Part shown: positions 1 to 64,000 of the stretch, piece after piece
Position numbering within the stretch: the stretch's first letter is position 1
How the letters are laid out: each line of letters starts with the position of its first letter
From: Monocercomonoides exilis PA203
Lineage: Eukaryota; Protista; Preaxostyla
DNA length: 64,000 bases
Reading direction: 5' to 3'
Assembly (NCBI GenBank): GCA_001643675.2
Contig: LSRY02000034.1
Span: forward strand, 62,001 to 126,000
Notes under the pieces: model-generated
Seen by the model: the letters and a program-made list of their open reading frames with translations, nothing else
Database searches by the model: none
Told to the model about the DNA's origin: nothing
Position numbers and translations under genes: made by a program

Positions 1-1266
1 GATTACGTCGGAAATGAAAAATTCCTTACGAAAGAAAATCGAGAAGATGAAAAGCGAGAGGAATTAGAAAGTTATTATCAAATAAAAACAGAAATAGAAG
101 AGCGAGGCAACGTTAAAGATGAATATAGAAATTCAGAATATGCAGATGATAGCGATAATAGCGATGAAAATGAAGAGAATGAAGAGAATGAAGAAGAACA
201 AGAAGACGTCGAAGAGGAAGTTGAAGATTACAAAAAAGAAAAAAAATCCAAAATTACGAATGAAATTGAAAAAGAGACACAACAAAAGATGTTGTTTTCT
301 CCAAGCTTAACCAATTCGTGCACATCACCAATACCAAAAAGCCATCCTGATTCACATTTCACCTCTGGGGAAACAGAACATTATACAACACATGATTCAG
401 AAAAGCCGAAGCAATCTGATAACATTCAAAGCAGTATAATGAATCGCTCCCCACAAAAAACATATCCTTTTGGCAGTGATTATTTTCAAAGCAAAGAAAA
501 TCAAAAAGAAGAAGGAACGCAAACTGAAGAGAGCAACGAGGCAAAACCGCTGGAGCAATCACCACAAAGAACAGCAATTTCTGTGCAAGAGAATGGAGAA
601 TGCTTATCTCCCCATTTGCCAATGGAATCATCTCTTCAGAGCCACTCCCCTCTGGCCAATACAAGATACAAAGACATTTCACAGGGAAGCTGCGGTTCTG
701 CTCGAAAACCTGCGTCTATAGGGCAAATTCAAGTGCCCTTGTCGCTTGAAGACATTATGCCTCTTCAATGTTTTTCTTCTCTATCAATTCCGGTGGAGCA
801 CCATCTTTCAAGAAATGCAAGCCCAAAGGAATCACATGCATCGACTGCCTTAAATTCAGCCAGCACTTATTCGGGGCTTTCGAGCCATTCATCGACTCTC
901 ACGCCTTTATCGAATTCATCTCCCACACTTTCTTCTTCTCTTCCCTCGCTTGGAGATGATTCTTTGGCCACAACTCTTCCTTCTCTTTCTACATCGCATT
1001 CAACACGCAAATCAACAAGTCGTTCGTACCGCAGTTGCTACGCCTGCTCCCACAATTCTTCAATTGGAGAGCGTTCAACTCAGAAAAGATCTGACTCTAG
1101 AAACTCTCATTCGGCTCGTTCAACGCCTTCGACTTTTTCATCACGACTCAATTCACTGTATGATTCGACACATAGTTTGCAATCAAGAAAACAGTCTTTA
1201 ACAAACTCTACATCAATGACAACAAGCTCCTTTTCTTCTCTCCCATCTCTTTCTTCAATTTCATAA
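1..1266 (+). CDS. Hypothetical Glu/Ser-rich protein, 5' truncated by the window edge (may join the next ORF)
   Basis: Frame 1 is open from base 1 (DYVGNEKFLTKENRE...) through the listed 289..1266 ORF to TAA 1264-1266. Low-complexity E then S-rich; no recognisable domain. Confidence 0.6.
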   Translation, partial: DYVGNEKFLTKENREDEKREELESYYQIKTEIEERGNVKDEYRNSEYADDSDNSDENEENEENEEEQEDVEEEVEDYKKEKKSKITNEIEKETQQKMLFSPSLTNSCTSPIPKSHPDSHFTSGETEHYTTHDSEKPKQSDNIQSSIMNRSPQKTYPFGSDYFQSKENQKEEGTQTEESNEAKPLEQSPQRTAISVQENGECLSPHLPMESSLQSHSPLANTRYKDISQGSCGSARKPASIGQIQVPLSLEDIMPLQCFSSLSIPVEHHLSRNASPKESHASTALNSASTYSGLSSHSSTLTPLSNSSPTLSSSLPSLGDDSLATTLPSLSTSHSTRKSTSRSYRSCYACSHNSSIGERSTQKRSDSRNSHSARSTPSTFSSRLNSLYDSTHSLQSRKQSLTNSTSMTTSSFSSLPSLSSIS

Positions 1267-1344
1267 GAGTTTTAAATCTAATTTTTGATCAAAGACCTTT
1301 ACAAATTTCTTTCTTTATTTTTTTTTGATGTTATTTTAATAAAG

Positions 1345-2574
1345 ATGAACGTAGTATCGAAAGGACATAATTTATTATATTCCAAAGAAAGAATTTATCG
1401 AATAATCAAACAAACATTTTCAATAGAACTTGATTATGATTTATTTTGTAATGAATGCGAAAAAGGCATTGCAGGCGTGATGAACGACATTGTATATTTT
1501 GCCATGAAGATTGTCAAAGGGGAGCTTATCCAAAGTGATAAAGCAATACATTTAATTGAGATGATTTTCTATATTTTTGGTAGATTATCGTTGTTTTCAC
1601 GCATATATGGTAAATCTCTCGAAAAAGGTTCAAGCGCAAATGAATTTCAGCCTTATGGAATAGACATTGACACATTGAATAAAAATGATAATTTTTGTGT
1701 GCTGTCCAGAATGTTTTATTTATTTAATTTGTTTCTTCATTCATTCATTCTTTTTAAATATACAGATCATTTGAAAATCTCATTTGGCAAAGAAGCTTAT
1801 ATATCATTGTTCATATTAAAATCTATAAATCGTGCAAATAAATTGCCTATTAGACAATTTATTTCAAATATATCAAACAGAAACGAAATATCTGATCAAA
1901 CAGAAACCGAATTATCTACAACACATTCAAGCAACTTGTTTCCTATTTTGTTACAAACTGTTCTCAGCGAGGAGGAGGAGGAGGAAGAAGAAGAAGAGGA
2001 AGAAAAACTTAAAATTGATGGAAAAGAAAAAGAATTAGAAAAAGAATTAGAAAAAGAAAAAGAAAAAGAAAAAGAAAAGGAGAAGGAGAAGGAGGAGAAT
2101 GAAAAGGAGAATGAAAAGGAGAATGAAAAGGAGAATGAAAAGGAGAACGAAAAGGAGGAAAAGGATAAACAAGAGAGAGAAAACAAAAGATTAGAGAATG
2201 TTAAGAAAATGCAAGAAGAAGATTTACTGGGCTACAAAATCATCGAAGAGGAGAAAATAAAGCGAGAATTGGACATTGGCTTCGATAGAAATAGAGCTGA
2301 TGATTATGTTTCTGAATTGGAAGAAGAACTTCAAAATTTAGTTCGTGCATTAGAATCAAATTCTTCATTTCCGACCTCATCTTCTCTATCAACAAGCATA
2401 AAACTTGCAACTCCTATTTGTTCTTGTTTAAGTGTGGGTGAACAGGAACAGATTCAACATTTTTTGAACTTTCAACATTTGCCATCGGAAGAACATTTTC
2501 ATCAAACAGTTGATTCAAAATCAATTATTTCAACAATAAATTCAATTATTGGAATAGCACATAATGCTTTGTGA
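1345..2574 (+). CDS. Hypothetical protein or terminal exon with acidic coiled-coil (EKEN) repeat
   Basis: ORF 1285..2574. First ATG is at 1345, directly after an intron-like T-rich segment GTTTTA(1269)...AAAG(1344). Helical N-half, then poly-E/EKEN. Confidence 0.6.
   Translation: MNVVSKGHNLLYSKERIYRIIKQTFSIELDYDLFCNECEKGIAGVMNDIVYFAMKIVKGELIQSDKAIHLIEMIFYIFGRLSLFSRIYGKSLEKGSSANEFQPYGIDIDTLNKNDNFCVLSRMFYLFNLFLHSFILFKYTDHLKISFGKEAYISLFILKSINRANKLPIRQFISNISNRNEISDQTETELSTTHSSNLFPILLQTVLSEEEEEEEEEEEEKLKIDGKEKELEKELEKEKEKEKEKEKEKEENEKENEKENEKENEKENEKEEKDKQERENKRLENVKKMQEEDLLGYKIIEEEKIKRELDIGFDRNRADDYVSELEEELQNLVRALESNSSFPTSSSLSTSIKLATPICSCLSVGEQEQIQHFLNFQHLPSEEHFHQTVDSKSIISTINSIIGIAHNAL
1969..2163 (+). 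repeat. Coding tandem repeats: poly-GAG/GAA, (GAAAAA)n and 12-bp (GAAAAGGAGAAT)n
   Basis: Directly visible; encodes EEEE, EKEK and EKEN runs. Confidence 0.9.
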
Positions 2575-2701
2575 CATTTTATTAACGAGCATAGAATGAT
2601 TTATTTTATCAATTTTTTTCCTTTAACAATTCGAAAAAAAATAAAAAAATTTTTTTATTTTTGTTGATTATCTCAATTATACAATAAGATCAATAATTGA
2701 A

Positions 2702-3087
2702 ATGGTTCGGAAAAATTCTTTTTGTTTTTCTACTATCATCTTTTTCCTTTAAACATATATTTATTTTAGCCAGTCGAACACATTAAATCTGCTGAACAAT
2801 ACGATGAAATTATGACAGCTGCAGGTGACAAACTTGTTGTTGTTGATTACAGCGCAACATGGTGCGGACCTTGCCAAAAAATTAAGCCTATTTTTGAATC
2901 GCTTCCATCTAAATATCCAAATGTTATTTTCCTTCATTGCGATATCGACGAACTGCGCGATATGGCTGAAGTTCAAACAGTTGAAGGTGTTCCAACTTTC
3001 AGATTCTGGAAATCTCAGAAAAAGGTTGCAGAATTTTCTGGTGCCAATGAAGCCAAGCTTCTTTCATTGATTGATGCACATAAGTAA
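2702..3087 (+). CDS. TRX: Thioredoxin; exon 1 = ATG only (2702-2704), intron 2705-2769, exon 2 2770-3087
   Basis: WCGPC active site, VVVDY and GVPTF motifs. ATG|GTTCGG...TTTTAG|CCA gives MPVEHIKSAEQYDEIMTAAGDKLVVVDYSATWCGPC, a full-length thioredoxin N-terminus. Confidence 0.93.
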
Positions 3088-3591
3088 AGATCTCGAGTAT
3101 TCTCGATGTATTTCATTAATATGTGATCCATTCAAAACAAACATTATTTTTCCGTGACACTTAAAGATTTTAATTGAAAAATTTTAAAAGACTTATGCAT
3201 TTTCTATAATTTTCAAATAATCAACCGATTTAAACTTACGTTTTTATCTTTTTTTACTTTTAACAACAAAATATTCCTTCAATAATTTTCTATTCAAACA
3301 TCGATTAGAGAAAAATATTTAAATATTTGAAGAATTTTAATAATATTAATAGATAAAAATTAATCTTTTTTAAAAATATTGGATGACAATGATTTCTTGA
3401 TTTGCGAGTAACAACTCAATCCAATACACTGGATATGTTTTATTGAGTTTTGATTTTTTGAAATCAATAGAACTATAGTTTTGCGTATATACAATAATTA
3501 TTTTGAAAATTAGTAGAAATGCACAAATTCAACAAACAACCACAATATTTTATAAATATTAAGGTTGCACATGGATTCAGAAAAATAGAAC

Positions 3592-6500
3592 ATGGCTTCA
3601 GCCCAAAAGAAAAAGAATATTCCGAAAGAATCCACATGTATGAACTTATTTATTTTTACTCTTTAATTGCTATCAATTGCATATTTTGTCTTCTTTTTTT
3701 CTGATGAACAGACGAAGAAATAAAATATCTAGGAAGAGGAGCTTTTGGAGAGGTTATAAAAGTTAGAAAGGGGAAAAATGGCCCATTTTATGCACAAAAG
3801 AAAATGAATTTAAAGTCAGGACATCTTGCAGATGATCAATTTCAAGAAATAACTTATCAAAAAACACTTTCAAACAAATTCACTTCTCCCTTTTTAATTC
3901 GGTATTTGGACACTTATCTTGCACCAAAAAGTACTTCTGTAATAATGGAATATTGTGGAGGAGGATCATTACGACAACAAATTAATAAATGGAAGAAAAA
4001 GAAGAAGCCATTTACTGAATTTGTTTGTAAATTTTTTGATACAATTTTTTTTTATGAGTTTCCATTGTGAATTTTTTTAAAGGTTGTAAGGAGAATCATT
4101 GCACAATTGGTTCATGGCCTTGCAGATATTCATGCTCATGGGCAAATACACAGAGATTTAAAACCTGAAAACATTTTAATCCATGAAGATGGATATCTGA
4201 AAATTACTGATTTTGGCACGATGACAGAAGCGGATGCTGGAGATAGAATGAAATGGAAGCCAGTTGGCACACCTTTATATATGCCTCCAGAGGCATTTAA
4301 TGAAGAAATGTATTCAACTTTTTTTTTAATAAAAACCTATATCACAAGCAACTTTGTTTAATTATTATTTTATTAAAAAAATAAAAAGATCGCCTTCGAC
4401 CAAAGTTGATATCTTTGCGTTGGGAGTCATTGCGTATGAGCTGCTCACACTTGACTGGCCGTTTGGGTCGAAAGACAGCCGCCCTTCTGAAATGCTCCTG
4501 CTTTCGTCACGTGACCCGAAGCGTCCGCCGAATGTGACATCAGAATTTTGGGATCTGATCTGCCTGATGCTGAGAAGAGTGTGAATGAGAGGATGATTTA
4601 TTAATTTTATTTTATTATTTATTTATTTATTTATTTTTATTTTTATTTTATTTTTTCCTCTTCTTTTTATTTGTTTATCTTTCTATTTTTCTTTTTTTTT
4701 TCCTTTTTCTTTCCTTTTATCTTATTGTTATTTTGAAATTTGTTGTGATTTTCTTCTCTTCTCTTCTTTTCTCTTTCTCTTTCTCTTTCTCTTCTTTAAC
4801 CCACACTTCCAATATCTCAAAACCTTAAATTCACATACACCGACCATCCTCTCTCTTATTTCATCACATCCCTTTTTACTCCTTATTTTCCTTTTCCTTC
4901 TTCTCTTCTTCTTCCTCCTTCATTTTCTACCCCTTTTTCTTCTTCTTCTTCTTCTTCTTCTTCTTCCTCCTCCTCCTCCTCCTCTTCTTCTTCTTCTTCT
5001 CCTTCTCCTCCTCCTCCTCCTCCTCCTCCTCCTCCTCCTTCTTCTTCTTCTTCTCTCTTCCTCTTCTTCCTTCCTCCTTCCTCCTTCTCCTTCCAGTGCG
5101 AGCGTCTTTCCGAGCGTCCTTCTTCTGAGATGCTTCTGGCCCATCCAATCATTGCCACTGCTCTGAACGAGCTAAAGCCTCTTATTCCTGCTTTAGATGC
5201 CGTTTATCCGCCGGCAAACACACAAGTTCTTTACCCTCCTATTCACACATCTCATCTGTGCTATCTGAAGGAGAAAAAAAGAGTTGAGGATTTAACTTTG
5301 TCTTCTTCTTCTAATTCTTCTTCTTCTTCTTCTTCTTCACCTTCTTCTTCTTCTTCTTCTTCATCACCATCATCATCATCATCATCTTCAGAGCCTTTGA
5401 TAGAAGATGAGTGGAGCGATGATGATGAAGATGGGCCGCCAAGAATGATCACACCAACATTGGGATCGAAGAGTATGCATTTATGTGTTGTTGGAATTTT
5501 TGATTTTTCTTTTCTTTTCTTTTCTTTTCTTTTCTTTTCTCTTTTTTTCTCTTCTTTTCTCTTCTTTTCTCTTTTTATCTTTATCTTTATCTTTATCTTT
5601 TTTCTTTTTTCTTTCTTTTACTTTCTTTTACTTTCTTTTTCTTTTCTCTTTTTATCTTTTTCTTTTTCTTTTTCTTCTTCTCTTTTTTTCTTTTTTCTTT
5701 TTTCTTTCTTTTTCTTTTCTTTTCTTTCTTTTTATTTTATTTTATTTTTTTCAATTATTTCATCTTTTTCTTCTTTCTTTCTTTCCTCTTTCAGTTCTCC
5801 CATGCTTCGATGAATCTGAAGAGCTTCAGCTTTACCCACTCCTTCCTTCTGACAACACATCAGTTGCTGTCACTCCACCCACACCTTCTTTTTATCTCCA
5901 GTCACATCATCCTTTTTGTTCTTCTTGTTCTTCAAATTCTTCTTCTTCTTCTTCTTATTCATCTTCTTCTTCCTCTTCTTCTTTATCTTCTTCTTCCTCT
6001 TCTTTTTCTTCTTCTCCCTTATCTTCTTCTTCTTCATCTGATCATCTTCATTATCCATCTTCCTCTTCTCTTCTTCATTCACGCCATTCACATCGCCCTC
6101 TTTCCGCTTCAAAAGCTACCCCCACTTCATTTAATGATCAACCTTCTTCTTCTTCTTCCTCTTCTTCTTCTTCCTCTTCTTCTTCCTCTTTCTCCTCTTC
6201 TTCTTCTTCTGAATCACTTCCATTTCAACACACTTCATCATCATCATCCTCATCCACTTCATCCTCATCCTCATCGTCTCCTTCTTCTTCGTCTTCTTCT
6301 CCTTCTCCTTCTTCCTCTTCTTCTAAATTTAATTCTTCTTCTCTTCTTTCCTCTTCATCTTCTTCCTCTTCTTCCTCTTCTTCCTCTCTTCCTTCTCCTT
6401 CTCCTTCTCCTCCTCTTTCCCACGGCCTCCTCCTCACCTCTCTTTCCTCTTCCCGCTGCTGCGTCTCGTTCAACAAGCAATTCAGCAGCGGCATATGGAG

Positions 6501-7094
6501 GATAACAATTCGCTTCAAAAACACAAAATCGTCACGTGCTGTTGGGCTGGTGAACAGCGCACACAAAAATGAGACAGATTTTTGGCTCGGAGGAGCTGAT
6601 TCGGTGGGGTTTCATGGGGCAAGGTGTGTGTGTGTGGTTGTGTGTGTGGTTGTGTGTGTGGTTGGTTGGTTGGTTGATTGTTTGTTTATTTGTTTGTTTG
6701 ATTTATTGATTGATTGATTGTGTGTGTGTGTGTGTATGAATGAGTGTGCTTGATAGCATTTGATTGTGTGTGGAATTGTTTGTTCATTTATTCATCTTTT
6801 TATTTCTTCCGTTTATTTTATTTTTATTTATTTTATTTATTAATTTTCTATTGAATTTTTTCCCTTCCCTTCCCTTCCAATCAGTGGCAAAATCATCCAG
6901 AATGGCAAAGAGCCCCATGCAACAAACGAGCCATTTGCAGACAATCAGCTTGTTTCTCTCGAGCTCAACCACAACACAACACCTTCCACTCTGCATTTCT
7001 TTGTGGATGGCAGGCAGCAGCAGGTGGAGCTGTATTCGATCCCAAAGGCGGTGAAATTGGCGGTTTGGATAATATTTTGTGTTTATGTAAAAAA

Positions 7095-7163
<69 letters not shown>

Positions 7164-7435
7164 GAATTTCTTTGAATGAATGAATTGAATGGAGTTGATT
7201 TACTGAATGAATATTTTTATTTGAAAGCCTTTTTTATATTCTTTATATTTAATTGTATTTTTTCAATGTTTTAATTTTTCTTTTGTTAAAATTCAACAAT
7301 TTCCATCAGATTTATTTCCGTTCTTCTGGTGCTTCTGCTGAAATTGTATCGTTCAACCAGCTATATGAAACTTCTGCCGTTGCTCTTTTAAATCGTATTC
7401 GTTTGAAATGGGTTCCATCATATGAACAGATGTAA
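3592..7435 (+). CDS. NEK-like Ser/Thr kinase with Ser-rich linker and C-terminal SPRY/B30.2-like domain; exons 3592-3637, 3712-4022, 4083-4309, 4389-4578, 5097-5472 (or -5484), 5795-6623, 6885-7062, 7310-7435
   Basis: Seven GT-AG introns restore one frame: LGRGAFGEV, AQKK, IMEYCGGGSL, HRDLKPENIL, DFG, GTPLYMPPE, DIFALG, ERPSS, then SGIWRITIRF...AVGLV...SVGFHG...LVSLELN...TLHFFVDGRQQ. Confidence 0.88.
4579..5096 (+). repeat. Microsatellite-filled intron (TTTA, TTTC, TCT/CCT runs)
   Basis: GTGTGA...TTCCAG; pyrimidine-rich simple repeats on the sense strand. Confidence 0.8.
7089..7162 (+). repeat. Short A-run followed by ~64-nt poly-T in the last kinase intron
   Basis: Directly visible homopolymer. 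Confidence 0.9.
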
Positions 7436-7781
7436 TTATTTGTTGTAAAATGTCTTTTTATATTTTTTTGCGTAATTCGTCTTTCATATTTCTGTTGGAA
7501 CTTGTTTGAGTGTTAATTTTCTGTTTTTGTGTTTATTTATAAAATTCAATTTTTAGTTGGTATTTTTTTTCAATTTTTTATTTTGTAATATTGGGATCGT
7601 TATATAATTTTGTAAATGTTCACTCAAGAAGGTGAATTAATCGATTCATTTGGAAGGTATTTGCTTAGCAATAATATTTTTGTATTCAACACTAATTATT
7701 TTAATTTATACAAAAATAATTTAACATTTATAATCATTTACTTTTAATAAAAAATATTTAAATTCTTTTACAACTATTTTA

Positions 7782-9356
7782 ATGAGCTATCGTCCTTCAC
7801 ACGACAGAGACACAAGATTAGCTGTATTGAAACGCGGAAATGCGTTTAGTGAATCTCAACTGGTCAGTTATTTTTTTAAACATTGACCAATAACTTGTTT
7901 TCATTTTTGGACTATTTTTCTTTCATTTACCTTTATGTATCAGAAAACTCCACCACAACAACAAAAACTGTCTCAAGACAATGAAGAAGTTGAAACACCA
8001 TTGGAAGATAATGATGATTTAAATGATTTAGCTCCGCAAAACGAATCTTCTCCCCGCAAGCGTTTTTCTGAGCCAGCTGTAATTCAAGAACTAGATATTC
8101 AAGCAGAACCTGAGAAGACTAGAACAAAAGTTCGAAAATCATTCTTTAGAAGAATGGATCCTTTGGAAAGATTAAAAAAATCCATTGACAAACTTAGTGA
8201 GAATGATCTTGAAAATCAACAAAAAAAACAGCCAATTCTTTTTAGAATCTTGGACAAATCCTTCAACTGCTATCATTCAATTCATTCATGGATTCGCGCT
8301 TTCATCTTCTTACTCACAATCTTCATTTTCTCAACAGTTTTAGTTATCTTCATTTGGTCATTATTACACAGAAACATTTATAAAGACAGCGTTTTATCAA
8401 ATCAACCATCTGAAATGCACAGATTAATATGCTATATGAAATCGACTTATAACTGGACTTATGAGTTGCTTACGAGGAGATCGAGACAACTGAAAGAGAA
8501 GGAATTTGAATTTGAACAGTTGAAAAAGAACAACGAAAATCTTTTGCAACAAATAGAGCAGATCAAAAAGAAGAGCGAACAAGCCGAAGAATTGTTCAAG
8601 CGTAATCTCGAGCTTCGTAAGGTTAAGCGGCATGCTCGTCCAAATGCAGGGAATTTGATTTCTTCATCAATGGGAGGCAAAATCGTGAAGACATCAACTC
8701 CATACGACCCACTGGCCCACACACCAAAAATACCATTTTCTGTCAATCCCAGAAAGTTTGTTGATTGGCTCGTGAAAGGAGTGCTGAAGGTTGGAAGCCT
8801 CGAGTTGGAAGATGCACTGATTGTGCTTTCTCCAACAGAAATTCATGAAGGAGAATGCTTTGCACTGAACGGGAGCAAGGGTGAGATCACAGCACAGCTT
8901 TCTGCTCGTAAAGCCATCAATGCCATTTCCATTGGTCATATCCCCAAGTCTGCACATTACGATCAAGACACAGCACCTGGTGAGTTTGAAGCAGAGTGCG
9001 TTTGCAGATCCCAAGCTGATGATGAAGACTTCAATTTAGACGGAACTACAATCAAAGAGTCTTGCGCAAATAAGAATTATAAGAAACCAGAGAACTCCAC
9101 ACAATTTGCAGTGAATATGCAAACTAAACAAAATAGTTTGGAGTATTCACAGACAATTGTCACAGGCACATACTCTGCAAAGGAAGGAAAATATCAGACG
9201 TTTCATAGAGATGATTACGCAGAGACTGCAATTCTGTGCGATGAAATGAGATTTGTCTTCTATTCGAATGCTGGGAACAAGAACTATACCTGCATCTATC
9301 GTCTTGGAGCATATAAGTTGAATCCTAACAAGTTGAACGAAGACTCTCCTCAGTGA
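7782..9356 (+). CDS. SUN-domain (Sad1/UNC-84) inner nuclear membrane protein; exon 1 7782-7862, intron 7863-7943, exon 2 7944-9356
   Basis: Basic N-terminus, one TM helix (IRAFIFLLTIFIFSTVLVIFIWSLL), coiled coil, then SUN motifs GECFALNGSKG, AISIGHI...TAPGEF, FYSNAGNKNYTCIYRL. Confidence 0.88.
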
Positions 9357-10159
9357 AATAATTGCTGATACTATTTTTCTTCCACATTCTTTGCTCTGTT
9401 TTTAATTATTGTTTTTTCATCTTTAGACATTCAAATCACAAATCTTTCCTGTGAAGTTGAAGTCTGAGAAATCAACGCTAATTTAATTTGACTTATTTAT
9501 TTTTAATCTATTTCATCTCACCAATAGCTTTATAGACATCTTATCACATCAGACAAACAAGCAAATTTTTTTCAAACAGAACATCACTTTGAATAACTTT
9601 TAATGAGAACAATCTTCATTGAAATTCTAATAAAAGATACTTTTGTCTTTCAGTTCATATCAATCAGATAAGATTTTTTAGGACGGCAAAAATTGTCTAT
9701 TGCCTTTCAAGTTTTTTTTTCAAAGTTGTTCCAGCAATTGAAAGGGACGAACAGAAGATCATTACTTGTTTCATCATGACTTTTTAACATGGACTTAGAC
9801 AAATAACAATGGAGCGACAAATCCAACTTTAAATATTGTTCAGAAAATCTTTTCAAATCCTAATGAAACGAAAATACAAATGTGAAATGAACATTTGACA
9901 AGTTAAAATTCAAAAGAAAGACTTTTTTTTAAAATTTCATGAACTTTTGAAATGAAGATCATGCAACGTAAATTCTCATAAAATAAATTTAAACGAACAG
10001 AAATTTACTTCAGATTTTACAACATATAGAAACACTAATGAAACAATAAGTTTTGTAATTTTAAATAGAAAAAATAAATAATTTTCAAATGAAAAATCGT
10101 AACATTGAAGTATTTGCATTTTTGAATCAATTGTGAAAGCATTAAGCCAAAAAACCCCT

Positions 10160-13100
10160 TTATATGACGATATGAATGTTTGATTGAAGAACTTGCTCAT
10201 CTGTATCTTGAGACGGAATTGATAGTTTTATTCCAGAATTTTTATGTGAATTTGAAGAAAATAGTGGAATATCAATGAAATGGTTTACAATTTTTGGAGT
10301 GATTAATGCTGAATCCTCTTGTTGTGCATTTGGTTGTTCGGATTCTTTCTTGCTTCTTGCAGCATCTTTTGAAGAGCTTTGATTCAAAACGGAAGGATTA
10401 ACAGCAGAAATGGATGCATTGTTTTTGTAAGAAGATCCTTGCTTGTCTTCATCTTTAGAAGGAGTTATCCATAGAATCGGTAGAGGAGAAAACAAGAATG
10501 GAGACGAAGCACTTAAATAATGAGTAATCGAAGGATGTTGAAGTGAACCAAACGAAGTGAATGAAGAAGATTGCAGAAGAGAGCAAACAGGATGAGGTGT
10601 GATGGAAAGAGCAGAAGCAGAAGTGTTCCATACTGCTCCCTGCAGACTGAGCGAATCAATAAACACTCCGTGGAGTGGGCGTTGGTGATGAGCAATTAGA
10701 GGCGATTCACCGGTCTGCTTAGAGTGAAAATCAATTTGAGAAGGAGATGAAATGGTTGCTACAGTTGAATTATGCTGTGCCAGCTGCTGACTTTGCTGTT
10801 GCTTGCTCATCTTTTCACCTTTACCATCAAGCACTTCGGGAGGCATATCATAATAGTTCGGCGATTCATTTCTTTTTGCTTCAATTTGTTGATTCTCTGG
10901 CTTCACTTGCATTTTCTCCATGAATTCCGCATCAATTTTGCTATGTAGCTGCTCGTTCATCACCTGGACTTTGATAGCCACTTTGTCGAACGGAGTTTCA
11001 TTGATAAGAGAATATGATCGTTTAATGGCAGTGAACAGCGAATCAGGGCAGTAAAAGTATTGAAGTCTGAAAGCATATGGATCGCCTTCTTTTATCCAGC
11101 TTTGGAAAAACTGAGCAGCAGAAGCCACAACATCCAAAAACACGCACAGATGTTCCACTTTGAAGAACGAAAGAGAGTTCCACAATTTTGGTACAGAACC
11201 CGACAAAATATCATTCATTATTTCGATCAACTCCGGAGTCAGCTTCTCTTCTCCGTTCATTCCTCTGATCAACGCCTTTGTTGTTGCACGCATTTCTCTG
11301 ATCAAGCAATTGTGCTTTTCAACTTCCACCTTTGCCAACTGCACCATTGGATTGTTTGTTGAGTCAAGACGAAGATCATCATCACCCATGTTTTCGGCAT
11401 TCATTCCACGCATCAGAGCTTCCGTTGAGCTGGGTCTCAGCGCTTTTTGTCTTTGGCGCAACTTTCGCTTTGCTTCAAGTTCTCGTTCTTTTTCTTTCTT
11501 TGGATCGAATGCCGAGGGAGTGATGGGTGCCTTTGCAGCAATTGGAGTTACAAGAGGCGTTTGTCTAACTTCAGCAGTAACTTGCAATTCTGGAACGACT
11601 GTAAACTTTGGATTAGAATCGTTAAAGTTAATAGGCTTTGGAAGCTTTGATTGCAAAGTTATTAGAAGATTCCTTATTTGCGAAATTTGCATAGAAACAA
11701 GTTGAGCGCTTTTTTGCTGTTCGGTAATTTTTCCTTTCTCACTTTCAGTTTTTGATTCTTTCATTTTACTCGTTGTATTATCCTCTGAGTTATTCTTCTC
11801 GCTGTTGCTTAATTGGCTATTCAACCGTTTGCTAATATCGGAAACTTCTTCAGTTGCAACTCTGCCTTTACTCGATGGCTTTTCAAGCAATTTATCAATA
11901 ACGCCAAAGATGGTTTCTTTTTGCTCTTCAGTTTTTTCAGCAAATGGAGACGGTGGGAGATGCAAAATTTGCAGAAGCGATGAATCATCGAGAGCATTAA
12001 TATAAGAAATATACTTAGATGGCTTAGCTGAAAACGAAGGGAAAGGAGGGACGGAAGGAAGCGGAGAGGAAAAGATCGCTGATGATGATGTTGAATATGC
12101 AGACGAATAAGGTGAAACAGCAGAGACCATTGATGCTCCAACAGAATCAGAAGAAGCAAGTGCATCAATTTGAGATTGGAGTTGTTTGCCTTGTGAATCT
12201 CTCAGGTTCACCACAACACTCGTTCGTGGTGATGGCTGCATTGATCCATTACGTGAACAGTCTTCAGATGCAATTGGAGAGGCAGCATTGCTGGCATTGA
12301 CGAATGAATTGAAAATATGCTCGCTAAAGAATGTAGACAGAAGTGATGTCAAGAGCTTCCTGTCAGACTCAGTGCTTAAGCATGCCTCGTATATCTCTTC
12401 CTTCAAATATGTGCGAACTTTTGATAGGAACTTGCTGATTTGCTGAAGACGGAGCGTTTTTGCATCTTCACTTTCTTCAACTTTTTCCTTTTCTTTTTCA
12501 CTTTCATTCTCTTTGCTCCTCTTTTTGGCTTTTCCTTTTGGTGCTTTTTCTTTCTCCTTCTTTGCTCTTTCAATTTCTGCTTCAGCTTCAATATCAACTG
12601 GACTAATAAGTGCGTTCTGATCATCCAGCATGTTGCTAAGCTCAATTGCTGCTCTCTTCAGATCCTCATCTCCCCAGAACACCCCACTCTTTGCACAGAA
12701 TGTGCCGTCCGAAGTGTCCCATCCACAGACGTTGAAGTTGAGGCGAGCTTTGATAGAGGAATGGAAAAGAACGAGCGCAAAAAGCAGCCTTTTCCATTCG
12801 AAAGGATGAGATACATGCTCACGAATGAGAGAAGCACACATGTTATAAGACGATACCAATCGCTGCCGGACAGAAGTGACGGTAAAAAGAGACGGATAAG
12901 AGGGAACATTCATGAGAGAAAAGGTAGGTAGCTTCATAGAAGGCGTCATAGGTGAACGCGCACGATTGACAGAAGATGAAGGCCGCGATGAACAAGGTGT
13001 AGCTGCAGCAGAAGGGGATGTTGAATGAACAGGAGATGCTGTTCTCGATGCACGCTTTTCAAGCAAAGGTGTTGGAGGTACAGTACTAGAAGCTTCAACG

Positions 13101-16100
13101 AAAAGTTTGATGCTGAATTGCAGTGCAGCTCTAGGAATAGATGCAAAGTACTCAGAACCAGCTGTTGGAAGGCATTGAGGCACAATAAACAACCTGAATC
13201 CATTTGGCAGATGTGTTGGATGCAATCTGATCTGATCCAAAATGATCTGGAGCGTTTTTCCATCAGAATTCTTATACGGCTCGGACGGTGTTGCTGCATC
13301 AGAGATAGGATGACAACATACACATATCCAACGTCCTTCCTCCTTCGCCGCATCAAATACAGAAAGGATGTGAGACACATCGCTTTCACAAGAAGAGAGC
13401 CTTTCAATCTGAATAGGTGTTTCTTGTTTGTCTGATATCTCTTTCAGCACACTGATTGGATTCTTTGATACACAATTCGTTAGTAAAATTGGCTCGAATG
13501 GCTTTGAATTCTTAATGATATCTTCAATTGATCCAACAGGAATCGAATTACTATCAACTTCATTTGTTTGTCCTGGTGTTGCAATCTGTTTTGGCAACAG
13601 AACCGGAGTCATTGACGATGTGCTATTCTTATTTGAATGTTCTCTGGTACGTTGATTACGCAGAGACTTTGGTTGACTCATAACGAGATCACTCAGCGAA
13701 ACAACTGTTCCCAGAATGCGATTAGCAAACATATGGAGTGCAGGCATCAGACGATCAGGCCTTAACGCATCAACAACAAGCAATTGCTGCATCGGCGTGA
13801 GACAGTTGCTCCACGGCTCAGGCATTGAAACAAGTTCAGGCGTATTTGAAATACACCACTTGCCCCACTCTCCACGGGATGTTTCCGTGATCGATGAAAC
13901 AATTCCAAGCCAAGGCTTTTCTTCTTGTGTATGGATTACATCATGTTTGGTACTTGAAGAAGCAGAGGATTCTGCCTGGTTTGTGTTCGTGTTTGCTTTG
14001 GCTTCAGATAGTGACTCTCGTTCGATGTTGCTTGAATCACGCCCGCCTGAAGGAGAAGCAGGTGTAGATACTCTCATTCCTCTTCGAGATGCACGTGATT
14101 GAGAGGCCCTTGTTCCTGTTCTCGGAAGCTTGTGATCGGTGGAAGGATGAGAAAGATCTTGAAGATTTGAATGCACAGGAGTGACTTTTGTAATGACACA
14201 TTCCTCCAGCTCGTTGATGCGCTTCCACTGTTCAATTGTTAAAAATGTTGGTTTTTCGTTTGAGAAGTTTTGAATCCATTCTCCTTGATCATCATTTGTT
14301 TGAAGTTTTGTAGAGGCACTTTCTGAAGCCATTGTTGGAGATGGTATAACTGAAGGAGAAGAGGGTGCAACACCTTCGTCTGACAACAAATTATCTTTTG
14401 GATCTTTCTGTGAAATGCGATCAACTTCTTTGCCTTCAACGTGATCATCAAAATGTGTTGGATTCAAATAATCAGCACGATCATCTCTTTCTCCAGCATC
14501 CGTCTCTGACTGTGACTGTTCAGCGCTTGAGTGATGAGACAGAAGCCACTTCCATTCATCATCATCAATGCTATGTTCAATCTTCCCAACAAAAGCAGCA
14601 GATAAAATTTCAAACACCAATGCGTCTTCTTCAAGCATTCCATGCGAAATGCAAGAAAGAACATTTCTTGTTACACATTGTCCCAATTCCATTTCTGTTA
14701 CACTGGCCAATCGTTGCTTATCTGAACGAACTGCATATGAAATCTGCTTTCCATCTTCAGTTTGCTCGCCTAACTTGTTCAATTCATTCTCACTGTCTCT
14801 GTTAAGATCGGCCAAGCTTCCTTTAACCCTACTCAATTCTCGTTCACTAACTCCGAACAGTTTCACAGTACGTTCGACAACACCTAAAATTTGTGATAAT
14901 GGGAACTGATATGCACAGCCAGAAGAGATCATCTTTTGCGAAGCTACAATAAGTTGTGTTACTTTCCGCGCAATAGAGCGGAACTCTTCTCGCTCTGTTG
15001 TGACTGCCAATGCAGCTGATGCGTTTGATAGAGTGCGATTTCTTATTTCAATGCAATTTGATCTGCTTTTTTCGAATGTTGTAATTGCTCGTTCCCGTTG
15101 CTGCTTTATGACCTCCTTTTCTGTTGTTTCTGAATACTTTTCTTCGGTTTTTTTATCATCAACATCGACTTCCTCTTTCTTTTCATCAGCTCCTTCACCA
15201 ACATTATTCTCATCCTCTTCCTTTTTCAAAGGAGATTCCAGCTTCAACGCATCTGGCGAGAAGGTCAGAGTTTCATCATCACAAAGAAGCGAACTTGTAA
15301 CCTCTCCCAGAGCAGCTAACATGGCTGCTTGTTCCTTTTTCATCTGAGCTACATCTCTACTCGTTTTGTCAAGTATTGAATTGTGTTCATCTTCCAGTTG
15401 CGGGCATCGATGAGATACAATCAACGACAAAATCTTCTCTTCAGCACCGGCTGCTGTAAACGGGAATAAAACCACTGGAGTGCTAACGAGTAATGAAGGT
15501 GGTATGTATGGTGCAGGGTTCGTGGTAACCAGTGTGAGCGAGAAAGCTGGAGAAATAGAAATAGTGACAGAATTGGATAAAGCCAAAGTTTTGTTTGCAT
15601 TCAATGAAGCAGGCTGAGCTAACGCAGCAGAAGAGGAAGAGGACGATAATGTTGATGCAGATGCAGATGGAATTGGATTCGTTTGAAATACAATGTTTGT
15701 TAAGTCCTTCGAGAGAAGTTGCTGTATAAGCGGATGAAATCTGTCAATTATATTTTGAGAAATGGCATTTGACCCAGAAAGGTTCGGAGTATCGAATGCA
15801 TTTGTCTCAATAATCAATGGATAGCCATGCCTTACACATGATTCAATTGTCTTTGAAAGTGCTTCATCTCGTTCATGGCAGAAATGTGCTCCTCGTCCCT
15901 TCCACACGCTTTTCATCCACTTCAAAGCCTGCATTTCTGGATCAATCACGATCGAACATCGCTTTGTGAGATTGCTTCTTGTCAGAATAATTGCAGAAGC
16001 AATACTAACAGAATCGTTGTTTAGTCCTGCATTGCTTTGAGTCCACTGTCTGATTGTAACAGTATCACCAAGTATTTCATCCAGATAGAATGACCCTTCT

Positions 16101-19100
16101 CCATTTGATGTGTAGTGTGGCAATCCATTTGCTGTTAGCAGTTCGGCCCAGCCATCCACAAGCGCACGGCGGTGCTCAGCGTTCAGAGGTCCCAAATACA
16201 CAAGCGATGCTGCAGATAAAAGAGCATCTCCAACCAAAGTGGAGAGAGACGCTGAAACATTGTTCAGCGATTCCTTCCACGATATTTCCGCTTCTGATTC
16301 CATTTCTTCCAGCAGATTTTCGCCTTTTTCGATCAACTTATTTGTTTGCGTTATCATTTCAATAACTGCTTCCTTATGTGCTTCAGCTATTGCCAATGCC
16401 TCTTGTTTTTCATCTCTCGCTTTCACCGCATCTTCCGAGTTTTGTGTCTTTTCAAGCAAAAGCTTCTCACAATCACTGAGACGAACATCAATATCCTTAA
16501 GCAGATCGCGTTTTGGCTGCACTTCACGTGACACTTCAGAATAGTCATACAGCGCACGAACCCACGCACACAGTGTCTTTGCAGCTGTGGAGACTGCTTC
16601 TATCACTTCTGGCTGGAATTTTGGTGAGGAAATAAAAGTCTTTCTTAAATGCTTCTTTGTCTCTTCGTCAAGAGATTCGATGTCGAAGTCCTCAAACCTC
16701 AGCGAAATGTCGAATGTGAGGAATTTCTTGGCAGAGTCCCAAGTCTGCGGCTCTTTGAAGATCAGACAAACTGCCTGCATCACAAACATCACCAAATCTG
16801 GCGGCTTCACAAAGGAGCGTATTTCCTGAATGTCCTGCTTTGATAGTGTCTGAAGTGCTTTAACGCACTGGTTGTAGCGCGGTAAAGCTCTATTCAACTC
16901 TTTTGTTATCTCTTCAGCTGTTGTGTTTCGCTCATTCTGGATTTCGTCTCTGTTTCGCTTGACATTTGCCTCTTCTTCTTCCTTCTGTGACAAGTTCTTC
17001 TCTTCAATGTCCAATTCTTCTCTCTTCTTTTTCACTTCCTTCATTGCGGCATCCAAAACTGGCGCAAGTTGTGTTTTCTTTGATTTCAGTGCTTCAATGT
17101 CGTCTTTCGTCTTATCAATTGATTGAACTCCGAGAATTAGCGCAGACTGTTCTTGTGTGAGTCTCTCAGTTAATTCTCTATGGATTCGCTCAAATGTGTG
17201 GAGTAAGTTGTTGAACATGACCGAAGAAACATACGTGATACATGGAGACCGACGTTGCTTCTCATTTTGTCTACTGTTAAAACCATTTACCGAATGTTCA
17301 TTCGTTTGATTCGTTTGATTTCCATCATTTTTGTGATCTTTATCTTCCATTAATTCATTATTCCGGTCTTTCTCTTCAAGCAATAGTCCGTTAACGATGT
17401 TCTTTAATGAATCTATTACTCCATTTAGTAAACACTCATCTTCTTCTTTCGCAATTCTGTCCGTAAACTCAATAACAAGTTGATGCATCGAGACACATGC
17501 ATTCACAACCAGTGGAAGAACGTGCGTTTGCAATGGCCAATTCATCGCAACTCGCCAAGCTATCTGCAGAAGACTGTCGTTTGAAGGCACACCAATAGAA
17601 AGCAGATGACAATGATGAAGAATTGAAGGATAGATCGAAACGGGAGATGAAGGAGGCAAATAGGTGGATGATGAGGTTGAAGGAGATTGCGAAAGCAAAG
17701 TAAGAACTTTGTGTATTGACTTGGATGATCCATAACCCAATGATAAATCAGTGTTGGAAAAAGCGAATGCAATGTGAACATTATTTCTGATTGAAAGATG
17801 GAGCTTGTAAAGCAAAAGCCCTCTGTCAATATCCAAATCCTGCTCTTTGTCAAAGTCCTGTCCGAACTCAGATCTCGTCTCTCCTCTGCTTCCTGGATCA
17901 TGTTCAGTGTAATCTTCCATTTGAACTGCCCTCTCTTGCTCTTGTCTGAAGAGAATATCAACGATTTTGTCTTCTTCTTCTGGTTGGAAAAGATTCGAGC
18001 ATTCACCTTCATCAAGAATTTGCGTGATTTCCTGCATGAGCCAGGAGACTTTGCAATCATCGTCATCAAAAAGGAGAATAAACTTCTGATCATTAACAGC
18101 AGCTTCTTTTGCAATGCGCTTCATTTCAGTTCGAAACGCATCGTGACTTTGTTTAACTTCATTGGCCGTGTTTGAATTTGCAATTCCCCTTATGAACCTT
18201 TCTTCTGTCTGTTGGCTAACTGTTTCAGAATCACCAATATCACCACCCCTTTTGGATTCGCCCCTCATTTTTCCTAAGTTGTCCACAACTGTCATCCGCG
18301 ACATGGCTGCACAGAGTCGAATGAGTGTTTTCTTTTCTCCTCCAATACCTCCATTCAACACAATATGTCCGCGAGGAAATCGGAGAATGCGCGAAATGTG
18401 GGCCAAATGCATAAGATTGTCTTCGCATAGGTCAAGTGAAATGGGCTGAAGATCCTGATGCACAAGCTGTGGAGGGAATAATGCAAGGGAAATACCCTTT
18501 TCTTTCAATTCTTTTTCTTTCTCTTTCAAAAATGCGAGCTTTTGTGGAATCAGGCGATTGTGGTTGTCAATGTGTTTTTCAACAAGCTCTGCCAGAGAGT
18601 TATCAATTGGTATTTCTCGATAAACTCGTTCTTGTGCAGCTCCACTGTTCTGCCCAGCTGTGTTCCCATTCATTCCATTATCCTCAAATTCTTTTCCATT
18701 TAATAAATCTTCGCTACTATCATTCAAATTGAATCTTCTTTCTTCTTCTAAGTTTTCAGAAGGAATCGTTGAGAAGTCAGAAAAAAGCAATGTGTTTGGA
18801 TTCTTCAAGTTCAAATCCGCAAGAAAATCGTCTTCAAACACACCAAATCCTTCTTTGACAATCTTCATAATTTGCGTGTCAAACACTTTTTTCTGAGGAA
18901 GCTCAATCAATGGATCGCGGAATGAGCGTGTTATTTCGTGTATCCACAGGCGAGCAAGCGATTGTGGCGAGACAAAAGATCTCGGAGAGGCACTTAGCAC
19001 ACCACGCAGTGCACGGAACAATGAATGAGTGGTGACAAGAGGAATGGATGTGGAGAATGGCAGCAGAGGAGATAGTTGTTCCTTCAGTGATGAATAAAGA

Positions 19101-22100
19101 GATACTGTTGCATCACACACAAATCTCGAGAAAGATTGAACAGACATTCCGATGCCTTTTGATGGGTCAGAGAGAAAAGCGCGAATTATTCCTGACACAG
19201 CAACAGAAAGCGAACTGTCAATTGGAGGCATTTGAAGAACATGGAAGTGATGTGCAAGACGAGCAAGCGAGGATTTGTAAACAGAATATGCTGAGCTCAC
19301 AGAATCATATTCAATATTCTGGCCATAAACTGCTCTTCCATTTTGTGAAGTTGACAATGTTTCCACGAAAATCGTATCACAAACTTCAGTAAATGAATTA
19401 TCATTCACTGCAAATGCACCTCCATCTTCCAATATTTGCCTTGAAAGCTCCAAAGCCGAAGTAAACGGAGCTCGTTTTGAATGCAAAGACTGATTTAATG
19501 AATCACTTGAGTTTAACATTTCAATGTTCTCAAGCAAAACAATTGCTTTTTTCCCTATTGGTGGTCCAATCAGCGAAGTTCTTCTCTGAACGAGCTGATC
19601 CCGGAGGCTCAACTTGACATCATTGGCACTTGTCTTTGCAGAGCAAGTGATTGTGACTGGATATATCGTTTCCACCCATTGCTGCGATCCAAAAAGATGT
19701 CGCATCATCGAACTTTTCCCACTGCCGTATTCGCCAACAAGAAGCACATTTTGCCCCGCTTCAGCTAAAATCTTTAACACAGTTGAGGTTGCGAGTGATT
19801 CGTTTGTAGGAACATAAGCCATTTCAAGAGGGAGTGCAGGCGGCAAACGGAACACTGCGTTGTTTCTTGAGCTCCACTTTTCCCACTGATCCGTCTGATT
19901 ATCTACGACCACATCGAAAATGTTAACATTTTTGGGAAAAGCAACATCGCCAACAAAACTTACATATTCATCGTCATCTGCAAATAATGCAGAAGGGTGA
20001 AGTGAGCTTAATCTTGTGGAAGGTGTCATATTTCCATCAGTTGCGAATGAACCAATTGAATATGTACTCCTCTGTGTTAGTCCAGTAGCACTTGGAGTCG
20101 TGGATGTAACCCGTTTTTCGCTAAGGCATACCAATCCTAACAGAAATTGATTGAACTTCTGTTTGCTTTCTTCGCTCAGAACAGAGCCAACAGTCCAAGT
20201 AATAGCAAAAATTAAGTGTTTAGCTGCAAGTGACTGTGAATAATCTGTATCAGCAAACTTCTTCGACTTCAACAGCTCAATCCACTTGCTTAGAGAGATA
20301 TTGAATTGATTTGATTCCGAACCTAACATGCTGGCTTTGCCCAATATTTGCTGTCCTGCTTCTCCACCAGTTCCCTTTTCATTCGCATATGTCCTCTCTG
20401 CTCGGTACACACGCGACGTTGTCGGATTGGACGGCTGTGCAAATGATGAAGGTGCAAGAAGCTCACGTTCTGTGTCTGCTCGTGATGTTGACGGAGTGGT
20501 TGGTAAAAGCGCAGCCAGTTTCTTCACTGATCCTTGTCTGCGCTGCATCTTCTTTGACTTCATTCGACTTGCACCGCGTTCTTCTTGTGCTGCTTTCCCT
20601 TTGAGTTTCTTTCCATCAGTCGAGTTTGGAGTAGGTGCCATCGATGAAGAAGATGCAGTATTGTTTGCCTCTGGCTTTGAAAGAGAGTTAACTCCCCTCT
20701 TTGACTGCTCCTCTGACGCAGCCGTGGTTGCGAGGAATGTGAAGAGCTGAAGCGTTGACGAAAGAAGATGAGGCAGAGTCGAAAAGATGCAAAGTTTAAG
20801 GCTGTTTGGATACAAATCCTTGTTGGCATCAGACATGTTTGGTGTGGAAATTTGAATGTCTGATGCTGAATATGCTTGTCCTGTTGGAGAAAGAGACAAC
20901 GACGAATTGATTGCGCCTAACTCTGAAAGATAAGGTGAAGGCGTATTTGGTTGTGTCTCATTGTTGTTTTCGTTGCTCTGCTTATTTGCATTTCTATTAT
21001 TTCCCATGCCATTTTCAGCAAGAAAACGGAAAATGGGGAAAACGAAGTATTTCAACGCATTTTTCGCAAAGGCATCACGAGAAGGAAACGCACCCACAAA
21101 CATCTTCTGCCACATTTGTGCAATGCCAACCCAAGAAATGTTGATGTCATCCAAACAAATAATTCCCATTTGAGACAAAAGCGAAGGAGACAATTCAGAC
21201 GCTGAATTTAACTCGAAAACGAGCTTTGTTGATAGAGGAATGCGGAACTGTTCACCGTTTGGTAAAATGGCACTTGGAGAGAACGGATTGGCAGATTGAA
21301 TAAGCGAATAGAGAAGACTTGTAGCAGCTGGGTTTGCAGCGAGATCACCGTCTAATCGGAGAATGTTGATTGCTTCTGAATTGTCTGCTGAAGAAGTATT
21401 TTCGCTTGAAGATGAAGCAACAACTTGTTGAGTTGAAGTTGATGCAGATGATGATGCAGACGATGAAGAAGTAGAAGCTGAAGCTGAAGCAGAAGCAGAA
21501 GCAGAAGCAGAAGCAGAAGTAGCAGCAGCAGCAGAAGAAGATGATGAAGGATTTGTGGCAACCGTACTCTTTGGAATCACAGATTGTTTGAACAGTTGTC
21601 TGATTTGGGATGTTATGAGTCCTTCATTCCAACTATCCGTACTGTCTTCATAGCAACCAAACAAACTGTCATAACTTTCAACTGAAAGATGAACTGACGC
21701 AAGTTTTATTTGTGTGAAAAATCCATCTCTCAAGTTGTCTGAACCGAATCCTTTATTTTCCTCTGTCCGATTGAACTCTGATGAAACTTTGCTCTTTTTC
21801 CCTTTTTCTTTCATAATCGTTTCGCTCATTTTCTCGTTCTTTTCAAGAACTTTCTTTTGTCTCTGTATTTGTACATCGTGCAGATAGCAAACAGCATTGC
21901 ACACAGCTTTGAGCAGCGTCGTTTTCCCGCAACCTGCTGGCCCTACAATTGCGATTGCTGCCCTTTTCTGGATTGTCTCCCACAAATCTGCGCCTTTCTG
22001 GACAAGCTCATCACTGGCTGTGAAGCCAAGCTGCCAAAGATGTGCAGACAGGGCATTTCTCAAGAGTAAAGAGCGATTGAGAGAAGGAGGCGAGGCAGGA

Positions 22101-25100
22101 ACATCGCTCACTTGGAACACTTCTTGCTCGATTGCGCAGAACCTCACAAGAATAGAAGGAGAAAGGCGTGGGAAAACAACTTCGTTCAATGCCTGCAAAC
22201 ACAATGCCTGGTCTGTCTCTTCCTCATTGATCAGAAATGCATCGTCCAAATCGAAGCTTAAATCATCTTCGCCTTCATCAAATCCATAGTCGCTGTTTCT
22301 TCTCGACTGGATGGTGCTTCCTTTGCTGCGGCTGGTCTTTTCTCCTTTTATTGGCTTCATCTGCTTGTTGAGCCTTCTGACTCTCCGTTGTTCTCTCATC
22401 TTAATTCGCTGAATAATGCCTGGAATTGAGTCAAATATGAGTGCAGGTGTCCAGCTGATGTACGAAGCATCTGGAAGCTGCTCGCGGCAGACATCGATAA
22501 AGTGCGAAAAGGCGCTTGCGATGGAACGAGAAGCAGAAATGCCAGCAGAAGAGAGAGAAAGCTCAAGCAAAAGGTTTGGATTCGGTGAAATGAGAGAAAT
22601 AGGGCGGAGTGAAGTGCCGAGTGCTGTCTGAAATGCAGAGTAGAGGTTGCACGAAGTGTTTGAGGTGGAAGAAATCGAGTAAACAGAATGAGAGCTTGCG
22701 ACGAATGTGCGGGTGAATGGAGAATTCAAGATAATCATCGAATGTGGGTGAAGTGAGATTGTTTGGTTGTTATAAATAAGTGATGCTTGTTTCTGAGCAG
22801 CAGCAGAAGAAAAGTTTGAAACAAACTCTGCGAGAAGAGAAACACTTTCAATATCAAGCAATTCTGTTCCGGTAACATTGACAAACGCTCCAATCTGCGT
22901 AAAACAAGACATGAAGCGAAGCAATATTTGCCACGAAATTCCCTGATGTGTTGCCAACTCCCAGTATTCTCTTCCAATCGCCGAAGCAACTGCACGAACT
23001 GTTGCACGTTTGCCGTGCATTTCTGGAAAGCCGCTCAGAAGCGCAGATGAAGAAGCAAAGAGAGATGATATGATTGAAGTGAAAGAACTGACATTATTCT
23101 CTGTGATCAGCACAATCTCATTTTTTCCTTGTAGTTCACAGCCATACCCAAAACTTGAGTTCCCTTGCTGAACGATGCACTCTGCCTTTTCGGGATCCCA
23201 TTTCATCCGAAGCTGTCGTGTCCATTCTTGTTCATCGGCAGAGGAAATGCGATTGCGAATGAGTTCATTCACAACGTCACGCTGATGCTGAACGAGTATT
23301 ATAAGTGTTGATAGAGTTGAAAGAGGCAGAAGAGAAGCTATGTTCTTTGGCGAACTTGCCGTTGAAGCTAAAGACAAGCTATTTGTTGTTGTTGCTGCTG
23401 TTCTTGTTGCTATTGTTGCATTCAGATTCACCTCTTCTTCACCCAACGAAGCATTCAGCTGCTTATGTGCGTTCACAAACTCTTCACATAAATAATTAAG
23501 AAGCCCCACAATTTCATTCAACATGTAGTTATCTTTGCAACTTTCGCTTGCTCTCACAGGTTCTGAAGCCTTCTCAGATGAGGCATTTTCTTCGCTGTGC
23601 GCGGAGTTTCTGTTCATCTGTTCAAACGCATCTTCGACAAGTTCTGTGAATTCGATTTGAAGTGCAGTGATAATCGACTGTGATAGTTCCTGTTGGACTG
23701 CTGGCAGATATGCTTCTTCGTCACACAGCTGCAGCGAGTTCTGAAGGCTTCTGGAGATTGTGGAGCGCATTGATGACTCCAGCGTGGCTAGCCAACGATC
23801 AATATTAGCTCTCGTGCTGATTGGATCTGCGAAGAATACTTTTTCACCTGAAACACATTCAATTCCAACGATTGATTGCTTTGGCTGAGCCGAAGAAATG
23901 GCAGGCACAGCAGTTGGCGAGAGAACAGAAGACGAAGCATTTGACTGGGCAGACTGATGGCGCATAAGAGCAGATGATGTGTGATGGCGTAACAGCTCGT
24001 TGGATTTGTTTGAATCCGATCTGCCTCTTGAAAGAGGTGACAAAGCAGAAGGTGTGCTGGTGATATTTTCAATGTCTGAGACAAAGATGAGACGCCGAAT
24101 GGAATTGTACAGCTTTGAGATGACCTGCTGGATGGTTGAAGGATCATTGGCAGAGCTTGAGAGGATGCTGAGAAGCTCCGCGTTGCTGAGCAGATTAAAG
24201 CGCGGGAATGAATTCCTCTTCGAGTCAAAGAAAGAAGTCAGTTTGCGCTCGATGGAGCTCAACAGAGCGCTGCAGTTGTTCAGCGACTGAACCACATTTG
24301 GCACTTCAACCACTTTCATGCACAGCGGATTGCTTGACACAGAATCCACAAATGCTTTCCATATCGCCTCTGCCGAGTTGAACTGCTCAGCTTCTTCTGT
24401 CAGCTGCTTGTTAACATCGCTCTGGATAAAGAAGTGGTACAGTAGCACATAAAGTTTTTGGCACTTGACTTCGCTTTCTATCAGAGTTTCCAAAGTGGCT
24501 AGGTTATAATTCCATTCATCCACTTCCTTCTTCACAATAGCAATGAAAGGCGATGCCAGCATGCTTTGAGCCATCGTCAGATGTTCATTCAGTTTCAACC
24601 GAATTTCCTCCTCTCCTTCAATTCTCATCGGTGCCTTGCCCTTCACACCCAGTTTTACTCTAAAGCTTTGCGCCGCCCAGTATGCTTTGATCTCATTCAT
24701 CTGCTCAATCAGCTTGTGTTCTCCTTTCGCCAGCGAGCTAATCTGCGCAATCTGTTGTCTGTACTGCTGAGCACCAATCGACAGGAACTGCGCCACCGTC
24801 AGCGTGGGTGACCACTGCTTCCCCATCTGCTCAAACAGCTTGCGCCAGTGCCTCGGCTCCATCGCCTTGATGCACAGCGCACAGAGCAGCGGGACAAATG
24901 GCACGAAATCTGAAACCATCTCCTTCAGACGGTGCACAATTGGATCATCGATCTCGCTTTTCTCCGCAACTGACAGCTGCTTCCGCGCATCAGCAACCAC
25001 AGTGGACAGCTGCTCAGCGTCCAGCTCCGTCAGCAATGACGCTCGCCATTTCGCGCTTTCTGCAGAGAACGAGGAATACAACTTCCACACCAACTCTCTG

Positions 25101-28100
25101 TGCTCAAAGCGCGCCACACATCTGTTCACACCCGGAAAGGCTATCTCGCTCACGTTGATCACTTCTCTGCACCGTTCCAATTGCACTTGCCTGTCTTTGT
25201 ATTGGTCGACTGCCACTCTAATCACATCCAGACGATGCAGAGCGGCCTGCGGATCAGCCGAGTCGTCGATCAGGATTCCGCCACCCAAGTCTGTGTATGT
25301 TTGCACAGTGTCTGACTCGAGTTTTGCTGCTTCTTTGTGGAGTGCAGCGACCATCCTGTTGTGCTGGCTGTCTTTCGCTTCCTCTGCTTTTGCCAGTGCC
25401 ACTTGAAACTCTGTTTGTGCATCATGCACAGCCGAAAGCGCAAGCTGCTCGTCAATCGACAGCTTTGTGCCTTGCAAATCGCACAGCTGCCGCATCTCAT
25501 CAAGTGAAGTGACAGCCATCCGCAGTGTCATCTGCTTCTCGTCCATCGAAGCCAGTAGCTCCACAAACGCGCAATAGTCAACCAGAGAGCGCGGCAGCTG
25601 CATGAGTGTCTCAGTCAGATCTTGGAATGTCTTTGTCGTTGTGACAGCGATCGAGTTGAACAGCGCATGCAAGTGTGCCTTGATTTGCTCGCTGCATGTT
25701 TGCGGGATTGGTGTCAGCGCAGCCTTCAGCGGACGGGCATCCATTGAGAGAATCCCCGCCACGCTGCTCACGTTGATGCGGATGATGTCGCCCAGCCACT
25801 CCGACATGCGCTGCAGATCCATCTTCAGGCGGTTCACATCCTTTACTTCAGACACATACACTTCTGGATCCCACCTCAAAGAGTGCTCAAATATACAGCC
25901 GAGCGAGCGGAAGCGCTCCAGGCTCTGCTCTGCCCGAATGAAGGACTCCTCGATGATCTCCATCAGTTCCTTTCGCGCCTCCACAAAGCGCACGTCGTTT
26001 GCCAGCAGCGTAGGCAGGTCCAGCCCAACCGGCGCATTGCGAGGAAGCAGAGGGCGATGCGGCGTGAGGCGCAGTGGGCGGTCGGCAGAACAGAGAAGAG
26101 TGATGCATTCGTTGATTGTGGCATCCACAAGACGCAACACTTCCTCCTTTGAGGGCGACATCTGCAGCTCGCAGCGGCTCAGCCGGATTCGCTGGGGCTT
26201 CGCAGTAACGACACCGTTGTTTCCCATCCTTCCAAGCGGAGCAGATGCAGACGAAGAAGCCGAGGGAAACATCGAAGAAGAGAAAGGCTGTGTGGAAGAT
26301 GCGTTGGCTGTTGAGAGTATTGACTGATTCAGCAACCCGTTTGCTTGCGACATATTGGCTGGTCCAAATGCGTTTCTGAGAGATGAAGCAGCTGCCTGTT
26401 TATGCTTGCGATGAGGAGAAGTCGTTTGCGAGAAAGCGGAAGATATAGAATTCCTGCGTGACTGACTCTGACTTGCTCCAGTTTTGTGCTTTCTCTTTAA
26501 TGTGTTATTGTTGCTGTTGTTATTATTATTAGCGCCTTTATTGTGATGACGATGATGACGTCTTGTAGCAGATGCACTGACATCGCCACGAACACTCAGT
26601 GAATTATTTTTATTAGCTCTTCTGTTATTGTAAGCATCTGAAGCATCTAAATCACTTTCTTCAGTCTGATTCGAGCGCTTTCTGCTTTTCGCTCCTTTCA
26701 TCGCACCCTTCCGATTCGATGCGCCAAATCTCATTTCATTACCACTTTCGTCTCTATGCTCGCCTTGTTCATTGAATGCCTCACCAGAAATGCTATTCTC
26801 CTCATCATACAAATCTCCTGCATCTGACACAGCTGAGGAATATGACTCAGCATCTTCATCTTCAAAGCTACTGATATTTCCATTGTATTCTTCTCCTTCT
26901 CCTTCTCCATCTTCGTCTTCATCGTAACCATCAGATCCATCCTCATCGTCTTCTCCTGAACTTTCTTGATTCTCTTCCACATCTTCATACTCCACAACAT
27001 CTCCCATCATCCACGGAATGCTGATGTGCCTGTTCTTCATCTTTTTATCCGCATTTCCTGAATTGTTCTCCATCTTCCCGTTTCCGTTTCCATTTCCATT
27101 GTTCGCATCGGCTTCATTATTCGCTTCCTCGTCACTATCACTTTCATCGTCATTGTTTTCCACCACATATTTCACCTTCTCCTCCTCCAGCACTTCTTTC
27201 TCGCTCCTCTTCTTCTCCACAAACTGGAATGTCACCTGGAAAACTGGCTTTTTCGCTGCCAGCGCCGCCTTGACTGTATTCTTCGTCTCTACAATGCTCT
27301 CCACCATCGTGTTGAACAGCTTCGACACACAGATGTTGTCCAGCAGCACCACAAACCTTCCCAGCATTTTCTCCTCCTCCTTCGCTACAGCAATGGCGTG
27401 CAGCCTTCCCTCTCTCTCCTTCTTCTGTGCAGCCATCGACTGCTGCAGTGCCGACGACTTCACCATCGACGACAAAGCAACCGCCGCTGCCTCGTCTTCC
27501 TGTGCTGCGATGCTCTCCTGTGAATACGCCCTCGACAGCACGTCTGTCACCAGCGCAGCCATTGCCGCTGCCATCGTCGTGGAGGCTGTCTGGATGCGCT
27601 CTTTCGTCTCGTTGCGGCAGCTCTCCTCAAACTGAACGAAGGACGGCACATCGAACGGCGCGCCTTTGTCCAGCTGTACTTGCAGTTGAGGAGATTTGGG
27701 GTAGTTCACAATAGAATTTGCTCGAGAGACAGAAATTGGCTTTTGCTGAGAAGAAGAAGAAGAAAAAGAGGAGGAAGGAGATGCTGTTGCAGAGAGGGAT
27801 GAGATGAATGAAGAGAAAGAGTTGATTGATGCGGCTGGAACTGTGCTGTTCAGCGAACTGTTGCTTCCTCCGTTGCTTCTGGTCCCATTCAGCATCAGAA
27901 CACCTTCATCAGAAGAAGAAGAAGAAGAAGAAGTTCCATTCTTCGCTGCATCTCCGTTCCCACTCCCATTTCCTCCTCCGCTTCCTCCCTCACCTCCCTT
28001 CGGATCTTCAATCGCTTTCTCCCTTCTTGTCACACCCACTCGAAACGGGAGTGTTTCACAGACAGCCTCGTAAAGCGAGCCGAGGCGAAGGAGAGCAGCG

Positions 28101-31076
28101 CAGAAGCAGTCGTGTGCCCAGAAGAGGTTTTTTCTCTGCTGGCTGCGGTTGTGCCGGAATATCTGCAGGCGGATGAGGCGCTTCCATTTGGTGAACGACT
28201 TGATGAGAGGGAAGTTGAAGAAGAACGGAATGCGCCGGATGGCTGCGAAGAACGACGCCTCCTGCACAAAACGAGAAATGGACATCGCTTCGAAGGTGGG
28301 GACGGCATCGTCTTCGGAGAAAGAAGAAGAGGAGGAGGAGGAAGAGGAAGAAAATGAAGTTGACTGTGAAAGCGGTGTTGGTTTGTCTGTAGAACTTTCG
28401 CCTACTGTCTTCTTTTTGAGTGCTCCGCTTGTTTGCAACGAAGCATTTCTTCTTCCTTTCTGTAGTTGTTGTTGCTGCTGTTGCTTTTGCACATTTTTTG
28501 CTTTGATATTCTTTCTATCATTGCCGTCGCCTTCGTCTTTGCTGATATATCCTTCATCTTCTGTCTCATTTTCTGTCCTTCCTCTTTCATCGCTGTTCTC
28601 ATCGCTGCAACCTTCGTCATTCAATTCCATCAAACGTGCATCATTCCTCTTTTCCCCTTCTCCTTTCCTTCTCTTCATTTCTCCTCTTTCTCCTTTTTCT
28701 CCAAAAGCAGCCACCCCTCTTGCATGTAGAGGCAGCCCTTGCTTCTGCTTCGTCCTTTGCCTTGCTGCTGAGCGCTGAATGGCCTGCTGCTGCAGCTCAG
28801 CCAACCGCCTCATTTCTTTGTTAGACGGCACAACGTGAACAACACCGGACACAGAAAAAATGTAATGCTCTGCTTCGACGGCTTCTTTGGGGACGACAAC
28901 GAGATTGTACGGGTTGTATAGCTCTTGGCGCACTCGCTCATCGACAAATGGGAGAGAAGAAGAAGAAGATGATGATGATCTACTTGCATTGTCAATCTCT
29001 GTATTATTCGTTGTTGCATTCAACTTCAATGCTGTTGGAGAGCGAGAAACGTTTTGTGAAGAAGAAGAAGCTGTTTGTGCGAGTGGGTCGACTGTCAGCT
29101 CTGGCGGATGCACAATGTTCATGTAGATGAACTTCAGCGTGTCTGATTTGCCGGCGCCGGCAAAATACGTTAGCACATCGTCGACAGTGCTCAGGATTTT
29201 TGCGGCTTCAGAGTCAGGCGTGCTGAACTTGGAGCGAGGGTTGGTTGTGGATACAGCAGCATTAGCAGAAGAGGAAGGAGAAGAAGATGAAATGGTTACA
29301 CTTTTCGACAGTGTTGATGACTGCTGAGAAGGCGAATACAATGGAGTCAACGATGAAGTTGAAGAAGAACCAGAACCAGAAGATGAAGAAGCATTAGCAT
29401 TCGAAGACAAAGCACGAGGAGCATAGTAAGTGTTGTGCTGTGTGGTGATTGACGACACAGAAAACGAAGCCGCTGGGGGGAAGGGCGACCTGCGGACGTT
29501 TGCAAGCGCTGCAGTGGTTGCATCGGCTGATTGGAGCATTCCTGTTCGGCTTCTGCTGCGCCGCGCAATTTCGTTGACGGAATGAGATGTGCCGCGGGTG
29601 GAGTAATTCGAAGTCGACGAAAAAAGAAGCAGCCCGCTGTCGTCTGCTCCTTTCTCGCTGGAAATGGCATTGCTGTTGTTACTGTTGTTATTACTGTTAG
29701 TACCAATGGTGGAATACCTTGCTCCTTCGTTTCCTTCTCTTTGCTTCTCAAACGCGGTGTTTCGACTTTCCCGCAGGCGAATGCTTCCTCTCAGAGATTC
29801 CTTCAGCGGCTTCAGGGCAGAAGACGCAGAAGACGCTGAATGCCGCGTGGGCGAAGCAGAAGAACGAGGCGGGGGTGGCTGCTCAGCCGAGGCAGCGCCT
29901 TTCGCTTTTTCTGCATTGGAAACAGAGAGAGAACGAGACACAGAGGGACTTTGCCCTTCTTTTTCTGTGAAACCTCTTTGAAAACTGCCTTCATCTCCTT
30001 TCTCTGCACCGACACTGAGCGAGGCTCCGGCAAAGCTGCCGTCTGAAGGAGCAGGGAGCTCTGTGTCTGTGTACGTGTCTGTGCCTAGAGACGGGGCCAC
30101 CACAACTGTCAGTCCTCCACTTCTCTCTCTCTCTTTGGCTCTGAAACCTCCTTCGCTCCCAGCCCGCACTCCACTGCTCTCTCCAAAGTGCTTCACGCGG
30201 GGCGGGTGCAGCAGAGCCCATTTGCCATGTTGTGGCTCTTTGATCTGTGAGGGCTTCATCGGCAGCGCAAAGGGATCAAGCTCGGCTTCGTCAAACGTTA
30301 AAAGAGATTTTAACTCGCTCCTGTCTCTTTCCTGCTCTCCTCCGCGAGATTTTTCTAAGCTGGGTTTCTTTTTGGCTGCTCCACCCGCTGCTTGAATTTT
30401 CTTCAGCTGAATTCTCTCTTTTGTCTCGTCTTTTCCAGAATTTTGACTTCTTGACTGCGAGAAATCTCTGGAAGATCTAACTCCATCCCGATTCTTTGGT
30501 TCAGAAGACGAGCTTGAAGCTTGAAATGGGCTAAGCTTTTTCGGTTCATTTCCGCCAACTGGCGGAGGAGGAATTCCATGTTGGGAAAAAGGAGATGAGG
30601 ATCTTCTGAAAATTAATTGTGACTGTTGAACAGACGATGAAACATCTTTTTCAGTATTACTAACTGAATACAACGCTGCTTGTGTTGGAAATGACGAATG
30701 AAGTGTAATCTTTGATGCTGAATTTTGCTTTTGAATTTGTCTAATCGTTGGAAACGCTTGCGCTAAAGCAGCTGTCAAGTTTAAAGCACATAGAGAATCA
30801 TTCGTCTGACTTGCAATGTATGCCCTTCGTACGACGTCAATCAACTAATAAATTGTCATAAATATTGCATTAAATAAAACATAAAAAGAATAGTCAAAAA
30901 ATGTCATTACACAAAATAATTTTTCAATTTTTAAGAAAAATGAAAACTTCTTTACTCGGAGATTGAATAGCTTTATCCCCAACTAACCGTTGTAGCTCCT
31001 CACAAATTAATGTCCATTTTGATACTGAATTTGTTTTAAGTGCATCAGAAAATAAAGTTAACAATTTTGTTTCCAT
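10160..31076 (-). CDS. Divergent dynein heavy chain, DNHD1/inner-arm-like, ~6,937 aa; exon 1 31076-30948, intron 30947-30845, exon 2 30844-10160
   Basis: Linker (MEPRHWRKLF, FPRFNLLSN), AAA2 GPAGCGKT, AAA3 GEYGSGKS, stalk/MTBD (DIQEIRSFVKPP...LCAWVRALYDYSEV...VQPKR), LVGDALLSAASLVYLGP, C-terminal GVFIDSLSLQGAVW. N-terminal YNPYNLVVVP...EHYIFS resembles DNHD1/DNAH6-type tails. Confidence 0.9.
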
Positions 31077-31382
31077 CTTGAACAATTATTTTTCAAATGA
31101 AAATTTAATCAAAAAAAGCTATTTAAATAAAAATTAAAAAAAAATAAACAAAATGAATCAAAATACACCTTTCCTGATGCAAGCAGTTAATAAAACAAAA
31201 ACAAAAAACTTTTAATTTTCACTGTTTCAAACAATAATATTAAGGGGATATTTTCAGGTTCTTTCAAAATTTCATTTCTAACACATTTGACTTGAAATAT
31301 CAAATAAATTCATTAACATCTTTGAACGTGTGTTACAGATTAAAAAATTTTCGTCTCATCCATCATTAATTGAAAATCCAGG

Positions 31383-31400
31383 TTTTTTTTTTTTTTTTTT

Positions 31401-31446
<46 letters not shown>
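31383..31446 (+). repeat. ~64-nt poly-T tract upstream of the dynein gene
   Basis: Directly visible, with one AC interruption. Confidence 0.9.
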
Positions 31447-31447
<1 letters not shown>

Positions 31448-33281
31448 AACAAAGTGAAAGAATGTTAAAGTTTGTTCAAAAATCAAAACAAAATATATAT
31501 ATAACATTTCAATTTATTTGATGTATTTATTTTTAGCTATCTTCTGATATTTTCTTTGAAGTCTAGTGACAAAAATAAAATTCAGCCTTTTTTGAAAACA
31601 CATTTTTAAATCTCTCTTTAATCTATTTTTGAACTCATCTTTCATCAATTAATATCTGTTTTTTCCTTTAATATTGATACCCATAACAAAACATTCATTC
31701 TTGCATTTTAAATTTACTGTTTTTTCTGTGTTTATGGCTTTAATGAATTTGCATACAGTCAATAGCAAAATTTACTTTATTTTTTTGAGCATGCAGCATC
31801 AAAAAAGAAAGTATATTATTTGACCTTCGTTGGTAATTCACGAAGGAGAAAAATGTGCAATTATGAAAGCCGGTTCGGCAAATGACAGTTATTTGATGGA
31901 CGTTCAACACGCCAGAAAGTGTTTGGAAGACTACAGAAATCCAAAAATATTGCGATTCATTTCGTTTTGAAGGAGTGATTTTTTACCAATTTCATTATTT
32001 GAAGCCGTACCAAGCAGTGTTGGATGCAAAACGAACTTGTTTTCTGACTTGAATTCTTTTTTCCAAAGATTCTTTTATAACAATAATATGTTCATCGAGA
32101 AAAGAATATATTGCCAGAAAATGGAAAAGAATAACAACTTGGTTTTTGAAACTAAAACTGAACGAAAAGCAAGTCCTACAGCAGTGAAAGCAGCAATGCC
32201 AAAAAGCTCAGATGGTCTGGAATTTTTCGTTTTTTTCAAAAATGATATTTTGTAAATTTCCTTCAATGAGACATCAATAAACCTTCAATGATACAATGCT
32301 TGATTTCATTTAAATGTGAAGCAAAAAAAGGCTGGAATTCAGGAAAAGCACTGAATCACTTGAGCATTTATTTAAGAGTAATGTCTTCGTTTCAATTGAT
32401 TTTTACATGCAATTGCCATTTTGCAACACAATCAGGGAAGCTTGAAATCAATCCTTATCGAGGATTCCAGAAAATTTCAACAAAAGAGAAGCACAAAGAA
32501 GGATTGACCGAGGAATCTCTGAAGCAAAAACAATTTACACTTTGATGGGACGGAAGATAATCAAGAATAAAGATTCAGCTTGTTGGGAATGTTGAATGAC
32601 TCAAAGATGAGGTTTGATTGACAAAAAAAGGAGGAAAAGGGAATAACAAGGGCTATCCAGTTGACAAACAGACAAGAAGGAATAAAAACGATGAACATGA
32701 AGAGTGGAATGCGAAATAAATAAATAAATAAATATTTCAATGGTTGCTCGAAAAGATGGAATCAAAACAAAGCTTGATTTGATTTAAAATATTTTGAAGG
32801 AGAAAAAGCAAGAAATATCACAAAATAGAAACACTTCTCGCAATGTTTTCGAAGATCAACTTGCATCAGATGTTTGTATTTATTTTTGTCCATATTTATT
32901 TATTTATTCTTGATATATTATTTTCCATTTCCATTTATTCAAACAGAAGAAATCAGTTCATTTTTATTCTGATAATTTATACCCAACGCCAATATTTCCT
33001 TGAAGATATCCAAATTGAAAATAAAACTTTTATATGTTCATCGTTTTTTGGGGTGTTTGCGAAGACAAAGCGATTCAAGGATTGAGAAAAAGAGGAAAAC
33101 ATGTGAATATTGTTTTTAAAGAGTGACTATGAGACTGGTTCTGAATATGACTTTTTTTCAAAGTTATTGATTCAGAAAATGGAATCTGAATGAGAAGAGT
33201 TGTTATTGAAAAGGGAATAATAATATTTTGCAAATGCTTCTGCTATAATGGTTTTCTACAACCCATTATCATCTTATTGAA

Positions 33282-36200
33282 ATGATTCCTTTTGTTTTGG
33301 TTTTGTGCTTGAGTTTATCATTTTGTGGCAATGATGAAAATGAAGTGCTGCGCAACGGAAAAGTCACCTTTTGTATTCCTGTTGCGAAGAAGAGTGATGC
33401 CTTGGCAAATGGAAGTATTGTTCATGTACTCGGTAAGATTTACAATTCAACTGTTAAATTGAAGGGAATATTGGTCGAAAAGCGCGACGGCTGCTTGGCA
33501 TTCGATATCTTCACAAGATCGCTCCTTGTTGTTGAAAACAGTCAACTTTTGGAAAAGAGTGATTCTTATCATCATTATGTCAAAAATGAAGGAACATGCG
33601 AAATGATCAATACCTCCTTGAATTTTGAATACAAAGAAAAAAATGAGTTGATGAAAAGCGTTGTGCAGATGAATGCTGAAGATTCATTGTTGCTTGTGAG
33701 AAAATGTGTTTGGAAGAATATTGCATTTTGTGGGAGTGGAAGCCTTTTGAGAGAAGGTTCAGGATGTTTTGAAGGAATTAAAAACTGTGAATTTGTGAAT
33801 ATCACAAAGAAACATAGCGAAAGAGAGACGAAGCAAATTGAAAAAGAGCTGATGATGAAAATGAGCGTTATGGAAGATTGTCAAGTTGAAAGTTCAATGA
33901 ATGTGCTTGAAGGAGGGATTGTGAGCGGAACGGAAGGATCTGTTTTCTTTTCCTGCAACAATTGCACATTTCTTCAAAACGAAAGAACGAATCGGAAAGT
34001 TAAAAATACAGAAAGAAATTCAACTACTGAGACACAGAACTTCATGAACGCTGAATGGAATGGATGTTCTGCTCCATGTGGTGGAGCACTTTATGTGCAT
34101 GATAATTCGAATGCAACGCTGACTGTTGAGAATTCATCTTTTGTGAAATGCAAAGCAACTTCAACGAGAGGAGGAGGAATATTTGCTCTGAACATTGGAG
34201 AATGTTCTGTAAAGCATTCCTCATTTATTGAATGCAGTTGTATAATCACAGATAACTATGGGGGAGGTGGAGCAGAAATAGAAGTGATATCTATTCAAGT
34301 CTTTTTTGAGAATTGCTTTTTCAAAGATGATATTTCAGGGGACGATGGAGGTGGATTGGGAATTTGGAGTTCAAAAACAACAAAAACAAATGAATGCATT
34401 TTGGATTGTTCATATATTAATTGTGCTGTGCTTAACAATAGTTATTCATATGGTGGAGGACTTCTTCATTGGAGCCCAGTTGATAAAATAGTTACTAGAA
34501 ATTGTTTATTCCAAAGCTGTGATGCTATTTATTGTGGAGGCGGTGTCGCAATGAGGGTTCAGACTTTTGGAGGAGATATGTTATGGTTTTGCTTTTTTCA
34601 TAATAACACTGCCAGTTATGGTAATGACATTAATGTTGTTGACGACTACTTAAACCCACAGACTATTTGTTGCTATTCCACACGAACCGAAGGAATTAGG
34701 TATTTTGCAGAGGGAGATAAAAGTGAATGGCTTCCAAATGAAGGAGGAAGAAGCAGATTCGTTTCTTCGAAGGAGATTCAAGCCAATGCAAAAGACACAT
34801 TCAGCTGCGGATTGAATGAATCCTGTGCATGTTTGACCATTAGTCATTGTCTATCCCAAATGATTGTGGGGTTTGTGGAAGAAATCAGGGTGCTAGCTGG
34901 AATGGTTGTTGAAGGAAAAGGAATTGATGTTGGAGGGAAAACGATCTCTGTAAATGGAGTTTCATCATCTGGGTCTGCCATTGCAACAAAATTTGAGGCA
35001 AATGGGTTGAGTCTGTTTTGCGTTGGAACAGGAGGATTGACTGTGAACGATCTGTCTGTGATTCACAATACATCGTTTGAAAGCAACAAACAATGCAGAT
35101 TGTTTGAAGTTCAAGGATGTGGATTGATAGATGTGAAGAAAGTGAACATATCCATGGACTCTGCTCATTCAGAGAAGAGGTGTATTCAGAACTCACTCGT
35201 GAAACTGGAAGAGGGAGAGTTGAAGATGAAAGATGTGATGTGGGAACAAACATTCAGCTCCACAAGTTTGATATCACTTTCTCAGGAGACAATGATTTCG
35301 TTGACTCTGGACAACTGCACATTCACCAACATTGTGAGAACAACAGCTGGATCATCGATGATGAGCGTGGGTGAAGGGTTGTATTCAATAACTTTAGAAG
35401 GATGCACGATTGATGGTTGTGGAAGTGATGAATCTAAATTTGGGGGGGAAATGATGATTGAAATGGGAAGTTGGAGTTCATTGACGATAAGTGGAGGCAT
35501 CGTGAAAAATTGTTTTGCTTCGATCACTCAAGGGAAAGGAGGTGGGATTGGGTTGAAAGTGAGAGATATAAATGCAGAGTTTCTTATTTCACCGGCATTT
35601 GAAGGGAACAGGGCCAAATGGGGAAGCGGTATTTTTGTTGACTCGATTGATTTGGAATCAACAGCAACAAGTGGGAAGATCACTTCATTGACAGCTTCAA
35701 ATCCGTTGTTGGATGAAATTCGAGGATTCGATAAAGGCGATGATTCAATTCCGATTCCTTTGTGCGCTTATCTGATTTCAATTCCAGATGAGATTTATGT
35801 GAGCAATGTTGATGCATTTAATCACTTTCTTTGTGGATTTGCTGAATTTCCCTGCATGATTCTGAAGGACTCACTGGAAAGGCAAGAAGAAGAAAAGAAG
35901 ATTGTTGTCGATGGGATGATTGAAATGCAAGATAAGCTAATATTCGACTCCTTCAAGCACATAATTAGAGGGAAAGATGAAAACAGTGGATGGAAGGTGA
36001 GCAATGATCCGAATAGAAGTGACGGAAGCATGATAACAGTCAGTACAAATACGAATATGAGTTCACTTGTTTTCTCTGTTCCATCTGCTCTTCCAAATTA
36101 CGAAGCATTCTTCTGTTCCACCTCACAGTTATTTTCGCTTGATGGCTGCTCACTGACATTTCAAGACTCACAATCAGAGTTATGTTATGTGTTTTTGTCG

Positions 36201-39200
36201 GGAACAGCAGGTGAGGTTTCTGTTTCATCGTTGAATGTTTTGTCCTTGACCATTGGCAATTGTCCATTGATTTCTCTTGATGGAAGCAATGCTGCTGGCA
36301 CATTCACATCCATGAATATTGAGGATATTTGCTTTGAAACAAATGGTGTTTTGTTTGGGGTGGCTAATGGAGCATCTTTGATAAGTGAAGATTCAACACT
36401 TTCAGTGAAAGCATTTTCACAAGGAGATTTACCATCAGGATCTATTCGAGTTATTTCCTCAAATTCAGCCATGATGCTAAAGTTCACAAACAATACAATG
36501 AGAGGTTTCAGAGGAATTGAAGGAAATGGAGGGGCAATCGAATGCACACTTGTGAGGGATTGCTCTCTGGAAATAGTCGGAGGGATGATGAGAGGGTGTG
36601 AGGTTAATGGAGGAAACGGAGGAGGGTTGTGGGTTGAGATGAAAGAAGGATCATCATTCACTGTGGGAAACCTGACAGAGGCAGACTCAGCAAAAACAAC
36701 ATCTTCAAATGATGAATATGATTTATTTCAACTTGTGGATTGCAAGGCAAAGCGAAACACATATGGAGAGCATGGATATGGAGGAGGGATTTATCTTCAT
36801 TTGGATGATGGAGCTCAGTCATTCATTTTGGAGAAAATGTCATTTACTGGATGTGATGCTCAAGAAGGGAAAGAAATCTTCATCAATGCAAATGATCTTT
36901 TGAGTGCGATTAGCAGAAGCTCGATTGAATTTGAAGTTGATTTGAATAACTTCACAAAATTGAATGGGTTTGAGAGATCAACATCAAGCGAGACATTTGC
37001 CATTCCACTGGTATTGTATCTGTGGAACAACTTTTCTGTGCAAGCATTTGTTGGAGGATCATCGAGCCATGATTTTTCGAAGTGTGGATTTGAAGAGTTT
37101 CCATGCTCCACAATCACGAAGGCAGTGTCAATCTATTTTGAAGGGAAGAAAAAAGATATCTCAATTATTGAGCCATTAACCATAAAGGAGGAATTGAGCT
37201 TGAGTACAGATGAATGGAGTATCAAAGCAAAGGACAATGAGATGAAATGTGGTGTTGTTGATCAGGCAGAAGGAGCACAAAGTGGATTGATAGAAAGCTC
37301 AGTCAGTGTGTCTGTGACAGGCGTTATTTTTTCTTTGATGAAATCTCTGACCTTTCATGAAAGTGTGTTTGAGTGCTATTCAGGGAAGCTTACACTAAAT
37401 GAATGTGGGATGGAAGGAGGCTCTGAGGCTATAACAACAGTGTTTGTGAAAGCTATTGGAGGGGTTGTGGAAGTGATTGAGTTTGGATCAAAGAATATGA
37501 AAAAATGGGATACGTCGTTTTTCATTGTTGAGGGAAGCGCTGAAACTGTGCCTTCACTAAATATGACGAAAAGCAATTTTGCTGAATTCACATTTGGCGA
37601 TGGATGTGTTGTTGAGAGCTGCAATGGAAACATTGAAGAGATGTCAGGATGCACATTTTCATCGATTACTCGTTCGAAGGGAAGTGGAGGGTGCATCAGC
37701 ATCACGAACAAGAATGATAACAATGGAAGAAATTTCAAAGTGGAAATAAATGACTGCACATTTGATGGATGCGCTGTTGAAGAAGAGGAAAATGAGATTG
37801 GAGGAGGTGCACTCTTTTGTGAGGCATCTTCGAAAACGAATCTGCTTATTAACGAGTGTAAGCTTTATGGTTGCACAGCACCATATGAAGGGGGAATTGC
37901 TGGATATGGAGGAGGGGTGATGTTGAACATGTTAAATGAAGAAGAAGAGGAAGCGTTTGTGATATCCTCACCAGCTTTTTCTTCTGACAAACCAAACAAT
38001 GCAAAATATGGGCAGGATTTGTTTATTTCGTCTCCATCGCTCGTCAAGAGCATCAAGAACGAAACGCTGCAATTTGTGAAAGATAGACTGGAGAAGCTGA
38101 CAGAAGATTCGATGAGAGGGTTTGATGGAGAAAACAGGGAGTGTGCAATCCCACTGATCTATTTCTGGAAATCTGTTGGATCTAGTGTGTATATTGCAGA
38201 GGAAGGAAACAATGTTGTTGTGTGTGGGTTGTTGGAGTATCCATGTAGGTCTATTGATTATGGGATGAATCGGATAGACAGTTCAACAGTTGAGCAGATG
38301 ACGATTCATGGAGTTTGTGATGTGATGAGTGTGATAGAGATGAGTGGGATGAAGCTGGAAGGAACAGATGGAAAGTCGGACAAAATCCGATTTGTTCAAT
38401 CAATTAAAGAAAATGGGAATGCTGTTGTTGAATGCAAAGGAGTTGTTCAATTCAATGAATTGGGGATTCTGATTCCCAGTGCCTTTGATAATGGAGCAAA
38501 CATCCTCATCCGGACAGGTTCAGATGTAGTCAAAACAAGTATTGTGAGTTGCACAGTTCATAAAATTGAAAATGTGAAAGATGAGGCGTCATTTGTTCTG
38601 ATCAGTGCTTTGAAAGGAATTTTTTCTATTGAAAAGACAAACATTGTTGGATTCTCAACGATGCATGAGATAATGAGCACATCAGCTGATTGTGTGACAA
38701 CCATGAACAATGTGATATTTAAAGATATTTCATTGGGCGGGAAAAGTGCAATTATGATGAGTGAAAGTGTGATTTCTGGATGTGGAAATGATTATTCAGA
38801 AGAAATGTGGAATATTCTATTTGAGCAATGCACTTTTGTGAATGTGAAGAACAATGAAGCAAGTTACCCTTCGTTGTTTTGCTGTGATATTTCAAATAAA
38901 ATGAGATTGAAAATGGATAATTCAACAATTGATGGGTGTGGGTCGACAAGTTCAAATGAAGGAGGAGGAATGTTCTTCCTCCTCAATGAGAGGGGGAGAT
39001 TGGAAATGAATCACACAAATGTGACAGAATGCTTCTGCTCGAACACTGGAAGAGGAGGAGGATTGTTTTTGAAATCACAGAGTGTCTCACAGGAAGCATT
39101 GCCATTTGTGCTATCGAACATCACCTTCCGAGGGAATGTTGCTTCAAAGGGGAGAGATGTGTTTGTGAAGTGCACTGACCTTGACTCACAGATAAGTGAA

Positions 39201-42200
39201 TCTCAATTTTTAATTGATTTCAGAGAGCCATTTGTGAAGGATCAAGCGATTTGGGGATGCACAGCAGACAATTATGGGGCTGAAGAGGATCTTCTGAAGA
39301 GGGTGTTTGTGTTCAGGAGCGAATTCATATTTGTTTCATCGATTGTGGGGAACAACAGCAACAGCAAACAGTGTGGAGAAATGAAGGGTGCATGTTCATC
39401 GCTGTATGTTGGGGTGAGCCACATCATTCCCTCAAGCTATTCACAGCTGTATATTTGGAATGAAACGACTTTAACTGATTCGTGCTCTGCTCAAAAGGTG
39501 ACCATAAAATCGATGGAAGCGAACAGAAATGCAGAGATAAAAGTGATTGAGATCAACTTGGCTGGTGAAGGAGCTGTGACAACTTCTGAGTTTGTTCGAT
39601 TTGAGAATATTTCATTTGGTTTTGGTGGAATACAGAATGTTGCCTGCTCGTGTTTATTACATCAGCTGAATGGATCTCTTATTCTCGAATCTGTTTCATT
39701 TCAATCTGAGTGGAGAACAACAGAGAATTCACAGACCATTTTTGATTTTTCTCTGATTATTGTTGAAGAAGGGATATTTGAGGTCGATAAGTGCAATATT
39801 GGTCATATTGGTTTCTCGAAGCCTATGTTTCAGATATTGCATTCAGAAATGGCAACATTTGAGGATGTGGGAGTGGATGATGTGGATTGCAAAAGTTCGA
39901 TGATTGAATGCGATGAAAGCGAGAATTTGGGCATCATAAAGTTGAAAGCATCTAATATCACCCTGCAAGATAAAAGCCTGTTGGCATTTGAAAATATCCA
40001 TTCATCTCTGTTTGTTTCATCATTGGTACAATCGTCGTTCACAAACATCAGCCGATCAACTTCTGGATCAAGCATTATTTGCACAACACATCCAATGAGT
40101 GGATTTGAGATTCGTAACTGCTCTTTCCATGAATGTGTGTCAAAATCGCTTAAAGGGAGTCAAGTGGCAATAGCAATGAGTGAGAATATTTTGATGAAGT
40201 TGTGCAAGTTTGAAGGAAATGCAAATGCTGATGCAGAATTGAATGAAATAACTAATGAGATCTGTCGGTGGAATGGATCTGTTGTTGATTTTTCGAACTG
40301 CTTCGTGATGATGAAAGATACAATAGTTTGTAATTCCTCAAAAGGAGGAATGAGTGTAAGTGAAGGATCAACAATAGTTATTCAAGAAGGAAGATTTGAG
40401 AACAACAGCCCATCCATTGAGAATTATCCATCGGTGCGGAGAAACATGTTGTGTTCTGATTCAGCTGAGGTGAATATTATGAGTCTGAAGGGAGGAGATG
40501 GAGTGTTGCCAGATTCATCGATGTGGATTCTGAATGATGGATGCACACTGAAGGGGATTGTTGAGGAGCGAGCATCACCATTGTTCATCCCAGTGCTGGA
40601 GGATATTTCTGTGAATGAAAATGGAAGAAATGCCATGATAAAATTCAAGGGCACTCTTTTTGTGCCATGTGACTTATCTTTCAGAGTTGTGCATAAAACA
40701 GGGGATGTGGAGGTGATTGAGACATATCCTTTTGAAGAAGACAGTTTTGTATCAGAAACGGAAGTTGGTGGGATGATTCCATCAGAAAATATTTCAACGA
40801 TTGCAGGCGAAACGGAGGTGTCTGTGATGATATTGTATGGAAAGCAATTGGCTGCAACTTCTTCTCAGATACTGAAGAACAGAACAGAACCAAAGACAGG
40901 AATTGATAAAGTGGTTGAAGGAGGAAAGGAAGGAAAATTCTCATGGATATTGATTGTTTGCATTGTAGCTGTTGTAGTGCTATTAATTGTGTCGATAATA
41001 TTCATTGTTCGATGGAAGAAGGTGAAGAATGAAGCAGAAGACTTGAGAGAGATTGTGAATGATAACATCAGAAAAGATCCGAAGGCATTTGAGATGGTGA
41101 CGATGGAGATGTCACCAGAAGAGCAGTGGAGGAGAGCAGAGAGGGAGGCTGAGAAGAAGAATGATGAGAGGATAAAGAAAAGGGTGTATGAGAAAAGTTT
41201 GGGACATTCCGAGTCATCAGAGCATCTTCTCTCTGAGAGTGGATCAACAGAATACATCTTGGGAAGAGATTCAGACAAGATCCCTCAATGGATGCTGGAG
41301 AATGTTGATGAGGAAGAAGATGATATATCGAGGAAGAAAACACCATCACCATCCATTTCATCCACTTCAACCACGGACACATCAGACACAGAATCCACAT
41401 TTGTTCGTGGGGAAGATTTATGTCCAACCACCTCATCGATGTCGAATCTGGTGGATGCAATGGCCTGCTCATCGCCACATGAGAAGCTGATCGTGGATTT
41501 GAGAGATTCGCTGTTCATGCTTCTTCATGGGAAAAATGAGAAGAAAGAGATGGCAATCGGAACTCTCCAGGAGAGGGAGGTGACGGCTGCTCAGATCCTG
41601 TTCTGGGTGGCCAATCTTGCACTCCACTCGTTTGATGAAATGAACAATCCACTTCAATCTCTTACCAATCTGAGTCCACACATTGTGCTGTTCTCAGAGC
41701 ACATGGTCATCTGCATTGCCCTCCACTCCGAATGCTCTTCTTCAGATTCTGGTTCATCCTCCATCTCTTCGTCAACTGTTGTCACATCAACAAGTGATGA
41801 TGATGATGACGACAGAGATTCTCTGCCCTCATCGGCATTTGAGGATGAGGAAGACAACAGGAAGGAGTGCATGAGGTGGAAGGCGCCAGAGCTGCTGAAT
41901 GGAACAACGAAGCATGCGACGAAGAAGACGGTTGTGTTTTCTGTTGGGATGATGGTGTGGGAGTGTGTGACGCTGCAGATCCCGTTTGGGGAGTATTCGG
42001 GAGAGGCAGCAGGGAGCATGATTGTGCGAGGAGAGAAGGTGGGGATGGGTGTTGCGAAGGGGTCGCGTGTGAGAGGGGTTGTGGGTGGGTGCCTGCATTA
42101 TGAGGCAGAGGATCGGATGACGCTGGGAGATGTGAAGCGGGAGCTGATCAAGCTGTTTCCTCCGGGTGCAGCAGTGCTCACGATGACAGATGCGATCGGG

Positions 42201-42365
42201 TACGAAGAGGAGTCGGAGGAGGCCTGCAGCACCAGCATGGCCATCATGGCCAGTGGAGCCAGCATGACCAGCACGACATGCATGACAAGCATGACAGACA
42301 TTGGCAACAGATCCAGAGACATGAAGAAGCCAGAGGAAGTGAAGGATGAGGCGAATGGCAAATGA
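33282..42365 (+). CDS. Large single-pass membrane protein: signal peptide, beta-helix/pectin-lyase-like (GGA/GGG) repeats, TM helix, C-terminal kinase-like pseudokinase
   Basis: Signal MIPFVLVLCLSLSFC; repeated GGG[IL] and CG...PC modules; TM FSWILIVCIVAVVVLLIVSIIFIV; RWKAPELL, VFSVGMMVWEC, IPF and R-x-T of kinase subdomains VIII-XI; no HRD or DFG. Intronless 3,027-aa ORF. Confidence 0.85.
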   Translation: MIPFVLVLCLSLSFCGNDENEVLRNGKVTFCIPVAKKSDALANGSIVHVLGKIYNSTVKLKGILVEKRDGCLAFDIFTRSLLVVENSQLLEKSDSYHHYVKNEGTCEMINTSLNFEYKEKNELMKSVVQMNAEDSLLLVRKCVWKNIAFCGSGSLLREGSGCFEGIKNCEFVNITKKHSERETKQIEKELMMKMSVMEDCQVESSMNVLEGGIVSGTEGSVFFSCNNCTFLQNERTNRKVKNTERNSTTETQNFMNAEWNGCSAPCGGALYVHDNSNATLTVENSSFVKCKATSTRGGGIFALNIGECSVKHSSFIECSCIITDNYGGGGAEIEVISIQVFFENCFFKDDISGDDGGGLGIWSSKTTKTNECILDCSYINCAVLNNSYSYGGGLLHWSPVDKIVTRNCLFQSCDAIYCGGGVAMRVQTFGGDMLWFCFFHNNTASYGNDINVVDDYLNPQTICCYSTRTEGIRYFAEGDKSEWLPNEGGRSRFVSSKEIQANAKDTFSCGLNESCACLTISHCLSQMIVGFVEEIRVLAGMVVEGKGIDVGGKTISVNGVSSSGSAIATKFEANGLSLFCVGTGGLTVNDLSVIHNTSFESNKQCRLFEVQGCGLIDVKKVNISMDSAHSEKRCIQNSLVKLEEGELKMKDVMWEQTFSSTSLISLSQETMISLTLDNCTFTNIVRTTAGSSMMSVGEGLYSITLEGCTIDGCGSDESKFGGEMMIEMGSWSSLTISGGIVKNCFASITQGKGGGIGLKVRDINAEFLISPAFEGNRAKWGSGIFVDSIDLESTATSGKITSLTASNPLLDEIRGFDKGDDSIPIPLCAYLISIPDEIYVSNVDAFNHFLCGFAEFPCMILKDSLERQEEEKKIVVDGMIEMQDKLIFDSFKHIIRGKDENSGWKVSNDPNRSDGSMITVSTNTNMSSLVFSVPSALPNYEAFFCSTSQLFSLDGCSLTFQDSQSELCYVFLSGTAGEVSVSSLNVLSLTIGNCPLISLDGSNAAGTFTSMNIEDICFETNGVLFGVANGASLISEDSTLSVKAFSQGDLPSGSIRVISSNSAMMLKFTNNTMRGFRGIEGNGGAIECTLVRDCSLEIVGGMMRGCEVNGGNGGGLWVEMKEGSSFTVGNLTEADSAKTTSSNDEYDLFQLVDCKAKRNTYGEHGYGGGIYLHLDDGAQSFILEKMSFTGCDAQEGKEIFINANDLLSAISRSSIEFEVDLNNFTKLNGFERSTSSETFAIPLVLYLWNNFSVQAFVGGSSSHDFSKCGFEEFPCSTITKAVSIYFEGKKKDISIIEPLTIKEELSLSTDEWSIKAKDNEMKCGVVDQAEGAQSGLIESSVSVSVTGVIFSLMKSLTFHESVFECYSGKLTLNECGMEGGSEAITTVFVKAIGGVVEVIEFGSKNMKKWDTSFFIVEGSAETVPSLNMTKSNFAEFTFGDGCVVESCNGNIEEMSGCTFSSITRSKGSGGCISITNKNDNNGRNFKVEINDCTFDGCAVEEEENEIGGGALFCEASSKTNLLINECKLYGCTAPYEGGIAGYGGGVMLNMLNEEEEEAFVISSPAFSSDKPNNAKYGQDLFISSPSLVKSIKNETLQFVKDRLEKLTEDSMRGFDGENRECAIPLIYFWKSVGSSVYIAEEGNNVVVCGLLEYPCRSIDYGMNRIDSSTVEQMTIHGVCDVMSVIEMSGMKLEGTDGKSDKIRFVQSIKENGNAVVECKGVVQFNELGILIPSAFDNGANILIRTGSDVVKTSIVSCTVHKIENVKDEASFVLISALKGIFSIEKTNIVGFSTMHEIMSTSADCVTTMNNVIFKDISLGGKSAIMMSESVISGCGNDYSEEMWNILFEQCTFVNVKNNEASYPSLFCCDISNKMRLKMDNSTIDGCGSTSSNEGGGMFFLLNERGRLEMNHTNVTECFCSNTGRGGGLFLKSQSVSQEALPFVLSNITFRGNVASKGRDVFVKCTDLDSQISESQFLIDFREPFVKDQAIWGCTADNYGAEEDLLKRVFVFRSEFIFVSSIVGNNSNSKQCGEMKGACSSLYVGVSHIIPSSYSQLYIWNETTLTDSCSAQKVTIKSMEANRNAEIKVIEINLAGEGAVTTSEFVRFENISFGFGGIQNVACSCLLHQLNGSLILESVSFQSEWRTTENSQTIFDFSLIIVEEGIFEVDKCNIGHIGFSKPMFQILHSEMATFEDVGVDDVDCKSSMIECDESENLGIIKLKASNITLQDKSLLAFENIHSSLFVSSLVQSSFTNISRSTSGSSIICTTHPMSGFEIRNCSFHECVSKSLKGSQVAIAMSENILMKLCKFEGNANADAELNEITNEICRWNGSVVDFSNCFVMMKDTIVCNSSKGGMSVSEGSTIVIQEGRFENNSPSIENYPSVRRNMLCSDSAEVNIMSLKGGDGVLPDSSMWILNDGCTLKGIVEERASPLFIPVLEDISVNENGRNAMIKFKGTLFVPCDLSFRVVHKTGDVEVIETYPFEEDSFVSETEVGGMIPSENISTIAGETEVSVMILYGKQLAATSSQILKNRTEPKTGIDKVVEGGKEGKFSWILIVCIVAVVVLLIVSIIFIVRWKKVKNEAEDLREIVNDNIRKDPKAFEMVTMEMSPEEQWRRAEREAEKKNDERIKKRVYEKSLGHSESSEHLLSESGSTEYILGRDSDKIPQWMLENVDEEEDDISRKKTPSPSISSTSTTDTSDTESTFVRGEDLCPTTSSMSNLVDAMACSSPHEKLIVDLRDSLFMLLHGKNEKKEMAIGTLQEREVTAAQILFWVANLALHSFDEMNNPLQSLTNLSPHIVLFSEHMVICIALHSECSSSDSGSSSISSSTVVTSTSDDDDDDRDSLPSSAFEDEEDNRKECMRWKAPELLNGTTKHATKKTVVFSVGMMVWECVTLQIPFGEYSGEAAGSMIVRGEKVGMGVAKGSRVRGVVGGCLHYEAEDRMTLGDVKRELIKLFPPGAAVLTMTDAIGYEEESEEACSTSMAIMASGASMTSTTCMTSMTDIGNRSRDMKKPEEVKDEANGK

Positions 42366-42554
42366 TGAGGAGATCAGATCAGAAAAGAGCAGAGCAGAGC
42401 AGAATAATGAAATAAAAAAATCAGACAAGAGAAATTGGAGCATTCATTGGAAAACTTTGAACGTGTTCAACATTTTTGAACAGCACAGAAATAGAGTTGG
42501 TTTTGAACAGAAAAAAGATAAAGACAATGAAAAATGAAAAAGAAAAAAAGAAAC

Positions 42555-42668
42555 CCTGGTGCAGACAACACAGTGGCCATTGGAGGACGAGTGAAGCCAG
42601 AAGGCTTCTCTGAACCCGTGGGAGCAATGATCGGTTGTTGCCCATTGTGTTGTGGATGCTTGGCCAGG
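42555..42668 (+). other. Candidate structured RNA element downstream of the receptor-like gene
   Basis: GC-rich island in AT-rich DNA with nested stems: CCTGGT/GCCAGG, ACAACACAGTGG/CCATTGTGTTGT, CATTG/CAATG, GAAGCC-AGAA-GGCTTC. Confidence 0.4.
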
Positions 42669-43298
42669 TGCATGCTGCATGGTGCATGCTGGGAAAAGCG
42701 GCAATGCCCACATGGCCGAACACTGATCAGCACAGCATCGCTTCAGACAAAACATTTCATATTCCATTTTCAGTTGTTGTTGGAATAACTTTTTCTTTCT
42801 TTCTTTCTTTGAAAAAGAAATAAACAATTGTTCCACTATTAAATGCAATTAATGTGAAGTTTTGGTTCAAAAAAAATTATTATTAAATAAAAATTAAAAT
42901 AAAAATATCGAGTTTATTTATCTCATAAGATTATTCACTCATCAAGAAATATTGAAACTTACAATAAAGAAGAAAACACTTTTCAAAAATAAATATCCAC
43001 ATTGATTGAGAAACAATATAAAACATTATTGCATTGGAATATTCTTCAAATATTGGTTAAATAGAAATAAAGAAAACAAAAAAAGTTTCTTAGTCAGATG
43101 CAAAAGCTTCAAAACCTCACATAAAATTCATGAACGATCTCTAAATTCATTAATTGACATCATTCATTGAAATTAAAAATTGAAAAATTATTTAATTAAA
43201 AACATGATACACACAACAAGAAAGCAATCAATCAAACAAACATTTCTAAAAAAATAAACCTTCAAGCTTTTAGAAAATAAAGTCAAAAAATATGTTAT

Positions 43299-46200
43299 CT
43301 ATAACTCGCAAATTACATTATGCTTAAAGCTATGTAAAGCATATTCATATTCAAAGTAACAAAGATCTAACATTGCAAAATGATTGCTTTCCTTTAACCT
43401 TTTTTGAAAAAAGTCAATATTTCTTTCTCCAGAGTCACAAAATAGATTCTGATTATTGCATTTTTTCTCATCTTCAGAATGAAGAATATTCTCGTTCTTC
43501 AATTTGTTTTCTTCATTGCTCCATTGAAGCGGTATACTTTTGCCTTTTTCAGATTCAAAATTGATAAAACGTGAAAACAATTTTGTGTTGAAAGATAAAG
43601 ATTCTTGCTTATATAAATGCTTTGCACAGAAGTCAATGGTACAAATGAGAGGTTGCAAGATTGAAATTGACTGAATCAGAGACCGAAGAAGGGATGAGTT
43701 ATTAGCATGTGAAGCAAGACGTACAAAAAAAAGAGGCATGAAAAGCTTTGAAAGAGGGTCAAAAATTTTTGACTGATAATCCAAAATGCAAACTTTTGTG
43801 CGATATTTATTAATTTTTTGAATTGAAGATATTTTATCGTAAAAGTCAAATGGAAGCTTCCCTTTTTTATTTAAAATATGGATTCCATTTCCATCTATGA
43901 ATGAATATCCAAGCGGATCAATCTGCTCCAAGAAGCTTTCTTCAGCACACGTGATACCCCGATGAACAGAATCTAGAGGTTCTGAATACTTCAGAGGTAT
44001 ATAATCTAACAATGATCCGATGTGTGATGAGATTGAATAAGCATATGTTGAAAACAAGAAAGAGTAACTAACATGAGGCTGAACAATGGAATAAACTTTT
44101 TGTTCAGTTGGTTGCAAAGAAGAGGTAATTAATCTGCAGCAGTATGTTCCATATATCATTGCTAACACACGATTTAGCTTTTCTTTTTGTTCAAACTTCT
44201 TTATTCTTCTTTTCATGATTGCTTGAAAAGTCTTCGTTTGCGAAATATATGGAAGAAGATAATTTATTTGCGAACGAATTGCATCAAATTCTTTTCCCTC
44301 ATTTTCATTGTTTTTGCCAAACGCAACATGTACAAAGTTTTCACTTTCTTTTTCAAAGAAAATACAATTGAATTCATTTTTCATGTTTGAATGTATGTCT
44401 TTATCACAACAATTGGTTTTTCTTGGAATATGTTCTTGGCTGTTGTGATAGCATTGATGCACTCTTGAAAATGATCTTTTTTGAATTAAAGACTCCAATC
44501 CTTTCGAAAAACTCTTGGTCTCAGCCGACGATGATGTTTCATCACCGCTGCATTCAGAAGTTGACGAGTAATCAGTCGAAAATGAACACTGAGAAGAGGA
44601 AGAAAAATAGGAAGAAGTAGAAGTAGTAGAAGAAGATGATAATGAAGACGAATGATCAAATGAAGCAGAAGTATTATCAATTGAATGAGAGAGCTCGCTT
44701 TCAGAATTATAAATATTCTCACTTGATTGAGTAAATGCACTTGCGGCATCACTTGAAGAAAGCACAGAAGAAGAAATCGAAGAGTCAGTTGAAAACGATG
44801 ATTCTGATAACTCTTCTTCATCTTTTGTTCTGTCTAGATCATTTAAATGCGAAGAAGGAAAAGACAGAGATTGTAAATGTAATTTATATCTTGCAGAATT
44901 CGAGCCTTCAAATTGCAATGCATTCGTAACTCGACTTTTGTGAATCTCTCCTCGATGGAAATACGCTCCATTTGATCCTTGCTTCATTTGAATGGGAATT
45001 GAATTTTTGGAAACAGATGCAAAGCTTTTATTTCTTCCTTGAACGAAATGATGCATTTTTTTTGAATTTCTTTCCAAAATCTGAAAATGCTTGGAATGAG
45101 TGTTGTATTTTGAAAATGCCCCATTTTTCTTTACTTTTAATTTTTCTTCAAAATCATCATTTTGAGATTCCGAATAAAAAAGACTTGAATTTTTATCCAA
45201 ATTTTCATTGGATTGCCTATTTCTCCGTATTGAATCATCCTTTTTGTTATCTATCTTATTGAACCTTAATCTTGGCCTTCCTTTTTTATGAATAATTCTT
45301 CTATGTTCATTGCCATTTTCATCATCATCTTCTTCTCCTCCTTTATCGCTATTTCCATCATTTTTTCTTTTGCGACTCTGAAAGAGCTGACTCCATTTGC
45401 TTCCCTGTGAAGCCATAGCTGCTGCTCTTTCCACATCTCCCATCAAAAGGATGATCAACGACATCATCCCATTCATTCGCAATCTGCTTGATATTTGCAG
45501 AGCCAATGGAAGAACCCTCAAACAATAAGAATGTGTAGTTGATTTAGAATTAGATGAGAGATAACAAGATGCTCCTTCAAAAGAAGCAGGAGTCTTGAAG
45601 ATGTTATCGCAACCCATCTGAATAGAAGGGATGCTTTGCCCATTTACCGTAAATACTGGCATTGCCAAAAATAAAAGTTGATGAACAATTTCAGGATGAT
45701 CTGGAATAATTCTGGATTTAAGAACAAAAATCAGTTCATTATACCTATTGAAACGGGTGAGAAGCGCAATGTAGAAAAGTGAGAGGAGGAGAAGGCAAGA
45801 AGAACCTTGGGAGTTCGATAAAAGCGGAGTGTGATGAACTGCACAGAAATACACACGAAGGAAATGCAACGTTGACGCCAAAAGAGGAATAATGCGAGAA
45901 GAACGAGAAGAATTTGTCTTAAAAGGAAAAAACGAGTGTTCATCGAATATTATCGTTTGATTTTCTCCTGAATTCCTTTCAGCTTCAGCTTCAGATTCTT
46001 CTTTTGCTTCATGCTTTCTCCAAACATCACACAAAGAATCGAAGATGTCATTTGGAGTAATCACAAACTGAAGCGCCTTTTCCAGAAAAGGAGATGAGAA
46101 GAAGTTCACCACATCGTTTGAGGAAGCGATTGTATTTGCGCATTCAGAAGGTGGTGAATGAGTCACTGTTGGAGAATCATTTTCTGTTGTGGACTGGCAT

Positions 46201-49200
46201 TTTTGATCACTTTTGGAAAAGCAATGTGAATCTGGATCTACCTGGTCATCTTTTTGTGCTCTTACAAAATTTGGAGAAACTTTCTCGTCATGTGCATAAA
46301 TCTCTTCCTTTTGATCGATTTCTAAGTTATTCACATCAGTCCTTTCTTCACTTTTACACGAAGATGTAGCAGTTTCCTTGTTAATTTTATTGTCCATTTC
46401 CCCTTTTTTTCTTTTAATTTCGGCATCTTCGTCGAGAAGTTCCTTGATAATCCACAAATACACTGGAGAACGAGGAAACGAATATGCAACTGCAAAACGG
46501 CTTTCAGATGCCGAAGAATCGATTGAAGGAGAATCAATGCAATTTTTTGGTTTATCAATTCCAGATGATTGAATGTCATCATTTTGTGTTGAGACTTTAC
46601 TTATTTCTTTGCAAGTATTCAAAATAACTTGATGATTGACAACATCAACAGGAAAAGAAGCTGGAAACAGAAGAGACTGCCAAAGTTCGTGTGAAGGAAG
46701 CGTTTTTGTGTCCTGCATTCCAAAGAAGCTGTCGGACAGCCTCAGAGGAGACGAAAACTCGCGACACGATTTCGCTTTGTTGTTGAATGCGAAAGAAGAA
46801 AAAGACGTATGTTGAGAAGATAATGTTTCCTTTCCGATTTCATTTTCTGAAGATAAATTCGATTTCAAAGGAAAATCGACTGAAGAAAAAGAAGCAGGAA
46901 GTCGCATGCGGCACTCTGAAATCACACAGCGAGAAAGAAGCTGAAGAATTGGAGAAAAAGACGGAGGATGAGACGAAGGCAAATTGGTATGAACAGACGA
47001 TGACGATGACGATGACGATGGTGATGAATATCCTTCAATTGGATACTTATGGCTATGATCTGGAGATAGGGCAATATTTGATGATTGCTTTTGAGGAGTA
47101 GAAGAAAATGAAGAAGAAAACAAAGATGGCAAAGAAAAAGAATGAGTTGGATTTGTAGGAAGTGGCAATAATAATGAATTCTGGTGTTGATTCAGAAGTT
47201 GAGGAGCAAATGTCAGAGATGTTTGAGTTTTTGGAGAGGAAGATGGAGAAGATGGAGAAGATGAAGAAGTAGGCGCTGATGAAGAGAAGAAAGAAGAAAA
47301 GATAGGAAAAGGAGGTGAAGCTGAAATTGGTACTGCTTTTACCAAACTTCCATTTTCAAAAGATTTCAAAATAGGTTCATTCTTATGTGTCAGCAAGCCG
47401 TTTGGAGAATAATCTATGAAAGGAGGTGGAGCAACTGGCAGATGAAGAGGCGTGGAAGGTGTGAGAGGAGAGCAATTTGCCGACATATTCACTTCTGATG
47501 CATTGCTGGCAAAAAACGAAGAGGGCTTTTCATCTTCTGAAGATTCAAGCATCACCCTTTTTTCGAAGGAAGTTAATTTCGAGGGAGAAAGAGAAAGCGT
47601 GGGCGAAGAAGTGAATGCAGTTGGAGAAGAGTCGAGAGAAGAGCACAAACGTCGGTTGTGAGAAGAAGAAGAAAGCGAAGAAGAAAATGAAGGCGAAGGG
47701 GAGGAGGAAGGTGAAGGAGAAGGTGAAGGAGATTGTGACTGATCGAATAGAATTGGCTCGTTTGTGAGGGAGGACATGGAATCTGATGATTCAGACTCTG
47801 AAAGTGCAGATGGATCTAATTCTGGACTGGTTGCATTTTGAGAGTCAAATGAATGAGGCATATCTGTTTGCTGGTTGGGTCGTGCCTGCTGTTGAGATTG
47901 AGGGAACATCTCGATCAAATTTGATTTATTGATATTCTTGCTTGGCTGGCTTAGAACTTCTTGTTGATCACCATTGGAGTTGTGTGATTGGTTATATTCA
48001 GATCCAGATGATTCAGAAGGATGATAGACAGTTTTGTCTGACAAAGTTGATAAAGCCAAAGGCTGAAAAGAACAAGAAGGCTCTGGAGAAGGGGAAGTTC
48101 CAGGAGAAGAAAGTAGAGGTGACAACGAACACGAAATTCCACTTTTTCCTAACAAAGACGATTGACGCACGAAATACAAATCATTAGAATTTTCAGCATT
48201 TTGGTTTGTTCTTTCATTTTCTTTTTCTTTCTTTCTTTCTTCGTTTGAGTCAAAGCCGAAAGGTGCGATCTCCAGTTTAAACTGGACTGATTTTGGGAAG
48301 CATTTTCTTATTTTGTCAGTTGGAGTCATCATCCAAAGATATGATAACAGATCATTTCCAGCTATTCCATAAAGAGAAGAAATCGAAAGCTTCAAATTTT
48401 CGTGTGAAAAATTAAGTTTTTCATTTGAAGAGAACAAATGTTTATGATCTGAGTCAAAATCATTGGCTTTTCTCGATTTTGACAGATTCTTATTGCTGTT
48501 CCGAATTTTTCTCATCTGTCGTCGTATGAATTGTTTGTATTCTGTTTCGGTTGTGCCCATGGAGAGAAAAGAGGAGAAGCGAAACAAAAACATTTCAAAC
48601 ATTTGGATTAAAATCGAAGGAGAAGGAAGGGCAGTTGTCAAGATATGAACTGGCTCCTTATAAGTGAATGCTATTTGAGGCTTTTGCTGATCGTAATAAC
48701 ATTCTTTCTGTTCATTTGATAAGAAGTCATATGAAAACGTAGAGTTTCTATCGGAAGAATTATCGTTTGGCGCTGAAAAAATGGACAGACTTGGAGGTAA
48801 TAAAAGCGGAGACACAGCCGCTGCATCCATTTTTGAGAGCGTTTTATTTTGTTCTGGACATTTTTGTGATTGTTGATTGAAAGAATTTTTCAAGTTTGCT
48901 TCTCCTGCACATTTTTTGTATTCTTCATCCTTAAGTGAATATCCATTATCTATTTCATTGTATTCCTCTTCTTCTTCAATTTCATATTCTTCCTCTTCTT
49001 CCTCTTCTTCCTCTTTCGCCTCTTCCTCTTCTTTCAAAAAAACTTCACAATTTGTATTTATTTCTTCTGTTGTTTCATCAGAAACAGACTTAGCTGACAT
49101 ATCTTTTTTATTTCCTTTGATTTCATCATTTTCATAATCACAAGAATTCATTGCATTAAACAAAAAAGAACCTGTTTCAAATGAATTTGAAGAATTGAGC

Positions 49201-52200
49201 AATGCGAATGATGCAGCTGACGTCGGAATATTTGTATTTGTCGCTGATAAGAAGAGCGGAATCAACTGAAGAAGCGAAACTTTGCCAAAACTGCGATGAA
49301 GCAAAAAAGACAGCGAAAAACAATCGCTTTTAACGAGAGAATTTGAAGAAGGATAATTTTTGTCGGTTTTTTGTGTTGATTCGGATGTGGATGAATCAAT
49401 TTCTCCGGTTGATTTGAAAACTGACAGCTGAGTGGGGATTTTGAAAGAATTAGAATTAATCAATGATGAGGAAGAAAAAGAGGAAGATGTTGAAGACTTT
49501 GATTGCAACTGCGCTAACATGTTGCGTTTCTGATCTGTATTTGCCATGCTCGCAAAAAGTACTTCACGAGACAAATAATTTTCGTTCAACATAAATTCAA
49601 AAACTTTTATGTGATGTTTCAAAGAAATTGAAGTTTCATTCAAGTTGTTATCTGTGTGTTGCTCTTCAATTATCCATTGGACAAAGTTACCATCCTCAAA
49701 ATAAGAATTGTTTATTCGAATTTTGTTGTTCTTTTGTTTTGCATCGCTTGAAGTTCGAATAATTCCATCTGCTAAATCATTTCCATCTTCTTTAGAAATT
49801 TCAATTTCCTTTCCTTTTTCTTCCTCCAACTTGCTTTTAGAATGTTCTAAATCATCTTCATTGGCTTTTTCAGTTTTATCCTCCGCTATAAATTCATTAT
49901 CTTCTTCTTCTTTTATTTCTTTTTCTTTCAGGCATTCATTCTCATCGGAACAATCACCATCCTTTCCATTCAGAATATTTTGTGTTTTATCATCCAAAAC
50001 ATACAATTTTGATGAATCCTTTTTTGGAATGTTCAGCACATCCACAATCTGAACATAATTTTTATCCAACACCAAAAGCAGTAAATTATCCTTCACTGCA
50101 AAATCGATCGTTTTCCAGCCAGCTTTCGGCAGTTCGATGAAAAAGGGTGAAACATTATTGCATTGCTGTGTGGAGTTATCAGACGGATAAACAGGCAGTG
50201 GCTGAGAGGAAATAGGCAAACAGTCAAAAGTAGCATGGTTTGGGTCATCTTCATTCATATCAGCTTCTCTTTCTTTTTCCTTTTGATTTTGGCTAAATAA
50301 CTTGGAATTCATTGCGGAATGCAACTTGGGCAAGTCATTTTGCCGGCGAAAAGAAAGTAAATCACGCTGTTTTAATTCTCCTAAATAAGAACTTTCATCT
50401 CTTAGAAACGTGCTCTCTGGCATCAAAGAAGAAGTCAGCCTGTTAAAAAGACTCTGATTGAAGAGATATGCAGAAATTGGCGTGTGAACTGCCGTTGTCG
50501 TCTTTGCTGGAATAGTTTGAGAAGAAAATGGCTGAGAAAACGAGGAACTATCTTGTTGGGGAAGATTATTAGCTTTGGCTATTTTTTCAGTCAACATGTT
50601 TTTTTTGGTTTTGCTTTCAGATTCATTCAAGATATGGGCTTTCGGATATTTTATTACTAAATACTTTCCTACAGTGGAATTCATCTTGCTTCTAATCTTT
50701 GCTTCTTTCAAAGCAATTTGCTTTCGTTTCCTCAAAATCGAAGATATTTCTGGCTTTCTCCATAAATTCTTGAAAAAATCTCGATAAACAGGGTGAATGA
50801 GGCAAAGCGGAAAAACTGGTACAGAAAACCTTCCTCTTTCTTTAACTTTTCCAGAAAACGTTTGAATTCCAACAGATGAAGACAAATTCAATGAGTTCAA
50901 TGACACGTCCATTGAAGATGGCACGATGGAGTTCACGCTTCGCTTGTCTGAGCTGCTTTCAACAGACATGAAAGAAAACGAGGAAGAGTCAACGAGAGAG
51001 GATTGAGATGGTTCAGGCACTGATAAATTTTTCGCTTTTGGCAGTGCGATTGACTTCTTGTGAATGTACACGAATCCGTCTTCGCTTTGATGCTTTTCTT
51101 CTTCCTCCTCCTCCTCCTCTTCTTCCTCTTCCTCTTCCTCCTCTTCGTTGCTTTCTTCATCCTCCTCTTCTTCCATTTCTTCTTCTTCTTGTACCTCCTC
51201 CTCTTCCTCTTCGTCATCATCATCTTCTTCAGTTTCCTCTGCTTCTTCTTCTTCTTCATATTCTTCTTGATTTTCATATTCTTCTCCTTTTTTTATTTCG
51301 TCTTTGGCTTCATCTTCAGAAGTACAGCTTGTCTGATATCTCGTTTCTCTTTCTCTATCACTTTTTTTATTCTTCTCGTTTTTTCCTTTTTTCGATGATT
51401 TAATCAAATCGATGCTCAAACAAATGTTTTCATTGCACTTTGAATTCTGAAGAAATGAATAATTCCATCTTCCAAAGCAATCACAGAAATCTGACGCGTC
51501 AAGAAAAGGCGGAAAAGATAGAGAAAATGGCGAGGGATCTGCAAAAAGCGGAAGCGGCGGTGGAATGACTGAAGAAAACGATGGCAAAACAGGAAAAGAA
51601 GCAGAAGATGATATTATTTCTCTGTTTTGCGATGCAGTTGAATGAATATGCGTTTGATTTTCCTTTATTTCTTTCGCATTCTCAGAAAGCAAAGAGGCAG
51701 ATGAGGTCATTCCGCTGATTGGAAGAACGCAAACGAGACCTGTTTGAGGGTATGGAATAAGAACATAAGGAACGTTATAAAGAAGAACGACTTTGCATGG
51801 GCAGCAGTGAGTGAAAGAAGAAGCAGAGGAAAACTTTTGTTCAGAAGTATCTGTATTTGAAGAAGGCAGATCGATGGATGGATCAGATGAATCCTGCTTT
51901 CTCATAATTGACTCGACAACTGGTAGTTCAAAGGGGATTGATAGAGAACAAAGATGACGAAGAGGAAATGTTTCTTCAGTTTGATGAGAAAATTCATCAG
52001 ATTCCGATGAAGTTATTTCACTTCCAGGCATTAAGGAGCTTGTTGGCATTGCAGACGACAGCAATGAAAAATCGCAGTTGTTTGAATGTTCGCAGTAATC
52101 GTAGTCTTTTTGCTCATGTTTCTCCGAAGCAGCACATCGCAAAGGAGAAGGAGGGCACGGCGCAACCAAATTGCCTGCAGAATTATTTCTTTTGCTTTTT

Positions 52201-53857
52201 CTTGCGAAATCAATCTGTTTTTTGGAGTTAACATTTGGTTCCAAGTTGTTATTTGTAAGTAAATTAGTATTTGGGAAAATATGTGCATTTATTGAATGTG
52301 GAAGAACGAAAGAAGAAACAGATAAATCAGTGTGATTGTCTGTCTGGCGAGGAGGTGGTGGAATAGGTCGAGAAAAATCTGAACAGCAATACAAAGAAGA
52401 AGTCTGTGTGATTTGAGCTGCGACTCGCCGTGTTTCTCCGAAATGCAAAGCATCCGCTTTATTTTTGTAATTCGTTTTCATCTTTCGATCAGAAGGTTTT
52501 TTCGAAGACTGTGGAATGAACGCAAAATTTGAATGAAAGTTGTTCGGAATTGAAGGTGCATCTTCATGAGACAACGAAGAAGAAGATTGATGACTCGAAT
52601 TGTTGGAATTTTGAAATGTTAATTGAGAAAAGGTTGAAAGAGAAGGTGTAGGTATGTAAAAAACGTGAAGAATGAGTTCCTGAAATGCAGTTTTTGATAA
52701 ATGCAGGAATGACTGGGGCAAAGGTAATCTATAAATGGGTATTGAGCTCACAAATTTGTCTGTAACTGCCTTTGCCATTTGAGCATTCTTCAAAATAAAC
52801 CGTTGATTATCAATGTCATTTGATTTTTCTGTTTTGTCCAGAAAATCTTTCTTTATTGAGTTATCTTGTTCTCTCAATTCTTTGGACTCACAGATATCTT
52901 TAACCAGAGTTACCCAACTTTCATTGGAGCTTTCTCCTTCTTTAAAATTATCCTTTTCACATTTGCTTTCATGACTAATCTCATCGGATTTAAATTGACT
53001 TGAACTTTTTCTTTCCTTTTTGCCTAAGATCTTCTTTTCTTTAGTAAATATTTCCACTTCCGCTTCTTTGTTATGCTTTCCTTTGCCTTCATCAAAATAT
53101 AATTTACGTTTCAGCATCATTGACTGTAATGAACTTTTACGCATTTCACAGTTGACTTCTCTCTGACATAAAACCAAAAGAATATCGGGGTTAGAGTAAT
53201 GTGTTGCCCATATGGAATTTTTGCATTGATGCATGCAAGAAATTCGCAAGATACAATTCCAATTAATTGTTTCATAACATTCATCACGGCTCGAAGGATG
53301 TGAAACCACATATTGCAAAATGTACGATGATGAAACGACAATTAACGATGGTCGTTGTTGATGAAATTTTTGCTTTGATTTGCATGAGTGTTGATTTTGA
53401 ACTGTTTCAGAAAGATTTCTCGCGCTTCCCACCCAATAAAATGAAAGAATATCATCAACCAGTTCTCCTTTGAGCACAATTTCTAATTTGTTTATTGCTT
53501 TTTGATATATAATGTATATTAGCTTTATGATAAAAATTAAAAACATTTGTTTAATTTTTTCTTAATAAGTCAAACCAAATGTTGAGAATCCGCTTTAAAA
53601 GCAAAACAGTTAAAATACAACGAATATGAAAAAGCGGTGCTAAAATAATTTTCGACTCTTTAAGTCAAAATAAAAGAAATAAAAATTCTAAAATAAAAAT
53701 ATACAAATACTTTTTCAGACCCGCTTAAAAGAAGAGTTTCAAATAAACAGCGATAAGGTTCGATATCAATTTCTGATGCTATTTCGTGGATAATGATTTT
53801 TTTAATATCATTGTCTTGTGTCGATTGAATATTTCTGTTTTCTCTCAATTTGATCAT
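43299..53857 (-). CDS. RMC1: RMC1/Mic1 (C18orf8, regulator of MON1-CCZ1) homologue, greatly expanded (~3,480 aa); exons 53857-53721, 53657-53576, 53522-43299
   Basis: Motifs collinear with RMC1 as I recall it: DILSFYWVG (~ILGFCW), IDFAVKDNLLLLV...QIVDV (~FALNVVDNLVVV...IFDI), and Mic1 domain RYNELIFVLKSRIIPDHPEIVHQLL...LALQISSRL...IILLMGDVERA (~LHQFLQYHVLSDSKPLACLLL...LSLDMLKRL...VLLSKHQVLAA). Two short GT-AG introns give an in-frame N-terminus. Confidence 0.7.
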
Positions 53858-54307
53858 TATAAATATATAATAAATTGTTTCAAATATTTGTTTTCCAACA
53901 ACTTTGTTTTGCTTCATATTTCTAATGAAAAGTAATATTTTCTAAATCTTGAATTTTTAAGAAGTTTTAAAAATGAATTTTTGAATGTATTCATTTATTT
54001 TGATGATTTCGTTTTAATTCATAAATATTTGATTAATAGCACTTTTCTGGAAGCTCGGTTTTAATCATCATTCATTTTGCCCAATTTTTTGTGACTGTTT
54101 TCGAACTGGATTTTTTCTTAAACTGTTTTTAATCGAAAATTCTGCATGAACTTATCTTTAACGAACGAAAAAAGTGACATTTCAAAAATTGGGGGATAAT
54201 ATTAGCGTTTATTTTTGAAATCATATCTTTTTTCGGGGTGTTCATTTTTTGAAGACTGATCGTTTTTTGATAGCTAATTTAAATTCAAAAGAGGAAAAGA
54301 ATTACTG

Positions 54308-55534
54308 TCATATATATATTGGTTCCAATTTTTTTTTTTTTGGTACCTAAAATTTTCTGGTTTTTTTAAGCTTTTGCAAATACAGAAAAATAAGCAGAAA
54401 CCTTTAAAACATCATTATTTACTATTTCCGTGAATATTTTTTTACCTTTTCCGTTTTTACAAAAAAGATCTTGAAATATTTATTTTACAAACGCGATCAA
54501 AGACATGCTCGTATTTCCACGAGCTTTTGAATTTGATAGTTTTTCTTGTTGATGTTGTTTTTAAACTTTTCTTTTTTATATTTTTGGTTATATTTAAACA
54601 ATGAGAACCCTTTTTTTTCTATAGATTTCACACCTCATCATTTTTTAGTAAAACTGAAATAAAAACAAAGCCAATATTATTTAAGCCTTTTTTCTAATGT
54701 TCAAATAATGTATTATTGTTTGTTGCAAATATGTGATGTGGGTGATTATTTTTTAAATCATTTTTTTTCTTCATAAAATTTTTGGTTCAAAACTTTCTTT
54801 TGAATATTAACAAATGAACAGTGAAAAGTGAAAAATCTGATAAAAAACATTTTCATCTTTTATTCGGAAAAATCATTTCTTTTTATAATAGTTGTGGTGA
54901 TTGTTGCATTTGAATATTAAATTTCTTCCCAAAGGATAACAATCTTTGAAAAAACAACACCCCGAAAAAAGTTATGATTTCAAAAATAATCACCCATGTG
55001 GAAAAAAATTTTTTAACAAAAAACAAGTGGCACACAAAATGAGAAAGTTGATATTTTGTTTTTCGTGTTAAACTCATCATGCACAAATATAAATCTATTT
55101 GAGCTGTTATATATGATATTACACTTAAAAACGCATTGATTGAACATAAGAAAAAAGGCTTAAATAATATTGGCTTTGTTTTTATTTCAGTTTTACTAAA
55201 AAATGATGAGGTGTGAAATCTATAGAAAAAAAAGGGTTCTCATTGTTTAAATATAACCAAAAATATAAAAAAGAAAAGTTTAAAAACAACATCAACAAGA
55301 AAAACTATCAAATTCAAAAGCTCGTGGAAATACGAGCATGTCTTTGATCGCGTTTGTAAAATAAATATTTCAAGATCTTTTTTGTAAAAACGGAAAAGGT
55401 AAAAAAATATTCACGGAAATAGTAAATAATGATGTTTTAAAGGTTTCTGCTTATTTTTCTGTATTTGCAAAAGCTTAAAAAAACCAGAAAATTTTAGGTA
55501 CCAAAAAAAAAAATTGGAACCAATATATATATGA
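54308..55534. mobile_element. Foldback/MITE-like element: inverted arms 54308-54704 and 55140-55534 around a ~435-bp non-coding spacer
   Basis: The arms are reverse complements (TCATATATATATTGGTTCCAATT...ATGTTCAA). By eye they differ only in poly-T length and about one substitution. Ends lie in TA repeats, compatible with a TA target. Confidence 0.85.
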
Positions 55535-55673
55535 ATCTATTTTCTTGTGTGGAGCATTTGGAACAATCTTCTCAAAAAAGAAGAAGAAAAGGAAGGCGAA
55601 AATAAAGAGGATGAAAATAAAGATTGTTGAGATAAAATAAAAGAAGATTGGAAAGAGAATTGAGAAGTGGATA

Positions 55674-57684
55674 GGGTTATTATTTAACCCCCACCTTTTT
55701 TTTCTCTGACCTATTTTTTTATTACAAATATTTTATGTTCCACTTTTTGAAATAATAACTTGATTTTTTGTATTAAAGTATTCTATATTGAATTTTTAAA
55801 ATGTTTTTTGAAATGAAGCCTATTTCTCATTGAGAGAGAGAGAGAGATGGGGAAGTTCAAAACCTTTCATCAAGCTTCCACGAGAAGTTGGTTGGTTTCA
55901 AGGGGAACAGAGCCACTTTGTTCATTTCAAATCATTTTTTTTTAATTTTTTTGTGAAATTCAATAACTTTTAAAAAAAATATGAAAATTAGATCAAAACC
56001 TTAATACAAAAAAAATGAAAATTCTTATTGAACAAAACAGAAAAGAAGGGAAACAAAAATTAAAACATGCCATGCTAAATTTTCATTATTGAAAGAATCA
56101 AAATTCATTAGAACGAATGGCACATATCATGAATGATGGCGTCGTCAGGATAACACAAGCAATCAATTCTAAGCAATTCAGCCGCAGCAGCATAAAAAAC
56201 GCAGTTCGGGTTTTGCGAACAAAAAGTACAATAGGAAGACAGGGGAGACGGCAGGTTATTAACAGAGAGAAGGAAGAAACAGTAATGGACGTTATTAAAA
56301 TAGACTCCGTTTGTGGAAGCAGTTTGATAATGAAAATAATAAGAAAATTGGTTTGTTAAAGTTTTTTATTGTAACAATTACATTTTTTCTTCAGATGGAA
56401 AATGTTTAGAACGACACAAAAGAAGAAAACGAGCCACATATCAAAGTTTCAAATGCTGCGGAGTCCGGGTTTTTGAAGCGGCATCCCGAGTTAAGGAAGA
56501 GCAAACCAAATGGTTAAGACATAAATCGGTTGAATGTGTCATGTCAAACCGTGATGAAGCCCTGTTATCAAATGGTAACAGGTCAACACGAAAAAGATCA
56601 TTACACACCTTCATTTTTATTCAATGTTGATGAATCATCTTTGCGAGTTCCATCTCCTGACAATATTGAAGTTATCCATCCATCTGGATAAAGCGCTGGG
56701 TATTGCAAAGAAGCACAAAGAATGGACAACGCAATACTTGTTGCTGTCGTTGCTGCAGATGGTTATTCATTGCCTTGCATCATTCTCTGGCAAAGTGTTA
56801 AACAACCGGACGAACTGAAGCCTTTTCTCTCTCCAACTCTGGACATTTGGCCCAATAAAAGTGGCTGGATGGACAAGCTAGATTTCAAGAAATATGCAGA
56901 AACAGTTCTTCTCCCTTCCATCGTTGAAAGGAGAAAGCGCATGTCACTGGAAACAGAGAAATGCCTTCTTTTCATCGACTCTCATCCTTCACGCGGTGAT
57001 CCTTCAATTTGAAAAACTTTCTAGAATATAACATAGATATCGAAACATTCATCCCCCACAGTACTCATTTGCCTCAGCCACTCGATAGAGGAGTATTTGC
57101 GACTCTCAAAACTTCTCTTTCTTTTTCATTTGATGTTCTATCATCTGCATCATCGTCGGCTTCGAGAAAAGCAATTGTCGACGTGCTTCCTCAAACAATT
57201 TACTCCGCTTTCACTCCTTCTGTCATTAAAAAAGCTTTTATTCAAAGCGGAGTCCTTCATAATACATTCAGTCCGGTTCTTCGCAAACGACCGAAATCAT
57301 AAAAATATCCACTTCCTTCCCATCGTAACAGTTTTGATTGTTTTGGAAAGTTAATTACAAAAAAAGAACTTCTCGACGATTGGGATAGATTTTTGGGGAG
57401 AAATGAAGAAAAGGAGAATGAAAAAGACATGAAACAAATGATAGAAAACGAAAAAGATGAAATGGTTGAATTCAAACATAAAATCAAAAGAAAAAAAAAA
57501 CGCTCTGTTGTTATTTATGATGACCCAAACGAAGAGGAAAACGAAGAGATGCAAAGAAAACCAGGAAAAAAAAGATAATTCGAAGAATTGATTCTTCTTT
57601 TGTATTTTTTTAAATTTTTCTAATTTTTTAACTTCAAAAATTTGGGTCAGAATAAAAAAATGGGTTGGAGTTAAATGATAACCC
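55674..57684 (+). mobile_element. Pogo/Tigger/Fot1-like (DDE_1) DNA transposon, ~2.0 kb
   Basis: Imperfect ~45-bp TIRs (GGGTTATTATTTAACCCCCACC...CTGACC and GGTCAG...GGGTTGGAGTTAAATGATAACCC), flanked by TA at 55672-55673 and 57685-57686. Confidence 0.88.
56117..57578 (+). pseudogene. DDE_1 (pogo/CENP-B family) transposase pseudogene with a putative intron at 56351-56394
   Basis: GFLKRHPEL (end of CENP-B HTH), FNVDESSL, AADG...P, SGWM, LLFIDSHPSR, PHSTHLPQPLDRGVF. In-frame stops (TAG ~56407, TAA ~56515) and frameshifts. Confidence 0.88.
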
Positions 57685-57686
57685 TA

Positions 57687-59654
57687 TTGAAGATGAAGAA
57701 GGAACATCGACCGAATCATAATTATTTTTCCATATGTGCTTTTTTCTATCATCTTCCACAGTTTTTCCCCCTTTTTTCTTCTTCCTTCTTTTTTCTTTTC
57801 TTCCTCATCTTCTCCTTCCTTCTCAACCAATACCATCATCTTCACCATAATCCCTTTCAACTATTCCACTCAACTGACCTTTCTGATCATCTCTTTTTCT
57901 TCCATCGCGATGGATGCATCAAAACAAGGCAGACATTTTATGTAGTGTGTTTCGACAATGATAATCTTCCCTTTTCAGCAGCTGGTTGATGAACTTTGCA
58001 ACAAGTGCTTGTCCAACATTGCTCATTTAGCGCTCGCCAAAATATCATCCAACACAAACACCCTCTTCCTCGTCCAACAAAATGGATTGAGTTTCTTCAA
58101 AGTTGTCCTCATACTTCACCATTTCCTGATTGGTTATGTCTTCATTCACCCACTTCTGCTTCGTCTCCAAAGGGAAGAATAGACAAGTCTTGTTCCGAAA
58201 AGATACTTTAAGAAACGAGCGAAGTGGACGGGGGAAAAGGGAGTGTGGAAGAGGATGTTGGATTTAATGGTGATGTTGAAGATAAAAGGAATCTGGAATG
58301 GGAAGGAGGGAATAACGGATTTGTGATGCATATAAGAAGAAGGAAAAAAATAAATCAGAAAAAGAAAAGATAAATATAATGTTTATCAGTAACAAAGAAA
58401 AAAAATGAAAGAACAGAAAATAATAAATATTTTTGCTCTTTTGACTTGCACGCCTAAGACGCATAAGCCACATTTCCTTTCAAATGACATTTCCATTCCA
58501 AACAGATAGCCTCTCTTTGAATCAATGCTAGCAGTGCTGACTCGCAATGATAATATGGAGGAAGAGGAGAGTGCGTGAATCCACTGATGGAGAGGGAGGA
58601 GAGGGAGGGAGAGAGAAAGATAATGAAGAGTATGGGAAGAGGAAAAGGCTGAGGAAGTATGAGTCATCTAGGCCATTCAACCTGATGAAGGCGGAGCGTG
58701 AGAAGCAGAGGAAGGAGGAAAGACAATGGTGACAAGAAGAGGCTGATGATACAGCAGCTTCAAAAATTGTCAGCGATGATCAAAACTTATCTTTCTCTTG
58801 TTTTCCCTCACTTTCACTCTTGAAAACTTCTTGACATTCGAATTCTGTTTTGTTGCTTTTTTCGTATTCTCTTTCATTTTTGTTGGCAACATCAAAGCGA
58901 CTCCATGCAAATGGTGCATTCATCAGGCCTATCACAATATCAATGCTATTATTATTTTTAATATTGTTCTCTTCTTCTTCTTTCCCTCCTCTTCTCCCTC
59001 ATCTCCTTCTCCACTTTTTAATATGTGGATAGTCTCGTTTGCCCGCAGAAGTATCTCCATTCCATTCATGTCTGCTTTCTTCAAAGAGTGACCATTGAGA
59101 GATGCTCTAAGTGATTCAACGATTCTGATTGAAGGAAACAAGACAAGCACTTTCAAAAGGAAGATACTGCCAGAAGCTCAATGAAACAAACAAAATGAAT
59201 GTGAGTTCCTTCACAAATGATTGCAGGTTGCTTTTGAAGCCATCAAAACAACACAAAATGATGATTTTCCAAAAAACGAAACAAGCCTCTTTGGAGACAA
59301 ATACACATTAAGTTGTATCGCTTTAATATGATAAATGTATTGAAATGAATTCAAGATCCCACATGAGCTTGGTTCTGCATGTTGCATAAATCTTCCTTCT
59401 CCATCTCAATTTTGTTCATCTTCGCTCAACTTTAAAATCTTTTGGAATAGAACCTCTTTCAATGCTTGGCTATCACTGCTGTCCATTGTTGCTTCGAGCA
59501 GCTTCTTTGGCATTCGGTTTTTAAGTTTCCGAGCTACAAAAAATGTTAGTTGCGAAGGGCAAATCCCCTCCATCCATCCTCCTTCAGCCTGAACAACCCA
59601 CACAAAAAAGGAACGCATTACAAAAGAATCTCGATGTTTTATGATTTTTATCAA
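57687..59654 (-). pseudogene. Decayed ABCC/MRP-type ABC transporter (TMD1 + NBD1 remnant)
   Basis: Collinear remnants across shifting frames: ALKEVLFQKILKLS (TMD1, ~59470-59425); ESALLALIQRE...HLKGNVAYAS* (post-Walker A/Q-loop, ~58543-58450); EQDLSILPFGDEAEVGE*RHNQSG (signature, ~58196-58125); VFVLDDIL (Walker B, ~58060); VGQALV...LLK/GKIIIVETHYIKCL (H-loop, ~58020-57930). Confidence 0.72.
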
Positions 59655-60239
59655 TTATTCAATCTTAAATTTTTGCAAAAACCATCAAACACTCTGAAAT
59701 TGCAGAAAAAGTCATTTCGATGAAGGAAAGCTTCCAGATAACTCAAAATGTGAGTATCGAAAAAGAAAAATAAATGAATGAATTTTTATTTAAAGGAGCA
59801 TTGAAGTGCACACACGATTTATGAACAAACTGCTCTTTTTCATCTCTTCTTTGAAAAGATCTTTTCAAAGTCTTTTGGCTTCTTCTTCATGTTGTTCAGA
59901 ATGTTGAAATGAAAATATATTTTTTTTCACATTCTGCACCAAATATGTGGAATATTTCCCTTTTCGTTGAAGATTTCAATCGAAATTTCATTCATCTCAA
60001 TGATATGAATGATTGTTGGTCCGATCAGAAAGAAATATAATTCTTTCGTATTTTGCTAAATACTTCCAATACCTTTGGCCTCTTTGTGATTTCGATTTCA
60101 CATTCATTTTCCTTTTAAAAAAAGGATTTGAGTTTGGCCTTTATTTTGTTTTGTCAATTATAAACATGGAAAGTTATTTTTGATGATATTTTTTTATTTG
60201 AAGTTTTTAAGCATATTGATCTTTTCCATAATAGAAAGA

Positions 60240-61681
60240 ATGGAAATGCTCAAAAAAGATAAATCCAATAATGATGTTCAGGAGTCTTCCCTTTCAGAGA
60301 AATATTCGAGTTTTCTTTTATTGTTGTATTTTATTTGATCACATGTTTTATGATTTTTGATGATCATGGAAGAATTGTTTGATCAGTTGGAGCGTTGCAA
60401 TGAAGATGAACAAAGAAAGAAAATAGAAGAAATGAATGAAGTGATCGATGAAATGGATGAAGAAGAATTTGAATCCATGTTCACTCCAGTACTGCTCAAC
60501 AAAATGCACAAAATGTTTGTAGAAAAGAAGCTTTTGATGAATGACGCACTCGTGCTGTTGAAACACTTTGGATATTACAGGGTATTGAAATTCTCGCATG
60601 TTTATGGAATTGAAGAAGCTTCGTTTTACGAAAGATTTGAGGAGATGATCATTGATGAAGAAATGAAAAAGAAAGAAAAGGATGAAAAGCTGCTTGTTGA
60701 TCTGTTTGAATGCTATCTTTTGCTTAACAACCGGTTCAATTCGATATTGTTTTCAATTTGTGTTCCCTGTCTTATGAAAGTTGCATTGAAGAAAGAGGGA
60801 AATGAGGAAACACAAAAAGAAGTGGAAATGGCATTGCTGGCCTTGAGCAATGTTCTATATTTAGTATGAGAACCACTGACTTGTTTTTTTGATGTTTTTG
60901 AATCTCTCACTTTCTTTAAAAGGATATGGGGCAAGAACTGAATTTGAATGATATCAAAGAGATTATCCAATATCAGCAGGAACATCATAATCTGACACGG
61001 CTTGCCTATCAGTCTGTTTGGCAGTTTTTAATTTATCGATTTTTCAACGACAAAAGGTTGGAAGATGCTATTGCGAATGAGCTGCATTTAGCGAGAGAAG
61101 CGAAAAAAGAAATGGAAGAACTGATGATTTATGTAGATTGGAAGAGAACAGAAGAGGAAAGAGAAAAAGAAACAAAAGAAGAACTTATTTTATTGAGATG
61201 GCTCGAAGTATTGAACCTTTATTTTTCTAAGTGCAGATTGCGGAATGAAGAATTTGTTGGACTTGTTGGAAGCATTGTTCGGGTGTTTCGAGCAGCAAGG
61301 GATAATTACAAAGAAATAAGCAATCAATGCGTTTATTCATTGAAAAAAGCAGCAGAAAGCAGAGCTGGGAAAATTGATGACTTGCTGAAAAGTGGTTCTA
61401 TTGATGCTGTTTTGGATGAAATTCAGCAACAAACAATGAATGACAGAATTGTGAGTGATCTATTGAGTTTTTTTATGGTCGTTTTATGGAAATTGGAAGA
61501 AAAGGAAAAAGATGAAAAGGAAAAAGCGAAAAGAAAAGAGTTGAAAAGAAAAGTGTTTGAAAAGATGGAAGAAGAAGGATATGAAGATATCATCATCTGG
61601 TTAGGCCATTATATTTACTGTAGTGCATTTGGCGATTTTCAGTTGATTAAGAATTGTTTTGATTATTTTGTGTTTTTATAA
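60240..61681 (+). CDS. Member of a lineage-expanded alpha-helical (ARM-like) protein family; exons 60240-60309, 60373-60863, 60923-61681
   Basis: Two short GT-AG introns (63 and 59 nt) give a continuous frame: SEKYSKLFDQLE...EKLLVDLFECYL...QKEVEMALLALSN...HHNLTRLAYQSVW...FEKMEEEGYED. A paralogue lies immediately downstream. Confidence 0.8.
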
Positions 61682-62154
61682 TTTTTTTGCATAAACATTC
61701 ACTTCATCTTTTTGCATTTCCATTTTTTATTTTTTGTGCAGAACACTCATTCACTCAACAAAATAACAGTCATGATTTGCAAAATAGATGAAAGTGCTTT
61801 TTCAAAGAATATCAAGAATTTACAAGAAAAATGAACATTTGAAAAAAAAGAACATCATCAAAAATAAGAAATAAGAAATGAAAAACAAAAGAATCAAGCT
61901 TGTTGAATTTTTCTATGTGCTTTGTGAAAAGAAATATTTTCAACTTCAAAAATACAATCCAATATTCGCAAAACTCATTCAATAAATAAATTTCTGAGTT
62001 TGAAAAGCTGAAATGTTCAATGCAAAAAATGGAGGATAAGGAAAAAATGTAAGTTTTTTCACCATTCTTTTTATTTTTGGCTTTCTAATTGAAATTCCTC
62101 CAATTTCCTCAAATGCTCACAAAATAATCACAAACATCCAACGATAAATTACAA

Positions 62155-63238
62155 TTATAATAACCTTGAAAAAACTCTAAAGTTTCAAGAAAGCACGTTT
62201 TGTTATCTTCGTATCCTTCTTCTTCCATCTTTTCGAATATCTCCATTTTTATCTTCTTTCTTTTCTATTCTTCCACTTCATCTTTCCCCCTTTCTTTCAA
62301 TTTCCTTAAAAAACGTGTAAAAAATACCAAGCTTTCATATATCATTTTGTCCTTAAACGTGCGCCTCTGAAACACTTCCAAAACAGCACAAACATCTCTT
62401 CCTTTTAACAAGTCATTAATTTTCACAATTCTATTTTGTGTTGCATTTCTCAAGGAACAAATGCACCAGCTGTAAATTTCTCTTTCGTTTTCTCTTGCTG
62501 CTCGAAGAACTTTTACAATGCTGTTGATAAGTCCAGCAAGTTCTTCATTCCAAAACCGACAGCAATCTAAGAAATCATACAATGTGTCGAACCATCTCTT
62601 GATAAAACGCACTTCTTTCGCTTCCTTTCCTCCATTTTCCTCTTTTTTTCTCTCCCAATTCACGCACTTTGTCAGCTTTTCCAATTCTCTTTAAACCTCT
62701 CTTGCAAAATACAGTTCGTTCGCAATAACTTTTTCCAAAGATCGATTGTTGTGCAATCTTGCAACCAAAAATTACCAAGCAGACTGATATGCAAGGTGCG
62801 TCAAATTGTGATGTTCCTGATGATATTTCAGAATCTCTTTGGTTTCAGTAAAATACAGTTCTTTTTCAATTTTCCAATCAAAAAACAAGAAAAAAAAAAA
62901 AAAAACATCAAAATTGGAAAAATGTTCTCAAACCTGATATCCAACATTGCTCAATGCAAGAAGAGCCATTTCCACTTCTTTTTGTGATTCTTCTTTTTCC
63001 TCTTTGTTCAAAGCAACTTTCAAAAGACAGTGCACACATATTAATAATAATTCAGAAGAAAACAATGTATTAAGCAAAAGATAGCATTCGTAAAGATCAG
63101 CCAGAAGCTTTTCATTTTTTCCCTCTTTTTTCTTTTCTTCATTCATTTCATCAACAACATCATTTATTTCTCCGATTTTCTGCTTTTGTTCATCATCTGC
63201 ATTCTTTCTTCAGTATTTTCATAATCGTGTGCACTCAT
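62155..63238 (-). pseudogene. Decayed paralogue of the 60240-61681 gene, in convergent orientation
   Basis: Shares EKLLADLYECYL, QKEVEMALLALSN, HHNLTHLAYQSAW*, EKMEEEGYED and the second intron position. Has a premature TAG (62265), frameshifts and an internal deletion. Confidence 0.82.
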
Positions 63239-64000
63239 TCTTCTTGTTGAAAAAAATAATCAAAATAAGGGGCAGAGCTTGATTGGCAACAAAATAAATG
63301 AAAATTCAAACATCGTTTGTTGATTATCTGAAAAAAAGAAAGGGATCTAACACAAACTATTTTGATTTTGCTTTCAAATAGACGTGCAAAAGAAATTTAC
63401 ACTAAATCACAAGGATTGGCCGTAAAAGTCAAAGATAATAATCTTCAGTTTCTTTTTGATCAAATCAACAAAAAGTTATTCGAAAACTATTCTTCTAAAA
63501 AAATTAGTGAGTTCATTCTTTTTCAACAAGCCATTTTCTCCTCTATTAGGAATTGAATTTATTTTTCTTTTTTATGAAATAGGAATTCTTTTTGAGGAGA
63601 TTTTTTTCAACAGGAAAATCAAATTCTTGAAGGAAAAATTTAACTTTTTTGTAATTGAGAAGTATAAAAATGAAAAAATCATCACACATTGTGATTCGTT
63701 TTGATTTACTTTCATTAGTACTAATATTTGCTTCTATTTCGAACAACTCATTGGATTGCTAAAGACCAAAAGAAACGAATTTCAGAAAATCAAAATGAAT
63801 CTGCAGTACAAAAGAATTATCATATCTTTGCAATATAACACGAAAGAAAACAATCAGAATGGAAGAGGATCGAGGATAAATGATTCATGGCGAAAATGGA
63901 ATTATAGATTTGGAAATTGATAATTTTAAGAATAACAATTTGGCAAGTTGCAACAGAAAAGATGCAGATCCTCGGGTTTTATTGTATTCCAACATCATAA

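Follow-up and report, generated by a model that had tools for sequence, protein, structure and literature searches.

In dynein, mutagenesis of AAA1 abolishes motility, as stated in the accessible part of the source (PMC2533788). Structures of non-motile dyneins are described, as far as the accessible part of the corresponding preprint extends, only from animals (DNAHX, with a broken stalk; PMC11785096), and DNHD1 counts as non-motile by prediction. DNHD1 forms class 11, which is reported to be confined to metazoans (Kollmar 2016, PMC5100056), and is required for sperm flagellum integrity according to the portion available of a further study (PMC9916431). In Chlamydomonas, inner-arm tails of the DHC9beta type are tied to actin and centrin, and chimeras of DHC7 and DHC9beta have been described (Kollmar 2016, PMC5100056).

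The window analyzed here is a stretch of 64,000 nucleotides from Monocercomonoides exilis PA203 (contig LSRY02000034.1, positions 62,001 to 126,000). Its minus strand carries a gene for a full-length DHC9beta dynein with an erased AAA1 site and a conserved stalk. With a probability of roughly 0.6, this protein is a likely non-stepping, ATP-insensitive tether or brake, whose engine was likely lost within the oxymonads.

Gene structure and domain order

The gene encodes a complete dynein heavy chain in which a linker, six AAA modules, a stalk bearing the microtubule-binding domain, and a C-sequence occur in order (Table 1). Pfam detects DHC_N2, AAA_6, AAA_7, AAA_8, MT, AAA_9, AAA_lid_11, and Dynein_C in this succession, and a full-length alignment to a profile built from 40 intact dyneins also covers all these modules. 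The predicted protein comprises 6,937 residues. It carries approximately 2,800 residues more than intact DHC9beta relatives—mostly of low complexity—and has a Ser content of 13% versus 6–7% in two relatives. The acidic insertion in AAA5 sits on a hairpin that we take to be the buttress.

Table 1. Features of the dynein gene, in window positions
Feature	Positions	Strand	Detail
Predicted exon 1	30948..31076	(-)	43 codons, in-frame ATG at 31076
GT-AG intron	30845..30947	(-)	103 nt; joint 30844-30948 in RNA run X2
Exon 2	10160..30844	(-)	6,894 stop-free codons + TAA; whole dynein heavy chain, many Ser-rich inserts
DHC9beta-type N-terminal tail motifs	28040..28918	(-)	YNPYNL...EHYIFS...GVVHV, then next helix; split by a low-complexity insert; YNPYNLVVVP 28918-28889, EHYIFS 28870-28853
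Linker (Pfam DHC_N2)	23738..25123	(-)	E 7.6e-85
AAA1, catalytically erased (predicted)	22442..23146	(-)	Motif, profile, and MAFFT alignments; GFPEMHGKR 23032-23006, FVNVTGTELL 22885-22856
AAA2 P-loop	21920..21943	(-)	GPAGCGKT, intact
AAA2 arginine finger serving AAA1	21164..21184	(-)	SLLSQMG, Arg to Gln
AAA3	19523..19735	(-)	Walker A GEYGSGKS intact; Walker B altered (LLENI 19537-19523)
AAA4 P-loop	18326..18352	(-)	GGIGGEKKT, altered
Stalk	16229..17230	(-)	CC1 116 aa, microtubule-binding domain 122 aa (16882-16514), CC2 95 aa
Acidic insertion at AAA5 buttress tip position	15092..15265	(-)	~57 aa; two offset alignments to Barthelona P0222
Remaining AAA5, AAA6, C-terminal domain	10163..15091	(-)	Long inserts; AAA_lid_11; Dynein_C E 6.6e-26

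The start codon is a prediction because the RNA contig of run X2 reaches only positions 30980–30948. The intron joint is present in this RNA run and absent from all three DNA-type runs; no further intron-like joint was found in exon 2 among the sequencing-run alignments. This RNA run bears the label "synthetic metagenome" and is made up of contigs; it therefore documents the spliced form of the transcript, not its expression level.

The first-pass annotation had described a 20.7-kb frame without stops, and this holds: the minus-strand frame 30844–10163 has none in 6,894 codons, where base composition would predict approximately 390; the two remaining frames of the minus strand contain 280 and 423. 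Reading TAA and TAG as Gln is unnecessary for this gene since neither occurs in frame. Over positions 11500–31000, substituted letters are absent from all four sequencing runs, three of which may be the source sample itself. AAA1 is spanned by one 5,429-base contig each in runs X1 and X2, with neither differences nor gaps. Single-base deletions are restricted to run X7, with one at 22569. Assembly error as the source of the AAA1 motif loss was ruled out on the grounds of the four runs free of substituted letters.

The AAA1 site and the stalk

The eight motifs quoted in the first-pass annotation all lie in one minus-strand frame where it had located them. Its claim of a dead AAA1 motor site is borne out as well: in three alignments—to human DNAH6, to the profile of 40 intact dyneins, and by MAFFT—the altered motifs fall on Walker A, Walker B, and the AAA2 arginine finger, and intact Walker motifs were not found elsewhere in AAA1. 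The P-loop features one extra residue and Arg in place of Thr, with the Walker A Lys retained; Walker B has lost its DE, and the sensor-II Arg is also gone (about 22444). An active motor is defined here by seven residues (AAA1 Walker A GKT, Walker B DE, sensor I Asn, sensor II Arg, and AAA2 arginine finger), of which one is retained by automatic alignment, or two with the Asn of ILNSP included, so that this dynein does not qualify. Its score is the lowest of 146 aligned rows, and 129 of the other 145 retain all seven.

Conserved AAA1 columns are retained at 42 of 131 positions, compared with 130/135 in Kipferlia and 129/133 and 123/134 in two Barthelona proteins. Compared with the DHC9beta group, AAA1 reaches a mean identity of 24%, versus 63% for the intact Barthelona P0222. 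The AAA ring is relaxed as a whole (20–27% identity), with Ser-rich inserts throughout. The structure prediction of AAA1 that the first-pass annotation had proposed yields a pLDDT of 77 and a pTM of 0.73, with TM scores of up to 0.81 to dynein motors; AAA1, with its catalytic residues erased, is accordingly still predicted by this model to keep its fold. A first model (800 residues, 19 rows) was poor, at a pLDDT of 42, and was set aside.

The damage annotated in AAA3 and AAA4 is present but weighs less than implied: in intact dyneins the AAA3 Walker B is mostly DD, and the commonest form of the AAA4 loop, GVGGSGRQS, occurs in 18 of 115. The AAA2 P-loop is conserved, as annotated. The AAA3 Walker A, which had not been listed, is intact.

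The stalk was likewise annotated as well conserved, and its lengths and the conserved columns of the binding domain agree. CC1, microtubule-binding domain, and CC2 measure 116/122/95 residues against a modal 116/122/94, and both boundary prolines of the binding domain are retained. In the binding domain, 16 of 20 conserved columns are kept—a test resting on these 20 columns—which differs from AAA1 (Fisher p=8.8e-5) and from the whole ring (p=0.002). Its mean identity to the DHC9beta group is 37%, versus 40% for Barthelona P0222. The coils show little sequence conservation (CC1 5/15 columns, CC2 6/14), and at one helix-6 position, where 58 of 95 intact dyneins have Lys or Arg, this protein has Ala. 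As judged by sequence comparison, stalk geometry is canonical and the microtubule-binding domain is the best-conserved part of the protein. The one residue by which CC2 exceeds its canonical 94 and the buttress insertion could bear on registry and affinity.

Class assignment and relatives

Tail profiles score 220 bits for DHC9beta, 91 for DHC9alpha, and less than 25 for classes 6–8. The binding domain of 122 residues is as in class 9; those of classes 7 and 8 have 133–148. Tail and linker group with DHC9beta, apart from DHC7 (chimera) and DHC9alpha, where DHC9beta is a label that we infer for the group and the green-algal P0097 pairs a class-7 motor with the same tail. As judged by tail profiles and tail and linker trees, the protein belongs to DHC9beta, a class of inner-arm dyneins with a single head.

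In a site-heterogeneous tree of tail and linker, SH-aLRT values are 100 for the oxymonad clade, 99 for Preaxostyla, and 98 for metamonad DHC9beta; this main tree was built as a "quick" tree lacking bootstrap values, comprises 679 columns, and includes no DNHD1 sequence. The comparison with DNAH6 and other classes that the first-pass annotation had called for thereby ends in DHC9beta: AU tests under LG+G4 reject a grouping with DHC9alpha/DNAH6 (p=3.3e-5). They also reject monophyly with three other dead dyneins (p=4.5e-6), against the proposed ancient family of pseudo-dyneins. A whole-motor FastTree of 106 rows placed the protein with other long dead branches at the base, outside all classes; this group was regarded as probable long-branch attraction in light of the stalk and linker comparison, the site-heterogeneous tree, and the AU tests.

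The nearest relatives are oxymonads and Paratrimastix, in line with the annotated oxymonad host, and the branching order matches Preaxostyla within Metamonada. The oxymonad clade nests together with full-length proteins from Kipferlia and Barthelona that have a near-intact to intact AAA1, the nearest intact members being Kipferlia bialata GIQ83153.1, Barthelona KAL0232167.1, and EP00792 P009033/4. This nesting makes a lineage-specific loss of AAA1 likely, and the engine was likely lost within oxymonads, separately from the dead dyneins of animals. The sequence pieces of Streblomastix, Blattamonas, Paratrimastix, and P0107 stop before AAA1; a search among shorter proteins for the AAA1 of oxymonad orthologues gave two distant animal matches only, and two metagenome scans gave no relatives among 270 and 126 pattern matches. 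Linker identity to Paratrimastix is 35%, compared with 52–53% for two other oxymonad pieces, which points to faster evolution of this linker than of theirs.

Since the other dyneins with a damaged AAA1 form no single clade with this one, pseudo-motors appear to arise repeatedly. The idea of pseudo-motors thereby gains in generality while the present example loses in uniqueness, and the claim of an ancient origin for DNHD1-type pseudo-dyneins falls away.

Proposed role and comparison with known systems

An erased AAA1 site together with a conserved microtubule-binding tip makes a passive tether or brake likely. By established dynein mechanics, the lack of the Walker A Thr, Walker B DE, sensor-II Arg, and arginine finger would abolish hydrolysis in AAA1, and in this case neither linker swing nor cyclic release from the microtubule would take place. 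The tail would dock in the manner of DHC9beta-type tails in the inner arms of Chlamydomonas, and structural nucleotide would stay bound in the P-loops of AAA2 and AAA3. The stalk would be fixed in one registry—most likely the nucleotide-free, strong-binding one—and drag or a fixed cross-link would result at some positions along the axoneme or in a microtubule array that does not slide.

The location of such a tether may differ. The axostyle of this organism is not known to be motile. An oxymonad-specific DHC9beta duplicate turned static strut, cross-bridging the axostyle or another non-axonemal ribbon, is a location variant of the tether or brake explanation and an unlikely one, albeit with some chance. 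A permanently bound head would be an obstacle in a sliding axoneme and would fit a static bundle, and motile axostyles bear dynein-like intra-laminar cross-bridges, as described in the accessible parts of two reports (PMC2114570; PMC2108841). The tree hints at two oxymonad copies, one comprising this dynein, Streblomastix P0186, and P0107 (SH-aLRT 89), and a second putative one, set apart, comprising Streblomastix P0073 and Blattamonas P0075; however, the split is unstarred and P0186 fills just 31% of columns. The tail, moreover, is of the axonemal inner-arm type, with its best structural matches being the Chlamydomonas axoneme chains 8glv_Mm and 8glv_Me, in the 96-nm repeats. The more specific proposal, that DHC9beta was duplicated in oxymonads and this copy is the dynein-like cross-bridge of the axostyle seen by EM since the 1970s–80s, acting as a nucleotide-independent strut, is improbable. 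If true, the axostyle bridge would have a first candidate gene, and the protein would be a dynein naturally locked in rigor and one case among several in which class-9 dyneins of protists lost AAA1 independently.

It is similarly doubtful that the protein acts without the microtubule, as a DNAHX-like non-motile partner of other heavy chains, pairing with them, inhibiting them, or chaperoning them at assembly. DNAHX, in the accessible part of the preprint, combines a degenerate AAA1 with many inserts and dimerizes with another heavy chain in a phi-like form (PMC11785096), and the ring fold of the present dynein is predicted to be kept. Yet the tail and linker here are of the single-headed class 9 and not of outer-arm derivation, and the stalk and binding domain, broken in DNAHX, are free of disrupting insertions; two rows that we infer to be DNAHX-like have segment lengths of 157/227/115 (P0061) and 155/219/120 (P0063).

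The DNHD1-type identity put forward in the first-pass annotation is very improbable. It would make the protein an orthologue of animal DNHD1, from a shared ancestor dead before the metamonad/animal split. The tail motif YNPYNLVVVP...EHYIFS, which that annotation likened to one in animal DNHD1, had been read as its mark, but the pattern is matched by 14 proteins and occurs in working DHC9beta-tailed protist dyneins. A targeted homology search with this motif for DNHD1 sequences gave one candidate and no matches, and the ESM Atlas returned generic AAA_6 clusters only for AAA1–AAA2 and no usable match for the tail. Loss of the AAA1 Walker B residues is shared with DNHD1, as described in the available portion of PMC11785096, but is not diagnostic because several unrelated dyneins show it. 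DHC9beta is reported absent from Holozoa (Kollmar 2016, PMC5100056), which leaves room for DNHD1 as its animal descendant; even then, the loss of catalysis would be convergent. The protein nests among metamonad proteins with intact AAA1, and class 11 is reported metazoan-specific, with the closest relatives here outside Metazoa.

Least probable is a decaying functionless duplicate or a slow atypical ATPase motor: the ring is diverged and filled by inserts, Walker A retains its Lys, and the P-loops of AAA2 and AAA3 are undamaged, but the fall in AAA1 identity from ~63% to 24% came with no stop or frameshift in 20.7 kb, the intron is spliced, conservation unevenly favors the binding domain, and at least five of seven catalytic residues are gone.

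For the tether or brake reading, the new elements are the DHC9beta origin, the protist host, and an engine that appears erased while the microtubule grip is kept. From this pattern, a passive brake or cross-link would be expected, and axoneme models need such a role. The DHC9beta/IAD-5 single-headed inner-arm dyneins (PMC5100056) share with this protein the tail type, the 122-residue binding domain, the stalk length, the domain order, and the tree position; in contrast to intact members, it features erased AAA1 residues, a ring at ~24% identity, ~2,800 extra residues, and the buttress insertion. DNHD1/CCDC35, the class 11 orphan (human 4,753 aa), is likewise a full-length dynein with AAA1 Walker B lost but, compared by description only, is reported metazoan-only, whereas this dynein nests among intact metamonad DHC9beta proteins. 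DNAHX/dynein-X (Chai et al. 2025 preprint, PMC11785096, in its accessible part) is also long, with many inserts and a degenerate AAA1, and its non-motility is a cryo-EM conclusion; that of the present protein would follow from sequence. DNAHX is of outer-arm origin, is reported from animals only, and keeps the AAA1 Walker B and ATP with a broken stalk, whereas this dynein is DHC9beta-derived, occurs in a protist, and has lost Walker B with the stalk kept—the reverse of the DNAHX pattern.

Gene model and sequence support

The minus-strand frame of the window dynein heavy chain (window DHC) comprises 6,894 codons without a stop, where base composition predicts approximately 390, and the window features 38% GC and the standard code. 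This agrees with the first-pass annotation, whose quoted motifs were all located where it had placed them in this one frame. Together with exon 1, the predicted protein has 6,937 aa; its closest relatives are proteins of Streblomastix, Blattamonas, and Paratrimastix. With the GC content and code, these relatives indicate that the host is likely a Monocercomonoides-like oxymonad. The splice joint was looked for in three DNA-type runs and is absent from all three; the RNA run X2 is labeled "synthetic metagenome" and consists of contigs, so that splicing is visible but not expression level. None of the four runs—three of which may derive from the source sample—lists a substituted letter over 11500-31000, and AAA1 is spanned by single contigs, one each in the runs X1 and X2, without difference. 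Elsewhere in the window, two short frames share a near-identical motif, QEHHNLT.LAYQS, which suggests that they may be copies of a repeated gene family.

Features of the window DHC gene and neighboring frames
Feature	Position	Strand	Remark
Window DHC frame	30844-10163	-	
Intron of window DHC gene	between 30844 and 30948	-	103 nt, GT-AG; joint in RNA run X2
Predicted exon 1	in-frame ATG at 31076	-	43 codons; frame reading
SUN-domain open frame	7887-9353	+	Sad1/UNC (SUN) C-terminal domain; convergent with window DHC gene
Open frame, 3,038 codons	33249-42362	+	partial C-terminal protein kinase match only (Pfam PF07714, E 7.7e-7)
Open frame, 3,420 codons	43302-53561	-	no Pfam match at E 0.001
Two short frames	~60900-63000	opposite	QEHHNLT.LAYQS

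Catalytic sites and stalk

The Pfam domains of window DHC are, in order, linker, AAA1, AAA3, AAA4, stalk, AAA5, and C-terminal. All collected proteins of at least 300 aa were aligned against a profile built from 40 intact dyneins, and seven AAA1 catalytic residues were scored (Walker A K and T, Walker B D and E, sensor I N, sensor II R, and the arginine finger) in 146 rows including window DHC; fragments and rows gapped there were dropped, among them some degenerate dyneins (P0228, P0052, and P0121, for example). All seven residues are present in 129 of the 145 other dyneins. Window DHC carries one (two when the ILNSP Asn is included)—the lowest among the 146 rows—and its AAA1 P-loop is one residue longer, which bears out the dead site annotated earlier. 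Other dyneins stop moving when AAA1 is mutated (PMC2533788, available text). Window DHC is very likely motor-dead. AAA2 and AAA3 both retain an intact Walker A, in line with the conservation claimed for the AAA2 P-loop. The changes in the AAA3 Walker B and AAA4 P-loop are present as well but are lesser evidence because intact dyneins are already non-canonical at those sites. Structure prediction, proposed earlier for the AAA1 pocket, yielded an AlphaFold2 model (42 alignment rows; pLDDT 77, pTM 0.73) with the AAA+ strand–helix order and a TM of up to 0.81 to dynein motors; since it is intact homologues that give the alignment its depth, the model speaks for fold compatibility and not for the state of the catalytic pocket.

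The stalk features 116 residues in coil CC1, 122 in the microtubule-binding domain, and 95 in coil CC2; the modal lengths are 116 (119/123 rows), 122 (30/123, and 16/26 class-9 rows), and 94 (120/123). Among columns at least 70% conserved in 95 intact dyneins, window DHC retains 16/20 in the binding domain versus 42/131 in AAA1 (p=8.8e-5); the other counts are 45/70 (linker), 26/69 (AAA2), 34/60 (AAA3), 13/30 (AAA4), 29/53 (AAA5), and 47/101 (AAA6 onward). The stalk had been called well conserved, which holds for the binding domain and the near-modal lengths but not for the coils (5/15 and 6/14). Three features count against full function: an Ala in helix 6 where 58 of the 95 intact rows have Lys or Arg, the one residue by which CC2 exceeds the mode, and approximately 57 acidic residues inserted at the buttress tip.

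Tail class and origin of the loss

The tail scores 220 bits against the profile of DHC9beta, a single-headed inner-arm class, 91 against DHC9alpha, and below 25 against classes 6–8. Among solved structures, chains 8glv_Mm and 8glv_Me of Chlamydomonas match it best, which fits the DHC7-head/DHC9beta-tail chimeras described by Kollmar (PMC5100056, available text). The tail motif previously tied to DNHD1, the class-11 animal dynein, matches 14 proteins of the set in a pattern search; because these include full-length dyneins with intact AAA1 (among them P0001, P0077, and Barthelona P0222), the motif identifies a family of tails, not one of dead motors.

A linker tree (FastTree) and a tail-plus-linker tree (site-heterogeneous IQ-TREE, quick mode, 34 rows, 679 columns) place window DHC in an oxymonad clade (100) nested in Preaxostyla (99), in turn in a metamonad clade (98) that also includes one Kipferlia and two Barthelona proteins; these three retain 92–97% of conserved AAA1 columns. 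This placement, in trees without DNHD1 rows, argues against the annotated DNHD1-like pseudo-dynein family, and the loss of catalysis is probably independent of DNHD1, compared here by description. DNHD1 could still be an animal descendant of DHC9beta; the catalytic loss would then be convergent. AU tests (21-row subset, LG+G4) reject grouping with DHC9alpha/DNAH6 (p=3.3e-5) and with three other dead dyneins (p=4.5e-6); the basal joining of dead sequences, including window DHC, in a whole-motor FastTree is read as long-branch attraction.

Identity to Paratrimastix is at par in the late tail (26% versus 21–29% for other oxymonad pieces) but reduced in the linker (35% versus 52–53% for Streblomastix P0073 and Blattamonas P0075); hence, the motor half was accelerated and the docking half was not. 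A split with a support of 89 weakly suggests two oxymonad copies, the divergent one possibly comprising window DHC, Streblomastix P0186, and the oxymonad-clade row P0107. The oxymonad and Paratrimastix pieces all end before AAA1, and two metagenome scans for further such pieces found nothing.

Several motor-dead dyneins unrelated to window DHC occur in the comparison set. P0199/P0225, P0026, and P0211/P0227 (Logan/ENA, ~3,900–4,000 aa) form a clade of full-length dyneins with the AAA1 Walker B lost, canonical stalk lengths, and, in P0199 and P0026, DHC9alpha-type tails; this is a second, independent case of a dead engine with a kept stalk. The class-9-tailed P0056/P0228 (Tritrichomonas musculus KAK8900496.1) and P0052 (ENA) have erased AAA1 motifs and do not group with window DHC; in P0228, binding-domain conservation is lost too (7/20 columns). 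AAA1 is also degenerate in the stramenopile dyneins P0207 (Platysulcus tardus; class-7-type tail) and P0121 (Aphanomyces euteiches).

Proposed role and known non-motile dyneins

From the erased AAA1, open frame, canonical stalk, and DHC9beta tail, we consider window DHC a tail-docked tether or brake, with a probability of roughly 0.6 for the full reading. By established mechanics, window DHC, having no AAA1 hydrolysis cycle, would neither perform a power stroke nor detach cyclically. The strong microtubule-binding state of dynein is the nucleotide-free one. With the tail docked, the head would hold a neighboring microtubule with a single, unchanging affinity, most likely that of this strong state, and window DHC would serve as a brake or cross-link. 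The axostyle instead of the flagellum is a real alternative site by analogy with motile axostyles, for which dynein-like bridges are described (PMC2114570 and PMC2108841, available text).

The loss of the AAA1 catalytic residues is real; non-motile dyneins as such are already known. The literature searched contained no account of an oxymonad dynein with a dead motor, and the M. exilis genome supplement, outside that search, may list the gene. In their available text, the genome paper reports a nearly complete axonemal set and nothing further on dyneins, and PMC12637542, PMC12338079, and PMC6492006 hold nothing on a dead oxymonad dynein. DNHD1, termed an orphan or ghost gene (PMC8754002), is required by sperm flagella (PMC9916431), both in the available text; it lacks the AAA1 Walker B according to the accessible part of the DNAHX preprint (PMC11785096), as does window DHC. 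The same part reports DNAHX, an animal non-motile dynein, as absent from protists: A degenerate AAA1 is common to DNAHX and window DHC, whereas the stalk is broken in the former and canonical in the latter.
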